This document shows positions 1-64,000 of a DNA stretch of 64,000 bases, piece after piece. Below the pieces are notes generated by a model. It made no database searches, was not told the DNA's origin, and saw only the letters and a program-made list of their open reading frames with translations. Source of the stretch: Escherichia coli. GTDB taxonomy: Bacteria > Pseudomonadota > Gammaproteobacteria > Enterobacterales > Enterobacteriaceae. Positions within the stretch are counted from its first letter, which is position 1. Every line of letters begins with the position of its first letter. The position numbers and the translations under genes are program-made. Location of the stretch: NCBI RefSeq assembly GCF_030013595.1, contig NZ_CP122768.1; one strand, written 5' to 3'.

Positions 1-370
1 AATTGCCCGTATCGCCGTCATCTTAATTTTCATTATTTTTGGTTTTCCCAAAATGATGGGCTTTGACGGTACGGTCCAATATATGGCCTCGCTGGGCGCG
101 CCGATGCCGATGCTGGCAGCTATTATTGCGGTAGTTATGGAAGTGCCCGCCGCGATATTAATCGTGCTTGGCTTTTTCACCCGTCCGCTGGCGGTGCTGT
201 TTATTTTCTACACGCTGGGTACGGCGGTGATTGGTCACCATTACTGGGATATGACCGGCGATGCGGTTGGGCCAAATATGATTAATTTCTGGAAGAATGT
301 CAGTATCGCTGGCGCATTCCTGCTGTTGGCAATTACCGGGCCGGGGGCAATTTCTCTCGATCGGCGTTAG
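1..370 (+). CDS. DoxX-family inner-membrane protein (YphA-like), C-terminal part; N-terminus lies upstream of the window
   Basis: ORF 53..370 is in frame with the window start; hydrophobic helices and the [10 protein letters not shown]...[15 protein letters not shown] region are typical of DoxX proteins. Family call is from memory. Confidence 0.55.
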
Positions 371-376
371 GAAAGA

Positions 377-395
377 TGCCGGATGCGGCGTGAAC
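377..395. repeat. Left half of a REP (palindromic unit) split by the IS insertion
   Basis: gccggatgcggcgtgaac at 378-395 joined to gccttatccggcc at 1832-1844 reconstructs the canonical REP GCCGGATGCGGCGTGAACGCCTTATCCGGCC. Confidence 0.7.
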
Positions 396-919
396 TGAAC
401 TGCACCCCAAATGTTGGACATAATCTGACATCTGAAGGTGCAGTTTATGAAACATTCATTTGAAGTAAAACTTGCCGCTGTAAATCATTACCTGGCTGGT
501 CATGCAGGCATCATTTCTACGGCAAAACTCTTTCAACTTTCTCACACCAGCCTCTCACACTGGATTAATCTTTTTCTTCTTCACGGTCCTCGTGCACTGG
601 ATTGCAGACACAAGCGTAGCTATTCTCCTGAAGATAAACTTTGCGTGGTTCTTTATGCTCTCGGGCATTCTGAGTCTCTACCCCGGGTAGCTGCCCGGTT
701 TAACATTCCCAGCCACAACACGGTTAAAAACTGGATAAAAGGCTACCGCAAATCTGGTAATGAGGCCTTTATCAGGCGCAGGAAGGAGAAAAGCATGACC
801 CGTTCTGATGATACCCATGAAAACGAGGCAAACATGACGCCGGAAGAGATGAAGAATGAGCTGCGTTATCTTCGCGCAGAAAATGCATATCTGAAAGCCA
901 TGCAGGAGCATCTCCTGGA

Positions 920-1827
<908 letters not shown>

Positions 1828-1847
1828 GAACGCCTTATCCGGCCACT
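1828..1847. repeat. Right half of the REP split by the IS
   Basis: gaacgccttatccggcc immediately follows the right IS end. Confidence 0.7.
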
Positions 1848-1851
1848 CAGC

Positions 1852-2052
1852 TCACTTCTTCGGTTGATCCTTTTTCGGCCTGTCGTCGTCATCGTCCCAC
1901 TTATCGTTGAAATCACGATGCGGGGGAAGCTCCGGCTTGTTGGCGAGAAATTTCTTATGGTCGACGCGCTTGAGATCTTTAATCACGTTCAGCAGGACGC
2001 CTACCAAAAAGACAATCACCAGAATCCACCAATATTTAGCCAGCCAGTCCAT
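1852..2052 (-). CDS. ypfN: Small membrane protein YpfN (UPF0370), 66 aa
   Basis: ORF 1852..2076 has an internal Met giving [23 protein letters not shown]...; lies immediately downstream of dapE as in K-12. Confidence 0.7.
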
Positions 2053-2079
2053 GCTTATTTCCTCTTGCAGAACCACTCA

Positions 2080-3207
2080 TCAGGCGACGAGCTGTTCCAT
2101 GATACGTTGATACATACGGGCAAGTAGCTGCAGGTCGGCAGCGTTCACACATTCATTAATTTTATGAATAGTGGCATTGACCGGCCCGAGTTCCACCACC
2201 TGCGCCCCCATGCGGGCAATAAAGCGCCCGTCGGACGTTCCGCCTGTGGTCAGTAGCTGCGGTTTAATTTCATTATAGTGCTCAACCGCGTTAACGACCG
2301 CATCCACCAGTTTACCTCGCGCGGTCAAAAATGGCTGCCCGGAAAGCCACCAATCCACCGTATAGCGCAGTTGATGTTTTTCAAGCAGGGCAAGTACCTG
2401 CGCTTTGATCATCTCATCAGTCAGTTCGGTACTGAAGCGGAAGTTAAACTGCACAAACAGTTCACCCGGAATAACGTTGTTACTGCCCGTTCCCGCCTGA
2501 ATATTGGCAATCTGCATACTGGTCGCCGGGAAGAATTCATTGCCCTGATCCCACTCAATAGCCACTAATTCATTAAGGAAAGGTGCTGCGCGATGTACCG
2601 GATTGTCAGCCAGATGTGGGTAGGCAACATGCCCCTGCACGCCATGAATGGTGAGGTTGCAGGTTAACGATCCGCGACGACCATTTTTCACCACATCACC
2701 TACCACTTCGATACTCGACGGTTCGCCAACCAGGCAGTAATCGAGACGCTCATTACGTGCCATCAACGCTTCGACGACTTTTACCGTACCGTTATGGGCA
2801 CTGGCTTCTTCATCAGAAGTGATCAGAAATGCCAGTCGCCCCGTATGGTTGGGATGTTGTGCGACAAAGCGTTCTGCCGCTACCACCATCGCCGCCAGCG
2901 AGCCTTTCATATCTGCCGCACCGCGCCCGAATAACATGCCATCACGAATGGTGGGTTCAAACGGCGGATTGATCCAACGATCGGCGTCGCCAGGCGGCAC
3001 CACGTCGGTATGCCCGGCAAAGGCCAACGTTTCACCTTGCCCACGCCATGCCCAAAAATTCTGCGTATCGGCAAAATCCATGCGTTCAACGGTAAAACCG
3101 ATCGCCTGCAAACGTTCAATCAACAAAGCCTGGCATCCTGCGTCATCAGGACTCAGGGAAGGGCGGCGAATAAGCTGTTGTGTCAGCTCAATAACCGGGC
3201 ACGACAT
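2080..3207 (-). CDS. dapE: Succinyl-diaminopimelate desuccinylase (M20 peptidase family)
   Basis: 375 aa; [26 protein letters not shown]... and [11 protein letters not shown] metal-binding motif; conserved neighbourhood. Confidence 0.93.
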
Positions 3208-3210
3208 AGA

Positions 3211-3585
<375 letters not shown>

Positions 3586-3947
3586 TTATGAGAATAAATA
3601 CTCATTTAAGAGTGAAAACATTTTGCCTGCAAATGATTATCAGGAAATATAACATTATCGAAGTATTCAAATTAACAACTATTAAATAATATTAAACATT
3701 TTTAACGTAAACATTAAGAATATTCATCTTGTTATCTGTCTGTATTTTAAACAGAATTAAATCAGTATTAGATGCCGTATGAATATCTCGAAATGTTGCT
3801 GTGTATCACATACAAATCATCACCGCAGGACCATAGTATTTACATAAGGTTTGTCCCCCGGAGGTAGTCATCGCAGCAATCGAGTAAATTAGCTTCACCA
3901 CGGTATATTGTTTCCGTAGAATACCCATAATTATAAGAGAGGTTGTT

Positions 3948-4007
3948 ATGATTGAACGTGAACTGGGGAACTGGAAAGACTTTATCGAAGTTATGCTTCG
4001 TAAGTAA
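3948..4007 (+). CDS. ypfM: Small protein YpfM, 19 aa (MIERELGNWKDFIEVMLRK)
   Basis: ATG at 3948 preceded by an AAGAGAGG Shine-Dalgarno; identical to the small protein I recall between acrD and yffB in K-12. Too short for the ORF track. Confidence 0.6.
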   Translation: MIERELGNWKDFIEVMLRK

Positions 4008-4065
4008 TTCCTGAGACAAAGTACAAACAGCAAGAACCCGCTGAGCAGGTTCTTAATCGGAAAGT

Positions 4066-4100
4066 TGAAAAAGGCGACACATTGGCATGTCGCCTTTTTT
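4066..4100. terminator. Bidirectional rho-independent terminator between ypfM and the acrD 3' end
   Basis: aaaaaGGCGACAcattggcaTGTCGCCtttttt: GC stem flanked by an A-run and a T-run. Confidence 0.65.
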
Positions 4101-4105
4101 ATTGC

Positions 4106-7100
4106 TTATTCCGGGCGCGGCTTCAGCGGGAAGCGGCGGCGCACCAGCACAAAGAACAGCGGCACGAAGTAAATAGCCAGAATAGTGGCCGAAATCATCC
4201 CGCCCATTACGCCAGTACCCACCGCATGCTGACCACCGGAACCGGCACCCGTGCTGGTTGCCATTGGCAATACGCCGAAGATAAATGCCAGCGAGGTCAT
4301 CAGAATCGGGCGTAAACGCTGACGGCAGGCGTGGAGCGTCGCTTCAAACAGGTCGTGGCCTTTTTGGTTCATCTCGTTAGCAAACTCGACGATCAGGATG
4401 GCGTTTTTCGCCGATAAACCAATGACCGTTAACAGGCCCACCTGGAAGTAAACGTCGTTTTCCAGCCCGCGCATCCAGGTTGCCAGCAACGCGCCGATAA
4501 CCCCCAGCGGCACGACCAGCATTACCGAGAACGGCACCGACCAGCTTTCATACAGCGCCGCCAGACACAGGAATACCACCAGCAAGGAAATGGCGTACAG
4601 CGCCGGAGCCTGCGCGCCGGAAAGCCGCTCCTGATACGACATCGCCGTCCACTCCAGACCAAAGCCGTTTGGCAACTGCTTCACTAACGATTCCATAATA
4701 TCCATCGCCGTACCGGTACTGACCCCCGGTGCGGCTTCCCCAACAATCTCAACCGCAGAATAACCGTTATAGCGTTCCAGACGTGGCGAGCCTGTCTCCC
4801 AGCGTGAGGTCGCGAAAGCAGAGAAGGGCACCATGCCGCCATCTTTATTTCGGACATACCAGAGATTGATGTCATCTGGCAGCATGCGATACGGCGCAGC
4901 TGCCTGCACATAGACTTTCTTCACGCGACCGCGATCCATAAAGTCATTCACATAGCTCGAACCCCAGGCGGTTTGCAGTGTGTCGTTAATATCGTCGATA
5001 GCAACGCCCAGCGCCTGAGCTTTACGCTGGTCGATATCAATCTGCAACTGCGGACTGTCGTCGAGGCCGTTATGGCGCACACGGGTTAGCTCCGGGTTTT
5101 CCGCTGCCAGCGCCAGCAACTGGTTTCGTGCTGCCATCAGCGCATCGTGACCCGCTCCAGCGTGGTCCTGCAACTCCATATCAAAACCCGCAGAACTGCC
5201 AAGACCGCTAATTGCTGGCGGGCTGCTGGCGATAACGCGAGCTTCTTTAATCTTGTTAAACGCCTTCGTTGCACGTTCGATAATGGCAAACGAGGTGCCG
5301 GTCTTACTGTCGCGTTCGCTCCAGTCTTTCAGGCGGATAAACATTCGCGCCACGTTTTGCCCGTTACCCCCAGGGCCAGAACCAACGGTGGCAAACACCG
5401 ACATGATGTTGTCTTTTTCATGGGTGAAGTAGTATTTCTCGATTTGCTCAACGACTTTCAGGGTCTGTTGTTGGGTTGAACCGCTGGGCAACTGTACCGA
5501 GGTAGTAAACATGCCCCGGTCTTCCAGTGGCAAGAACGACGTCGGCAAACGCAGGAACAGGAACACCATGCCGCCAAGCAGCAGGACATAAATCACAATC
5601 CAGCGCAGGCTACGGTGGAGAATTTTCGCCACCCCTTTTTCGTAGCGTTCGGCGTTGCGGTTAAACATCTGGTTAAACCAGGCAAAAAAGCCTTTTTGCC
5701 CGTGATGCTCACCCTTTTTCAGAGGCTTAAGTAGCGTGGCACACAGAGCCGGAGTGAGGATCATCGCTACCAATACTGACAGCACCATCGCCGCAACAAT
5801 GGTAATAGAGAACTGGCGATAGATGGCACCGGTGGTGCCGCCGAAGAAGGCCATTGGTACAAATACCGCCGAAAGCACCATCGCAATCCCGACCAGTGCC
5901 CCCTGGATCTGCCCCATCGATTTACGTGTGGCTTCGCGAGGAGTGAGTCCTTCCTCACTCATAATACGTTCGACGTTTTCCACCACCACGATGGCATCAT
6001 CCACCAGCAGACCGATCGCCAGCACCATCGCGAACATGGTTAAGGTGTTGACGCTGTAACCGAAGGCGTAAAGCACGGAGAAGGTTCCCATCAACACCAC
6101 CGGCACGGCGATAGTGGGTATCAGCGTGGCGCGGAAGTTTTGCAGGAACAGATACATAACGAGGAAAACCAGGGCGATAGCTTCCAGCAGCGTTTTCACC
6201 ACGTCTTCAATGAAGGCTTTAACAAACGAGGTGGTTTCATACGCCACCTTGTATTCCAGTCCATGCGGGAAATACTGCGCCAGCTCGTCAAGACGATTGA
6301 GCACCAGCTCCGCTGTCGTCATTTCGTTCGCGCCGGAGGCCAGTTTCACCCCCAGCCCGGAGGCTGGCTTACCATTGAAGCGGCTAAGATAATCGTATTT
6401 CTCCGCCCCCATTTCGACGGTGGCGACATCGCCCAGCCTTACCTCTGAGCCGTCCTGATTCACCCGCAAGGTGATATCGCGGAACTGTTCTGGTGTTTGC
6501 AGCAGTGACTGGGCGTTAATGGTGGCGTTGAGCGCCTGCTTATCGACGGAAGGCGTACCACCAAGTTGCCCAACCGCAATCTGCGCGTTCTGTGACTCAA
6601 TGGCATCAGTGACATCTTTAGCCGTCATCTGGAAACTGTTGAGTTTCGCCGGGTCCAGCCAGATACGCATGGAATATTGCGAACCATAGGCATCGATATC
6701 CCCGACGCCATTCACGCGGCTTAACGGATCCTGAATATTACTGGCAACGTAATCGGCAATATCCTGTTTATCCATCGAACCATCGGTAGAGACGAAGGCA
6801 ATGGTCAGAATGTTGGTATCGCCGGTTTTACGCACCGTCACGCCCTGATTTTGCACCGCCTGCGGTAACTTTCGCATGGCTGATTGCAGCTGGTTTTGTA
6901 CTTGCTGCACGGCTTCGTCCGGATCGGTGCCTGCTTTAAAACTTAAAGTGACAGATGCCTGGCCGGTGCCACTGCTCTGAGACGACATATACATCAGATT
7001 ATCGAGACCGGTCATATTTTGCTCGATAACCTGGGTCACGGTGTTTTCCAGCGTCTGGGCCGATGCGCCGGGATAGTTAGCGGTCACTCGCACATTCGGT

Positions 7101-7219
7101 GGCGCGAGATCGGGGTATTGTTCAACGGGCAATGAAAAAATCGCCAGGGTCCCTGTCAGACACAACAGGATTGCCAGCACCCAGGCAAAAATGGGGCGAT
7201 CAATAAAGAAATTCGCCAT
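4106..7219 (-). CDS. acrD: RND-family multidrug/aminoglycoside efflux pump, inner-membrane component
   Basis: 1037 aa, 12-TM RND architecture; [41 protein letters not shown]...; position between yffB and narQ. Confidence 0.9.
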
Positions 7220-7382
7220 TAAAAGAGGACCTCGTGTTTCTGCGTATCGTTGTAGGCTTGACTTGCTTCACTGTAGCGGCAAGGTACGAGCCAATCGTGG
7301 AGAAAAAAAGGAGTTAATGTAAATTATCATGCCCTTTTATAGTGAACCTAAAGTGCCAGTATTCTTTGGTCAGTCGGAGGCA

Positions 7383-9083
7383 TTACATCAGCTGGCTTTC
7401 CTCACCCTCCGCAGAGCGAAAGCTAATACTCACTAACGTGCCGCCGCCGGAAGGTTGTGAAAAAGTCAGCGTCCCACCCAGCCGTTCCGCGCGTTCGCGC
7501 ATGATATTCAGACCATAATGGCCTTCGGGTTCTTTCGGTTCACCGATGCCAATCCCGTTGTCGCGAATATAGACCGTGTGATTGCCATCCGGCGCAGTGA
7601 CGCAGCTAACGGCGATTTCGCTGGCGTTGGCGTGCTTCATCGCATTCAGCACCGCTTCGCGAATAATTTGCAACAAATGCACCTGCATTTGCGCATCCAG
7701 CGCCAGGGTTGGCAGACGGCAGTCGAGGGTCAGTTTAGCGCTGGTTTGATTTTGTAACGTATCCAGCATTTCACGTAGCGCAGAGGGGAGATCTGCCTGC
7801 TGCAGCGTCAGGCGGAAAGTAGTTAACAGCTCGCGTAACTGCCGATAAGCATCATTCAACGCTTGGGAAAAATCGGCCATGATACTTTGTGCGGTGGCGT
7901 TATCTTCCGGTATCGAACGCTTCAGTAACGTCAACTGGATACGTAAGTAAGAAAGTACCTGAGCCAGCGAGTCGTGCAATTCGCGGGCGATGGTCGCACG
8001 TTCTTCCATCAACAATAACTGCTGAAAATGCTTCTGCGCCTGATTAAAGTACAAACCGCGTCCCAGCATCGACGAAACACTGTTAAGCAGCGGTTCTGAT
8101 GATGAAACGTGACTATTTTGCCAGTGCAGTTCGCCGTAAACCGTCTCTTGCATTGTCACCGGTAAAATCTGCATCGGCAATTCCGGGTTTGGTTTCCCTT
8201 CGCTAATCCGCCAGTTTTCACCGACATTTAACTCCAGATATTCAGCCGCTTCGTTGTCGCGAACAATCTGCAAAATATGGCGGAAACAATGCACATCAAT
8301 CTGGCTGGTGTTCAGCGCCTGCGAACACTGATACAACACCTCCAGGCGACGCTTGGCCTCGTGGAGATCGCGGGTCTTTTCTTCTACTGACGCCTCCAGC
8401 GAACGGTACAATTTATGCAGCTCGCTCGACATCTGGTTAAAGGTTTTGGCAAGCAGGCCAAGCTCATTCGGCAGGCTGGTATCCAGCGGTGGCGAGTCGA
8501 ACTGCCCGTGTTCAATACGCTGACTGGCGGTAACCAGCTGATTCAGCGGGGCAACCACCTGATGGCGTATGCGGCGCAAAGTAAAAAAGACCAGCGTGAA
8601 AATACCGATGCCGCCAGCCAGGGAAATTGCCACCACCAGCAGCATTTTGCGTTCAGCGTAGTGCTGTAAAGCCAGCACGAACAGGTCTATCTGATTAACA
8701 TAATTATTAATATTGGCCTGATACCACGGCAAGTCGCCCTTGCTGAGCCGATTATTCATCTCCAGCCAGTTGGCATTCAGATGCGCATAGCGGGTTTTTA
8801 CTGCCTCTGGCACATACCAGACGTTGAGATTGGTTAATACCGGTGAATGCAGTGCCTGCTGAAATAACTGGCGATGTGCATTGAGTTGTGGACTGCCACT
8901 TTGCAAGTCGTAGCCCAGGCGGTAACTCTGCATACGCAGCGATCCGGCAATATTGATAGCCTCAGCATCGCGCAAACTGCTCGCCAGAGTTAGCAGAGCG
9001 ATACCCGTGGAAAGAATCGACAGCAGGACAATGTAAAAAAAGGCCCGGGCCAGACTGGCCGAGACGGGTCGTTTAACAATCAC
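7383..9083 (-). CDS. narQ: Nitrate/nitrite sensor histidine kinase
   Basis: ORF 7383..9098 starts MEKTRV; the K-12-type start (MIVKRPVSASLARAFF...) corresponds to the in-frame GTG at 9081-9083. HAMP, HisKA_3 and HATPase regions present. Confidence 0.9.
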   Translation of the reverse strand: MIVKRPVSASLARAFFYIVLLSILSTGIALLTLASSLRDAEAINIAGSLRMQSYRLGYDLQSGSPQLNAHRQLFQQALHSPVLTNLNVWYVPEAVKTRYAHLNANWLEMNNRLSKGDLPWYQANINNYVNQIDLFVLALQHYAERKMLLVVAISLAGGIGIFTLVFFTLRRIRHQVVAPLNQLVTASQRIEHGQFDSPPLDTSLPNELGLLAKTFNQMSSELHKLYRSLEASVEEKTRDLHEAKRRLEVLYQCSQALNTSQIDVHCFRHILQIVRDNEAAEYLELNVGENWRISEGKPNPELPMQILPVTMQETVYGELHWQNSHVSSSEPLLNSVSSMLGRGLYFNQAQKHFQQLLLMEERATIARELHDSLAQVLSYLRIQLTLLKRSIPEDNATAQSIMADFSQALNDAYRQLRELLTTFRLTLQQADLPSALREMLDTLQNQTSAKLTLDCRLPTLALDAQMQVHLLQIIREAVLNAMKHANASEIAVSCVTAPDGNHTVYIRDNGIGIGEPKEPEGHYGLNIMRERAERLGGTLTFSQPSGGGTLVSISFRSAEGEESQLM

Positions 9084-9288
9084 ACGCGTCTTCTCCACAA
9101 AAAATCATTAATGTTCCAGTTCGCTGAAACGCAATTTAGTCAGTGATGGGATTATTTGATCTGCCACAGTTTATCGCGAAATAGTTACTTATTCTGGGCA
9201 CATGAACATTGCCGATTCCCCTGTAAGTCGGGTAATAACAACACTCATATAAAGAATAAGGTTTTTACAACCAAAAAAGAAGGTCGTT

Positions 9289-11268
9289 ATGAATCGTTTT
9301 ATTATGGCCAACAGTCAGCAATGTCTGGGTTGTCATGCTTGTGAAATCGCCTGTGTCATGGCTCACAATGATGAGCAACATGTCTTGAGCCAACACCATT
9401 TTCATCCCCGAATTACGGTTATCAAACATCAGCAGCAACGTAGTGCCGTGACCTGTCACCATTGCGAAGATGCGCCCTGCGCCCGTAGCTGCCCTAATGG
9501 CGCAATCAGCCACGTTGATGACAGCATTCAGGTCAATCAGCAAAAGTGTATTGGCTGTAAATCCTGCGTGGTGGCCTGTCCATTTGGTACGATGCAAATC
9601 GTCCTGACACCCGTCGCGGCGGGCAAAGTAAAAGCCACGGCGCATAAATGCGACCTTTGTGCAGGGCGCGAAAACGGTCCTGCCTGTGTCGAGAATTGCC
9701 CGGCGGACGCGCTGCAACTGGTCACTGACGCCGCACTCTCTGGCATGGCGAAATCCCGCCGCTTGCGCACCGCACGTCAGGAGCATCAACCGTGGCATGC
9801 CAGTACCGCGGCACAAGAAATGCCGGTAATGAGTAAAGTCGAGCAAATGCAGGCAACGCCCGCGCGTGGCGAGCCGGATAAACTGGCGATTGAAGCGCGC
9901 AAAACCGGTTTTGATGAAATTTATCTGCCATTCCGTGCCGATCAGGCACAACGGGAAGCCTCGCGCTGCCTTAAGTGCGGCGAGCACAGCGTTTGTGAAT
10001 GGACCTGCCCGCTGCATAACCATATTCCACAGTGGATTGAACTGGTGAAAGCCGGAAACATCGACGCCGCCGTCGAGCTTTCTCACCAGACCAACACCCT
10101 GCCGGAAATTACCGGACGCGTTTGTCCGCAAGACCGTTTGTGTGAAGGTGCCTGTACTATTCGCGATGAGCACGGCGCAGTAACTATCGGCAACATTGAA
10201 CGCTACATTTCAGATCAGGCGTTGGCGAAAGGTTGGCGTCCTGACTTAAGCCATGTCACCAAAGTGGACAAGCGGGTGGCGATTATCGGTGCGGGTCCGG
10301 CAGGGCTGGCCTGTGCGGATGTTCTGACCCGCAATGGCGTGGCGGTGACGGTGTACGATCGCCATCCAGAAATCGGTGGCTTGCTCACTTTCGGCATTCC
10401 TTCTTTCAAACTGGATAAATCCCTGTTGGCACGCCGTCGGGAAATCTTCAGCGCGATGGGGATTCACTTCGAACTCAATTGTGAAGTGGGTAAAGATGTC
10501 TCTTTGGATTCGCTTTTGGAACAATACGACGCGGTCTTCGTTGGCGTAGGCACTTACCGTTCCATGAAAGCGGGTTTACCCAATGAAGATGCGCCGGGCG
10601 TTTATGACGCCCTGCCGTTCCTCATCGCCAACACTAAACAGGTGATGGGACTCGAAGAGCTACCGGAAGAGCCGTTTATCAATACCGCCGGACTCAACGT
10701 CGTGGTACTGGGCGGCGGCGACACCGCGATGGACTGTGTGCGTACCGCGCTGCGCCACGGCGCGAGTAACGTCACCTGCGCTTATCGTCGTGATGAAGCT
10801 AACATGCCAGGCTCGAAGAAAGAGGTGAAGAACGCCCGCGAAGAGGGGGCCAACTTCGAATTTAACGTCCAGCCGGTGGCGCTTGAGCTGAATGAGCAAG
10901 GTCACGTTTGCGGAATTCGTTTCCTGCGCACACGTCTTGGCGAGCCGGATGCCCAGGGGCGTCGGCGTCCAGTACCGGTGGAAGGCAGTGAATTTGTCAT
11001 GCCAGCCGACGCGGTGATTATGGCGTTTGGCTTCAATCCACACGGGATGCCGTGGCTGGAGTCGCACGGTGTAATGGTAGACAAATGGGGCCGCATCATC
11101 GCGGATGTGGAAAGCCAGTACCGTTACCAGACCACGAATCCGAAAATCTTCGCCGGTGGTGACGCCGTGCGTGGTGCGGATCTGGTGGTTACCGCAATGG
11201 CAGAAGGACGTCATGCTGCACAGGGGATTATTGACTGGCTGGGGGTAAAATCAGTCAAATCTCACTGA
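9289..11268 (+). CDS. aegA: Fe-S-cluster / FAD-NAD(P)-binding oxidoreductase AegA (GltD-like)
   Basis: 659 aa; N-terminal multi-CxxCxxCxxxCP ferredoxin motifs followed by GAGPAG dinucleotide-binding motifs. Confidence 0.85.
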   Translation: MNRFIMANSQQCLGCHACEIACVMAHNDEQHVLSQHHFHPRITVIKHQQQRSAVTCHHCEDAPCARSCPNGAISHVDDSIQVNQQKCIGCKSCVVACPFGTMQIVLTPVAAGKVKATAHKCDLCAGRENGPACVENCPADALQLVTDAALSGMAKSRRLRTARQEHQPWHASTAAQEMPVMSKVEQMQATPARGEPDKLAIEARKTGFDEIYLPFRADQAQREASRCLKCGEHSVCEWTCPLHNHIPQWIELVKAGNIDAAVELSHQTNTLPEITGRVCPQDRLCEGACTIRDEHGAVTIGNIERYISDQALAKGWRPDLSHVTKVDKRVAIIGAGPAGLACADVLTRNGVAVTVYDRHPEIGGLLTFGIPSFKLDKSLLARRREIFSAMGIHFELNCEVGKDVSLDSLLEQYDAVFVGVGTYRSMKAGLPNEDAPGVYDALPFLIANTKQVMGLEELPEEPFINTAGLNVVVLGGGDTAMDCVRTALRHGASNVTCAYRRDEANMPGSKKEVKNAREEGANFEFNVQPVALELNEQGHVCGIRFLRTRLGEPDAQGRRRPVPVEGSEFVMPADAVIMAFGFNPHGMPWLESHGVMVDKWGRIIADVESQYRYQTTNPKIFAGGDAVRGADLVVTAMAEGRHAAQGIIDWLGVKSVKSH

Positions 11269-11335
11269 TAGCCTGCGCAGACAAACCCGGCTTCACAGCG
11301 TAAGATAATTGTTCATTTCGCGCTGTGGAGTCGGT

Positions 11336-11911
11336 ATGACGCAACAAATCACCCTCATTAAAGACAAAATTCTCTCCGATAACTATTTCACCCTGCACAA
11401 CATTACTTACGATCTCACGCGCAAAGATGGCGAAGTTATCCGCCATAAACGTGAAGTTTACGATCGCGGTAATGGTGCAACGATCCTCCTGTACAACGCG
11501 AAGAAAAAGACCGTGGTTCTGATTCGTCAGTTCCGTGTCGCTACCTGGGTTAATGGCAATGAAAGCGGGCAGCTGATCGAAACCTGCGCCGGGCTGCTGG
11601 ATAACGACGAACCGGAAGTGTGCATTCGCAAAGAAGCGATTGAAGAGACGGGCTATGAAGTGGGCGAAGTGCGCAAATTATTTGAACTGTATATGTCGCC
11701 AGGCGGTGTGACTGAGCTAATCCACTTTTTTATCGCCGAATACAGTGACAATCAGCGCGCTAACGCCGGTGGCGGTATCGAAGATGAAGATATTGAAGTG
11801 CTCGAGCTGCCGTTCAGCCAGGCGCTGGAGATGATCAAAACCGGCGAGATACGTGACGGTAAGACGGTGTTATTGCTTAACTATTTGCAAACGTCACATT
11901 TAATGGACTGA
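11336..11911 (+). CDS. nudK: GDP-mannose pyrophosphatase, Nudix hydrolase
   Basis: 191 aa from [15 protein letters not shown]...; Nudix box [22 protein letters not shown]. Confidence 0.8.
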
Positions 11912-12036
11912 AAAATAACAATAATATTTCGTTGTTTATTATTGGCTCAATCCGATAAATCCGATTGAGCCGCGCTACCTGCGCAACGAAGATACGACTT
12001 GTGCTGTTTGTTTGAACTTCTGGGGTCGTACCGTCC

Positions 12037-13080
12037 ATGCGCTATCGCATTTTCCTTCTCTTTTTTTTCGCTTTGTTGCCGACGTCTTTGGTGTGGGCGG
12101 CACCAGCGCAACGGGCGTTTTCCGACTGGCAGGTCACCTGTAATAACCAAAACTTCTGCGTGGCGCGTAATACGGGCGATCATAACGGACTGGTGATGAC
12201 CCTGAGCCGCAGCGCCGGGGCGCATACGGATGCCGTTTTACGTATTGAGCGCGGCGGGTTGAAGTCGCCGGATGCGTCTGAAGGGGAGATAGCGCCACGG
12301 CTGCTGTTAGATGGCGAGCCGTTGGCGTTAAGTGGTGACAAGTGGCGGATTTCACCATGGTTATTAGTAACCGATGATACGGCAACCATCACCGCGTTTT
12401 TGCAGATGATTCAGGAAGGGAAGGCGATCACCTTACGCGACGGCAATCAGACCATTTCTCTGAGTGGCTTAAAAGCGGCGTTGTTGTTTATAGATGCTCA
12501 GCAAAAGCGCGTTGGCAGTGAAACCGCGTGGATAAAGAAAGGGGATGAACCGCCGCTCAGCGTACCGCCCGCGCCTGCGCTGAAAGAGGTCGCGGTGGTT
12601 AACCCAACGCCGACGCCACTCTCACTCGAAGAACGCAACGATTTGCTGGATTATGGAAACTGGCGGATGAATGGTCTGCGCTGCTCGCTTGATCCGTTAC
12701 GTCGTGAGGTGAATGTCACTGCGCTGACCGATGATAAAGCGCTGATGATGATTAGCTGTGAGGCAGGGGCCTATAACACCATTGATTTGGCATGGATTGT
12801 GTCGCGTAAAAAGCCACTGGCCTCGCGCCCGGTTCGGTTACGTTTGCCGTTCAACAGCGGTCAGGAGACGAATGAACTGGAACTGATGAACGCAACATTC
12901 GATGAAAAATCGCGTGAACTGGTGACCTTAGCAAAAGGGCGCGGATTAAGCGATTGTGGCATTCAGGCGCGCTGGCGCTTTGACGGTCAGCGTTTTCGCC
13001 TGGTGCGTTACGCCGCAGAACCCACCTGTGATAACTGGCATGGGCCAGACGCCTGGCCCACGTTATGGATCACCCGTTAA
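12037..13080 (+). CDS. ypfG: DUF1176 periplasmic protein YpfG (signal peptide)
   Basis: 347 aa; N-terminal signal sequence MRYRIFLLFFFALLPTSLVWA; conserved position next to tktB. Confidence 0.75.
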   Translation: MRYRIFLLFFFALLPTSLVWAAPAQRAFSDWQVTCNNQNFCVARNTGDHNGLVMTLSRSAGAHTDAVLRIERGGLKSPDASEGEIAPRLLLDGEPLALSGDKWRISPWLLVTDDTATITAFLQMIQEGKAITLRDGNQTISLSGLKAALLFIDAQQKRVGSETAWIKKGDEPPLSVPPAPALKEVAVVNPTPTPLSLEERNDLLDYGNWRMNGLRCSLDPLRREVNVTALTDDKALMMISCEAGAYNTIDLAWIVSRKKPLASRPVRLRLPFNSGQETNELELMNATFDEKSRELVTLAKGRGLSDCGIQARWRFDGQRFRLVRYAAEPTCDNWHGPDAWPTLWITR

Positions 13081-13112
13081 ACAAAATCCCAGATGCGCCC
13101 CTAAAAAGCGCA

Positions 13113-13160
13113 CGGACCGTCCCCTCGCCCCTCTGGGGAGAGGGTTAGGGTGAGGGGAAC
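13113..13160. repeat. GC-rich interspersed palindromic repeat (boxC-like), copy 1
   Basis: cggaccgtcccctcgcccctctggggagagggttagggtgaggggaac; a near-identical copy occurs at 27843-27891. Confidence 0.55.
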
Positions 13161-13182
13161 ATACAGCATCCGGCGATCACCA

Positions 13183-15186
13183 TCAGGCACCTTTCACTCC
13201 CAGCACCTTATGCGCTTTTGCCACAATATTCTCGGCGGTAAAGCCAAAGAACGGGAACAGCTTATCTGCCGGAGCAGATTCCCCATAGCCGGTCATCCCG
13301 ACAATTGCCCCTTTCAGACCAACATATTTGTACCAGTAATCGGCGATGCCTGCTTCCACCGCCACGCGAGCCGCAACGTTAGAAGGCAACACCGACTCGC
13401 GATATTCCTCATCCTGGGCGTCGAAAATATCGGTCGAGGGCAGGGAAACTACGCGTACATTGCGACCTTCTCCTGCTAATTTCTCTGCCGCTTGCAGGGT
13501 GATTTCCATCTCTGAACCGGTGGCAATCAGAATAATATCCGGCTTGCCGCCGCTGTCTTTCAGCACATAACCACCACGAGCAATCTCTTTAACCTGATCC
13601 GGCGTACGTTCCACCTGGGCCAGATTCTGCCTTGAGAGGATCAGTGCCGTCGGTCCGTTGTGGCGCTCAACGGCCAGCTTCCAGCCCACCGCTGCTTCCA
13701 CCTGATCGCACGGTCGCCAGGTGCTGAAATTTGGCGTTAAGCGCAGACTGGCCAGTTGCTCAACAGCCTGGTGCGTCGGACCATCTTCGCCCAGACCAAT
13801 TGAGTCGTGGGTATAAACCATAATCTGCCGCGCTTTCATCAGTGCCGCCATCCGCGCGGCGTTACGGGCGTATTCAACAAACATCAGGAACGTCGCGGTA
13901 TACGGCACAAAGCCGCCGTGGTGCGCAATGCCGTTGGCGATAGCGGTCATGCCAAATTCACGCACCCCGTAGTGAATGTAGTTGCCCGCCGGATCTTCCT
14001 TCAGCGACACAGAACCTTTCCAGATGGTGAGGTTGCTGGGAGCCAGATCCGCCGAACCGCCGAGCAACTCAGGAAGCAATGGCCCGTATGCGTTAAGCGT
14101 ATTTTGCGAAGCCTTACGGGTAGCGATTTTCGCCGGATTCGCCTGTAATTCATTGATATATTTCTGAGTCGTTTTCTCCCAGTCCTTCGGTAAACCACCG
14201 CTCATCCGACGGGTAAACTCTTCTGCCAGTTGCGGATGAGCCTTTTTATAGGCGGCAAACTTCTCATTCCAGCTCTGCTGCGCTTTTTCGCCTTTTTCGC
14301 GGGCATCCCAGGCGTGATAAATCTCTTTAGGGATCTCAAATGGCGGATGGTGCCAGCCCAGTTTTTGCCGTGCCAGCGCCACTTCTTCTTCCCCCAGTGG
14401 TGCGCCGTGCGCCTCTTCCTTACCTGCTTTATTCGGCGAACCAAAGCCAATCACCGTACGGCAGATAATGAGCGACGGCTTATCTTTCACGCTTTGCGCT
14501 TCAAGGAGCGCTTCCTTCACCGCCTGCGGATCGTGGCCGTCGATCTCGTGGATCACATGCCAGTGATAGGCTTCAAAACGTTTTGCTGTATCGTCGGTAA
14601 ACCAGCCTTCGGTTTCACCGTCGATGGAAATACCGTTATGATCGTAAAAACCAATCAGTTTGCCCAGCCCCAGCGTGCCCGCCAGCGAACAGACTTCGTG
14701 GGAAATACCTTCCATCAGGCAACCGTCGCCCATAAACACATAGGTGAAGTGATCGACAATTTCATGATCCGGCTGGTTAAACTGCGCCGCCAGTGTACGC
14801 TCTGCTATCGCCAGCCCGACGGCGTTCGCCAAACCTTGTCCAAGTGGACCGGTGGTGGTTTCAACACCTGGCGTATAACCAATCTCCGGGTGACCTGGGG
14901 TTTTTGAATGCAACTGACGGAAGTTCTTCAGCTCTTCCAGCGGCAGGTCGTAACCAGTTAGATGCAGCAAACTGTAGAGCAGCATCGACGCGTGACCGTT
15001 GGAAAGAATAAAGCGGTCGCGATCATACCAGGTTGGGTCGGTAGGGTTATGTTTAAGAAAATCGTTCCACAGCACTTCGGCAATATCAGCCATGCCCATC
15101 GGCGCGCCGGGATGACCAGAATTGGCTTTTTGTACCGCATCCATACTGAGTGCGCGAATCGCATTGGCAAGGTCTTTTCGGGACAT
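13183..15186 (-). CDS. tktB: Transketolase 2
   Basis: 667 aa from [33 protein letters not shown]...; ORF track extends 21 codons upstream to 15249. Directly downstream of talA. Confidence 0.9.
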
Positions 15187-15205
15187 ATAACACTCCGTGG
15201 CTGGT

Positions 15206-16156
15206 TTATAGTTTGGCGGCAAGAAGATCTTCCAGTTTGCGTTGATCAACGGCGAACAGACGAATGCCTTCAGACAGTTTTTCTACCGCCATCGCATCCT
15301 GATTGTGCTCCCAACGGAACTCCGCTTCGCTCATGGGAGCTGGGCGTGGGAACGTCTGAGAAGGTGGGATTAATTTACGTACCACTGGCGAAACTTTTTC
15401 CTGTAGCTCCTTCAGCAAATTCGGTGCGATAGTCAGTCGGTCGCAGCCGGTTAAGGCGAGGATTTGTTCGGTGCGACGGAAGCTCGCGCCCATCACAATG
15501 GTTTCATAGTGGTGTTGCTTATAGTAGTCGTAGATATTGCGTACTGATTTAACGCCCGGATCTTCTTCCACCACATACGGGTCCATCGGCTTGCGTGCCT
15601 GATACCAGTCATAAATACGCCCGACAAACGGCGAAATCAGAAAAACGCCTGCTTCTGCACAGGCCCGCGCCTGTGCAAAAGAAAACAGCAGCGTCAGGTT
15701 GCAGTTAATACCTTCTTTTTCCAGCTCTTCTGCCGCGCGAATTCCTTCCCAGGTTGAAGCCAGCTTGATCAAAATACGTGATTTCTCAACGCCTTGTTGC
15801 TGATACAAGTCCACCAGATGGCGCGCCTTCTCAATACTCTTTTCTTTATCAAAAGAGAGGCGTGCATCAACTTCTGTTGACACGCGACCGGGTACGATTT
15901 TGAGAATTTCAGCACCGAAATTGACCGCCAGTTTGTCACACGCTGCGACCACCTGTTGTTCCTGGGTCTTGCCATTTTTTTTACCCCAGGCGATAGCATC
16001 GTCTATTAAATGCTCATATTGTGATAATCCGGCAGCCTTGAGTAACAGCGAAGGATTGGTGGTGGCATCCTGGGGATGATAATGGCGAATGGACTCAATA
16101 TCGCCGCTGTCTGCCACGACAGTAGTGAACTGTTTGATGCCGTCTAACTCGTTCAT
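15206..16156 (-). CDS. talA: Transaldolase A
   Basis: 316 aa, [23 protein letters not shown]...; talA-tktB operon arrangement. Confidence 0.9.
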
Positions 16157-16444
16157 AGGAAATACTCCTTGAAAAGTAAAGTGTTAGATGAGTGCGTTAA
16201 TTCACACTTCTGAGAAATTTCGCTAAACGCATCAAAAAAGCATAGCAGACAGGCATGGTATTGCTGGATTAAGCAGGTAACATCAGTGTTATAGGATTAT
16301 TACCAAAACATTATATTAATGGTGAGAGTTTGGACTTGCTCAAAGTCTGTAGACTCCGGCAAGGTAATAATGTGCGCCACGTTGTGGGCAGGGGCTGTTG
16401 CCCACACACTTTATTTGTGAACGTTACGTGAAAGGAACAACCAA

Positions 16445-18724
16445 ATGGATGACCAGTTAAAACAAAGTGCACTTGATTTCCATGAATTTCCAGTTCCAGG
16501 GAAAATCCAGGTTTCTCCAACCAAGCCTCTGGCAACGCAGCGCGATCTGGCGCTGGCCTACTCACCAGGCGTTGCCGCACCTTGTCTTGAAATCGAAAAA
16601 GACCCGTTAAAAGCCTACAAATATACCGCGCGCGGTAACCTGGTGGCGGTGATCTCTAACGGTACGGCGGTGCTGGGGTTAGGCAACATTGGCGCGCTGG
16701 CAGGCAAACCGGTGATGGAAGGCAAGGGCGTTCTGTTTAAGAAATTCGCCGGGATTGATGTATTTGACATTGAAGTTGATGAACTCGACCCGGACAAATT
16801 TATTGAAGTCGTCGCCGCGCTCGAACCGACCTTCGGCGGCATCAACCTCGAAGACATTAAAGCGCCAGAATGTTTCTATATTGAACAGAAACTGCGCGAG
16901 CGAATGAATATTCCGGTATTCCACGACGATCAGCACGGCACGGCAATCATCAGCACTGCCGCCATCCTCAACGGTTTGCGCGTGGTGGAGAAAAACATCT
17001 CTGACGTGCGGATGGTGGTTTCCGGCGCGGGTGCCGCAGCAATCGCCTGTATGAACCTGCTGGTAGCGCTGGGTCTGCAAAAACATAACATCGTGGTTTG
17101 CGATTCAAAAGGCGTTATCTATCAGGGCCGTGAGCCAAACATGGCGGAAACCAAAGCCGCATATGCGGTGGTGGATGACGGCAAACGTACCCTCGATGAT
17201 GTGATTGAAGGCGCGGATATTTTCCTGGGATGTTCCGGCCCGAAAGTGCTGACCCAGGAAATGGTGAAGAAAATGGCCCGTGCGCCAATGATCCTGGCGC
17301 TGGCGAACCCGGAACCGGAAATTCTGCCGCCGCTGGCGAAAGAAGTGCGTCCGGATGCCATCATCTGTACCGGCCGTTCCGACTACCCGAACCAGGTGAA
17401 CAACGTTCTTTGCTTCCCGTTCATCTTCCGTGGCGCGCTGGACGTTGGCGCAACCGCCATCAACGAAGAGATGAAACTGGCGGCGGTACGCGCGATTGCA
17501 GAACTGGCCCATGCGGAACAGAGTGAAGTGGTGGCTTCAGCTTATGGCGATCAGGATCTGAGCTTTGGTCCGGAATACATCATTCCAAAACCGTTTGATC
17601 CGCGCTTGATCGTTAAGATCGCTCCTGCGGTCGCTAAAGCAGCGATGGAGTCCGGCGTGGCGACGCGTCCGATTGCTGATTTCGACGTCTACATCGACAA
17701 GCTGACGGAGTTCGTTTACAAAACCAACCTGTTTATGAAGCCGATTTTTTCCCAGGCTCGCAAAGCGCCGAAGCGCGTCGTTCTGCCGGAAGGTGAAGAG
17801 GCGCGCGTTCTGCATGCCACTCAGGAACTGGTAACGCTGGGGCTGGCGAAACCGATCCTTATCGGGCGTCCGAATGTGATCGAAATGCGCATTCAGAAAC
17901 TGGGCTTGCAGATCAAAGCGGGCGTTGATTTTGAGATCGTCAATAACGAATCCGATCCGCGCTTTAAAGAGTACTGGACCGAATACTTCCAGATCATGAA
18001 GCGTCGCGGTGTCACTCAGGAACAGGCGCAGCGTGCATTGATCAGTAACCCGACAGTGATCGGCGCAATCATGGTTCAGCGTGGCGAAGCCGATGCAATG
18101 ATCTGCGGTACGGTGGGCGATTATCATGAACATTTTAGCGTGGTGAAAAATGTCTTTGGTTATCGCGATGGCGTTCACACCGCAGGTGCCATGAACGCGC
18201 TGCTGCTGCCGAGTGGTAACACCTTTATTGCCGATACATACGTTAATGACGAACCAGACGCAGAAGAGCTGGCGGAGATCACCTTGATGGCGGCAGAAAC
18301 TGTCCGTCGTTTCGGTATTGAACCGCGCGTTGCTCTATTGTCGCACTCCAACTTTGGTTCTTCTGACTGCCCGTCTTCGAGCAAAATGCGTCAGGCGCTG
18401 GAACTGGTCAGGGAACGTGCACCAGAACTGATGATTGATGGTGAAATGCACGGCGATGCAGCGCTGGTGGAAGCGATTCGCAGCGACCGTATGCCGGACA
18501 GCCCTTTGAAAGGTTCCGCTAATATTCTGGTGATGCCGAACATGGAAGCTGCCCGCATTAGTTACAACTTATTGCGCGTTTCCAGCTCGGAAGGTGTGAC
18601 TGTCGGCCCGGTGCTGATGGGGGTGGCGAAACCGGTTCACGTGTTAACGCCGATCGCATCGGTACGTCGTATCGTCAACATGGTGGCGCTGGCTGTGGTT
18701 GAAGCGCAAACCCAACCGCTGTAA
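16445..18724 (+). CDS. maeB: NADP-dependent malic enzyme (malic enzyme domain plus PTA-like C-terminal domain)
   Basis: 759 aa, [44 protein letters not shown].... Confidence 0.93.
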
Positions 18725-18741
18725 TTCATTCTTAACTCTCA

Positions 18742-18776
18742 CGCTTACCCTGAATATTCAGGGTAAGCGGTTTTCC
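18742..18776 (+). terminator. Rho-independent terminator of maeB
   Basis: CGCTTACCCTGAatatTCAGGGTAAGCG followed by gTTTTcc. Confidence 0.75.
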
Positions 18777-19016
18777 TGAAATATATTAGTAAAGCTTATT
18801 ACTGAGTTTACGAATAATAAAAAAAGCAGTATATGAAATATCTCGATATTATTTTATTTATATTCATGCGTCGCATATGAAAGTTTATTCATAACAGTAA
18901 ATATCTCTCCATTCTTAGTGATCTACCTCACCTTTTAAACGCGCTTGCCGAATTTTGTTATTTACTCTGACGAAAAATTGTCACGATACACGAAAGTTTT
19001 TCACAGGCGGCGACTC

Positions 19017-19352
19017 ATGGATAAAGAACGCATCATTCAGGAATTTGTGCCCGGTAAACAGGTCACACTGGCGCATCTCATCGCGCATCCCGGCGAGGAA
19101 CTGGCGAAGAAAATCGGCGTTCCTGATGCGGGCGCAATCGGCATTATGACGCTAACTCCCGGCGAAACGGCGATGATCGCCGGTGATTTAGCACTAAAAG
19201 CCGCCGATGTGCATATCGGTTTTCTCGACCGTTTTAGCGGCGCGTTGGTGATTTATGGCTCGGTGGGTGCAGTAGAAGAAGCGTTATCACAAACCGTCAG
19301 CGGTTTAGGGCGTTTATTAAATTATACGCTTTGTGAAATGACCAAAAGTTAA
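19017..19352 (+). CDS. eutS: Bacterial microcompartment shell protein EutS
   Basis: 111 aa from [15 protein letters not shown]...; first gene of the eut operon. Confidence 0.85.
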
Positions 19353-19364
19353 TACGAGGCATTC

Positions 19365-19844
19365 ATGAAACGAATTGCGTTTGTGGGTACCGTCGGGGCA
19401 GGAAAAACAACGTTATTTAATGCGTTGCAGGGAGATTATACCCTCGCCAGAAAAACGCAGGCCGTAGAATTTAATGATAAGGGTGATATTGATACGCCGG
19501 GTGAATATTTTAGCCATCCCCGCTGGTATCACGCCTTAATTACCACGCTACAGGATGTGGACATGCTGATCTATGTCCACGGCGCGAATGACCCGGAAAG
19601 TCGGTTGCCTGCCGGGTTGCTGGATATTGGCGTCAGCAAACGGCAAATCGCCGTCATCAGTAAAACGGACATGCCAGATGCTGACGTCGCCGCAACGCGA
19701 AAGTTATTGCTTGAGACGGGCTTCGAAGAGCCGATTTTCGAGCTAAACAGCTACGACCCGCAAAGCGTGCAGCAACTGGTGGATTATCTGGCATCTCTCA
19801 CCAAACAGGAGGAAGCAGGTGAAAAAACTCATCACAGCGAATGA
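19365..19844 (+). CDS. eutP: Ethanolamine utilisation GTPase/kinase-like protein EutP
   Basis: 159 aa, P-loop GTVGAGKTTLF. Confidence 0.85.
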   Translation: MKRIAFVGTVGAGKTTLFNALQGDYTLARKTQAVEFNDKGDIDTPGEYFSHPRWYHALITTLQDVDMLIYVHGANDPESRLPAGLLDIGVSKRQIAVISKTDMPDADVAATRKLLLETGFEEPIFELNSYDPQSVQQLVDYLASLTKQEEAGEKTHHSE

Positions 19845-20520
19845 TATTCGTGAAGCACACGCGCGCGGCGAACAGGCAATGTCCGTGGTTCTGCGCGCCA
19901 GCATTATTACCCCGGAAGCCCGTGAAGTGGCAGATCTACTGGGTTTTACCATCACTGAATGTGATGAATCGACCCCGGTAACGGCGTCCGTTCCCGCCTG
20001 CGTGCCAGCCGATAAAACCGAAAGCCAGCGTATCCGCGAAACCATCATCGCCCAGCTACCGGAAGGCCAGTTTACCGAAAGCCTGGTCGCGCAGCTGATG
20101 GAAAAAGTGATGAAGGAAAAACAGTCACTGGAGCAGGGTGCAATGCAGCCGAGTTTCAAATCGGTTACCGGCAAAGGCGGCATCAAAGTGATTGATGGCA
20201 GCAGCGTCAAGTTTGGTCGTTTTGACGGCGCACAGCCACACTGCGTCGGATTAACGGATCTGGTCACCGGAGACGACGGCAGCAGCATGGCCGCTGGTTT
20301 TATGCAGTGGGAGAACGCCTTCTTCCCGTGGACCCTGAACTATGACGAAATCGACATGGTACTGGAAGGGGAACTGCACGTTCGCCACGAAGGCGAAACC
20401 ATGATCGCCAAAGCAGGCGACGTGATGTTTATCCCGAAAGGCTCCAGCATCGAATTTGGTACGACATCCAGCGTGAAATTCCTGTATGTCGCCTGGCCGG
20501 CTAACTGGCAATCCCTATGA
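19819..20520 (+). CDS. eutQ: Cupin-domain protein EutQ
   Basis: 233 aa; overlaps eutP by 26 bp. Confidence 0.85.
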   Translation: MKKLITANDIREAHARGEQAMSVVLRASIITPEAREVADLLGFTITECDESTPVTASVPACVPADKTESQRIRETIIAQLPEGQFTESLVAQLMEKVMKEKQSLEQGAMQPSFKSVTGKGGIKVIDGSSVKFGRFDGAQPHCVGLTDLVTGDDGSSMAAGFMQWENAFFPWTLNYDEIDMVLEGELHVRHEGETMIAKAGDVMFIPKGSSIEFGTTSSVKFLYVAWPANWQSL

Positions 20521-21320
20521 AAGATTTCATCACCGAAGCATGGCTAAGAGCGAACCATACGCTCAGCGAAGGCGCAGAGATCCATCTCCCTGCGGACAGT
20601 CGCCTGACGCCCTCTGCCCGGGAGCTACTGGAAAGCCGCCATCTGCGCATCAAGTTTATTGACGAGCAGGGCCGCCTGTTTGTTGACGATGAACAGCAGC
20701 AGCCGCAGCCCGTTCACGGGCTGACCAGTAGCGATGAACATCCGCAGGCGTGCTGCGAACTGTGCCGCCAGCCGGTGGCAAAAAAGCCGGACACTCTGAC
20801 TCACCTGTCGGCGGAAAAAATGGTCGCCAAAAGCGATCCGCGCCTCGGTTTTCGCGCGGTTCTCGACAGCACCATTGCGCTGGCAGTGTGGCTGCAAATT
20901 GAACTGGCAGAACCGTGGCAGCCGTGGCTGGCGGACATCCGCTCGCGTCTTGGCAATATTATGCGTGCCGATGCGCTGGGGGAACCGCTGGCCTGCCAGG
21001 CGATTGTCGGGCTTTCTGACGAAGATCTGCATCGGCTTTCTCACCAGCCGCTGCGCTATCTTGGTCACGATCATCTGGTGCCGGAAGCCAGCCACGGGCG
21101 CGATGCGGCGTTACTCAATCTGCTACGCACCAAAGTGCGGGAAACCGAAACCGTAGCGGCGCAGGTATTTATCACCCGCAGCTTTGAAGTATTACGCCCG
21201 GACATCTTGCAGGCGCTGAACCGCCTTTCCAGCACGGTCTACGTGATGATGATCCTGAGCGTAGCGAAACAACCGCTAACGGTGAAGCAGATCCAACAAC
21301 GACTGGGGGAAACGCAATGA
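20517..21320 (+). CDS. eutT: Cob(I)alamin adenosyltransferase EutT
   Basis: 267 aa; ATGA start/stop overlap with eutQ; operon position. Confidence 0.85.
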
Positions 21321-22333
21321 TTATTGAACGTTGTCGTGAACTGGCGTTGCGAGCGCCCGCCAGAGTGGTTTTTCCGGATGCGTTAGATCAACGTGTGCTG
21401 AAAGCCGCGCAATATTTACATCAACAAGGTCTGGCAACGCCCATTCTGGTCGCCAGCCCGTTTGAACTTCGTCAGTTTGCGCTCAGTCATGGCGTGGCGA
21501 TGGACGGGGTTCAGGTTATTGATCCACAGAGCAATCTTGCTATGCGGGAAGCGTTTGCGCAGCGTTGGTTGGCCCGTGCGGGCGAAAAAACGCCGCCGGA
21601 TGCGCTGGAAAAACTCACCGATCCGCTGATGTTCGCTGCCGCAATGGTCAGCGCCGGGATAGCGGATGTCTGTATCGCGGGCAATCTCTCTTCCACGGCG
21701 AATGTGCTGCGTGCCGGATTACGCATTATTGGCTTACAGCCAGGCTGTAAAACGCTCTCCTCCATTTTCCTGATGCTGCCACAGTACAGTGGCCCCGCAT
21801 TGGGCTTTGCCGATTGCAGCGTAGTGCCACAGCCGACGGCGGCGCAACTGGCGGATATCGCGCTTGCCAGCGCCGAAACCTGGCGCGCCATCACCGGAGA
21901 AGAACCGCGCGTGGCGATGTTGTCGTTTTCCAGTAACGGCAGCGCCCGTCACCCCTGCGTTGCCAACGTCCAGCAGGCGACAGAAATCGTCCGTGAGCGC
22001 GCGCCGCAGTTGGTAGTCGATGGCGAGTTGCAGTTTGACGCCGCCTTCGTGCCGGAAGTGGCGGCGCAAAAAGCGCCTGCCAGCCCGCTACAAGGCAAGG
22101 CCAATGTGATGGTTTTTCCGTCGCTGGAAGCCGGAAATATTGGCTACAAAATCGCACAACGACTCGGCGGATATCGTGCCGTCGGGCCATTGATACAAGG
22201 GCTTGCCGCGCCGATGCACGATCTCTCTCGTGGTTGTAGCGTGCAGGAAATTATCGAGCTGGCGCTGGTGGCAGCTGTGCCGCGTCAGACAGAAGTGAAC
22301 CGCGAAAGCAGTTTACAAACACTGGTTGAATGA
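21317..22333 (+). CDS. eutD: Phosphotransacetylase EutD (EutI)
   Basis: 338 aa, PTA-family motifs. Confidence 0.88.
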
Positions 22334-22371
22334 ACGGTCCCGTTCTGGACCCTGATAAAGAGGAAAGCACA

Positions 22372-22665
22372 ATGGAAGCATTAGGAATGATCGAAACCCG
22401 GGGCCTGGTTGCACTGATTGAGGCTTCTGACGCGATGGTGAAAGCTGCGCGCGTCAAGCTGGTTGGTGTTAAGCAGATTGGCGGCGGCCTGTGTACTGCC
22501 ATGGTTCGTGGTGATGTTGCAGCCTGTAAAGCCGCGACCGACGCAGGTGCTGCAGCGGCACAGCGTATCGGCGAGCTGGTATCTGTACACGTTATCCCGC
22601 GTCCGCACGGCGACCTGGAAGAAGTCTTCCCGATCGGCCTGAAAGGCGATAGCAGCAACCTGTAA
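22372..22665 (+). CDS. eutM: Major BMC-H shell protein EutM
   Basis: 97 aa from [28 protein letters not shown]...; ORF track extends 14 codons upstream to 22330. Confidence 0.9.
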
Positions 22666-22771
22666 TCACCCTGTGTGACGTCGATTCGGGCGTCACGCTC
22701 TCTCCTTTTTCAGTTTACCTTCCGCGGAGGGTAGGGGGAGCTTTTACCTGAAATACGCCACGGAGGCGGGT

Positions 22772-23059
22772 ATGAAACTGGCAGTCGTCACTGGACAAAT
22801 TGTTTGTACCGTACGCCATCACGGACTGGCGCATGACAAATTGCTGATGGTGGAAATGATTGATCCACAAGGTAATCCTGACGGGCAATGCGCCGTCGCC
22901 ATCGACAATATTGGCGCGGGAACCGGGGAGTGGGTGTTACTGGTGAGTGGCAGTTCCGCCCGCCAGGCGCATAAAAGCGAAACGTCACCGGTCGATCTGT
23001 GCGTGATTGGCATCGTCGATGAGGTGGTGTCTGGCGGTCAGGTAATTTTCCACAAATAA
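22772..23059 (+). CDS. eutN: BMC vertex (pentamer) protein EutN
   Basis: 95 aa, MKLAVVTGQIVCTVRHHGL.... Confidence 0.88.
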   Translation: MKLAVVTGQIVCTVRHHGLAHDKLLMVEMIDPQGNPDGQCAVAIDNIGAGTGEWVLLVSGSSARQAHKSETSPVDLCVIGIVDEVVSGGQVIFHK

Positions 23060-23070
23060 GGCAGAACATC

Positions 23071-24474
23071 ATGAATCAACAGGATATTGAACAGGTGGTG
23101 AAAGCGGTACTGCTGAAAATGCAAAGCAGTGACACGCCGCCCGCCGCCCTTCATGAGATGGGTGTTTTCGCGTCCCTGGATGACGCCGTTGCGGCAGCCA
23201 AAGTCGCCCAGCAAGGGTTAAAAAGCGTGGCAATGCGCCAGTTAGCCATTGCTGCCATTCGTGAGGCAGGCGAAAAACACGCCAGAGATTTAGCGGAACT
23301 TGCCGTCAGTGAAACCGGCATGGGGCGCGTCGAAGATAAATTTGCCAAAAACGTCGCTCAGGCGCGCGGCACACCAGGCGTTGAGTGCCTCTCTCCGCAA
23401 GTGCTGACGGGCGACAACGGCCTGACTTTAATTGAAAACGCGCCCTGGGGCGTGGTGGCTTCGGTGACGCCTTCCACTAACCCGGCGGCAACCGTAATTA
23501 ACAACGCCATCAGCCTGATTGCCGCGGGCAACAGCGTCATTTTTGCCCCGCATCCGGCGGCGAAAAAAGTCTCCCAGCGGGCGATTACGCTGCTCAACCA
23601 GGCGATTGTTGCCGCAGGCGGGCCGGAAAACTTACTGGTTACTGTGGTCAATCCGGATATCGAAACCGCGCAACGTTTGTTCAAGTTTCCGGGTATCGGC
23701 CTTTTGGTGGTGACCGGCGGCGAAGCGGTAGTGGAAGCGGCGCGTAAACACACCAATAAACGTCTGATTGCCGCGGGCGCTGGCAACCCACCGGTAGTGG
23801 TGGATGAAACCGCCGACCTCGCCCGTGCCGCTCAGTCCATCGTCAAAGGCGCTTCTTTCGATAACAACATCATTTGTGCCGACGAAAAGGTACTGATTGT
23901 TGTTGATAGCGTAGCCGATGAACTGATGCGTCTGATGGAAGGCCAGCACGCGGTGAAACTGACCGCAGAGCAGGCGCAGCAGCTGGAACCGGTGTTGCTG
24001 AAAAATATCGACGAGCGCGGAAAAGGCACCGTCAGCCGTGACTGGGTTGGTCGCGATGCGGCGAAAATCGCGGCGGCAATCGGCCTTAAAGTTCCGGAAC
24101 AAACGCGACTGCTGTTTGTAGAAACCACCGCAGAACATCCGTTTGCCGTGACCGAACTGATGATGCCGGTGCTGCCCGTCGTGCGTGTCGCCAACGTGGC
24201 GGATGCCATTGCGCTGGCGGTGAAACTGGAAGGCGGTTGCCACCACACGGCGGCAATGCACTCGCGCAACATCGAGAACATGAACCAGATGGCGAACGCC
24301 ATTGATACCAGCATCTTCGTTAAGAACGGACCGTGCATTGCCGGGCTGGGGCTGGGCGGGGAAGGCTGGACCACCATGACCATCACCACGCCAACCGGTG
24401 AAGGGGTAACCAGCGCGCGTACGTTTGTCCGTCTGCGTCGCTGTGTATTAGTCGATGCGTTTCGCATTGTTTAA
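23071..24474 (+). CDS. eutE: CoA-acylating acetaldehyde dehydrogenase EutE
   Basis: 467 aa aldehyde-dehydrogenase family. Confidence 0.9.
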   Translation: MNQQDIEQVVKAVLLKMQSSDTPPAALHEMGVFASLDDAVAAAKVAQQGLKSVAMRQLAIAAIREAGEKHARDLAELAVSETGMGRVEDKFAKNVAQARGTPGVECLSPQVLTGDNGLTLIENAPWGVVASVTPSTNPAATVINNAISLIAAGNSVIFAPHPAAKKVSQRAITLLNQAIVAAGGPENLLVTVVNPDIETAQRLFKFPGIGLLVVTGGEAVVEAARKHTNKRLIAAGAGNPPVVVDETADLARAAQSIVKGASFDNNIICADEKVLIVVDSVADELMRLMEGQHAVKLTAEQAQQLEPVLLKNIDERGKGTVSRDWVGRDAAKIAAAIGLKVPEQTRLLFVETTAEHPFAVTELMMPVLPVVRVANVADAIALAVKLEGGCHHTAAMHSRNIENMNQMANAIDTSIFVKNGPCIAGLGLGGEGWTTMTITTPTGEGVTSARTFVRLRRCVLVDAFRIV

Positions 24475-24484
24475 GGAGTAACAG

Positions 24485-24910
24485 ATGGCGCACGACGAAC
24501 AATGGCTCACCCCGCGTCTGCAAACGGCGGCAACGCTGTGTAACCAGACGCCTGCCGCAACGGAATCTCCGCTGTGGCTGGGGGGGGATCTGGGCACCTG
24601 CGATGTGGTGTCGATGGTTGTCGACCGCGACGGTCAGCCGGTGGCGGTATGCCTCGACTGGGCCGATGTGGTCCGCGACGGCATCGTCTGGGATTTCTTC
24701 GGTGCGGTCACCATTGTTCGTCGCCATCTCGACACCCTCGAGCAGCAATTCGGTCGCCGTTTTAGCCATGCGGCGACCTCATTTCCTCCAGGTACGGACC
24801 CGCGTATTTCCATCAACGTGCTGGAATCTGCCGGGCTGGAAGTGAGCCATGTGCTGGATGAGCCAACCGCAGTCGCGGATCTGCTGCAACTGGACAACGC
24901 AGGCGTAGTG
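24485..24910 (+). pseudogene. eutJ: eutJ 5' fragment (codons 1-142), interrupted by IS10
   Basis: The reading frame runs straight into the IS10 outside end at 24911; 24485..24910 plus 26249..26659 gives 278 codons with a continuous ...NAGVV|DIGGGTTGIAIV... junction. Confidence 0.85.
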
Positions 24911-24956
24911 CTGATGAATCCCCTAATGATTTTGGTAAAAATCATTAAGTTAAGGT

Positions 24957-25025
24957 GGATACACATCTTGTCATATGATCAAATGGTTTCGCGAAAAATC
25001 AATAATCAGACAACAAGATGTGCGA
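24957..25025 (-). ncRNA. Predicted IS10 antisense RNA-OUT (pOUT transcript), placed by position within IS10
   Basis: Coordinates inferred from the known IS10 layout (transposase start at IS nt 108, matching the ATG at 25018); not independently verified. Confidence 0.4.
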
Positions 25026-26226
25026 ACTCGATATTTTACACGACTCTCTTTACCAATTCTGCCCCGAATTACACTTAAAACGACTCAACAGCTTAACGTT
25101 GGCTTGCCACGCATTACTTGACTGTAAAACTCTCACTCTTACCGAACTTGGCCGTAACCTGCCAACCAAAGCGAGAACAAAACATAACATCAAACGAATC
25201 GACCGATTGTTAGGTAATCGTCACCTCCACAAAGAGCGACTCGCTGTATACCGTTGGCATGCTAGCTTTATCTGTTCGGGCAATACGATGCCCATTGTAC
25301 TTGTTGACTGGTCTGATATTCGTGAGCAAAAACGACTTATGGTATTGCGAGCTTCAGTCGCACTACACGGTCGTTCTGTTACTCTTTATGAGAAAGCGTT
25401 CCCGCTTTCAGAGCAATGTTCAAAGAAAGCTCATGACCAATTTCTAGCCGACCTTGCGAGCATTCTACCGAGTAACACCACACCGCTCATTGTCAGTGAT
25501 GCTGGCTTTAAAGTGCCATGGTATAAATCCGTTGAGAAGCTGGGTTGGTACTGGTTAAGTCGAGTAAGAGGAAAAGTACAATATGCAGACCTAGGAGCGG
25601 AAAACTGGAAACCTATCAGCAACTTACATGATATGTCATCTAGTCACTCAAAGACTTTAGGCTATAAGAGGCTGACTAAAAGCAATCCAATCTCATGCCA
25701 AATTCTATTGTATAAATCTCGCTCTAAAGGCCGAAAAAATCAGCGCTCGACACGGACTCATTGTCACCACCCGTCACCTAAAATCTACTCAGCGTCGGCA
25801 AAGGAGCCATGGGTTCTAGCAACTAACTTACCTGTTGAAATTCGAACACCCAAACAACTTGTTAATATCTATTCGAAGCGAATGCAGATTGAAGAAACCT
25901 TCCGAGACTTGAAAAGTCCTGCCTACGGACTAGGCCTACGCCATAGCCGAACGAGCAGCTCAGAGCGTTTTGATATCATGCTGCTAATCGCCCTGATGCT
26001 TCAACTAACATGTTGGCTTGCGGGCGTTCATGCTCAGAAACAAGGTTGGGACAAGCACTTCCAGGCTAACACAGTCAGAAATCGAAACGTACTCTCAACA
26101 GTTCGCTTAGGCATGGAAGTTTTGCGGCATTCTGGCTACACAATAACAAGGGAAGACTTACTCGTGGCTGCAACCCTACTAGCTCAAAATTTATTCACAC
26201 ATGGTTACGCTTTGGGGAAATTATGA
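25018..26226 (+). CDS. IS10 transposase
   Basis: 402 aa, MCELDILHDSLYQFCPELHLKRLNSL...HGYALGKL; identical at protein level to the copy at 31470..32678. Confidence 0.93.
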   Translation: MCELDILHDSLYQFCPELHLKRLNSLTLACHALLDCKTLTLTELGRNLPTKARTKHNIKRIDRLLGNRHLHKERLAVYRWHASFICSGNTMPIVLVDWSDIREQKRLMVLRASVALHGRSVTLYEKAFPLSEQCSKKAHDQFLADLASILPSNTTPLIVSDAGFKVPWYKSVEKLGWYWLSRVRGKVQYADLGAENWKPISNLHDMSSSHSKTLGYKRLTKSNPISCQILLYKSRSKGRKNQRSTRTHCHHPSPKIYSASAKEPWVLATNLPVEIRTPKQLVNIYSKRMQIEETFRDLKSPAYGLGLRHSRTSSSERFDIMLLIALMLQLTCWLAGVHAQKQGWDKHFQANTVRNRNVLSTVRLGMEVLRHSGYTITREDLLVAATLLAQNLFTHGYALGKL

Positions 26227-26239
26227 GGGGATCTCTCAG

Positions 26240-26659
26240 GGCGTAGTGGATATCGGCGGCGGCACTACCGGCATTGCCATCGTGAAAAAGGGCAAGGTGA
26301 CGTACTCGGCGGATGAAGCCACTGGCGGACATCACATCTCTCTGACTCTCGCCGGAAATCGCCGTATTTCGCTGGAAGAGGCGGAGCAGTACAAGCGCGG
26401 TCACGGTGAAGAGATTTGGCCTGCGGTGAAACCGGTGTACGAAAAAATGGCGGACATTGTCGCCCGGCATATTGAAGGGCAGGGCATTACTGATTTATGG
26501 CTGGCGGGCGGCTCCTGTATGCAACCGGGCGTGGCGGAACTGTTTTGCAAACAATTCCCGGCGTTACAGGTGCATCTACCGCAGCACAGTTTGTTTATGA
26601 CCCCGCTGGCGATCGCCAGTAGCGGGCGAGAGAAAGCGGAGGGGATCTATGCAAAATGA
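26240..26659 (+). pseudogene. eutJ: eutJ 3' fragment (starts with the duplicated 9 bp)
   Basis: In frame with the 5' fragment after removing the IS and one TSD copy; Hsp70/actin-like ATPase motif DIGGGTT. Confidence 0.85.
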
Positions 26660-27836
26660 ATTGCAGACCGCGCTCTTTCAGGCGTTCGATACCCTGAATC
26701 TGCAACGGGTAAAAACATTTAGCGTTCCACCAGTGACGCTTTGCGGTCCGGGCGCGATGAGCAGTTGCGGGCAGCAAGCGCAAACGCGTGGGCTGAAACA
26801 TCTGTTCGTGATGGCAGACAGCTTTTTGCATCAGGCGGGGATGACCGCCGGGCTGACGCGTAGCCTGGCCGTTAAAGGTATCGCCATGACGCTCTGGCCA
26901 TGTCCGGTGGGCGAACCGTGCATCACCGACGTGTGTGCAGCCGTGGCGCAGTTGCGTGAATCGGGTTGCGATGGGGTGATCGCGTTTGGCGGCGGCTCGG
27001 TGCTGGATGCAGCAAAAGCCGTGGCGTTGCTGGTGACGAACCCGGATAGCACGCTGGCAGAGATGTCAGAAACCAGCGTTCTGCAACCGCGCCTGCCGTT
27101 GATTGCCATTCCAACTACCGCCGGAACCGGTTCTGAAACCACCAACGTAACGGTGATTATCGACGCGGTGAGCGGGCGCAAGCAGGTGTTAGCCCACGCC
27201 TCGCTGATGCCGGATGTGGCGATTCTCGACGCTACGCTGACCGAAGGCGTGCCGTCGCATGTCACGGCGATGACCGGTATCGACGCGTTAACCCATGCTA
27301 TTGAAGCGTACAGCGCGCTGAACGCTACACCGTTTACCGACAGCCTGGCGATTGGCGCAATCGCGATGATTGGTAAATCACTGCCGAAAGCGGTGGGCTA
27401 CGGTCATGACCTTGCCGCGCGCGAGAGCATGTTGCTGGCTTCATGCATGGCGGGAATGGCGTTTTCCAGTGCGGGGCTTGGGTTATGCCACGCGATGGCG
27501 CATCAGCCAGGGGCGGCGCTGCATATTCCGCACGGTCTGGCGAACGCTATGTTGCTGCCAACGGTGATGGAATTTAACCGGATGGTTTGTCGTGATCGGT
27601 TTAGCTTGGTTGGTCGGGCGCTGCGAACTAAAAAATCCGACGATCGTGACGCTATTAACGCGGTAAGTGAGCTGATTGCGGAAGTCGGGATTGGTAAACG
27701 ACTGGGCGATATTGGTGCGACATCTGCGCATTACGGCGCATGGGCGCAGGCCGCGCTGGAAGATATTTGTCTGCGCAGCAACCCGCGTACCGCCAGCCTG
27801 GAGCAGATTGTCGGCCTGTACGCAGCGGCGCAATAA
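26649..27836 (+). CDS. eutG: Iron-containing alcohol dehydrogenase EutG
   Basis: 395 aa, Fe-ADH family. Confidence 0.88.
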   Translation: MQNELQTALFQAFDTLNLQRVKTFSVPPVTLCGPGAMSSCGQQAQTRGLKHLFVMADSFLHQAGMTAGLTRSLAVKGIAMTLWPCPVGEPCITDVCAAVAQLRESGCDGVIAFGGGSVLDAAKAVALLVTNPDSTLAEMSETSVLQPRLPLIAIPTTAGTGSETTNVTVIIDAVSGRKQVLAHASLMPDVAILDATLTEGVPSHVTAMTGIDALTHAIEAYSALNATPFTDSLAIGAIAMIGKSLPKAVGYGHDLAARESMLLASCMAGMAFSSAGLGLCHAMAHQPGAALHIPHGLANAMLLPTVMEFNRMVCRDRFSLVGRALRTKKSDDRDAINAVSELIAEVGIGKRLGDIGATSAHYGAWAQAALEDICLRSNPRTASLEQIVGLYAAAQ

Positions 27837-27842
27837 AAGTGT

Positions 27843-27940
27843 ACGGACAGTCCCCTCGCCCCTTTGGGGAGAGGGTTAGGGTGAGGGGAACAGAGTCGCG
27901 CCGGTGCAAACAATTACCCTCACCCCGGCCCCTCGGCTTC
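27843..27940. repeat. GC-rich interspersed palindromic repeat (boxC-like), copy 2, with an extra inverted arm
   Basis: acggacagtcccctcgcccctttggggagagggttagggtgaggggaac, then ttaccctcaccccggcccctcggc, which is partly complementary to it. Confidence 0.55.
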
Positions 27941-28005
27941 CAGAGTGAGGGAAAAACCCACTTTCAGCATTGGCAATAAATAACAACTAACAGGGAGTAA
28001 AGGCG

Positions 28006-29232
28006 ATGGGAATTAACGAAATCATCATGTACATCATGATGTTCTTTATGCTGATAGCTGCCGTAGACAGGATCCTGTCGCAGTTCGGCGGTTCTGCTCG
28101 TTTCCTCGGTAAGTTCGGTAAAAGTATCGAAGGATCCGGCGGGCAGTTTGAAGAAGGCTTTATGGCGATGGGCGCACTGGGCCTGGCGATGGTTGGTATG
28201 ACCGCGCTGGCACCTGTTCTGGCCCACGTACTCGGACCGGTGATTATCCCGGTTTACGAAATGCTCGGTGCAAACCCGTCAATGTTCGCCGGAACACTGC
28301 TGGCGTGCGATATGGGCGGGTTCTTCCTCGCCAAAGAGCTGGCGGGCGGCGACGTAGCAGCGTGGCTATACTCTGGGTTAATTCTCGGGTCGATGATGGG
28401 GCCAACGATTGTGTTTTCCATTCCGGTGGCGCTCGGCATTATCGAACCTTCTGACCGTCGTTATCTGGCGCTCGGCGTGCTGGCGGGCATTGTGACCATT
28501 CCGATTGGCTGTATTGCTGGTGGTCTGGTTGCTATGTACTCCGGTGTGCAGATCAACGGTCAGCCGGTGGAATTCACCTTTGCGCTGATCCTGATGAACA
28601 TGATCCCGGTACTTATCGTTGCGGTGCTGGTGGCGCTGGGGCTGAAATTCATCCCGGAAAAAATGATCAACGGCTTCCAGATCTTCGCCAAATTCCTCGT
28701 TGCATTGATCACCCTCGGTCTTGCTGCCGCGGTAGTGAAATTCCTCCTTGGCTGGGAACTGATCCCGGGCCTTGATCCTATCTTTATGGCCCCTGGCGAC
28801 AAACCCGGTGAAGTGATGCGCGCCATTGAAGTTATCGGTTCTATCTCCTGCGTTCTGTTAGGGGCGTATCCGATGGTGCTGCTGCTGACCCGCTGGTTTG
28901 AAAAACCGCTGATGAGCGTCGGTAAAGTGCTGAATATGAACAACATCGCGGCAGCCGGCATGGTGGCAACGCTTGCCAACAACATCCCGATGTTCGGCAT
29001 GATGAAGCAGATGGATACCCGCGGCAAAGTCATCAACTGCGCCTTCGCCGTTTCCGCTGCTTTCGCCCTGGGCGACCACTTAGGCTTCGCCGCTGCCAAC
29101 ATGAACGCCATGATTTTCCCGATGATTGTCGGCAAATTGATCGGCGGCGTAACGGCGATTGGCGTGGCGATGATGCTGGTGCCAAAAGAAGACGCGACCG
29201 CGGCTAAAACCGAAGCGGAGGCACAATCGTGA
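28006..29232 (+). CDS. eutH: Ethanolamine permease EutH
   Basis: 408 aa polytopic membrane protein. Confidence 0.88.
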   Translation: MGINEIIMYIMMFFMLIAAVDRILSQFGGSARFLGKFGKSIEGSGGQFEEGFMAMGALGLAMVGMTALAPVLAHVLGPVIIPVYEMLGANPSMFAGTLLACDMGGFFLAKELAGGDVAAWLYSGLILGSMMGPTIVFSIPVALGIIEPSDRRYLALGVLAGIVTIPIGCIAGGLVAMYSGVQINGQPVEFTFALILMNMIPVLIVAVLVALGLKFIPEKMINGFQIFAKFLVALITLGLAAAVVKFLLGWELIPGLDPIFMAPGDKPGEVMRAIEVIGSISCVLLGAYPMVLLLTRWFEKPLMSVGKVLNMNNIAAAGMVATLANNIPMFGMMKQMDTRGKVINCAFAVSAAFALGDHLGFAAANMNAMIFPMIVGKLIGGVTAIGVAMMLVPKEDATAAKTEAEAQS

Positions 29233-30632
29233 ACACTCGCCAGCTACTGAGCGTCGGTATCGATATCGGCACCACCACCACCCAGGTGATTTTCTCCCAC
29301 CTGGAGCTGGTTAACCGTGCGGCGGTGTCGCAGGTGCCGCGCTACGAATTCATCAAACGCGAAATTAGCTGGCAAAGCCCGGTGTTCTTTACCCCTGTCG
29401 ATAAACAGGGTGGTTTAAAAGAAGCGGAACTGAAAACCTTAATCCTCGAGCAATATCAGGCTGCGGGCATTGCGCCGGAAAGCGTTGATTCTGGTGCCAT
29501 CATTATCACCGGTGAAAGCGCAAAAACCCGCAACGCTCGCCCGGCGGTGATGGCGCTCTCCCGGTCGCTGGGCGATTTTGTCGTCGCCAGCGCCGGGCCG
29601 CATCTTGAATCCGTGATCGCCGGACACGGTGCCGGGGCGCAAACCCTTTCTGAACAACGGCTGTGTCGGGTCCTGAATATCGATATCGGCGGTGGCACCG
29701 CGAACTACGCCCTGTTCGATGCCGGAAAAATCAGCGGCACTGCCTGCCTCAACGTCAGCGGTCGCCTGCTGGAAACCGACAGCCAGGGGCGCGTGGTTTA
29801 CGCTCATAAACCGGGGCAGATGATTGTGGATGAGTGCTTCGGTGCCGGTACTGACGCCCGTTCGCTGACTGGCGGGCAGCTGGTGCAGGTTACCCGCCGG
29901 ATGGCAGAGCTGATTGTCGAAGTGATTGACGGAACGCTCTCGCCGCTCGCGCAGGCATTGATGCAAACCGATTTGCTGCCCGCAGGTGTTACGCCCGAAA
30001 TCATTACGCTTTCTGGCGGGGTAGGCGAATGTTATCGCCACCAGCCCACCGACCCGTTCTGTTTTGCCGATATCGGCCCGCTTCTGGCAACGGCGCTGCA
30101 TGACCATCCGCGTCTGCGTGAGATGAACGTGCAGTTTCCGGCGCAAACCGTGCGCGCCACGGTGATTGGCGCGGGTGCTCATACCCTTTCGCTCTCTGGC
30201 AGCACAATCTGGCTGGAGGGCGTACAACTGCCGCTGCGCAATTTGCCAGTGGCGATCCCGATTGATGAAACGGATCTGGTCAGTGCCTGGCAACAGGCGC
30301 TGATTCAACTGGATCTTTGCCCCAAAACTGACGCGTACGTGCTGGCGCTTCCCGCCTCGCTGCCTGTGCGTTACGCCGCGGTACTGACGGTCATCAACGC
30401 GCTGGTCGATTTCGTCGCGCGTTTTCCGAATCCGCATCCCCTGCTGGTGGTGGCCGGGCAGGACTTTGGTAAAGCTCTGGGCATGTTGTTGCGCCCACAG
30501 CTACAACAACTCCCGTTGGCAGTCATTGACGAAGTGATTGTCCGCGCGGGGGACTATATCGACATTGGTACGCCTCTTTTTGGCGGATCGGTTGTGCCGG
30601 TGACGGTGAAATCACTCGCATTTCCTTCCTGA
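29229..30632 (+). CDS. eutA: Ethanolamine ammonia-lyase reactivase EutA
   Basis: 467 aa; ATGA-type 4-bp overlap with eutH. Confidence 0.88.
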   Translation: MNTRQLLSVGIDIGTTTTQVIFSHLELVNRAAVSQVPRYEFIKREISWQSPVFFTPVDKQGGLKEAELKTLILEQYQAAGIAPESVDSGAIIITGESAKTRNARPAVMALSRSLGDFVVASAGPHLESVIAGHGAGAQTLSEQRLCRVLNIDIGGGTANYALFDAGKISGTACLNVSGRLLETDSQGRVVYAHKPGQMIVDECFGAGTDARSLTGGQLVQVTRRMAELIVEVIDGTLSPLAQALMQTDLLPAGVTPEIITLSGGVGECYRHQPTDPFCFADIGPLLATALHDHPRLREMNVQFPAQTVRATVIGAGAHTLSLSGSTIWLEGVQLPLRNLPVAIPIDETDLVSAWQQALIQLDLCPKTDAYVLALPASLPVRYAAVLTVINALVDFVARFPNPHPLLVVAGQDFGKALGMLLRPQLQQLPLAVIDEVIVRAGDYIDIGTPLFGGSVVPVTVKSLAFPS

Positions 30633-30643
30633 GGGAACGACTT

Positions 30644-31456
30644 ATGAAACTAAAGACCACATTGTTCGGCAATGTATATCAGTTTAAGGATGTAAAAGAG
30701 GTGCTGGCTAAAGCCAACGAACTGCGTTCGGGGGATGTGCTGGCGGGCGTTGCTGCGGCAAGTTCACAGGAGCGCGTGGCGGCAAAGCAGGTGTTGTCGG
30801 AAATGACCGTAGCGGACATCCGCAATAATCCGGTGATTGCCTATGAAGATGACTGCGTGACGCGGCTGATTCAGGACGACGTTAACGAAACGGCCTATAA
30901 CCAGATTAAAAACTGGAGCATCAGCGAACTGCGTGAGTATGTGCTGAGCGATGAAATCAGCGTGGACGACATTGCCTTTACCCGCAAAGGGCTGACCTCG
31001 GAAGTGGTGGCGGCGGTAGCGAAGATTTGCTCCAACGCGGACCTGATCTACAGCGCGAAGAAAATGCCGGTGATCAAAAAGGCCAATACCACCATCGGTA
31101 TTCCGGGCACCTTTAGCGCCCGTTTGCAGCCGAACGATACCCGTGACGACGTGCAAAGTATCGCCGCGCAAATCTACGAAGGGCTTTCCTTCGGGGTGGG
31201 CGATGCGGTGATTGGCGTTAACCCGGTGACTGACGACGTGGAAAACTTAAGCCGCGTGTTGGATACCATTTATGGCGTGATCGACAAATTCAACATCCCA
31301 ACTCAGGGCTGCGTACTGGCGCACGTCACCACCCAGATCGAAGCGATCCGTCGTGGCGCACCAGGCGGGCTGATTTTCCAGAGTATCTGTGGCAGCGAAA
31401 AAGGGCTGAAAGAGTTTGGCGTAGAGCTGGCGATGCTCGATGAAGCACGCGCAGTG
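30644..31456 (+). pseudogene. eutB: eutB 5' fragment (ethanolamine ammonia-lyase large subunit), interrupted by IS10
   Basis: MKLKTTLFGNVYQFKDVKEVLAKANELRSGDV...; frame enters the IS10 inside end at 31457. 30644..31456 plus 32795..33343 gives 454 codons (453 aa). Confidence 0.88.
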
Positions 31457-31469
31457 CTGAGAGATCCCC

Positions 31470-32678
31470 TCATAATTTCCCCAAAGCGTAACCATGTGTG
31501 AATAAATTTTGAGCTAGTAGGGTTGCAGCCACGAGTAAGTCTTCCCTTGTTATTGTGTAGCCAGAATGCCGCAAAACTTCCATGCCTAAGCGAACTGTTG
31601 AGAGTACGTTTCGATTTCTGACTGTGTTAGCCTGGAAGTGCTTGTCCCAACCTTGTTTCTGAGCATGAACGCCCGCAAGCCAACATGTTAGTTGAAGCAT
31701 CAGGGCGATTAGCAGCATGATATCAAAACGCTCTGAGCTGCTCGTTCGGCTATGGCGTAGGCCTAGTCCGTAGGCAGGACTTTTCAAGTCTCGGAAGGTT
31801 TCTTCAATCTGCATTCGCTTCGAATAGATATTAACAAGTTGTTTGGGTGTTCGAATTTCAACAGGTAAGTTAGTTGCTAGAACCCATGGCTCCTTTGCCG
31901 ACGCTGAGTAGATTTTAGGTGACGGGTGGTGACAATGAGTCCGTGTCGAGCGCTGATTTTTTCGGCCTTTAGAGCGAGATTTATACAATAGAATTTGGCA
32001 TGAGATTGGATTGCTTTTAGTCAGCCTCTTATAGCCTAAAGTCTTTGAGTGACTAGATGACATATCATGTAAGTTGCTGATAGGTTTCCAGTTTTCCGCT
32101 CCTAGGTCTGCATATTGTACTTTTCCTCTTACTCGACTTAACCAGTACCAACCCAGCTTCTCAACGGATTTATACCATGGCACTTTAAAGCCAGCATCAC
32201 TGACAATGAGCGGTGTGGTGTTACTCGGTAGAATGCTCGCAAGGTCGGCTAGAAATTGGTCATGAGCTTTCTTTGAACATTGCTCTGAAAGCGGGAACGC
32301 TTTCTCATAAAGAGTAACAGAACGACCGTGTAGTGCGACTGAAGCTCGCAATACCATAAGTCGTTTTTGCTCACGAATATCAGACCAGTCAACAAGTACA
32401 ATGGGCATCGTATTGCCCGAACAGATAAAGCTAGCATGCCAACGGTATACAGCGAGTCGCTCTTTGTGGAGGTGACGATTACCTAACAATCGGTCGATTC
32501 GTTTGATGTTATGTTTTGTTCTCGCTTTGGTTGGCAGGTTACGGCCAAGTTCGGTAAGAGTGAGAGTTTTACAGTCAAGTAATGCGTGGCAAGCCAACGT
32601 TAAGCTGTTGAGTCGTTTTAAGTGTAATTCGGGGCAGAATTGGTAAAGAGAGTCGTGTAAAATATCGAGTTCGCACAT
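31470..32678 (-). CDS. IS10 transposase
   Basis: 402 aa, identical to the copy at 25018..26226. Confidence 0.93.
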   Translation of the reverse strand: MCELDILHDSLYQFCPELHLKRLNSLTLACHALLDCKTLTLTELGRNLPTKARTKHNIKRIDRLLGNRHLHKERLAVYRWHASFICSGNTMPIVLVDWSDIREQKRLMVLRASVALHGRSVTLYEKAFPLSEQCSKKAHDQFLADLASILPSNTTPLIVSDAGFKVPWYKSVEKLGWYWLSRVRGKVQYADLGAENWKPISNLHDMSSSHSKTLGYKRLTKSNPISCQILLYKSRSKGRKNQRSTRTHCHHPSPKIYSASAKEPWVLATNLPVEIRTPKQLVNIYSKRMQIEETFRDLKSPAYGLGLRHSRTSSSERFDIMLLIALMLQLTCWLAGVHAQKQGWDKHFQANTVRNRNVLSTVRLGMEVLRHSGYTITREDLLVAATLLAQNLFTHGYALGKL

Positions 32679-32739
32679 CTTGTTGTCTGATTATTGATTT
32701 TTCGCGAAACCATTTGATCATATGACAAGATGTGTATCC
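32671..32739 (+). ncRNA. Predicted IS10 antisense RNA-OUT of copy 2, placed by position
   Basis: Mirror of the copy-1 placement; pOUT points toward the outside end at 32785 and onward into eutB'-eutC. Confidence 0.4.
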
Positions 32740-32785
32740 ACCTTAACTTAATGATTTTTACCAAAATCATTAGGGGATTCATCAG

Positions 32786-33343
32786 CGCGCAGTGGGCGCG
32801 GAGTTCAACCGTATCGCCGGGGAAAACTGTCTCTACTTCGAAACCGGGCAAGGCTCGGCGCTGTCCGCTGGCGCGAACTTCGGCGCAGACCAGGTGACGA
32901 TGGAAGCGCGTAACTATGGGCTGGCGCGTCATTACGATCCGTTTATCGTCAACACCGTGGTCGGTTTTATTGGGCCGGAGTATCTCTACAACGACCGCCA
33001 GATTATCCGTGCGGGCTTAGAAGATCACTTTATGGGCAAGCTGAGCGGCATCTCGATGGGCTGTGACTGCTGCTACACCAACCACGCTGACGCTGATCAG
33101 AACCTCAACGAAAACCTGATGATCCTGCTCGCCATCGCAGGCTGTAACTACATCATGGGGATGCCGCTGGGCGATGACATCATGCTCAACTATCAGACCA
33201 CCGCATTCCACGACACTGCCACTGTGCGTCAGTTACTCAACCTGCGCCCGTCACCGGAGTTTGAACGCTGGCTGGAAAGCATGGGCATTATGGCAAACGG
33301 TCGCCTGACCAAACGGGCGGGCGATCCGTCACTGTTCTTCTGA
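32786..33343 (+). pseudogene. eutB: eutB 3' fragment (starts with the duplicated 9 bp)
   Basis: ...RAVGAEFNRIAGENCLYFETGQG... continues the EutB frame and ends at the TGA at 33341-33343. Confidence 0.88.
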
Positions 33344-33363
33344 TGACGCGGAGATAACACATC

Positions 33364-34251
33364 ATGGATCAAAAACAGATTGAAGAAATTGTACGCAGCG
33401 TGATGGCGTCAATGGGACAAGCGGCCCCCGCGCCGTCAGAAGCAAAGTGCGCCACCACCACCTGTGCGGCACCGGTGACCTCTGAAAGCTGTGCGCTGGA
33501 TTTAGGTTCTGCGGAAGCAAAAGCGTGGATTGGTGTTGAAAACCCGCATCGCGCAGACGTATTAACAGAACTGCGTCGCAGCACCGTGGCCCGCGTTTGT
33601 ACCGGTCGTGCCGGTCCGCGTCCGCGCACCCAGGCGTTGCTGCGTTTCCTGGCCGATCACTCTCGTTCGAAAGATACCGTTCTGAAAGAAGTACCGGAAG
33701 AGTGGGTGAAAGCGCAGGGCTTGCTGGAAGTCCGCTCCGAAATCAGCGACAAAAATCTCTACCTGACTCGTCCGGATATGGGCCGCCGCCTGTGTGCAGA
33801 AGCTGTTGAAGCGCTGAAAGCACAGTGTGTTGCTAATCCGGACGTGCAGGTCGTTATTTCTGATGGCCTGTCAACTGATGCGATCACCGTGAACTACGAA
33901 GAGATCCTGCCGCCGCTGATGGCGGGCCTGAAGCAAGCCGGGCTGAAAGTCGGTACGCCATTCTTTGTACGTTATGGTCGCGTGAAGATTGAAGATCAGA
34001 TCGGTGAGATCCTAGGCGCGAAAGTAGTGATCCTGCTGGTGGGCGAACGTCCGGGGTTGGGGCAGTCAGAAAGCCTCTCCTGCTACGCCGTTTACTCGCC
34101 GCGTATGGCGACCACCGTTGAGGCCGATCGCACCTGTATCTCTAACATTCACCAGGGCGGCACGCCGCCGGTTGAAGCCGCAGCCGTCATTGTGGATTTG
34201 GCGAAACGTATGCTGGAGCAGAAAGCATCCGGCATCAACATGACCCGATAA
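33364..34251 (+). CDS. eutC: Ethanolamine ammonia-lyase small subunit EutC
   Basis: 295 aa, operon position immediately after eutB. Confidence 0.88.
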
Positions 34252-34260
34252 GGAGGCATC

Positions 34261-34920
34261 ATGCCAGCTTTAGATTTGATTCGACCGTCGGTAACCGCCA
34301 TGCGGGTGATTGCCTCCGTTAACGCCGAATTTGCACGTGAACTGAAATTGCCGCCGCATATTCGTAGCCTCGGGCTGATTTCTGCTGATTCAGATGACGT
34401 CACCTACATTGCGGCTGACGAAGCGACCAAGCAGGCGATGGTCGAAGTGGTATATGGTCGCTCGCTGTATGCGGGCGCTGCACACGGCCCGTCACCGACT
34501 GCCGGTGAGGTGCTGATTATGCTTGGTGGACCAAACCCGGCGGAAGTGCGTGCTGGTCTGGATGCGATGGTTGCGAATATTGAAAATGGCGCTGCTTTCC
34601 AGTGGGCAAATGACGCAGAAAACACAGCCTTCCTGGCACATGTAGTTTCGCGTACCGGTTCTTATCTCTCATCAACCGCCGGGATCACGCTTGGCGATCC
34701 GATGGCGTATCTGGTGGCACCGCCGCTGGAAGCGACCTACGGCATTGATGCAGCGTTGAAATCTGCCGACGTGCAGTTGGTGACCTATGTCCCGCCACCG
34801 TCTGAAACCAACTACTCGGCAGCATTTTTAACCGGTAGCCAGGCCGCGTGTAAAGCAGCCTGTAACGCCTTTACCGATGCAGTGCTGGAAATCGCGCGTA
34901 ATCCAATCCAGCGTGCGTAA
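34261..34920 (+). CDS. eutL: BMC-T (tandem-domain) shell protein EutL
   Basis: 219 aa. Confidence 0.88.
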
Positions 34921-34926
34921 CGGAGG

Positions 34927-35433
34927 TTGCCGATGATCAATGCACTGGGATTGCTGGAAGTGGACGGCATGGTCGCCGCGATAGATGCAGCTGATGCCAT
35001 GCTCAAAGCAGCTAACGTTCGTCTGCTCAGTCACGAAGTGCTTGACCCTGGTCGCCTAACGCTGGTGGTGGAAGGCGATCTGGCGGCGTGTCGTGCGGCG
35101 CTGGACGCAGGTTGTGCTGCCGCGATGCGTACCGGGCGTGTCATCAGCCGTAAGGAGATCGGTCGGCCAGACGATGACACCCAGTGGCTGGTTACTGGCT
35201 TTAACCGCCAGCCGAAGCAACCCGTAAAGGAACCCGACGCGCCAGTTATCGTCGCGGAATCTGCTGACGAGTTGTTGGCGCTGTTAACATCAGTACGTCA
35301 GGGAATGACGGCAGGAGAAGTGGCTGCCCACTTTGGCTGGCCGCTGGAAAAAGCCAGAAATGCGCTCGAACAGCTCTTTTCTGCCGGGACGTTACGTAAA
35401 CGCAGTAGTCGTTACCGTCTCAAGCCCCATTAA
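34927..35433 (+). CDS. eutK: BMC shell protein EutK (BMC domain plus C-terminal nucleic-acid-binding-like tail)
   Basis: 168 aa, MINALGLLEVDGMVAAIDAADAMLKAANV.... Confidence 0.85.
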   Translation: MPMINALGLLEVDGMVAAIDAADAMLKAANVRLLSHEVLDPGRLTLVVEGDLAACRAALDAGCAAAMRTGRVISRKEIGRPDDDTQWLVTGFNRQPKQPVKEPDAPVIVAESADELLALLTSVRQGMTAGEVAAHFGWPLEKARNALEQLFSAGTLRKRSSRYRLKPH

Positions 35434-35478
35434 CCTGTCGGAGGTGCCGGGTGTCCTACAACACCCGGCATTAACATC

Positions 35479-36531
35479 ATGAAAAAGACCCGTACAGCCA
35501 ATTTGCACCATCTTTATCATGAACCCTTACCCGAAAACCTGAAGCTCACGCCGAAGGTCGAAGTGGATAATGTTCATCAACGACAGACAACGGACGTCTA
35601 TGAACATGCTTTGACAATTACCGCCTGGCAGCAGATTTACGATCAGCTGCATCCGGGCAAGTTTCATGGTGAATTTACGGAAATTCTACTCGATGATATT
35701 CAGGTTTTTCGTGAATACACTGGTCTGGCGCTGCGTCAGTCGTGCCTGGTCTGGCCGAACTCGTTCTGGTTTGGCATTCCGGCGACGCGCGGTGAGCTGG
35801 GATTTATCGGTTCGCAATGTCTGGGAAGCGCAGAAATTGCGACGCGCCCGGGTGGAACTGAGTTTGAATTAAGTACGCCGGACGATTACACGATCCTTGG
35901 CGTAGTGCTTTCTGAAGATGTCATCACTCGTCAGGCTAACTTTTTGCATAATCCGGATCGGGTATTACATATGCTGCGTAGCCAGTCGGCGCTGGAAGTG
36001 AAAGAGCAGCATAAAGCCGCGCTGTGGGGCTTTGTCCAACAGGCGCTGGCGACGTTTTGCGAGAACCCGGAAAATCTCCATCAGCCTGCAGTGCGAAAAG
36101 TGCTGGGGGATAATTTGCTAATGGCGATGGGGGCGATGCTGGAAGAAGCGCAGCCGATGATGACGGCGGAAAGCATCAGTCATCAGAGTTACCGTCGATT
36201 GCTTTCCCGCGCCCGTGAATATGTGCTGGAAAACATGTCCGAACCGGTGACGGTGCTGGACTTGTGTAATCAACTGCATGTCAGCCGCCGCACGCTACAA
36301 AACGCGTTTCACGCCATTTTGGGCATTGGTCCGAACGCGTGGCTGAAACGTATTCGCCTGAACGCCGTGCGCCGCGAACTCATAAGTCCGTGGTCACAAA
36401 GCACAACGGTAAAAGACGCCGCCATGCAGTGGGGATTCTGGCATCTTGGGCAATTTGCCACGGATTATCAGCAACTGTTTGCCGAGAAGCCGTCACTGAC
36501 GCTGCATCAGCGGATGCGAGAGTGGGGGTGA
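35479..36531 (+). CDS. eutR: AraC-family transcriptional activator of the eut operon
   Basis: 350 aa; C-terminal AraC helix-turn-helix ([36 protein letters not shown]). Confidence 0.88.
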
Positions 36532-36536
36532 GGGAG

Positions 36537-37439
<903 letters not shown>

Positions 37440-38309
37440 TTACCGCTTTCTCGAGTGTGCTTTCTGGTTGTCAAACCAGTGGAAATAACTGATCACGCCT
37501 TCGGCAATCGCTGTGGCGATTTTCTGGCGAAACGCCGCAGTGCCTAACAGCCGCTCTTCTTCTGGGTTGGTGATAAACGAGGTTTCCACCAGCACCGAAG
37601 GAACCGACGGCGATTTCAACACCACAAACGCGGCTTGTTCGGTGTTGCGGCTGTGCAGTTTATGCACCGGCTTAATCTTTTTCAGAATATGCGAGCCGAG
37701 CGTCAGGCTGTTTTTAATAGTATCGGTTTGCACCAGATCAAACAGCACTTGCTGCAATAGGTGATCCTTGTCAGTCGCCTTTTTACCGGCAACTTCATCG
37801 GCGCGGTTTTCGCGTTCAGACAGGTATTTCGCCATTGCGCTACTTGCCCCACGGTTAGAGAGGGCAAATACCGAAGCACCGGCAGCTTTCGGGTTGGTAA
37901 AGCCGTCGGCATGAATTGACATAAACAGATCTGCGCCATGTTTATGGGCGATTTCAACGCGATCGTATAGTGGGATAAACGTATCGCCAGAACGCGTTAA
38001 ACGCGCATCAATGCCATGATTACGCAAAATGGAACGGACGTTTTTAGCAATCGCCAGCACCACATGTTTTTCTTTCGAACCGTTGCGCCCGATCGCTCCG
38101 GTATCAATCCCGCCGTGGCCTGGATCGAGAACAACGACACGTTTGCCGCCAGATTTTTTGGCTTTCGGCTTGCTGTGTCCGTTGCTGGTTTTTAAAGGTT
38201 CGTCTTTGGCGATGGCTTGCGACATTCCTGACAACGTCAGGGCAGCCAAACCGGCTTTCAGCACCTGGCGGCGCGAAGTGAGTGTTTTTAGTGGTTTAAA
38301 AGTGCTCAT
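37440..38309 (-). CDS. amiA: N-acetylmuramoyl-L-alanine amidase AmiA
   Basis: 289 aa; Tat-type signal (SRRQVLKAGLAAL) and amidase_3 domain. Confidence 0.9.
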   Translation of the reverse strand: MSTFKPLKTLTSRRQVLKAGLAALTLSGMSQAIAKDEPLKTSNGHSKPKAKKSGGKRVVVLDPGHGGIDTGAIGRNGSKEKHVVLAIAKNVRSILRNHGIDARLTRSGDTFIPLYDRVEIAHKHGADLFMSIHADGFTNPKAAGASVFALSNRGASSAMAKYLSERENRADEVAGKKATDKDHLLQQVLFDLVQTDTIKNSLTLGSHILKKIKPVHKLHSRNTEQAAFVVLKSPSVPSVLVETSFITNPEEERLLGTAAFRQKIATAIAEGVISYFHWFDNQKAHSRKR

Positions 38310-38522
38310 ACGGCCTGAGTTGTAATAATAAAGTTCCAGATGTTATATCGTATCGCGTAATCCGTTACGACCGTTTGCTGTTGAGAATTGTTTTACTTTT
38401 CATTTCAATAGTTGACAACTCCCCATTATGCCACTTTTTCAACCGATTTTCGTCAGATATTGGCTAATTCGACCGTTCACGCCATAATCAGCCTTTTAAC
38501 CCGCAAAAAGGTAACGAATACC

Positions 38523-38948
38523 ATGGAGATACGCGTATTTCGCCAGGAAGATTTCGAAGAGGTCATCACCCTTTGGGAGCGTTGCGACTTGCTGCGTCCG
38601 TGGAACGATCCGGAAATGGACATCGAGCGTAAGATGAACCATGACGTCAGTTTGTTTCTGGTCGCTGAGGTAAACGGTGAAGTGGTCGGAACGGTGATGG
38701 GCGGTTATGACGGGCATCGCGGGTCTGCTTATTATCTTGGCGTGCATCCAGAGTTTCGTGGGCGTGGGATTGCTAATGCGTTGCTTAATCGGTTGGAGAA
38801 AAAGCTGATTGCTCGCGGCTGCCCGAAAATTCAGATCAACGTGCCGGAAGATAACGACATGGTGCTCGGAATGTATGAACGCCTGGGATATGAACACGCC
38901 GACGTGCTGAGTCTGGGTAAGCGTTTGATTGAAGATGAAGAGTACTGA
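38523..38948 (+). CDS. ypeA: GNAT-family acetyltransferase YpeA
   Basis: 141 aa from [29 protein letters not shown]...; ORF track extends upstream to 38412. Confidence 0.8.
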
Positions 38949-39384
38949 GTTTCATCCTGTCCATTATGATGCACACGGTCGCCTGCGTTTACCCTTGCTC
39001 TTCTGGCTTGTGCTATTGCTTCAGGCGCGAACCTGGGTGCTGTTTGTCATTGCCGGTGCGTCGCGCGAGCAGGGTACTGCGCTGCTAAATCTGTTTTATC
39101 CCGATCACGATAATTTCTGGCTGGGGTTGATTCCCGGCATTCCGGCGGTGCTGGCGTTTTTGCTGAGTGGTCGGCGGGCTTCATTTCCCCGTATCTGGCA
39201 TGTGCTCTATTTTCTGTTGCTGTTGGCGCAGGTGGTTTTACTTTGCTGGCAACCGTGGCTGTGGCTGAACGGTGAATCCGTTAGCGGTATCGGGCTGGCG
39301 CTGGTAGTGGCGGATATTGTGGCGTTAATCTGGCTGCTGACCAATCGACGTTTACGCGCTTGTTTTAATGAAGAAAAAGAATAA
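38929..39384 (+). CDS. yfeZ: Inner-membrane protein YfeZ (start uncertain by a few codons)
   Basis: About 150 aa with multiple TM helices; overlaps the ypeA 3' end. Confidence 0.7.
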
Positions 39385-39444
39385 CGGCACTTTTTGGTGA
39401 ATTTGCACTCCAAGCAACGTTATTGAATAACCAAAGGAAGTGAC

Positions 39445-40020
39445 ATGAAATCGCTGCGTTTAATGTTATGCGCTATGCCGTTGATGCTGACCGGCTGTTC
39501 CACGATGTCGTCAGTTAACTGGTCTGCCGCTAACCCGTGGAACTGGTTTGGGTCGTCCACCAAAGTGAGCGAGCAGGGCGTTGGTGAATTAACGGCGTCC
39601 ACACCACTGCAAGAACAAGCCATTGCTGATGCGCTTGATGGCGATTATCGCCTGCGCAGCGGAATGAAAACCGCGAACGGCAACGTGGTGCGCTTTTTTG
39701 AAGTGATGAAAGGCGACAACGTGGCGATGGTGATTAACGGTGATCAAGGCACGATCAGCCGCATTGATGTGCTGGATAGCGATATTCCTGCTGACACCGG
39801 TGTTAAAATCGGTACACCGTTTAGCGACCTTTACAGCAAAGCATTTGGCAATTGCCAAAAAGCTGATGGTGATGATAATCGTGCCGTCGAATGTAAAGCC
39901 GAAGGCAGTCAACATATTAGCTACCAGTTCAGCGGGGAATGGAGTGGTCCTGAAGGGTTAATGCCTTCGGACGATACCCTGAAAAACTGGAAAGTCAGTA
40001 AAATTATCTGGCGGCGTTAA
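39445..40020 (+). CDS. yfeY: Lipoprotein YfeY (DUF1131)
   Basis: 191 aa; lipobox LMLTGC after the signal peptide. Confidence 0.78.
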   Translation: MKSLRLMLCAMPLMLTGCSTMSSVNWSAANPWNWFGSSTKVSEQGVGELTASTPLQEQAIADALDGDYRLRSGMKTANGNVVRFFEVMKGDNVAMVINGDQGTISRIDVLDSDIPADTGVKIGTPFSDLYSKAFGNCQKADGDDNRAVECKAEGSQHISYQFSGEWSGPEGLMPSDDTLKNWKVSKIIWRR

Positions 40021-40031
40021 TTTGCGTCTGA

Positions 40032-41015
<984 letters not shown>

Positions 41016-41025
41016 TCGTTTCTGA

Positions 41026-41062
41026 TTCGATGATTAAAGGCCAGCCAGTATCACAACTGACT
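41026..41062. terminator. Bidirectional terminator between the convergent genes yfeX and yfeW
   Basis: aaaGGCCAGCCAGtatcacaaCTGACTGGCCttttt. Confidence 0.65.
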
Positions 41063-41072
41063 GGCCTTTTTA

Positions 41073-42374
41073 TTACTGCTTTAACGCCGCATACACCTGA
41101 TCAACCACCCAACCATAAGTTGCAATCGGCAACTGACCGCTTTCGAACATATTGGGATTCTTTTGTGGATCGGCAACTGGCGAATGTGGCTTGTTGCTTA
41201 ACATCACAATCGCCATATGATTCACCGGATCGATAACGGTCACCGTCCCGGTCCAGCCAGTGTGACCGTAGGTTTGCGGGCTTGCCAGCGTGCCAAACGT
41301 CGGCGTCATGGTGGCATTACCATTCACGCGCCAGCCAAGGCCAAAAGTGGCATCTTCCTTAGAGCTGGTGGTGAACATCTTCACCGTTTCTGCATTGAAC
41401 AGCTGCACATCGCCATAGCCGCCGCCGTTCAGCATCGTTTGCATTAACACCGCAATATCGCCGGTATTGGAAAACAACCCTGCATGCCCGGAAACGCCGC
41501 CCATCGAATAAAAGGCTTTTTCATCGTGCACCTGACCCCAGAGAGTGGAGGTGCGGATATTCGGGAAATGGATCACGCCATCGCGGGTATTGCCGTTGAG
41601 TTCCGTGGCGGCAATTTGTTGCGGTTTAAAGCCTTTCAGTAGCGGATTAAACACCGTATGCGTCAGGCCGAGCGGGCGATAAATCGACTCTTCAACATAG
41701 CGGTCAAGTGGCTGACCGGTAATCGACTCGACGATAAATCCAAGCAGCATATAATCGACATCGCTGTAGATATGCTTGCTGCCGGGCTGATACTCCAGCG
41801 GCGTGCGCTTGATCATCTCCAGCGTCTGGCCTTTATCCTGGGAATATAACGCGCCCGTGACCGCTTTATTCGGGTATTGCGGATCTGCCGGGAAACCGCC
41901 GCTGTGATGCAGCAGGTCAGAAATCCGCAGCGTGTTTTTGCCTTTGATGGTGTCATTTGGACTATCGGCAAATCCCGGAATATATTTCGCAATCCGATCG
42001 TCAGGATGCAGCTTGCCTTCGCTCATCAGCTTTTGCAGCGCGAAGTTAGTGGCGTACATCTTGGTGTTTGAGGCCAGATCATACAGCGTCCCGGTGGTGG
42101 CTTTTACAGGCTGCGCCATTAACGCGCTGCCATCGTACTTTTTCGCCGCGCCCCAGGCTTTGCGATAAACAATCTGATTATCTTTTATAATCAGCAGGTT
42201 TACTCCCGGATAACCGGCATCAACTTGCTGGCTTATCCAGCGATCCATCTGATTAAGCCGTTCGACGTTAAACCCTGCTTTCTCTGGCGAACTTTCTGTC
42301 AGAACAGGGTATTTTGCGGCGCTGACGCTACAACTAACAGCCAGCAGAGAAAGATAGAGCATTGTCCGTTTCAT
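41073..42374 (-). CDS. yfeW: Penicillin-binding protein 4B / beta-lactamase-family D,D-carboxypeptidase YfeW
   Basis: About 433 aa from MKRTMLYLSLLAVSCSVSA...; start chosen at the Met preceding the signal peptide (the ORF track gives a longer ORF to 42461 that would overlap murP). Confidence 0.8.
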   Translation of the reverse strand: MKRTMLYLSLLAVSCSVSAAKYPVLTESSPEKAGFNVERLNQMDRWISQQVDAGYPGVNLLIIKDNQIVYRKAWGAAKKYDGSALMAQPVKATTGTLYDLASNTKMYATNFALQKLMSEGKLHPDDRIAKYIPGFADSPNDTIKGKNTLRISDLLHHSGGFPADPQYPNKAVTGALYSQDKGQTLEMIKRTPLEYQPGSKHIYSDVDYMLLGFIVESITGQPLDRYVEESIYRPLGLTHTVFNPLLKGFKPQQIAATELNGNTRDGVIHFPNIRTSTLWGQVHDEKAFYSMGGVSGHAGLFSNTGDIAVLMQTMLNGGGYGDVQLFNAETVKMFTTSSKEDATFGLGWRVNGNATMTPTFGTLASPQTYGHTGWTGTVTVIDPVNHMAIVMLSNKPHSPVADPQKNPNMFESGQLPIATYGWVVDQVYAALKQ

Positions 42375-42378
42375 GATA

Positions 42379-43803
<1,425 letters not shown>

Positions 43804-43806
43804 GGG

Positions 43807-44703
43807 TTATTCCTTGTCTAAAACCTGACGAATAAAGCCGCCGTGTTGATCAAGGCGTTTTTTAGCTTCTGCGGCATCGAGATTTTTCAGCACCATCACA
43901 ATGGCCGTTTTACAGTTGCGCTCGCAGGCAACCAATGCCGCTTCCGCTTGCTCTGCGCTACATCCGGTAGCGTTTTTGACGATATTGACCTGGCGCACAT
44001 GCAATTTTTCGTTGGTGGCGACCACATCGACCATCAGGTTGCCGAACACTTTGCCGGATTTAATCATCAGCCCGGTGGAGAGCATATTGAGCACCAGTTT
44101 CTGCGCCGTACCTGCTTTCATTCGCGAAGAACCTGTGACCACTTCGGCCCCAACAACTGGCGTAATGGCAAACTCAGCGGTGGCTGAAACGGCGCTCCCG
44201 GGATTACAGGAAATTCCCACTGTGCGGCAGCCGAGCTGGCGTGCGTATTCCAGTCCGGCAATTACATACGGCGTGCGACCACTGGCCGCAATGCCAACCA
44301 CCACATCCTGCGCGGTTAAGCCGATGTTTTTCAAATCATTAACACCACCTTCCCGGCTATCTTCAGCGCCTTCCACCGCGTGCTGAATGGCATATTCGCC
44401 TCCAGCAATCAAACCAACCACCAGACCCGGTTTAACGCCGTAGGTGGGCGGACATTCGCTGGCATCCAGAATCCCCAGACGACCGGATGTTCCCGCACCG
44501 AGATAAATCAGACGCCCGCCGCCGCTTACCTGGGCGTGGATAACATCGATCGCCGCGGCGATATCCGGCAGTACGCGCTCAACGGCGAGTGGTACAGTTT
44601 TATCTTCATCGTTGATAATCCGGCACATTTCCAGCGTCGATACGCGGTCAATTTCAGCCGAGGCGGCGTTCGAGCCTTCAGTAATCATCTTTTCAAGTTG
44701 CAT
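43807..44703 (-). CDS. murQ: N-acetylmuramic acid 6-phosphate etherase (SIS domain)
   Basis: 298 aa. Confidence 0.88.
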
Positions 44704-44874
44704 CGGTGGTGACCTTACTATTTACGATCAAATAATTGCAGATGTATGGAATCATATATCTCAATTTGCTAGTTTTAAAGGAATCATTGAGTCTGAAATC
44801 ACAGAGTGTGAAGAGCGTCAAAGGGCAAAATCCGTGTGCTATGCTGCGCGCAGGATGTGGTGAGGGAGTGGAAG

Positions 44875-45732
44875 ATGTTGTACCTGACAAAATTACGCAA
44901 TGCAGAAAGTGACTTTACTGAAAATGAGCAAAAGATAGCCGACTTTCTGCAAGCCAGGGTGAGCGAACTGAAATCCGTTTCTTCACGAAATATGGCGAAA
45001 CAGCTCGGTATTAGCCAGTCGAGTATTGTGAAGTTTGCCCAGAAGCTCGGCGCGCAAGGATTTACTGAATTGCGTATGGCGTTAATTGGCGAATACAGTG
45101 CTAGCCGGGAGAAAACGAATGCCACGGCGCTGCACCTGCACAGTTCGATTACCAGTGATGATTCGCTGGAAGTGATTGCCCGCAAATTGAATCGCGAAAA
45201 AGAGCTGGCGCTGGAGCAAACCTGTGCGTTGTTCGACTACGCGCGGTTGCAAAAAATCATTGAGGTCATCAGTAAAGCACCGTTTATCCAGATAACGGGC
45301 CTGGGTGGGTCGGCGCTGGTGGGGCGCGATCTTTCATTCAAACTGATGAAAATTGGTTATCGTGTGGCCTGTGAAGCTGACACGCATGTACAAGCCACCG
45401 TTTCCCAGGCGCTGAAAAAAGGCGATGTACAAATCGCTATCTCTTACAGCGGCAGTAAAAAAGAGATTGTCTTGTGCGCCGAGGCAGCACGAAAGCAGGG
45501 GGCAACGGTGATTGCCATTACCTCGTTAACCGATTCCCCGCTGCGGCGGCTGGCGCATTACACCCTCGATACCGTTTCTGGCGAAACCGAATGGCGCAGC
45601 TCGTCGATGTCCACCCGCACGGCGCAAAATTCTGTTACCGATTTACTGTTTGTTGGCCTTGTGCAACTCAATGATGTGGAGTCATTGAAAATGATTGAGC
45701 GCAGCAGTGAGCTAACGCAACGCCTGAAATGA
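44875..45732 (+). CDS. murR: RpiR-family HTH/SIS transcriptional repressor MurR
   Basis: 285 aa from [25 protein letters not shown]...; divergent from murQP. Confidence 0.85.
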
Positions 45733-45860
45733 TGCATAAAGCAGCGACTGGATTGAGATTTTCCTGAATTAGTGAGCTGATCCGCAGCAATATTTTGTTT
45801 ATCCTGTATTTTCAGAGGGAATGGAGTGTAACGCTCTGTATTAACAAGGAGAGCATTAAA

Positions 45861-46652
45861 ATGGGTAAACTCACGGGCAAGACAGCACTGATTACGGGCG
45901 CATTGCAGGGAATTGGCGAAGGAATTGCCAGAACTTTTGCGCGTCATGGCGCAAACCTAATCTTGCTGGATATCTCCCCTGAGATCGAAAAGCTGGCGGA
46001 CGAACTGTGTGGTCGTGGTCATCGCTGTACGGCGGTTGTCGCCGATGTGCGTGACCCGGCGTCGGTCGCCGCAGCTATCAAGCGCGCGAAGGAAAAAGAA
46101 GGGCGCATTGATATCCTGGTGAATAACGCAGGCGTTTGTCGTCTGGGCAGTTTCCTCGATATGAGCGATGAAGATCGCGATTTCCATATTGATATCAATA
46201 TTAAAGGCGTATGGAACGTCACGAAGGCGGTGCTGCCGGAGATGATTGCCCGCAAAGATGGTCGCATTGTGATGATGTCTTCAGTCACTGGCGATATGGT
46301 GGCCGATCCGGGTGAAACGGCGTATGCCTTAACGAAAGCGGCGATTGTTGGCCTGACTAAATCGCTGGCGGTGGAGTACGCGCAGTCTGGTATTCGCGTT
46401 AACGCCATCTGCCCGGGATACGTACGCACGCCAATGGCGGAAAGCATTGCCCGCCAGTCGAACCCGGAAGATCCAGAATCGGTGCTGACTGAAATGGCAA
46501 AAGCAATCCCGATGCGTCGCCTCGCCGATCCGCTGGAAGTCGGCGAACTGGCAGCCTTCCTCGCATCGGATGAATCAAGTTATTTAACCGGTACACAGAA
46601 TGTGATTGATGGCGGCAGCACACTGCCGGAGACGGTTAGCGTCGGCATCTGA
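45861..46652 (+). CDS. ucpA: Short-chain dehydrogenase/reductase UcpA
   Basis: 263 aa from MGKLTGKTALITGALQGIGEG.... Confidence 0.85.
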   Translation: MGKLTGKTALITGALQGIGEGIARTFARHGANLILLDISPEIEKLADELCGRGHRCTAVVADVRDPASVAAAIKRAKEKEGRIDILVNNAGVCRLGSFLDMSDEDRDFHIDINIKGVWNVTKAVLPEMIARKDGRIVMMSSVTGDMVADPGETAYALTKAAIVGLTKSLAVEYAQSGIRVNAICPGYVRTPMAESIARQSNPEDPESVLTEMAKAIPMRRLADPLEVGELAAFLASDESSYLTGTQNVIDGGSTLPETVSVGI

Positions 46653-46665
46653 TTCACCTCTGTTT

Positions 46666-46697
46666 CCTCCCTGCATTTGTGGGGAGGATTTCGTCTT
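46666..46697 (+). terminator. Probable terminator after ucpA
   Basis: CCTCCCtgcatttgtGGGGAGG followed by a U-rich tract (atttcgtctt). Confidence 0.5.
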
Positions 46698-46822
46698 GAA
46701 CCCGGTTCTTATTCCCTTTTCAACTTCCAAATCACCAAACGGTATATAAAACCGTTACTCCTTTCACGTCCGTTATAAATATGATGGCTATTAGAAAGTC
46801 ATTAAATTTATAAGGGTGCGCA

Positions 46823-47839
46823 ATGGCCGTTAACTTACTGAAAAAGAACTCACTCGCGCTGGTCGCTTCTCTGCTGCTGGCGGGCCATGTACAGGCAACG
46901 GAACTGCTGAACAGTTCTTATGACGTCTCCCGCGAGCTGTTTGCCGCCCTGAATCCGCCGTTTGAGCAACAATGGGCAAAAGATAACGGCGGCGACAAAC
47001 TGACGATAAAACAATCTCATGCAGGGTCATCAAAACAGGCGCTGGCGATTTTGCAGGGCTTAAAAGCAGACGTTGTCACTTATAACCAGGTGACCGACGT
47101 ACAAATCCTGCACGATAAAGGCAAGCTGATCCCGGCCGACTGGCAGTCGCGCCTGCCGAATAATAGCTCGCCGTTCTACTCCACCATGGGCTTCCTGGTG
47201 CGTAAGGGCAACCCGAAGAATATCCACGACTGGAACGACCTCGTGCGCTCCGACGTGAAGCTGATTTTCCCGAACCCAAAAACCTCCGGTAACGCGCGTT
47301 ATACCTATCTGGCGGCATGGGGCGCAGCGGATAAAGCTGACGGTGGCGACAAAGCCAAAACCGAACAGTTTATGACCCAGTTCCTGAAAAACGTTGAAGT
47401 GTTCGATACTGGCGGTCGTGGCGCGACCACCACTTTTGCCGAGCGCGGCCTGGGCGATGTGCTGATCAGCTTCGAGTCGGAAGTGAACAACATCCGCAAA
47501 CAGTATGAAGCGCAGGGCTTTGAAGTGGTGATTCCGAAAACCAACATTCTGGCGGAATTCCCGGTGGCGTGGGTCGATAAAAACGTGCAGGCCAACGGTA
47601 CGGAAAAAGCAGCAAAAGCCTACCTGAACTGGCTCTACAGCCCGCAGGCGCAGACCATCATCACCGACTATTACTACCGCGTAAATAACCCGGAAGTCAT
47701 GGACAAACTGAAAAACAAATTCCCGCAGACCGAACTGTTCCGCGTGGAAGACAAATTTGGCTCCTGGCCGGAAGTGATGAAAACCCACTTCACCAGCGGC
47801 GGCGAGTTAGACAAGCTGTTAGCGGCGGGGCGTAATTAA
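46823..47839 (+). CDS. cysP: Thiosulfate/sulfate-binding periplasmic protein
   Basis: 338 aa with signal peptide; first gene of cysPUWAM. Confidence 0.9.
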
Positions 47840-48672
47840 TGTTTGCAGTTTCATCAAGACGCGTGCTGCCGGGCTTTACCTTAAGCCTCAGCACCAGTCT
47901 GCTGTTTGTGTGCCTGATTTTGCTGCTGCCGCTCTCCGCGCTGGTGATGCAGCTGGCTCAGATGAGCTGGGCGCAGTACTGGGAGGTGATCACCAACCCG
48001 CAGGTGGTCGCGGCCTACAAAGTGACGCTGCTGTCGGCGTTTGTGGCATCAATTTTTAACGGCGTTTTCGGCCTGCTGATGGCGTGGATTTTAACCCGTT
48101 ATCGCTTTCCGGGCCGCACGCTGCTTGATGCGCTGATGGATTTACCCTTTGCGCTGCCAACGGCAGTCGCCGGTTTAACGCTGGCCTCGCTCTTTTCTGT
48201 AAACGGTTTTTACGGTGAATGGCTGGCGAAGTTTGATATCAAAGTTACCTATACCTGGCTGGGGATTGCGGTGGCGATGGCCTTTACCAGTATTCCATTT
48301 GTGGTGCGTACCGTGCAGCCGGTGCTGGAAGAGTTAGGCCCGGAATATGAAGAAGCGGCAGAAACGCTCGGCGCAACGCGCTGGCAGAGTTTCTGCAAAG
48401 TGGTGCTGCCGGAGCTTTCTCCGGCGCTGGTGGCGGGCGTGGCGCTGTCGTTTACCCGCAGCCTCGGTGAGTTTGGCGCGGTAATTTTTATCGCCGGGAA
48501 CATTGCCTGGAAGACGGAAGTGACGTCGCTGATGATTTTTGTTCGCTTACAGGAGTTTGATTACCCGGCGGCGAGCGCGATTGCTTCGGTGATCCTCGCG
48601 GCATCCCTGCTGCTGCTGTTCTCAATTAACACTCTGCAAAGTCGCTTTGGTCGGCGTGTGGTAGGTCATTAA
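47839..48672 (+). CDS. cysU: Sulfate/thiosulfate ABC transporter permease CysU (CysT)
   Basis: 277 aa; TAATG stop/start overlap with cysP. Confidence 0.9.
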   Translation: MFAVSSRRVLPGFTLSLSTSLLFVCLILLLPLSALVMQLAQMSWAQYWEVITNPQVVAAYKVTLLSAFVASIFNGVFGLLMAWILTRYRFPGRTLLDALMDLPFALPTAVAGLTLASLFSVNGFYGEWLAKFDIKVTYTWLGIAVAMAFTSIPFVVRTVQPVLEELGPEYEEAAETLGATRWQSFCKVVLPELSPALVAGVALSFTRSLGEFGAVIFIAGNIAWKTEVTSLMIFVRLQEFDYPAASAIASVILAASLLLLFSINTLQSRFGRRVVGH

Positions 48673-49547
48673 TGGCGGAAGTGACACAGTTGAAGCGTTA
48701 TGACGCGCGCCCGATTAACTGGGGCAAATGGTTTCTGATTGGCATCGGGATGCTGGTTTCGGCGTTCATCCTGCTGGTGCCGATGATTTACATCTTCGTG
48801 CAGGCGTTCAGCAAAGGGCTGATGCCGGTTTTACAGAATCTGGCCGATCCGGACATGCTGCACGCCATCTGGCTGACGGTGATGATTGCGCTGATTGCCG
48901 TGCCGGTGAACCTGGTGTTCGGCATTCTGCTGGCCTGGCTGGTGACGCGCTTTAACTTCCCCGGACGCCAGTTGCTGCTGACGCTGCTGGATATTCCGTT
49001 TGCCGTATCGCCGGTGGTTGCCGGTCTGGTGTATCTGCTGTTTTACGGCTCTAACGGCCCGCTCGGTGGCTGGCTGGATGAACATAATCTGCAAATTATG
49101 TTCTCCTGGCCGGGAATGGTGCTGGTCACCATCTTCGTGACGTGTCCGTTTGTGGTGCGTGAGCTGGTGCCGGTGATGTTAAGCCAGGGCAGCCAGGAAG
49201 ACGAAGCGGCAATTTTGCTTGGCGCGTCTGGCTGGCAGATGTTTCGCCGCGTCACGCTGCCGAACATCCGCTGGGCGCTGCTTTATGGCGTGGTGCTGAC
49301 CAACGCCCGCGCGATTGGCGAGTTTGGTGCGGTGTCGGTGGTTTCCGGCTCGATTCGCGGCGAAACACTTTCGCTGCCGTTACAGATTGAATTGCTGGAG
49401 CAGGACTACAACACCGTCGGCTCCTTTACCGCTGCCGCGTTGTTGACGCTGATGGCGATTATCACCCTGTTTTTAAAGAGTATGTTGCAGTGGCGTCTGG
49501 AGAATCAGGAAAAACGCGCGCAGCAGGAGGAACATCATGAGCATTGA
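48672..49547 (+). CDS. cysW: Sulfate/thiosulfate ABC transporter permease CysW
   Basis: 291 aa. Confidence 0.9.
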
Positions 49548-50634
49548 GATTGCCAATATTAAGAAGTCTTTTGGTCGCACCCAGGTGCTGAACGATATCT
49601 CACTGGATATTCCTTCTGGTCAGATGGTCGCATTGCTGGGGCCGTCTGGTTCCGGGAAAACCACGCTGCTGCGGATTATCGCCGGGCTGGAGCATCAAAC
49701 CAGCGGGCATATTCGCTTCCACGGCACCGACGTCAGCCGCCTGCATGCGCGCGATCGTAAAGTTGGTTTCGTGTTCCAGCACTATGCGCTGTTCCGCCAT
49801 ATGACGGTGTTCGACAATATCGCTTTCGGCCTGACGGTGCTGCCGCGTCGCGAGCGCCCGAATGCCGCAGCCATCAAAGCGAAAGTGACAAACTTGCTGG
49901 AGATGGTGCAGCTTGCGCATCTGGCGGATCGTTATCCGGCACAGCTTTCCGGCGGGCAGAAACAGCGCGTGGCGCTGGCGCGTGCGCTGGCTGTAGAACC
50001 GCAAATTCTGCTGCTTGATGAACCGTTTGGCGCGCTGGATGCGCAGGTGCGTAAAGAGCTGCGTCGCTGGTTGCGTCAACTGCATGAAGAACTGAAATTT
50101 ACCAGCGTATTCGTGACCCATGACCAGGAAGAAGCGACCGAAGTAGCCGATCGTGTAGTGGTGATGAGCCAGGGCAATATCGAGCAGGCTGATGCGCCGG
50201 ATCAGGTATGGCGCGAACCAGCGACCCGCTTTGTGCTCGAATTTATGGGCGAAGTGAACCGCCTGCAGGGAACCATTCGCGGCGGGCAGTTCCATGTTGG
50301 CGCACATCGCTGGCCGCTGGGCTATACACCTGCGTATCAGGGGCCGGTGGATCTCTTCCTTCGTCCGTGGGAAGTGGATATCAGCCGCCGTACCAGCCTC
50401 GATTCGCCGCTGCCGGTACAGGTACTGGAAGCCAGCCCGAAAGGCCACTACACCCAATTAGTCGTGCAGCCGCTGGGGTGGTACAACGAAGCGCTGACGG
50501 TCGTGATGCACGGCGACGACGCCCCGCAACGTGGCGAGCGTTTATTCGTTGGTCTGCAACATGCGCGGCTGTATAACGGCGACGAGCGTATTGAAACCCG
50601 CGATGAGGAACTTGCTCTCGCACAAAGCGCCTGA
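49537..50634 (+). CDS. cysA: Sulfate/thiosulfate ABC transporter ATPase CysA
   Basis: 365 aa; Walker [13 protein letters not shown] signature [15 protein letters not shown]. Confidence 0.92.
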
Positions 50635-50710
50635 TAGGTTGAGTGAATGTTAAACGCCCGGAGGCGCTTCCCGCGATCCGGGCTTTTTAATGGCAAGGTT
50701 TGTAACCTGT

Positions 50711-50745
50711 AGGCCTGATAAGACGCGCAAGCGTCGCATCAGGCA
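50711..50745. repeat. REP (palindromic unit) element in the cysA-cysM spacer
   Basis: aggcctgataagacgcgcaagcgtcgcatcaggca. Confidence 0.7.
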
Positions 50746-50767
50746 ACACCACGTATGGACAGAGATC

Positions 50768-51679
50768 GTGAGTACATTAGAACAAACAATTGGCAATACG
50801 CCTCTGGTGAAGTTGCAGCGAATGGGGCCGGATAACGGCAGTGAAGTGTGGTTAAAACTGGAAGGCAATAACCCGGCAGGTTCGGTGAAAGATCGTGCGG
50901 CGCTTTCGATGATCGTCGAGGCGGAAAAGCGCGGGGAAATTAAACCGGGTGACGTGCTGATCGAAGCCACCAGTGGTAACACCGGCATTGCGCTGGCAAT
51001 GATTGCCGCGCTTAAAGGCTATCGCATGAAATTGCTGATGCCCGACAACATGAGCCAGGAACGTCGTGCGGCGATGCTGGCATACGGTGCGGAACTGATT
51101 CTTGTCACCAAAGAGCAGGGCATGGAAGGTGCGCGCGATCTGGCGCTGGAGATGGCGAATCGTGGTGAAGGAAAGCTGCTCGATCAGTTCAATAATCCCG
51201 ATAACCCTTACGCCCATTACACCACTACCGGGCCGGAAATCTGGCAGCAAACTGGCGGGCGCATTACCCATTTTGTCTCCAGCATGGGAACAACCGGCAC
51301 CATCACCGGCGTGTCACGCTTTATGCGCGAACAATCCAAACCGGTGACCATTGTCGGCCTGCAACCGGAAGAGGGCAGCAGCATTCCCGGCATTCGCCGC
51401 TGGCCTGCGGAATATCTGCCGGGGATTTTCAACGCTTCGCTGGTGGATGAGGTGCTGGATATTCATCAGCGCGATGCAGAAAACACCATGCGCGAACTGG
51501 CAGTGCGGGAAGGAATATTCTGTGGCGTCAGCTCCGGCGGCGCGGTTGCCGGAGCACTGCGCGTGGCAAAAGCTAACCCCGGCGCGGTGGTTGTGGCGAT
51601 CATCTGCGATCGCGGCGATCGCTACCTCTCCACCGGCGTGTTTGGGGAAGAACACTTTAGCCAGGGGGCGGGGATTTAA
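50768..51679 (+). CDS. cysM: Cysteine synthase B (O-acetylserine sulfhydrylase B)
   Basis: 303 aa from a GTG start (V/M-STLEQTIGNTPLVKLQRMGPDNGSEVWLKLEGNNPAGSVKDR); PLP lysine motif. Confidence 0.88.
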   Translation: MSTLEQTIGNTPLVKLQRMGPDNGSEVWLKLEGNNPAGSVKDRAALSMIVEAEKRGEIKPGDVLIEATSGNTGIALAMIAALKGYRMKLLMPDNMSQERRAAMLAYGAELILVTKEQGMEGARDLALEMANRGEGKLLDQFNNPDNPYAHYTTTGPEIWQQTGGRITHFVSSMGTTGTITGVSRFMREQSKPVTIVGLQPEEGSSIPGIRRWPAEYLPGIFNASLVDEVLDIHQRDAENTMRELAVREGIFCGVSSGGAVAGALRVAKANPGAVVVAIICDRGDRYLSTGVFGEEHFSQGAGI

Positions 51680-51681
51680 GA

Positions 51682-52141
<460 letters not shown>

Positions 52142-52154
52142 GAGAAAAAATTAA

Positions 52155-53006
52155 ATGAGTAGTTTGTTGTTGTTTAACGATAAGAGCAGGGCGCTGCAGG
52201 CGGATATCGTCGCCGTGCAGTCGCAGGTGGTTTACGGCAGCGTGGGCAACAGCATTGCCGTGCCTGCTATCAAACAGAACGGCCTGAATGTCTTTGCCGT
52301 GCCGACGGTATTGCTGAGCAATACGCCGCATTATGACACTTTCTACGGTGGTGCGATTCCGGACGAATGGTTTAGCGGCTATTTGCGTGCGCTTCAGGAG
52401 CGTGATGCGCTGCGCCAACTTCGTGCTGTAACCACGGGCTATATGGGAACGGCATCGCAAATCAAAATCCTTGCCGAGTGGCTGACTGCGCTACGCAAAG
52501 ACCATCCTGACCTATTGATCATGGTCGATCCGGTGATTGGCGATATTGACAGCGGAATTTATGTCAAACCTGACCTTCCCGAGGCGTATCGACAATATTT
52601 ACTGCCGCTGGCGCAGGGAATTACCCCCAATATCTTTGAGCTGGAAATCCTGACCGGTAAAAATTGCCGCGATCTCGACAGTGCCATTGCTGCCGCAAAA
52701 AGTCTGCTTTCAGACACATTAAAATGGGTGGTGATTACCAGCGCCTCCGGTAATGAAGAAAATCAGGAGATGCAGGTGGTGGTGGTGAGTGCCGACAGCG
52801 TGAATGTCATTTCCCATTCACGGGTAAAAACCGACCTGAAAGGGACTGGCGACCTGTTTTGTGCTCAGCTTATCAGTGGTTTGCTGAAAGGGAAGGCGTT
52901 AAACGATGCGGTGCACCGTGCGGGGTTGCGCGTACTGGAAGTGATGCGCTACACCCAGCAGCATGAGAGCGATGAATTGATTTTGCCGCCGTTGGCGGAA
53001 GCATAA
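52155..53006 (+). CDS. pdxK: Pyridoxal/pyridoxine/pyridoxamine kinase
   Basis: 283 aa. Confidence 0.88.
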
Positions 53007-53035
53007 AAAATGGCGCCGATGGGCGCCATTTTTCA
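53007..53035. terminator. Bidirectional terminator shared by pdxK and crr
   Basis: aaaaaATGGCGCCgatgGGCGCCATtttt. Confidence 0.75.
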
Positions 53036-53047
53036 CTGCGGCAAGAA

Positions 53048-53557
53048 TTACTTCTTGATGCGGATAACCGGGGTTTCACCCACGGTTACGCTACCGGACA
53101 GTTTGATCAGTTCTTTGATTTCGTCCATGTTGGAGATAACAACCGGAGTCAGGGTAGACTTGGCTTTCTCTTCCAGCAGCGGCAGATCAAATTCAATGAC
53201 AGTATCGCCAACTTTCACGCGCTGACCTTCTTCAGCAATACGCTTGAAGCCTTCGCCTTTCAGTTCAACGGTGTCGATACCGAAGTGGACGAACAGTTCA
53301 ACGCCGCTATCAGATTCGATAGAGAACGCGTGGTTGGTTTCAAAGATTTTACCAATGGTGCCGTCTACAGGCGCGACCATTTTGTTTCCAGTTGGTTTGA
53401 TAGCAATGCCATCACCAACGATTTTTTCCGCAAAAACGACATCCGGCACGTCTTCGATATTGACGATCTCGCCAGAGAGCGGAGCAATGATCTCAATAGT
53501 TCCGGTATCCTTCTTGTCGTCGGAAACCAGAGATTTCAGTTTATCGAACAAACCCAT
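53048..53557 (-). CDS. crr: PTS glucose-specific EIIA component
   Basis: 169 aa, [39 protein letters not shown].... Confidence 0.95.
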
Positions 53558-53597
53558 GATCTTCTCCTAAGCAGTAAATTGGGCCGCATCTCGTGGA

Positions 53598-55325
53598 TTA
53601 GCAGATTGTTTTTTCTTCAATGAACTTGTTAACCAGCGTCATTAACTCGTCCGTTGTCGGTTGAGCAAGAGCCTGCTCTGCTAACACCTTCGCATCTTCG
53701 AAGTTCGTGTTACGGATAATCTTCTTAATGCGCGGGATAGAAATGGCGCTCATAGAGAATTCGTCCAGACCCATCCCCAGCAACAGAAGTGTAGCACGTT
53801 CGTCGCCTGCAAGCTCACCACACATGCCAGTCCATTTGCCTTCAGCATGAGAAGCATCAATAACTTGCTTGATCAAGTTCAGCACGGACGGTGACATTGG
53901 CTGGTAAAGGTGTGAAATCATATCATTACCACGGTCAACTGCCAGAGTGTACTGCGTTAAATCATTGGTGCCGATACTAAAGAAATCAACTTCTTTGGCT
54001 AAATGACGTGCAATTGTTGCGGCAGCCGGTGTTTCCACCATTACGCCGATTTCAATTGACTCGTCAAACGCTTTACCTTCGTCGCGCAGTTCCTGTTTGT
54101 AGATTTCGATCTCTTTGCGCAGTGCACGTACTTCTTCAACAGAGATGATCATCGGGAACATAATGCGCAATTTACCGAAAGCCGAGGCACGCAGGATAGC
54201 GCGGAGCTGATCGCGCAGGATCTCTTTACGATCCATCGCGATACGGATAGCGCGCCAGCCGAGGAACGGGTTCTCTTCTTTCGGGAAGTTCATGTATGGC
54301 AGCTCTTTGTCGCCGCCGATGTCCATGGTACGAACGATAACCGCCTGCGAGCCACACGCTTCAGCCACTGCTTTGTAAGCAGCAAACTGTTCTTCTTCAG
54401 TGGGCAGCGCGTCGCGGTCCATGAACAGAAACTCAGTACGATACAGACCAACGCCTTCAGCGCCGTTACGCTCTGCACCTTCAACGTCACGAACCGTACC
54501 AATGTTAGCGCACACTTCTACCTGGTGACCGTCCAGCGTAATAGCTGGCAGATCTTTCAGTTTAGCAAGCTCTGCTTTTTCAGAAGCCACTTGCTCCTGA
54601 ACAGCGCGCATTTTATCAATAACTTCGTTGGTTGGATTGACGTAAACCTGATTATTTACGGCATCCAGAATCAGATAGTCGTCATTTTTCACCTGAGAGG
54701 TGACGCTACCGGTACCCACGATAGCAGGCAGTTCCAGAGAACGCGCCATGATAGAGGTGTGGGAAGTACGGCCACCCGCGTCGGTGATGAAACCCAGCAC
54801 CTTCTTCAGGTTCAGCTGTGCAGTTTCGGACGGCGTCAGGTCAGCGGCAACCAGAATGACTTCATCCTGAATGGCGCTCAGGTCGATAATCTTCAGGCCC
54901 AGGATGTTGCGCAGCAGGCGCTTACCGATATCACGTACGTCAGCCGCACGTTCTTTCAGGTATTCATCATCCAGCTCTTCCAGGGCAGAAGCCTGACCTT
55001 CGATAACTTCATGAGCAGCTGCGTCCGCTGTCATGTGCTTATCTTTAATCAGGGCTATGATTTCCTGCTCCAGCTCCTCATCTTCGAGCAGCATAATATG
55101 CCCTTCAAAGATGGCTTCTTTTTCTTCACCGAACGTTTCACCAGCTTTCGTTTTGATCGTTTCCAGCTGGGCTGATGCCTTGGCACGACCGCTCAGAAAA
55201 CGTTCAACTTCCTGATCAACCTGGTCGGCAGAAATTTTTTTCCGGTCAATGACAATTTCGTCTTCTTTCAGAAGCAGAGCTTTACCGAAAGCGATACCCG
55301 GGGATGCTAAAATGCCTGAAATCAT
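53598..55325 (-). CDS. ptsI: PTS enzyme I
   Basis: 575 aa, [30 protein letters not shown].... Confidence 0.95.
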
Positions 55326-55369
55326 AACCCTACCTTACTTGTGACTGATTTTTAAAAGAACCCGGGAAA

Positions 55370-55627
55370 TTACTCGAGTTCCGCCATCAGTTTAACCAGA
55401 TGTTCAACCGCTTTCTGCTCGTCTTCGCCTTCTGCGGAGATAGTCACAACGGTACCTTGAGTCAGGCCCAGAGTCTGCAGTTTAAACAGGCTTTTCGCGC
55501 TGGCGCTTTTGCCGTTGGAAGTCACAGTAATTTCAGAAGTGAAGCCCTTAGCTTCTTTTACAAACTGGGCAGCAGGGCGGGTGTGCAGACCGTTCGGAGC
55601 GGTAATGGTAACTTCTTGCTGGAACAT
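55370..55627 (-). CDS. ptsH: Phosphocarrier protein HPr
   Basis: 85 aa, [23 protein letters not shown].... Confidence 0.95.
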
Positions 55628-55959
55628 TGTATTTCCCCAACTTATAGGTTTAGTGTTGTGGAACTAAAGTCTAGCCTGGCGGTTCGACTTTAGCCTGTAT
55701 TGTTAGCGCCAGTTTTTAACAGACGCGACGCACGAAGAGCGCAATACAGTCCATTGCTGGCGGGTGTTGACCGCTGACGTTTCGTACGTCATTAAACATT
55801 ATGCCGCTAAAGGAAGAATTGAACCAAATCATAAAATCGATTCAGCTTTGGCTTTTCCTGTAACGATTAATTTCGCGCATCAAAATAATTAGTCTGGTTA
55901 AATACCAGTTCCGACAGGCTGAATCAATGCCAGGAGGAGCGAAAGTTTGAAGCAGGCCA

Positions 55960-55990
55960 CAAAAAAGCACCTGAAAAGGTGCTTTTTTAC
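55960..55990 (-). terminator. Rho-independent terminator of cysK
   Basis: aaaaaAGCACCtgaaaAGGTGCTttttt, about 25 nt 3' of the cysK stop. Confidence 0.75.
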
Positions 55991-56010
55991 GCATTTTTAA
56001 CAAGCTGGCA

Positions 56011-56982
56011 TTACTGTTGCAATTCTTTCTCAGTGAAGAGATCGGCAAACAATGCGGTGCTTAAATAACGCTCACCCGATGACGGTAGAATAACCACAAT
56101 ATTCTTGTTGGTAAAGCTTTCATCTTCTTGTAGTTTCAACGCCGCGGCAACAGCTGCTCCAGAAGAGATACCTGCAAGAATACCTTCTTCTTCCATCAGA
56201 CGACGGGCGGTAGAAATGGCTTCTTCATTGGTAATGCCAATGACTTTATCGACCAGCTTGAGATCGAGGTTAGCCGGGATAAAACCAGCGCCAATACCCT
56301 GAATTTTATGCGGGCCAGGTTTAATCTCTTCACCTGCCAGCGCCTGGGCGATAACTGGAGAATCGGTTGGCTCAACGGCGACAGAGATAAGATCGGTCTT
56401 GCCTTTGGTGCCTTTAATGTAGCGGCTGACGCCAGTCAGCGTACCGCCAGTCCCAACGCCAGCAATAAATACATCAACCTGACCGTCGGTATCTTCCCAG
56501 ATCTCCGGACCGGTGGTTTTTTCGTGAATTTCAGGGTTTGCCGGATTGCTGAATTGTTGCAGCAGCAGGTATTTCTCTGGATTGCTGGCGACAATTTCTT
56601 CTGCTTTTTGGATTGCGCCTTTCATGCCTTTAGCACCTTCGGTCAGCACCAGGTTTGCACCTAACGCTTTCAGCAGCTTGCGGCGTTCAATACTCATGGT
56701 TTCTGGCATGGTCAGGGTAAGTTTGTAACCGCGAGCGGCAGCGACATAGGCCAGTGCAATCCCGGTATTACCGCTGGTTGGTTCAACCAGTTCAACGCCT
56801 GGTTTCAGCACGCCGCGCTTTTCGGCATCCCAAATCATGTTAGCACCGATACGGCACTTAACGCTGAAGCTGGGGTTACGAGATTCCACCTTCGCCAGAA
56901 TGCGTCCGTTACCGATGCGATTCAGGCGAACCAGCGGCGTGTGACCGATAGTCAGCGAGTTATCTTCAAAAATCTTACTCAT
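56011..56982 (-). CDS. cysK: Cysteine synthase A (O-acetylserine sulfhydrylase A)
   Basis: 323 aa, [44 protein letters not shown].... Confidence 0.95.
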
Positions 56983-57166
56983 GGCCTGTCCTTAACTGTA
57001 TGAAATTGGGATACAACAGGTAGCATACCCGCTCAGAGAATATGCGGAAGTAAGGATTTAGCATATCTATATGCAGAAGGGAAATAATGACATGCAAGAT
57101 GGAATAAGGGGCGGCATAAGCCACCCCTGTTTCACACAAACGGTTTACAAAATAACCGGTAGATTG

Positions 57167-57928
57167 TTACCGCCACATCGCGTGTTTATCGCGATAGCAA
57201 TCGACCCACATCGCCGTCGCACCACAAACGGCAACGGGCATGATGAACAGATTAAGCAGAGGGATCATCGTAAACAGGCTGGTTAAAGCACCAAACTGCA
57301 TATTGGTGATTTTGCGTGTGCGCAGGGCGGTGCGCATCTCTTTAAACGGCACTTTGTGGTTATCGAAGGGGTAATCGCAATACTGGATGGCTAACATCCA
57401 GGCGCTAAACAGGAACCACAGTACCGGCGCGACGGTTTGCCCAATACCAGGGATGAAGTAAAGAATTAGCAATACAATTGCGCGCGGCAGATACCAGGCA
57501 AATTTTTGCCATTCGCGTTTCATGATTCGCGGCACATCTTTCATGATACCGAAAATCCCGGTATCTGGCGGTGTAGCGCCAGTCAATCGTGCTTCCAGTT
57601 GTTCAGCCAATAAACCATTGAACGGAGCGGCAATCCAGTTAGCAATCGTTGAGAAGAAATAGCCAAACACTAACAGCACAGAGATGACAGCCAGAGGCCA
57701 CAACAGATAGCTCAGCCATTGTAACCAGTCCGGAACATAACTCATGAGAGTCGGGATCCAGACATCGAGTTGCGTAAAGAGCCACCAGAATGCGCCCCCC
57801 ATCAACAAAATATTGACCAGCAGCGGTAAAATAACGAAACGCCGAATCCCAGGTTGCGAGACGAGCTTCCAGCCTTGCGCAAAATAGTAAAAACCGCTGC
57901 GTGGGGCAGATGTGAATGATGAAACCAT
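57167..57928 (-). CDS. cysZ: Sulfate transporter CysZ
   Basis: 253 aa membrane protein upstream of cysK. Confidence 0.88.
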
Positions 57929-58157
57929 AATCAGGATGAGCTCCTTTTGACCAATCCCAGGAAAATTCTGCGTATTTTACCGGGTAATTGCGCAATGGAC
58001 AGTTAGGATATGTTCGAAAAAACAGCAAAAAGCACGATTTCATCTATCTTTGTGCTGTGAAAGTTAATAGTGCACTTGCACTTGAGGTAATCGGCAAATA
58101 CTCTTAGTGAGTAAATGTTTGCCGTGGTGGCAAGGTGTTAGAACAACAGAGAATATA

Positions 58158-59144
58158 ATGATGCAGGATTTGCGTCTGATATTAATCATTGTTGGCGCGA
58201 TCGCCATAATCGCTTTACTGGTACATGGTTTCTGGACCAGCCGTAAAGAACGATCTTCTATGTTCCGCGATCGGCCATTAAAACGAATGAAGTCAAAACG
58301 TGACGACGATTCTTATGACGAGGATGTCGAAGATGATGAGGGCGTTGGTGAGGTTCGTGTTCACCGCGTGAATCATGCCCCGGCTAACGCCCAGGAGCAT
58401 GAGGCTGCTCGTCCGTCGCCGCAACACCAGTACCAACCGCCTTATGCGTCTGCGCAGCCGCGTCAACCGGTCCAGCAGCCGCCTGAAGCGCAGGTATCGC
58501 CGCAACATGCTCCGCGTCCAGCGCAGCCGGTGCAGCAGCCTGCCTATCAGCCGCAGCCTGAACAGCCGTTGCAGCAGCCAGTTTCGCCACAAGTCGCGTC
58601 AGCGCCGCAGCCAGTGCATTCAGCACCGCAACAGGCACAACAGGCTTTCCAGCCTGCAGAACCCGTAGCGGCACCACAGCCTGAGCCTGTAGCGGAACCG
58701 GCTCCAGTTATGGATAAACCGAAGCGCAAAGAAGCGGTGATTATCATGAACGTCGCGGCGCATCACGGTAGCGAGCTAAACGGTGAACTGCTTCTTAACA
58801 GCATTCAACAAGCGGGCTTCATTTTTGGCGATATGAATATTTACCATCGTCATCTTAGCCCGGATGGCAGCGGCCCGGCGTTATTTAGCCTGGCGAATAT
58901 GGTGAAACCGGGAACCTTTGATCCTGAAATGAAGGATTTCACTACTCCGGGTGTCACTATCTTTATGCAGGTACCTTCTTACGGTGACGAGCTGCAGAAC
59001 TTCAAGCTGATGCTGCAATCTGCGCAGCATATTGCCGATGAAGTGGGTGGTGTAGTGCTTGACGATCAGCGCCGTATGATGACTCCGCAGAAATTGCGCG
59101 AGTACCAGGACATCATCCGCGAAGTCAAAGACGCCAACGCCTGA
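58158..59144 (+). CDS. zipA: Cell-division protein ZipA (TM anchor, P/Q-rich linker, FtsZ-binding domain)
   Basis: 328 aa from [26 protein letters not shown]...; ORF track extends 17 codons upstream to 58107. Confidence 0.9.
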
Positions 59145-59173
59145 TACACTTAAGGCAAATTAACTCCTCTTCG

Positions 59174-59197
59174 AACCCCCGCTTGTCGGGGGTTTTT
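59174..59197 (+). terminator. Rho-independent terminator after zipA
   Basis: aaCCCCCGcttgtCGGGGGttttt. Confidence 0.75.
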
Positions 59198-59205
59198 AGC
59201 ATTGA

Positions 59206-61230
<2,025 letters not shown>

Positions 61231-61232
61231 AG

Positions 61233-61451
61233 ATGGAAAAAGAGCAGCTGATTGAAATAGCCAATACGATAATGCCGTTTGGCAAATACAAAGGGCGTCG
61301 CTTAATCGACCTACCGGAGGAGTATCTGCTGTGGTTTGCCCGCAAAGATGAGTTCCCGGCAGGGAAGCTCGGTGAGCTAATGCAAATCACGCTGCTGATT
61401 AAAACCGAGGGGCTGACGCAACTGGTCCAGCCCCTGAAGCGTCCGCTTTAA
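61233..61451 (+). CDS. ypeB: Small conserved protein YpeB (DUF3820)
   Basis: 72 aa, 2 bp downstream of ligA. Confidence 0.75.
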   Translation: MEKEQLIEIANTIMPFGKYKGRRLIDLPEEYLLWFARKDEFPAGKLGELMQITLLIKTEGLTQLVQPLKRPL

Positions 61452-62446
61452 GCTTTATCGGCGATGCTTTCCTGCTGCGCCTGTAACTGTTCGGTCTGGC
61501 GTTTGTATCGACGCGCCAGCACCGCACAGACCATCAATTGGATCTGATGGAAAATCATCAGAGGCAGCACCATCATACCGATCACCGATGTGGGGAACAG
61601 AATGTTTGCCATCGGGATGCCATTTGCCAGACTCTTTTTCGAACCACAAAAGACGATAGTAATTTCATCTGCTTTATTGAAGCCTAGTCGGCGTGCCATA
61701 AAGACGTTAACTACAATCACGATAGCCAGAAGAACGCAGCTGACCACCACGATAAACAGCAATGATCCCCAGCCAACTTTATGCCAGATACCATTAACAA
61801 CGGCTTCGCTGAACGCTGTATAAACCACCAACAGAATGGACGTCTGGTCAGTTTTCGCAATCCATTTTTTATTGCGCGACACCCAGTCACCAATCCACGG
61901 CCGGGAAAGATGCCCCAACACAAACGGCAGCAGCAGTTGCAGCATAATTTTACCGACCTGCTCAAGGCTGCCCCCTGCACCGTGAACATTCATCACCAGA
62001 CCAACCAGCAATGGTGAAAGGAAAATACCCAGCAGGCTCGATGCTGATGCAGAACAAACCGCCGCCGCAACGTTACCGCCCGCCATTGACGTGAAGGCGA
62101 TTGCAGACTGCACGGTAGCGGGGAGAATGCACAAGTAGAGAAAACCGGAGTAGAGCATCGGGTCGACATTTACCGGTTTCCACCAGGCAAACAGCACGCC
62201 CAGAATCGGAAACAATACGAAGGTGCTGCACATTACCCACAAATGCAGTCGCCAGTGCCCACCGCCAGCAATAATCGCCTCACGCGACAACTTCGCGCCG
62301 TGCATAAAAAACAGCAGGGCAATCGCTGCGGTGGTCAGATTTTCAAAGAAGGGGACGAAATCGCCTCTGGCCGGAAAGAAAGAGGCCAGCAACACCACCG
62401 TGATCAGGGTTAAGGTGAAAGGATCGAGGATACGAAAAAGTTTCAT
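61448..62446 (-). CDS. yfeH: Bile acid:sodium symporter-family membrane transporter YfeH
   Basis: 332 aa polytopic membrane protein; 3' end overlaps the ypeB 3' end by 4 bp (convergent). Confidence 0.8.
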   Translation of the reverse strand: MKLFRILDPFTLTLITVVLLASFFPARGDFVPFFENLTTAAIALLFFMHGAKLSREAIIAGGGHWRLHLWVMCSTFVLFPILGVLFAWWKPVNVDPMLYSGFLYLCILPATVQSAIAFTSMAGGNVAAAVCSASASSLLGIFLSPLLVGLVMNVHGAGGSLEQVGKIMLQLLLPFVLGHLSRPWIGDWVSRNKKWIAKTDQTSILLVVYTAFSEAVVNGIWHKVGWGSLLFIVVVSCVLLAIVIVVNVFMARRLGFNKADEITIVFCGSKKSLANGIPMANILFPTSVIGMMVLPLMIFHQIQLMVCAVLARRYKRQTEQLQAQQESIADKA

Positions 62447-62535
62447 AAAGACTCCAGATGATCGATGGTTCTATTGTGCTTCTTCCAGTTTGAGAAATAA
62501 AATTGATTTATTGCATCCATTCATGAAGAAAACAG

Positions 62536-63462
62536 ATGAATTATTCTTTAAAACAATTAAAGGTTTTCGTCACAGTAGCGCAGGAGAAAAGTTTTAGTCG
62601 TGCAGGAGAGCGTATCGGCCTGAGCCAGTCGGCAGTGAGTCACAGTGTGAAGGAGCTGGAAAATCATACTGGTGTTCGCCTGCTGGACAGAACCACGCGT
62701 GAAGTGGTGCTTACAGATGCAGGGCAGCAGTTGGCTTTGCGTCTTGAGCGACTGCTGGATGAACTTAACAGCACGTTGCGCGATACCGGGCGTATGGGGC
62801 AACAACTGAGCGGAAAAGTTCGGGTCGCTGCCAGCCAGACCATTTCCGCGCATCTTATTCCGCAATGCATTGCTGAAAGCCATCGCCGCTATCCAGATAT
62901 TCAGTTTGTCCTGCACGATCGTCCGCAGCAGTGGGTGATGGAAAGTATTCGCCAGGGAGATGTCGATTTTGGCATCGTCATCGATCCAGGCCCAGTGAGC
63001 GATCTGCAATGTGAAGCGATTCTTTCCGAGCCTTTCTTCTTGCTTTGCCATCGCGATAGCGCTTTGGCCGCGGAAGATTATGTACCCTGGCAGGCATTAC
63101 AGGGAGCGAAATTGGTGTTGCAGGATTACGCGTCAGGCAGCCGACCGCTGATTGACGCAGCGCTGGCGCGCAATGGTATTCAGGCGAATATTGTGCAGGA
63201 GATTGGTCATCCGGCGACGCTGTTCCCGATGGTAGCCGCAGGCATCGGCATCAGTATTCTTCCCGCACTGGCGCTACCATTGCCTGAAGGTAGCCCACTG
63301 GTGGTAAAGCGCATTACGCCGGTGGTGGAACGCCAGTTGATGCTGGTGCGCAGAAAGAACCGTTCACTTTCCACCGCCGCACAAGCGTTATGGGACGTGG
63401 TACGAGGCCAGGGCCGTGCGCTAATGGCTGGGCGGGAAGGGGAGCCGCTGTATCAGATATAG
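62536..63462 (+). CDS. yfeR: LysR-family transcriptional regulator YfeR
   Basis: 308 aa; N-terminal HTH ([23 protein letters not shown]). Confidence 0.8.
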
Positions 63463-63499
63463 AGCTATTCATACTGCCGGGAGCCCCGGCAGTAATCAA

Positions 63500-64000
63500 T
63501 CAGAAATTAAATTTGATGGAGTAGATTATTGCATCCTGGTAAAAATCTTCGCCCAGTTTGTCATCCGCATAACGATACTGAATCCCTGTGGTGATGTGTG
63601 AAGTTGCATTCCACCAAAGTGCGACGGCACCGTTCAGACCTTCTTTGCCGCCATTACCTGCCGCGTAGGTGGCATCACGATCAAACTCGTACTCGTTCCA
63701 GTTGGTGAGGGTGAATTTCTCATTGCCCAGCATAAAGCTGTAACCTGCAACCCAACCGGCTACATAGCCGTTGTCGCCAGTGTAATAGGTTTGATCTGTA
63801 TAACGCTTAGCAAAGAACGGTTTGAACCACCAACCGCTGCCGGTGAAATTGTAGCCGATCCCGTAAAGGAACATATCGTCATGGAAATTCACACGATTCG
63901 CAGAACCGTAGGTGCCATACGCATGCAAGTAGAGATTAAATCCGGTGTCACCCAGGTAAATACGGTTGGTATTTTTAAATGTATAACGCTGCTCGCTACC
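63500..64000 (-). CDS. yfeN: Tsx/OmpK-like outer-membrane beta-barrel protein (YfeN-like), C-terminal part; N-terminus beyond the window end
   Basis: C-terminal ...YSIKFNF with terminal Phe and alternating aromatic pattern typical of OM beta-barrels; position after yfeR. Confidence 0.6.
   Translation of the reverse strand, partial: GSEQRYTFKNTNRIYLGDTGFNLYLHAYGTYGSANRVNFHDDMFLYGIGYNFTGSGWWFKPFFAKRYTDQTYYTGDNGYVAGWVAGYSFMLGNEKFTLTNWNEYEFDRDATYAAGNGGKEGLNGAVALWWNATSHITTGIQYRYADDKLGEDFYQDAIIYSIKFNF

Follow-up and report, generated by a model that had tools for sequence, protein, structure and literature searches.

Two IS10 insertions interrupt eutB and eutJ in the ethanolamine operon of an Escherichia coli lineage

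Introduction

The transposon Tn10 carries two inverted copies of IS10, with outside ends facing outwards and inside ends facing a central segment of imported cargo, the tet genes. IS10-Right, a member of the IS4 family, is 1329 bp long (PMC11148124). Insertion of IS10 produces a 9-bp duplication of the target, the consensus for which is NGCTNAGCN, relaxed to NPuCNNNGPyN (PMC4574204). Transcripts from the outward promoter of the element (Pout) can run on into adjacent genes, with a level about 10% that of the reference promoter lacUV5 (PMC9330008), and both PMC9330008 and PMC4574204 cite the activation of neighbours by this route, for example of acrEF in Salmonella.

The eut operon encodes the use of ethanolamine, which is recognised as a trait that helps E. 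coli of the gut and the urinary tract to compete (PMC5821096, PMC6652756). The pathway centres on the enzyme EutBC (PMC5821096). The operon has an inducible promoter, P1, and a weak constitutive promoter, P2, before eutR, the product of which also controls virulence genes in EHEC (PMC5821096). A mobile element has been described in eut near eutB in E. coli K-12 MG1655, in which the CPZ-55 prophage lies between eutA and eutB (PMC11148124).

The DNA analysed here (the window) is a stretch of 64,000 nucleotides of E. coli (GCF_030013595.1, NZ_CP122768.1) that contains the eut operon and two copies of IS10, one in eutB and one in eutJ. We assign a probability of about 0.93 to the reading that these are two independent, simple cut-and-paste insertions into the eut operon on the chromosome of an E. 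coli lineage other than K-12, vertically inherited and with the consequences inferred below.

Results

The eutB reading frame begins at 30644 on the plus strand, and its codon 271 ends at 31456, immediately before a 1329-bp element (31457..32785, minus strand; copy B) with its inside end at 31457 and its outside end at 32785. The left terminus is the IS10 inside end, CTGAGAGATCCCCTCAT... (in longer form CTGAGAGATCCCCTCATAATTTCCCC...), and the right terminus is the outside end, ...ATTAGGGGATTCATCAG (in longer form, on the reverse strand, ...AAAATCATTAGGGGATTCATCAG). Read inwards, the outside end (CTGATGAATCCCCTAAT...) and the inside end (CTGAGAGATCCCCTCAT...) match each other at 17 of the first 23 positions. 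The element is flanked by the direct repeat CGCGCAGTG, at 31448..31456 (eutB codons 269-271, R-A-V) and at 32786..32794. These are the only two copies of the 9-mer on this strand of the 64-kb window, and the chance of a 9/9 match at one fixed position is ~4e-6.

The 5' fragment of eutB (30644..31501, plus strand) comprises 271 EutB codons followed by 14 IS-encoded codons (LRDPLIISPKRNHV) and an IS-encoded stop at 31499-31501, giving a predicted product of 285 amino acids. The 3' fragment (32795..33343, plus strand) holds codons 272-453 and the stop codon, and an open reading frame starting from a GTG at 32792 would encode 183 amino acids. Removal of IS10 and one repeat restores an open frame of 1362 nucleotides encoding 453 amino acids, 450 of which are identical to those of the crystallised E. 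coli enzyme (PDB 3ABO chain A). The reconstructed protein scored 662 bits against the NCBIfam model NF011649 (cut-off 554) and aligned as a single stretch over residues 4-452; neither EutB fragment is therefore a complete enzyme. The disruption of eutB is thus confirmed as a simple IS10 insertion with a 9-bp target duplication after codon 271. A sequence-only reading of the window had already proposed that IS10 splits eutB at 31448-32794, with a 9-bp direct repeat and a frame of 271 codons whose remainder resumes past the outside end; when checked by script, its coordinates and counts were all correct, as were the PCR product sizes that it predicted (about 1.45 kb with the insertion and about 0.11 kb for an uninterrupted allele).

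The transposase gene of copy B (31470..32678, minus strand) is intact and encodes 402 amino acids; its product scored 404 bits against NF033591, the NCBIfam model of IS4-family transposases (cut-off 152). The antisense RNA-OUT of copy B (32671..32740, plus strand) matched Rfam RF00240 over its full length (positions 1-70) at 98.8 bits, the gathering score being 41, and points outward, in the same direction as 'eutB-eutC-eutL-eutK-eutR. RNA-OUT is full length in both IS10 copies of the window. Over its 1329 bp, copy B is 100% identical to the IS10 found beside tetD in many Tn10-bearing plasmids. The tetD side of the Tn10 map is, we take it, the position of IS10-Right. Both window copies share with IS10-Right their length, their ends, the 402-amino-acid transposase, RNA-OUT and the 9-bp duplication, and the element is IS10 of the IS10-Right type; in the element itself there is no difference from IS10-Right, and what is new is where it has inserted, in eutB and in eutJ. 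Both targets, CGCGCAGTG in eutB and GGCGTAGTG in eutJ, fit the relaxed consensus NPuCNNNGPyN at every position and the strict NGCTNAGCN at four of its six specified positions. The NCBI PGAP label for the IS10 transposase is 'IS4-like element ISVsa5 family transposase'. In the Tn10-bearing plasmids, the tetD-side IS10 copy is itself split by IS1.

The copy in eutJ was located by searching for the end sequences of the element. This second element (copy A; 24911..26239, plus strand, 1329 bp) does not differ from copy B at any base (100% identity) and is inverted relative to it, the outside end being at 24911 and the inside end at 26239. It is flanked by its own 9-bp duplication, GGCGTAGTG, at 24902..24910 (eutJ codons 140-142) and at 26240..26248. 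The transposase gene (25018..26226, plus strand, 402 amino acids) is intact, and RNA-OUT (24956..25025, minus strand; RF00240, 98.8 bits) is again directed outward, here antisense to eutJ' and eutE. The element divides eutJ into a 5' fragment of 142 codons (24485..24910, plus strand), the frame of which continues into IS10 as far as 25078, and a 3' fragment with codons 143-278 (26249..26659, plus strand). The reconstructed 278-amino-acid EutJ gave a full match to NF011660 at 397 bits. An exact look-up of the 197-amino-acid EutJ'-IS10 fusion product found no record.

The operon as a whole, eutS-P-Q-T-D-M-N-E-J-G-H-A-B-C-L-K-R, occupies 19017..36531 on the plus strand, and its order of 17 genes between maeB and hemF is collinear with that in annotated relatives. 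Apart from eutJ and eutB, which are interrupted, the remaining 15 genes are complete reading frames. The sequence-only reading took the microcompartment operon to be otherwise intact, which was not borne out, as copy A splits eutJ after codon 142; both eutB and eutJ, and not one gene alone, should be annotated as IS-disrupted pseudogenes. The CPZ-55 prophage is absent here, eutA (30632) and eutB (30644) adjoining each other; the K-12 prophage is intergenic, whereas the insertion sequences in the window lie inside coding sequence.

The closest complete genomes are those of two isolates from pig faeces, HCP5S3_I2 and LCP30S3_I5. The former was aligned with the window and is about 99.9% or more identical to it. 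In HCP5S3_I2, eutB and eutJ are annotated as uninterrupted, CGCGCAGTG and GGCGTAGTG are each present in one copy at the respective site, and at both sites the overlap between the alignment blocks is the 9-mer and nothing more. This overlap identifies true empty sites in the relative and true target duplications in the window.

Two identical 1.3-kb repeats within 8 kb are a classic source of misassembly, and it might be supposed that an IS10 repeat was misplaced into eutB, or that a minority of the cells in a mixed population carry it. A perfect 9-bp duplication of a sequence that the relative has only once at this site is not, however, something that a misplaced repeat would create. Moreover, independent draft assemblies at NCBI contain both the left and the right eutB junctions, base for base as in the window (100% identity). 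By exact look-up, the 285-amino-acid EutB'-IS product was found in assemblies GCA_021649405.1, GCA_036246605.1 and GCA_008326365.1 and is recorded on four contigs; the 183-amino-acid C-terminal fragment of EutB was found on 12 contigs. The presence of the junctions in independent drafts indicates a vertically inherited allele and not an assembly artefact, and we regard an artefact or a mixed population as very improbable.

The eutB junction was present in 0 of 5,426 complete RefSeq E. coli genomes and in 0 of 72,556 plasmids, and insertions at both sites (eutB and eutJ) are absent from these complete genomes and plasmids. The allele is therefore confined to a small lineage. The ECZU assemblies, which hold EutB and EutJ fragments of 194 and 167 amino acids, respectively, were considered as a parallel double disruption and rejected, as nearly all of their eut genes are fragmented and there is no IS. 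Broken eut genes of the kind seen in the ECZU loci are typical of frameshift-rich assemblies.

The draft assemblies also bear on the order of the two insertions. In GCA_021649405.1, a contig that is 100% identical to the window (L003) has the left junction of eutB::IS10 and an empty eutJ site, with a single copy of GGCGTAGTG; the right eutB junction is present in the same assembly on another contig (L009). Contigs of 5.4-5.5 kb in GCA_036246605.1 and GCA_008326365.1 have IS10 inside ends on both sides, which means that they carry both insertions. The combination of eutB::IS10 with an empty eutJ site in GCA_021649405.1 implies that the eutB insertion came first and the eutJ insertion later, in a sub-lineage. 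Under this order, IS10 would have entered eutB at CGCGCAGTG, dividing the ethanolamine ammonia-lyase large subunit after its residue 271, and would later have entered eutJ at GGCGTAGTG in the sub-lineage. It is formally possible instead that GCA_021649405.1 lost its eutJ copy by precise excision, a rare event, and that there was no later gain in the others. The gain of a second identical copy in the sub-lineage, together with the intact transposase and ends, suggests indirectly that the element may be able to transpose.

The two copies enclose a unit of 7875 bp (24911..32785) with a Tn10-like composite geometry, in which an inverted IS10 pair with its outside ends outward surrounds 5217 bp of eutJ'-eutG-eutH-eutA-eutB'. 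Tn10 has the same arrangement, an inverted IS10 pair with the inside ends turned towards the central segment. The left IS10 copy of Tn10 has diverged, whereas both copies in the window are identical and intact. Tn10 also differs in what it encloses, which is imported cargo there and the native chromosomal eutJ'-G-H-A-B' here. The exact agreement in the orientation of the ends would suit a 7.9-kb unit that had arrived as a block, with the DNA between the IS10 copies imported by transposition, but the other features of the locus contradict such an origin. The inner 5217 bp are collinear with the native eutJ-G-H-A-B of HCP5S3_I2, at 99.96% identity. A separate 9-bp duplication flanks each IS, and none flanks the whole unit, the outer flanks of which differ (GGCGTAGTG versus CGCGCAGTG). 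A related strain (GCA_021649405.1, contig L003) also carries only one of the two insertions. The empty eutJ site of that strain and the collinearity of the inner segment refute arrival as a block, the probability of which we consider negligible; the unit was made in place by two separate insertions. No transposed copies of the composite unit were found in the complete E. coli genomes or plasmids searched. The unit is therefore described by its geometry, as resembling a composite transposon; in principle, the inverted IS10 pair might mobilise or flip the enclosed 5.2 kb.

Discussion

The eutB insertion is expected to abolish the use of ethanolamine. A protein severed at residue 271 within one domain of 453 residues would not be active. 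Glu287 and the later active-site residues (3ABO structure) presumably lie in the detached C-terminal part of EutB; the literature searched offered no support for the EutB active-site residue numbers. We know of no second ethanolamine ammonia-lyase locus in E. coli. Cells that lack a functional EutBC would neither deaminate ethanolamine nor be able to use it as a source of nitrogen or carbon, and an ethanolamine-negative phenotype is a sound inference as judged from 64 kb of genome.

Transcription of the operon is likely to be altered as well. Copy A lies upstream of eutG-eutH-eutA-eutB and is expected to be polar on those genes. As transcription from P1 would be interrupted twice, eutG, eutH, eutA and eutB' would be poorly expressed, and both eutG-H-A-B' and eutC-L-K should lose most of their P1-driven expression. 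The eutC-L-K-R genes would then depend on the weak P2 before eutR and on any read-out from the IS10 outside end (pOUT). As the RNA-OUT of copy B points into 'eutB-eutC-L-K-R, and Pout transcripts are able to reach neighbouring genes (PMC9330008), read-through from the pOUT of copy B may give these genes, eutR included, a degree of constitutive expression. The direction of outward transcription was set by the Rfam match to RNA-OUT and by identity to IS10R; a simple scan for the sigma-70 consensus flagged no promoter at the outside end. The arrangement resembles that in acrEF-type cases, in that the outside end likewise faces downstream genes of the same orientation. In those cases, however, activation was measured and selected, whereas for the eutB copy activation is only what the geometry would allow, and the sequence met first downstream belongs to a gene fragment.

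A relaxation of selection once the operon was inactivated was considered by polarising all differences from HCP5S3_I2 with two outgroups. The derived SNPs of the window lineage comprise five non-synonymous and one synonymous in eut (14.8 kb), with G137S and T385I in eutB among them, and three non-synonymous, two synonymous and one intergenic outside eut (33 kb). The excess of SNPs in eut falls short of significance (binomial test, p = 0.13), and the pattern in eut is compatible with neutral decay after inactivation, albeit in a way that is suggestive only. In eutE of HCP5S3_I2 there is a nonsense codon, Q177*, that is derived in that genome and is called in LCP30S3_I5 as well; it could be a second, independent loss of eut or a sequencing error.

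These data have some bearing on an adaptive reading, in which the loss of ethanolamine catabolism, or the rewiring of eutR by pOUT, was selected in the lineage. Such selection might be suggested by the occurrence of two insertions in one operon, but a pair of insertions within 6.5 kb would be nothing unusual in a genome with many IS10 copies, and some E. coli carry dozens. The preponderance of non-synonymous changes among the derived SNPs inside eut (5/6) could be taken in the same sense, yet simple neutral decay following the first insertion would account for a ratio of 5:1, and the SNP excess carries the p-value given above. The stop codon in eutE of the sister genome would add an independent loss if it is not a sequencing error. 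Persistence of the allele in a lineage that has been sampled several times and the direction of the copy B RNA-OUT, into eutC-L-K-R, are also in keeping with adaptation. On balance, we think it unlikely that the insertions were adaptive.

A more far-reaching proposal is that the double insertion made a competent Tn10-type transposon carrying eutG-eutH-eutA and, at the same time, turned the locus from catabolism to pure sensing. If this were true, the unit could be caught carrying chromosomal metabolic genes onto plasmids. P2, and perhaps pOUT, would continue to supply EutR, which would be freed from competition with EutBC for adenosylcobalamin, and ethanolamine would no longer be consumed. We hold this proposal to be unlikely.

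The reading of two independent, vertically inherited IS10 insertions makes eutB::IS10 and eutJ::IS10 new alleles of a well-known kind, and no new mechanism is revealed by them. The locus is a clean, dated example of the stepwise accumulation of IS10 that gives rise to a Tn10-like structure from native chromosomal DNA. It also predicts an ethanolamine-negative lineage of E. coli, in which the allele would be of use for marking the lineage and as a naturally occurring knock-out.

A second IS10 insertion in the eut operon

The eut operon of the window carries a second IS10, which splits eutJ after codon 142 (24902-26248) and is identical to the copy in eutB (31457-32785). The eutJ element is flanked by its own 9-bp duplication, GGCGTAGTG, separate from that of the eutB copy. 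The sequence-only reading had described the rest of the eut operon as intact and made no mention of this element; the interruption of eutJ contradicts that description.

The targets of the two independent insertions (24902-24910 and 31448-31456) were compared, and seven of the nine positions were common to both: GCGNAGTG. The only differences between them fall at the two 'N' positions of the published IS10 target consensus (PMC4574204). Of the four copies of the shared octamer that the forward strand of the eut operon contains, IS10 occupies two. The operon also contains perfect GCTNAGC sites (three in all), each of which is free of IS10. The agreement between the two targets may reflect a preference finer than the consensus, or may have arisen by chance.

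The right junction of the eutB insertion is also found in a contig of the draft assembly GCA_021649405.1 (L009), where the IS10 shows a single-base difference relative to the window copy at approximately position 76 (window 32680). This base lies 2 nt before the transposase start codon (ATG), within the RNA-IN/RNA-OUT pairing region, and could be either a real variant or the consensus of a repeat collapsed in the draft assembly.

Other features of the window and its relatives

The zipA gene (58107-59144) encodes 345 aa in the window, versus 305 aa in HCP5S3_I2, the closest complete genome (locus L001); in two other genomes its product is 332 aa long. Within zipA the window has approximately 50 additional bases (58461-58513) that interrupt its alignment with L001, suggesting a length polymorphism. 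HCP5S3_I2 carries an IS200/IS605-family element (tnpA; L001 24104-24809) between yfeY and yfeX, and the equivalent interval of the window (~40100) is without it. An IS3-family element, annotated as IS1397-like in relatives, is located at ~380-1800; both open reading frames of this element (438-968 and 1073-1795) are matched by NF033516, a model of IS3 transposases, with 299 bits for the latter.

eut genes in other E. coli genomes

In three public ECZU E. coli assemblies (BNGL, BNFN and BNEZ; L006-L008), the gene calls break most of the eut genes into several short pieces, with no insertion sequence present there. Such fragmentation is typical of uncorrected indel errors, and 'truncated' Eut database proteins derived from the ECZU assemblies should therefore not be read as pseudogenes. 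In HCP5S3_I2, eutE (L001 9748-11151) is annotated as a pseudogene and contains a derived nonsense codon, Q177*; at the equivalent position in the window (23599) the ancestral codon is intact. The nonsense codon is either a sequencing error or an independent loss of eut function in the sister lineage.

Follow-up and report, generated by a model that had tools for sequence, protein, structure and literature searches.

A recent IS10 insertion in eutB of Escherichia coli and a putative outward promoter facing the distal eut genes

The window, by which we mean the whole 64,000-nucleotide stretch of Escherichia coli DNA that was analysed, contains the 17-gene order eutSPQTDMNEJGHABCLKR beside maeB and hemF. 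Two copies of IS10 lie in this operon, between the EutR-dependent promoter P1 and eutC-eutL-eutK-eutR. This arrangement raises the question of whether pOUT, the outward promoter of IS10, supplies ethanolamine-independent transcription to the genes beyond the copy in eutB, including the gene of the activator EutR. The two insertions have the following features.

24911..26239, plus strand: IS10 copy 1, which interrupts eutJ after codon 142; outside end at 24911
24902-24910 and 26240-26248: target-site duplication of copy 1, GGCGTAGTG
30644..31456, plus strand: eutB 5' fragment, codons 1-271 (ORF list)
31448..31456, no strand: left copy of the 9-bp target-site duplication of copy 2, CGCGCAGTG, read directly from the sequence
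31457..32785, minus strand: IS10 copy 2 (IS10-Right type), inside end at 31457 and outside end at 32785 (end motifs, alignments)
31470..32678, minus strand: intact IS10 transposase ORF, 402 aa (ORF list)
32786..32794, no strand: right copy of the same duplication, CGCGCAGTG, read directly from the sequence
32786..33343, plus strand: eutB 3' fragment ('eutB), 185 codons, in frame, without an internal stop

The identity of the element as IS10 is far beyond chance. Copy 2 is 1329 bp long and agrees with IS10-Right of Tn10 on R100 at 1328 of 1329 positions, the sole mismatch being at nt 203, and it has 16 mismatches with IS10L; copies 1 and 2 are identical to each other (1329/1329). Exact matches to the outside-end 23-mer lie at 32763-32785 (minus strand) and 24911-24933 (plus strand), and to the inside-end 26-mer at 31457-31482 (plus) and 26214-26239 (minus), with 0 matches expected by chance in both cases. 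The duplication flanking copy 2 has the 9 bp typical of IS10 and resembles NGCTNAGCN, with four of the six specified positions of GCTNAGC matched. Near-identity, termini, 9-bp duplication, and transposase with RNA-OUT, which were all the properties tested, agree with IS10 (IS4 family); RefSeq labels the same transposase gene 'IS4-like element ISVsa5 family transposase'.

As the sequence-only reading had stated, the outside end at 32785 faces the 3' eut genes on the coding strand, and both the end motifs and the strand of RNA-OUT bear this out. This orientation is a 1-in-2 outcome without statistical weight, and copy 1 is oriented oppositely. Copy 2 cuts eutB after codon 271 of 453, and the 5' fragment continues into IS10 as a fusion ORF of 285 aa that stops at 31501. 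With eutB split in this way, and eutJ after codon 142, no intact EutBC lyase is encoded. The genes beyond the insertion are all intact.

33364..34251, plus strand: eutC (lyase small subunit), 295 aa, Pfam EutC in L006
34261..34920, plus strand: eutL (shell protein), 219 aa
34933..35433, plus strand: eutK (shell protein), 166 aa
35479..36531, plus strand: eutR (AraC-type activator), 350 aa, with a weak Shine-Dalgarno (SD) sequence

Apart from the two IS10 copies, the operon is collinear with the intact annotated operon of E. coli HCP5S3_I2, with 99.96% identity in the flanking DNA. The EutC, EutL, EutK and EutR proteins are identical to those of the relative with the uninterrupted operon. This identity, together with flanks of more than 99.9%, indicates that the insertion is recent and has not been followed by decay. 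Could IS10 have been put wrongly into eutB by mis-assembly of repeats? The general risk that identical repeats carry is the one point in favour of such an artefact, whereas perfect 9-bp duplications flank both copies, and both eutB junctions, at the inside end and at the outside end, are reproduced with 100% identity in the independent assemblies GCA_021649405.1, GCA_036246605.1, and GCA_008326365.1. We therefore give the artefact almost no credence.

About a dozen contigs, drawn from several assemblies, carry the allele, and the exact 285-aa EutB'-IS10 product was found on four public draft contigs. One public draft assembly contains eutB::IS10 with an intact eutJ, which indicates that eutB was hit first and eutJ later. 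Junction searches of 5,426 complete RefSeq E. coli genomes returned neither IS10 junction; 5,371 of them (99%) have a contiguous eutB. The EutB and EutJ fragments of ECZU strains, which fall in the same protein clusters, were considered as the same allele and rejected, because their EutB fragment is uninterrupted across the insertion site.

The two copies are inverted with their outside ends distal (24911 and 32785), as in Tn10, and the arrangement might therefore be adaptive, either by keeping EutR sensing while discarding catabolism or as a Tn10-like composite carrying 'eutJ-eutG-eutH-eutA-eutB'. The intact eutR, the rarity of eutB disruption, and the persistence of the allele in several assemblies would agree with this. 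However, each IS10 has its own duplication and the outer flanks of the pair differ (GGCGTAGTG and CGCGCAGTG), so that two separate hits built the unit where it now lies. Neither a shared outer duplication nor a copy of the unit elsewhere was found. A mobilised IS10-flanked eut segment was not found in the plasmid collection, where the hits above 95% identity were all megabase-scale (1.4-4.9 Mb) chromosome-like records of 96-97% identity. The absence of both junctions from the complete genomes also argues against it, and the lack of any divergence carries no signature of selection. IS10 also matches at about 17 further places in a close relative, so that a pair of hits about 6.5 kb from each other is not improbable. 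The present unit resembles the Tn10 composite transposon in its two inverted IS10 copies with outside ends at the termini, but differs in that its passenger is chromosomal eut DNA in native position, that each IS has its own duplication, and that no evidence of its movement was found in the plasmid collection. We consider an adaptive arrangement very improbable.

What the outside end of copy 2 could deliver to the distal genes depends on the pOUT/RNA-OUT module, for which the following features were identified.

24956-25025, minus strand: RNA-OUT of IS10 copy 1
32658..32663, plus strand: putative pOUT -10 hexamer TAAAAT, located 7 nt before the RNA-OUT 5' end (sequence)
32671..32740, plus strand: RNA-OUT antisense RNA gene, full-length match to Rfam RF00240 (98.8 bits, E=4e-20; gathering score 41)
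32750..32771, plus strand: A/T-rich hairpin AATGATTTT/AAAATCATT in the outside end (fold), without a U-tract after it and not terminator-like

The 5' end of RNA-OUT in the Rfam match coincides with 32671, the coordinate from which the sequence-only reading had started. The gene overlaps the start of the 402-aa transposase ORF, runs from pOUT toward the outside end, and folds as a stable stem-loop (z=-4.9 for the 130-nt fold). Rfam over the whole window gave the two RNA-OUT genes and nothing else. IS10 nt 1-160, the region of pIN, pOUT and RNA-OUT, is base-for-base the same as in IS10-Right of Tn10 on R100. A good -35 is absent at 16-18 bp from TAAAAT, and a consensus sigma-70 promoter scan of 32400-36700 and 24400-32800 gave 0 sites, neither pOUT nor a candidate P2, the second promoter of eutR, being found. 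As the scan missed pOUT too, it is uninformative on pOUT, on P2, and on any hybrid promoter created at the junction; and as pOUT is unrecognisable by consensus, its strength was taken from the literature. Judged from its sequence, pOUT is pointing at the remaining eut genes, and its presumed promoter activity rests on published work (PMC9330008, PMC2744996) and on the identity to IS10R.

The claim that pOUT fires across the outside end agrees with documented IS10 read-out: PMC9330008, citing Simons 1983, puts read-out from pOUT into adjacent genes at about 10% of lacUV5, POUT of IS10 activated otsBA (PMC2744996), and IS10 activated acrEF in Salmonella (Olliver 2005, as cited in PMC4574204 and PMC9330008). 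The claim has to be restricted in one respect: most of the pOUT product is the 69-nt RNA-OUT, and the mature RNA has its last base at IS10 nt 47 (32739 of the window), inside the element (PMC5006887). IS10-driven transcription of the distal genes may be legitimately inferred from documented IS10 biology.

Any pOUT read-out transcript would have 'eutB as a leader of about 580 nt before eutC. Terminator-like sites were absent from 32671-32785, and the scan for intrinsic terminators from pOUT to eutC gave only weak hits at or below shuffle expectation, none of them convincing; the nearest, at 33313-33330, is also on the path of wild-type P1 transcripts. Two candidate restart codons were found in 'eutB: GTG 32792, with an SD-like AGGGG 15 nt away, and the in-frame ATG 32900, preceded by AGGTGA, whose SD:anti-SD energy is -3.8 kcal/mol, versus -6.6 to -12.2 for eutC, eutL, and eutK. 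A frame +1 ORF leaving IS10 (ATG 32730/32751 to TGA 32897) was rejected as a shield from Rho because it has no SD. The remnant also contains one compositional feature.

33061..33268, plus strand: C-rich, G-poor stretch in 'eutB, a candidate Rho-utilisation region if untranslated (heuristic only)

The C/G ratio of this stretch is 1.8-1.9 (78-nt windows), whereas the operon has a median of 0.89 and reaches 1.26 at the 90th percentile. The stretch and the poorly translatable remnant make Rho attenuation of read-out likely, and Rho-dependent termination in 'eutB probably removes much of it before eutC; this argument rests on a composition heuristic, and translation of the remnant from ATG 32900 could protect the transcript. 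Tn10 read-out transcripts are reportedly sensitive to Rho in untranslated gene remnants (work by Ciampi & Roth in 1988 and by Wang & Roth in 1988).

The gene eutR begins 2.7 kb downstream of the end of copy 2. Besides being autoinduced from P1, it is served by a constitutive promoter of its own, P2, which is of low activity and was mapped not in the present strain but in Salmonella and EHEC (PMC5821096, PMC8565329). Because of P2, basal EutR would be independent of pOUT. When EutR is overexpressed, one ligand alone suffices for induction (PMC5821096). That the distal genes are uncoupled from eut induction is a sound proposal, since the two IS10 copies separate P1 from eutC-eutR. It was imprecise to call the upstream operon blocked: the distal eutC-eutR are cut off, and eutS-eutE, which precede copy 1, are still under P1. 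Furthermore, EutC without EutB would be expected to be non-functional, which limits the functional relevance of read-out.

The reading that we prefer, with a probability of about 0.6, is a recent and ordinary loss-of-function insertion in eutB by an active IS10-Right-type element, followed later by that in eutJ, with a pOUT supplement that is probably modest. The two certain effects are that truncation of EutB destroys the lyase and that eutR is no longer autoinduced from P1; the other distal genes, too, would be out of reach of P1-driven induction. Besides RNA-OUT as its main product, pOUT would make some read-out transcripts past 32785; these would enter the poorly translated 'eutB, where Rho would probably stop much of the transcription before eutC. 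With much of the read-out lost in this way, distal expression would be low and ethanolamine-independent. EutR would come mainly from the constitutive P2, and eutS-eutE would stay inducible through EutR.

A much larger effect may be proposed, in which read-out gives substantial ethanolamine-independent EutC, EutL, EutK, and above all EutR, and EutR above the P2 level alters the responses of P1 and of other EutR targets. An outside end on the coding strand and an unaltered pOUT, as expected for pOUT-driven activation, are both present here; pOUT is the same as in the functional IS10R, no intrinsic terminator was found before eutC, and eutC, eutL, and eutK each have a strong SD. The otsBA and acrEF cases, the level relative to lacUV5, and the single-ligand induction by overexpressed EutR are further points in its favour. 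However, where activation is documented, IS10 immediately precedes the gene concerned, the distance to the otsB start codon being 44 nt (PMC2744996), whereas here the untranslated remnant with its C-rich, G-poor stretch intervenes and eutR is farther still. In addition, pOUT output is chiefly RNA-OUT (PMC5006887), and the favourable orientation amounts to a coin toss, with the second copy opposite. We regard the larger effect as rather unlikely. If pOUT read-out were substantial, the locus would be a natural IS rewiring of a positive-feedback regulator, beyond operon breakage, and would bear on ethanolamine sensing by gut E. coli. We also considered a 'sensor-only' eut variant, with catabolism lost, EutR constitutive from P2 plus pOUT, and no competition from EutBC for adenosylcobalamin, which seems improbable; if it were true, P1 (eutS-eutE) and outside EutR targets would answer ethanolamine or B12 alone, or do so at lower thresholds.

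The outward promoter of IS10/Tn10 is said to have turned on the his operon in work by Ciampi, Schmid and Roth in 1982. The pOUT turn-on cases share with the present locus the same element, an identical pOUT/RNA-OUT, and an outside end facing genes on the coding strand. There, IS10 had entered the promoter or leader immediately before the gene that it switched on, under selection for activation, whereas here it is in the middle of a gene, with about 580 nt still to go to the next start codon, and selection for expression is not evident; the otsBA case arose in evolved rpoS- E. coli (PMC2744996). In Salmonella, polar eut::Tn10 and Tn10dTc mutants defined P1, P2, and eutR autoregulation, according to the account in PMC5821096 of the work of Roof & Roth (1988-1992). 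They resemble the present strain in having transposon DNA inserted between P1 and eutR, a eutR that P2 presumably still serves, and a loss of ethanolamine use, but the latter belongs to a natural lineage of E. coli and carries two insertions of bare IS10 in place of Tn10. The eut operon of E. coli K-12 carries the cryptic prophage CPZ-55 between eutA and eutB, and there, too, mobile DNA separates P1 from eutB-eutR; that prophage is intergenic and leaves eutB whole, whereas here eutB and eutJ are split, the prophage is absent, and eutA and eutB are adjacent. In this natural lineage, eutB::IS10 is an ordinary knockout showing a textbook property of IS10.

The present analysis documents a recurrent, inheritable eut-null allele, eutB::IS10 and then also eutJ::IS10, in a species where eutB is nearly always contiguous, and shows which of the two insertions came first; its practical value is modest. 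Annotators should be aware that eutC-eutR are orphaned from P1 in such strains. For strains with the 285-aa EutB'-IS10 fusion ORF, we name as junction sequence GGGGATTCATCAG joined directly to CGCGCAGTGGGC.

The IS10 outside-end 23-mer matched the window exactly at 24911-24933 (+) and 32763-32785 (-), and the inside-end 26-mer matched at 26214-26239 (-) and 31457-31482 (+), with none of either expected by chance. By the motif positions, the copy in eutB (copy 2) extends from its inside end at 31457 to its outside end at 32785. On each defining feature tested, the mobile element is IS10. The features of this copy and of the one in eutJ (copy 1) are as follows.

24911-26239, transposase on +: IS10 copy 1, which breaks eutJ after codon 142 and has a separate target-site duplication (TSD), GGCGTAGTG
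32678..31470, -: transposase of copy 2, intact in the ORF list (402 aa)
31448-31456 and 32786-32794: TSD of copy 2, the 9-bp direct repeat CGCGCAGTG, read from the sequence
32658-32663: TAAAAT hexamer, 7 nt upstream of copy 2 RNA-OUT
32671-32740, +: RNA-OUT gene of copy 2 (Rfam, full length, 98.8 bits; gathering score 41)
32786-33343: 3' remnant of eutB ('eutB), still in frame and stop-free

The two copies are identical to each other (1329/1329 nt) and differ from the ends of Tn10 on plasmid R100 at one position in IS10-Right (nt 203) and at 16 in IS10-Left. As nt 1-160, containing pIN, pOUT, and RNA-OUT, are the same as in IS10-Right, the outward promoter module is the experimentally characterized one.

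The flanks are E. coli chromosome; the segments 18110-24910, 26240-31456, and 32786-40102 match strain HCP5S3_I2 at 99.90-99.96% identity, and that strain carries the 17-gene eut operon (eutS to eutR) without interruption, with maeB and hemF on either side. In the window, eutB is broken after codon 271 of 453, and its 5' part continues into IS10 as a fusion ORF of 285 aa. The eutC, eutL, eutK, and eutR genes are intact, and their proteins show no differences from the HCP5S3_I2 counterparts. The sequence-only reading had described an IS10 end facing these genes; the end motifs, TSD, Rfam match, and intact ORFs all agree with this structure, and its start coordinate, 32671, is the 5' end of RNA-OUT.

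A search of 5,426 complete RefSeq E. coli genomes found neither IS10 junction; eutB is contiguous in 5,371 of them. Among public draft contigs, the exact 285-aa fusion product occurs in four and the 183-aa 'EutB ORF in about a dozen. Both inside-end junctions also occur on contigs of GCA_036246605.1 and GCA_008326365.1, which match window 26184-31718 and 26100-31511, respectively, at 100% identity. The same junctions in independent draft assemblies rule out an assembly artifact. GCA_021649405.1 has the inside-end junction in eutB with 100% identical flanks and an uninterrupted eutJ (contig L003, equivalent to window 21306-31552), as well as the outside-end junction with eutC-eutR (2 mismatches over 6.7 kb). 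Thus, the eutB insertion is the older one and the eutJ insertion came second. The eutB::IS10 allele is inherited within a lineage.

P1 drives all eut genes and requires EutR, ethanolamine, and adenosylcobalamin; eutR, at the end of the operon, is autoinduced by P1 read-through and has an additional weak constitutive promoter, P2 (PMC5821096, PMC8565329). We regard eutB::IS10 as a knockout of recent origin. What is certain is that it truncates EutB, the large subunit of the lyase; on good grounds, we infer that the lyase, EutBC, was lost and that eutC-eutR were orphaned from P1. Since two IS10 copies separate P1 from eutR, autoinduction was very probably lost. The upstream operon had been proposed to be blocked; this does not hold for eutS-eutE, which lie ahead of copy 1.

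It had also been proposed that pOUT might drive eutC-eutR. Judging from the literature, pOUT very probably yields transcripts crossing 32785 (about 0.8). According to PMC9330008, citing Simons et al. 1983, some pOUT transcripts run into adjacent genes, at ~10% of lacUV5. The mature RNA-OUT is a 69-nt species with its 3' end at IS10 nt 47 (PMC5006887), corresponding to window 32739. From RNA-OUT to the IS10 end, the RNA fold shows a single A/T-rich hairpin that lacks a U-tract, and the terminator scan found no terminator; as far as eutC, the scan gave only weak candidates at chance level (4 found vs 5.0 expected). The lack of a convincing terminator fits the reported read-out (PMC9330008).

Beyond the IS10 end, such transcripts would have to pass through 558 nt of 'eutB and a further 20 nt of spacer to reach the start codon of eutC. 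Within 'eutB, the candidate translation starts are poor compared with the Shine-Dalgarno (SD) scores of eutC (-6.6), eutK (-10.2), and eutL (-12.2 kcal/mol).

32792: GTG; its sole SD-like sequence, 15 nt off, is AGGGG in the IS end
32900: ATG with AGGTGA, -3.8 kcal/mol

A +1-frame ORF leaving IS10 (ATG 32730/32751 to TGA 32897) was rejected, having no SD. The native eutR SD match, shared with HCP5S3_I2, is very weak (-1.7 kcal/mol; 35459-35478). Within 'eutB, 33061-33268 is C-rich and G-poor (C/G 1.8-1.9; operon median 0.89, 90th percentile 1.26). Rho classically acts on RNA that is C-rich and not translated, and Tn10 read-out transcripts within gene remnants are reportedly sensitive to it (work of Ciampi and Roth and of Wang and Roth, both 1988). 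Because of the poor starts, the C-rich stretch, and this sensitivity, we expect attenuation of the pOUT read-out before eutC. Basal EutR is independent of pOUT. The proposal is partly supported; physiologically meaningful pOUT transcript levels in eutC-eutR are unlikely.

The orientation of copy 2 is a 1-in-2 outcome, and copy 1 points in the other direction. With zero divergence, the sequences carry no signal of selection. Features of this kind are already known: the mechanism proposed is textbook IS10 biology, in which pOUT turns on adjacent genes, as at otsBA (PMC2744996) and, as cited in PMC4574204 and PMC9330008, at acrEF. In those cases, however, the IS lies close upstream of the gene that it activates, and the insertion was selected for this effect. 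Excess EutR permits induction by one ligand alone, and EutBC compete with EutR for the cofactor (PMC5821096). The least ordinary reading, in which the lineage is a 'sensor-only' eut variant that makes EutR constitutively, is improbable.

As each copy has a separate TSD, the 7,875-bp unit at 24911-32785, two identical inverted IS10 with distal outside ends enclosing 'eutJ-eutG-eutH-eutA-eutB', was formed in situ by two separate hits; it has the inverted-IS10 geometry of Tn10. No transposed copy of the unit was found in the plasmids searched. The TSDs at 24902-24910 (GGCGTAGTG) and 31448-31456 (CGCGCAGTG) have the common pattern NGCGNAGTG; both agree with the preferred IS10 target, GCTNAGC, at the same 4 of 6 positions. 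Two copies double the RNA-OUT dosage (multicopy inhibition of transposase). At copy 1, transcription from pOUT through RNA-OUT, at 24956-25025 (-), goes to the left and is antisense to eutJ' and eutE. The inside end of copy 1 (26000-26660) points at 'eutJ-eutG-eutH-eutA on their coding strand. Outward promoters pIII and OUTIIp are reported near the IS10 inside end, at nt 1000-1230 (PMC11481808), and read-through from the copy 1 transposase gene would head the same way; therefore, the middle eut genes could also receive IS-derived transcription. GCA_021649405.1 has an IS10-Left-type base at IS10 nt 107 (window 32679; position 76 of its contig L006), just ahead of the transposase ATG and within the RNA-OUT stem, which could be real variation or short-read collapse of IS10 variants.

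In HCP5S3_I2, the closest complete genome, eutE (L001 4962-6365) has an internal stop, Q177*, and a pseudogene annotation, whereas the window eutE (23071-24474) is intact; the eut operon was therefore damaged independently in close relatives. The CPZ-55 prophage is absent between eutA and eutB in the window, whose layout thus differs from that of K-12, where CPZ-55 lies between these genes. An IS200/IS605 tnpA between yfeY and yfeX in HCP5S3_I2 (L001 19317-20024) is missing from the window (~40098-40102). Among complete E. coli genomes, the best matches to window 1-18200 did not cover approximately 1-377; the rest was the standard acrD-narQ-aegA-tkt-maeB context.

Follow-up and report, generated by a model that had tools for sequence, protein, structure and literature searches.

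A conserved hairpin and U-tract between cysA and cysM of Escherichia coli: a candidate leaky intra-operon terminator with a promoter-like motif upstream and a late-arriving REP element downstream

Introduction

Leaky intrinsic terminators inside operons are exemplified in Escherichia coli by the rplL-rpoB attenuator and by rpsU-dnaG T1, where a GC-rich hairpin with a U-tract lies between co-transcribed genes, the downstream gene needs read-through, and two levels of mRNA result. At gltI-SroC-gltJKL an intra-operon terminator also releases a small RNA derived from the 3' end. The junction between cysA and cysM, analysed here, shares the layout of the first two systems, and resembles the third in that a terminator-type hairpin stands right after the leading cistrons of a transporter operon, with read-through beyond it. 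It is unlike rplL-rpoB and rpsU-dnaG T1 in that termination is deduced from sequence and conservation, and we know of no promoter-like motif immediately upstream of the hairpin in either of those systems. Unlike gltI-SroC-gltJKL, the cysA-cysM element has a U-tract of only 5 U, its preceding 15 nt are not conserved between genera, and it has no Rfam match. A five-U tract is short for Hfq binding, and a small RNA from the cysA 3' end is therefore unlikely, given also the unconserved candidate seed and the lack of an Rfam match.

For the promoter-like motif, the closest described class is that of galP1, an extended -10 sigma-70 promoter with a weak -35. The candidate upstream of cysM shares with this class a TGn before a hexamer with T-12, A-11 and T-7, and a TTG at 17-nt spacing; it differs in matching 6/12 consensus positions, in overlapping the stop and last codons of cysA, and in being a prediction.

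Repetitive extragenic palindromic (REP) elements are defined as imperfect palindromes of 30-40 nt with a mismatched stem and a 5' GTAG tetranucleotide, and 84 of the 584 REPs of K-12 are single (PMC3333891). Those between tandem genes are reported to attenuate read-through and stabilise the upstream mRNA, as illustrated by REP325 in yjdMN, which attenuates about 8-10-fold while the upstream gene is stabilised; across 146 REP-containing tandem pairs the expression ratio is biased to the upstream gene, with effects that are large, variable and context-dependent (bioRxiv 10.64898/2026.03.23.713779). Like the elements of malE-malF and hisJ-hisQ (Stern 1984, Newbury 1987, cited in PMC6061677) and of yjdM-REP325-yjdN, the REP between cysA and cysM (REP175) is a GTAG-led extragenic palindrome between genes of the same strand, transcribed within a polycistronic mRNA; a block to 3'-5' exonucleases would be expected, and attenuation is possible. 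It is unlike yjdM-REP325-yjdN, which has several REPs, in being single and part of neither a BIME nor an array. It also differs from all three systems in lying downstream of a separate hairpin and U-tract, an architecture that is conserved without the REP.

Descriptions of operon membership at this locus conflict. The genes cysP-cysU-cysW-cysA-cysM have been listed as one operon (PMC3082872), and cysPUWA and cysM as separate operons (PMC4705995). A Yersinia transcriptome paper reports cysM separately from cysAWTP, and in an engineered Ptrc-cysPUWAM construct cysM is driven by a promoter placed before cysP (PMC10963904).

Results and discussion

The cysA-cysM junction

The window, i.e. the whole stretch of 64,000 nt analysed, derives from E. 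coli. Strain 2012C-4221 matches its segment 50500-50900 with 100% identity, and at least 80% of that segment is covered in 5420 of the 5426 complete genomes of E. coli, with identities almost always between 95 and 100%. The ORF list and RefSeq annotation give the order cysP-cysU(T)-cysW-cysA-cysM on the + strand. The TGA stop of cysA (50632-50634) is directly followed by an in-frame TAG (50635-50637), and a spacer of 133 nt (50635-50767; z = -3.0 for the fold of the whole spacer) separates it from cysM. Both gene boundaries are the same in RefSeq for 2012C-4221 (100% identical) and for K-12. The features of the junction are as follows.

49537-50634, + strand: cysA, ATPase of the sulfate/thiosulfate ABC transporter (ORF list, translation, RefSeq)
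50612-50640, + strand: promoter-like motif, hypothetical (pattern uniqueness, conservation, non-coding context in Rahnella)
50656-50683, + strand: GC-rich hairpin, abutting the T5 run (sequence, folding)
50684-50688, + strand: T5 run, the U-tract of the terminator-like element, abutting the hairpin (sequence, alignment)
50694-50754, + strand: lineage-specific insert of about 61 nt carrying the REP (alignment with Citrobacter, Lelliottia and other spacers, from which the boundaries are deduced)
50709-50745, + strand: single REP, REP175 of K-12 (folding, pattern match, Rfam naRNA4, multi-copy occurrence, published list)
50754-50770, + strand: cysM translation-initiation region, with a weak Shine-Dalgarno-like GGACAGAG and the GTG start at 50768-50770
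50768-51679, + strand: cysM, cysteine synthase B, 303 aa (ORF list, translation, RefSeq)

A reading made from the sequence alone had placed a hairpin and a REP element in this spacer, upstream of a GTG-initiated cysM. Sequence and folding confirm both elements, with exact coordinates, and the GTG start is equally well founded, being aligned to CysM residue 1 in 64 of the 80 loci compared. When the spacer is folded to minimum energy, the initiation region stays unpaired. A longer CysM starting from ATG 50690 (a 329-aa ORF) was rejected, as the extension consists of the REP-bearing insert, which is missing from orthologous spacers of 66-70 nt, and RefSeq uses the GTG instead.

A hairpin and T-run conserved in structure, position and strand

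The hairpin begins 21 nt past the cysA stop codon. Its outer stem of 7 bp, GCCCGGA/TCCGGGC (50656-50662 / 50677-50683), contains six G-C pairs and encloses an internal loop, a 3-bp helix (GCG/CGC) and a 5-nt loop. The folding energy was -19.1 kcal/mol (z = -2.85; 3 of 200 shuffles as stable), with a range of -17.7 to -19.1 across analyses. The element thus combines a GC-rich stem-loop with an abutting U-rich tract on the transcribed strand, which is the sequence definition of an intrinsic terminator; its antisense side presents only GTTTAA, and our own scan called no antisense terminator at the site. That scan, which allows interrupted stems, recovered the E. coli hairpin. A consensus terminator scan restricted to loops of 3-8 nt, with no provision for an internal loop, does not list it. 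Given a U-tract of only five U, followed by AAU, and an interrupted stem, the efficiency of termination could range from low to high.

Within the species the element is close to invariant. The 45-nt segment containing the hairpin is single-copy (median of one place per genome), was found in 5425 of 5426 E. coli genomes, and reaches at least 99% identity in 4759 records. Among seven E. coli and E. albertii sequences, variation is confined to the bulge or loop, or converts the closing G-C pair to G-U together with a longer T-run, the stem being otherwise invariant; E. albertii and some strains have a sixth T in the run. An Rfam scan of 49000-52500 at a permissive E-value returned no riboswitch, leader or small-RNA family, the matches consisting of partial hits to naRNA4 (REP) and noise.

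Conservation across the order was examined in 80 cysM loci from species-representative genomes, from which 58 cysA-cysM spacers of at most 400 nt were extracted. A stable hairpin with a directly following T-run was present on the sense strand of 56 of these 58 orthologous spacers and on the antisense strand of 5, counts which do not represent independent events since the sampled species are related. Among spacers of at most 140 nt, a hairpin with a dG of -12 or lower and a T-run occurred in 45 of 49, compared with 50 of 490 dinucleotide shuffles (10%). The stems themselves belong to at least eight unrelated sequences: GCCCGG and GCCGGG in Enterobacteriaceae, GCGGCC in Cedecea, Siccibacter and Shimwellia, GGGCGGG in Pantoea, GGCAACCC in Serratia, TGCTCATCTC in Photorhabdus, CAGCCTGG in Tatumella, and GGTGGCC. 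Pairing is retained between the GCCCGG/CCGGGC and GCCGGG/CCCGGC variants, and alignment shows the E. coli hairpin to be positionally homologous to those of Citrobacter and Enterobacter. In Enterobacter, Pseudescherichia and others, two REP-like hairpins occur in succession, and a T-run follows only the second. Structure, U-tract and strand have therefore been kept despite turnover of the stem, i.e. the pattern expected of a conserved intrinsic terminator, in which structure and T-run persist at the orthologous position through sequence change.

The association of the hairpin is with cysM. It stays beside this gene where the upstream neighbour is not cysA, namely in Kluyvera and RIT691 (a rhamnosidase gene), Dickeya (a Dyp peroxidase gene), and Enterobacter ENT03 and Rahnella (other genes). 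Outside Enterobacterales, it was absent upstream of cysM in the Pseudomonas, Vibrio and Oceanospirillales loci examined. Furthermore, in 42 of 56 spacers the stem ends at most 40 nt before the cysM start, so that a promoter and leader cannot fit downstream of it. Every cysM transcript in those species must consequently cross the hairpin and U-tract, and a terminator at this position cannot be fully efficient.

A promoter-like motif over the cysA stop codon

We also identified a putative promoter immediately upstream of the hairpin, a motif that had gone unnoticed in the sequence-only reading. It consists of a -35-like TTGCTC (50612-50617), a 17-nt spacer ending in TGA, whereby the cysA stop codon would serve as the 'TGn', and a -10-like TAGGTT (50635-50640). 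The predicted start lies at about 50646-50648, 8-10 nt upstream of the hairpin, which would place the hairpin in the cysM 5' UTR. In E. coli, TTGCTC-N14-TGA-TAGGTT has extended -10 sigma-70 geometry (A-11, T-7, TGn, and TTG at 17 +/- 1 nt). It agrees with 6 of 12 consensus positions plus the TG, below the threshold of at least 9 of 12 used by the promoter scan, which for that reason does not list it. Rahnella (TTGCCA / TAATTT) and Pantoea (TATTTT) match the consensus better.

The pattern TTG-N17-TGnTAnnnT has a sole match in the 64-kb window, where shuffles average 1.65, and it occurs exactly once, on the + strand and shortly upstream of cysM, in 42 Enterobacterales loci. At the 3' end of cysA, 56 of 60 sequences have TGA as their stop; in 45 of the 60, every one with TGA, the bases that immediately follow are TA...T. 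Column statistics over 59 sequences, counted from the first stop base, show positions +3, +4, +7 and +8 to be 81-86% conserved (1.1-1.4 bits), with conservation falling to about 0 bits from +9 onward. The synonymous third position of codon -7, which supplies the middle T of TTG, carries 0.83 bits, compared with 0.05-0.4 at most others. The strongest point for the candidate promoter comes from two Rahnella species, in which this stretch is non-coding and cysA is not a neighbour. They retain TTGCCA-N14-TGT-TAATTT at identical spacing, amid diverged spacer and flanks, and a hairpin with T7 follows it after 17-20 nt, and then cysM. Cedecea and loci with a replaced upstream gene carry TAGACC-N17-TGATA(A/G)nTT.

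Part of the conservation of the motif is forced by coding, through the TGA stop and the (Leu/Val/Ile)-Ala codons. The C before the stop is also strongly conserved (1.43 bits), which the promoter reading does not explain. An alternative -10 element, AATGTT/TATGTT, which would put the start inside the hairpin, was rejected, having neither a -35 nor a TG to pair with it and no conservation beyond Enterobacteriaceae.

REP175 as a lineage-specific insertion

The REP begins with GTAG (50709-50712), directly before GCCTGAT, followed by the 32-nt palindrome GCCTGATAAGACGCGCAAGCGTCGCATCAGGC (50713-50744), which folds into 7 bp, a 2x2 internal loop, 5 bp and a 4-nt loop (dG -23.1, z = -5.6; 0 of 200 shuffles as stable). 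REP175 appears to be of the z2 type. It matches part of the REP-derived Rfam family naRNA4 (E = 2e-4), and, in searches with 28-nt words, queries that contain it match a median of 6 locations in an E. coli genome and as many as 21, the repeated part being 50708-50742 of the window (209-243 of the query). The element accordingly shows the features by which REPs are recognised, i.e. an imperfect, mismatched palindrome of 30-40 nt, a 5' GTAG and many dispersed extragenic copies. The supplement of bioRxiv 10.64898/2026.03.23.713779 lists it as REP175, classed as Tandem, between cysA and cysM at 2539643-2539608 of NC_000913.3, an interval that maps to 50708-50743 of the window. No inverted partner that would make it a BIME was found, the spacer holding one REP and the whole window one match; a y + z2 pair at the same site was seen in one Pseudocitrobacter faecalis record (L004) only. 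Since the segment with the upstream hairpin is single-copy in E. coli, that hairpin is not itself an E. coli REP.

Alignment places the REP within an insert that is flanked by ATGG on either side and lies between the T-run TTTTTAATGG and the cysM ribosome-binding region TATGGACAGAGATC. Orthologous spacers without the insert read GGGCTTTTTTATTGGACAG..GTG, and in Citrobacter, Lelliottia and others the order hairpin-TTTTTTATTGGACAG..-GTG is accommodated within 66-68 nt. E. albertii and E. coli (5420 of 5426 genomes) carry the REP as a fixed element, and most other genera lack it. On these alignments it is a late, lineage-specific insertion, present in E. coli, E. albertii and the one Pseudocitrobacter record. 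Being lineage-specific and downstream of the T-run, it cannot belong to the conserved mechanism. REP-dependent, translation-coupled control, as attributed to Liang et al. in 2015, reportedly needs the REP to lie within about 15 nt of the stop codon. Action through ribosome collision at the stop codon was rejected for REP175, which starts 75-79 nt past the cysA stop.

Expression of cysM relative to cysP

For MG1655 in exponential phase in LB, the listed rows of a DESeq2 table (bioRxiv 10.64898/2026.03.23.713779 supplement) give a baseMean of 893 for cysM and 203 for cysP, with log2 fold changes in the same comparison of 0.25 for cysM and 2.04 (4-fold) for cysP; the two rows, sorted by p-value, apparently belong to one table whose header lies outside the listed part, and cysM is set against cysP alone. 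At face value, the amount of cysM mRNA in LB is about 4 times that of cysP mRNA and does not follow it. A cysM level that exceeds that of cysP and is uncoupled from it cannot be produced by read-through from the cysP promoter alone, and these partial data fit either initiation at an internal promoter or greater stability of the cysM segment, independent of the cysP promoter.

The sequence-only reading had also suggested that the two elements may attenuate or stabilise transcripts and so set the level of cysM apart from that of the transporter genes. For the hairpin this idea gains from its terminator anatomy and from the sense-strand conservation in 56 of 58 spacers. For the REP, the reported effects of such elements between tandem genes count in its favour; the lineage-specific distribution and the position downstream of the T-run keep REP175 out of the conserved mechanism. 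Simple attenuation is also at odds with the listed LB values (893 for cysM above 203 for cysP), and since cysM mRNA is the higher of the two, attenuation is not dominant in setting the cysM level under that condition. The supplement rows listed for Adams 2021, TERMITe 2025 and SMRT-Cappable-seq 2018 included no cysA or cysM entries and no coordinates of the form 25395xx/25396xx, and a full-text literature search combining cysA/cysM with terminator, intergenic or promoter returned nothing specific to E. coli.

A model of the junction and its alternatives

The explanation that we favour, and to which we give about an even chance of being right, combines a leaky intra-operon intrinsic terminator with a probable cysM promoter and an accessory REP. 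The hairpin and U-tract (50656-50688) would act as a conserved leaky terminator at the cysA-cysM junction, at which polymerases from the CysB-controlled cysP promoter partly stop while a fraction continues into cysM. The cysPUWA mRNA would thereby gain a hairpin-protected 3' end, and cysM expression may be further damped by its weak ribosome-binding site and GTG start. In addition, cysM would probably receive CysB-independent transcription from a weak promoter within the last cysA codons and stop (50612-50640). By analogy with REP325 and the genome-wide trend, REP175 might at most present exonucleases with a second obstacle on read-through RNA or mildly attenuate it. A promoter upstream of the hairpin would send its own transcripts into the same terminator, an arrangement that this model leaves unexplained.

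The other explanations retain the same parts and assign them different roles. If the hairpin were mainly an RNA-stability element, the difference between cysA and cysM levels would arise from decay and not from termination: once an endonuclease had cut the A/U-rich RNA that separates the cysA stop from the hairpin, or once transcription had begun at the internal promoter, the stem would protect the 5' end of cysM, and in transcripts cut downstream it would protect the 3' end of cysPUWA. The companionship of hairpin and cysM whatever the upstream gene, and the distance of 3-19 nt from the predicted start site to the hairpin, are consistent with such a role, as are the listed LB values, where cysM mRNA exceeds cysP mRNA as expected of a more stable cysM segment, and the lack of a 3' end at the hairpin among the Term-seq supplement rows listed. 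A U-tract is not required for a protective stem, but 56 of 58 spacers have a T-run abutting their last hairpin, and where two REP-like hairpins are present it follows only the second; the strand bias (56 versus 5) is likewise a terminator signature, and we consider stability as the main function unlikely. A related proposal makes cysM a mini-unit, in which a weak sigma-70 promoter in the last seven cysA codons and stop would fire into the hairpin about 3-19 nt downstream. The hairpin might then be a selective insulator, stopping polymerases that carry a full set of elongation factors 4 kb from the cysP promoter and passing newly initiated ones, which, if true, would give a constitutive floor of cysM with CysB control only damped; alternatively, it might supply both the 3' end of the cysPUWA mRNA and a 5' protective stem for cysM mRNA. 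Our estimate for the mini-unit is somewhat lower, i.e. rather unlikely.

Taking the REP as the functional regulator, in the manner of malE-malF and yjdM-REP325-yjdN, would make it an exonuclease block that stabilises cysPUWA mRNA, or a partly Rho-dependent attenuator ahead of cysM, and would make the hairpin incidental. REP175 is canonical (GTAG, mismatched stem, dG -23) and fixed in 5420 of 5426 E. coli genomes, and precedent exists in the roughly 8-10-fold attenuation and upstream stabilisation by REP325 and in the higher upstream/downstream ratio of tandem pairs. However, it is missing from most other genera, where hairpin, T-run and GTG architecture are kept, it is a single REP without a BIME array, and it lies downstream of the T-run, so that terminated transcripts would never contain it. 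Together with the listed LB rows, in which cysM is not below cysP, and the context dependence of REP effects (bioRxiv 10.64898/2026.03.23.713779), this leaves a REP-centred account improbable. Slightly less credence still attaches to an efficient terminator that would render cysM a fully separate transcription unit, with no cysPUWAM operon. The separate listing of cysPUWA and cysM (PMC4705995), the listed LB values in which cysM and cysP are uncoupled, and the promoter-like motif near cysM would suit such a unit, but the sole conserved promoter-like motif precedes the hairpin, and 42 of 56 spacers leave no room for a promoter after the T-run, so that an efficient terminator would silence cysM. 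Separation is also countered by the listing of cysPUWAM as one operon (PMC3082872) and by the expression of cysM from before cysP in Ptrc-cysPUWAM (PMC10963904). Finally, neither element may be under selection at the site, the hairpin being a decayed REP-like repeat and the REP a neutral passenger. The E. coli hairpin does align with REP-like hairpins (GCCCGGTGGCGCT..GCTTACCGGGCCTAC) of Citrobacter and Enterobacter, and this spacer has received small mobile repeats again and again. Retention of structure, T-run and strand through complete sequence turnover in distant families, and near-invariance of the hairpin in 5425 E. coli genomes with variation in the loop or bulge, make an absence of function highly improbable.

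A partial terminator combined with an internal promoter would yield just such conflicting operon descriptions as those in PMC3082872 and PMC4705995, and our favoured model, if true, would reconcile both views on the operon membership of cysM. The finding is one of ordinary operon fine-tuning at a textbook locus whose REP was already catalogued, and the general understanding of operons is unchanged by it; the conserved order of promoter-like motif, hairpin with U-tract and GTG-initiated cysM is a modest new observation. Compared with the other members of the cysteine regulon, cysteine synthase B follows sulfur status more loosely, and a leaky terminator with an internal promoter would, if true, account for this. 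The locus also shows cleanly, in a natural setting, how a regulatory RNA structure can persist while its sequence is entirely replaced and small mobile repeats enter and leave its surroundings. For engineering of cysPUWAM behind a single promoter, the hairpin is a likely bottleneck for cysM.

Conservation of the cysA 3' end and of sequence upstream of cysM

Two overlapping features were identified at the end of cysA:
50612-50640, + strand: promoter-like motif TTGCTC-N14-TGA-TAGGTT, spanning the final cysA codons and the stop
50629-50637, + strand: cysA end GCC TGA TAG, a tandem in-frame stop by sequence

A pattern search for TTG-N17-TGnTAnnnT across the whole 64 kb window returned the motif at 50612-50640 as its single match, and the same position is occupied by the motif in 42 Enterobacterales loci. 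In Rahnella, the motif is retained in DNA that is non-coding. Were the motif to act as a weak cysM promoter, transcription would be predicted to start 8-10 nt upstream of the terminator-like hairpin in the cysA-cysM spacer (stem-loop 50656-50683, T-run 50684-50688). Within the same region, 56 of 60 species use TGA as the cysA stop; the preceding C is 90% conserved (1.43 bits) despite occupying a synonymous site, a feature that is left unexplained by the promoter reading.

The cysA-like tail was also compared at three loci, from Kluyvera genomosp. 1 (L012, 67-2430 and 2430-2500), Enterobacteriaceae RIT691 (L022) and Enterobacter ENT03 (L019). Pfam matches confirmed an alpha-L-rhamnosidase gene directly upstream of cysM in Kluyvera genomosp. 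1, and the sequence upstream of cysM in RIT691 has the same ending. All three loci retain the tail TAGACC-N17-TGATA(G/A)nTT, which reads GGTAGACCTGA in Kluyvera genomosp. 1 and RIT691, together with the hairpin and T-run. The joint retention of tail, hairpin and T-run suggests that cysM and approximately 90 nt of upstream sequence move as one unit.

Translation start of cysM

GTG was identified as the cysM start codon in 64 of the 80 loci surveyed, as in the window (50768-50770); in the other 16, the protein alignment begins only at residue 2-4, and the codon listed for these rows is consequently not the cysM start. A weak Shine-Dalgarno-like sequence precedes the GTG, and it looks as though a low rate of cysM translation initiation is conserved. 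Directly 3' of the T-run, an ATG in frame with cysM (50690) opens a 329-aa ORF running through the REP into cysM (extension 50690-50767). This longer CysM is almost certainly artefactual: its extra residues would be encoded by the REP-bearing insert, which is missing from the 66-70-nt spacers found in other genera.

Repeat insertions in the cysA-cysM spacer

The insert of approximately 61 nt carrying the REP lies between AATGG (left, 50689-50693) and TATGG (right, 50754-50758), a pair resembling a short target duplication. REP-associated transposases are not known to generate such duplications, and this likeness may therefore be coincidence. In two Yersinia loci (L035 and L041) and in Serratia plymuthica (L052), the spacer is broken by an insert of approximately 130-150 nt with conserved blocks. 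The hairpin GGCAACCCCAGGGTTGCC is present on either side of the S. plymuthica insert, the pattern that a small mobile element entering the spacer at the terminator would leave. The spacer is thus a site at which different small repeats have landed in different genera.

A further arrangement was found in a locus labelled Pseudocitrobacter faecalis DSM 27453 (L004), whose cysA-cysM region is E. coli-like: its CysM is 97% identical, it has an identical hairpin and it shares the insertion site, with a y + z2 REP pair in place of a single REP. The other Pseudocitrobacter record (L003) possesses an Enterobacter-type spacer. Horizontal transfer may account for this, or the record may be misnamed.

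The supplement to a REP preprint (bioRxiv 10.64898/2026.03.23.713779) lists 'NusG minus' and 'NusG plus' peaks at MG1655 2539385-2539613 (+ strand), about 50738-50966 of the window, on the strand opposite the cysM 5' end and overlapping REP175, the catalogued REP of this spacer. From the supplement's entries, these peaks appear to be Rho-related termination regions borrowed from another study.

Boundaries of the cys operon

Three features were located at the operon ends:
46665-46688: terminator-like hairpin TCCTCCCTGC..GTGGGGAGGA, then TTTCGTCTTG, by sequence
51677-51679, + strand: cysM stop (junction 51677-51684)
51682-52050, - strand: yfeK ORF, convergent to cysM

The hairpin lies 13 nt past an ORF ending at 46652, ucpA by its position in K-12, and about 135 nt upstream of cysP (46823); it marks the upstream boundary of the operon. 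Downstream, the 2 nt separating the cysM and yfeK stops in the window hold neither terminator nor REP. K-12 differs, with yfeS and REP174 following cysM. A query across the cysM/yfeK junction was covered to at least 80% in 4038 of 5426 E. coli genomes.
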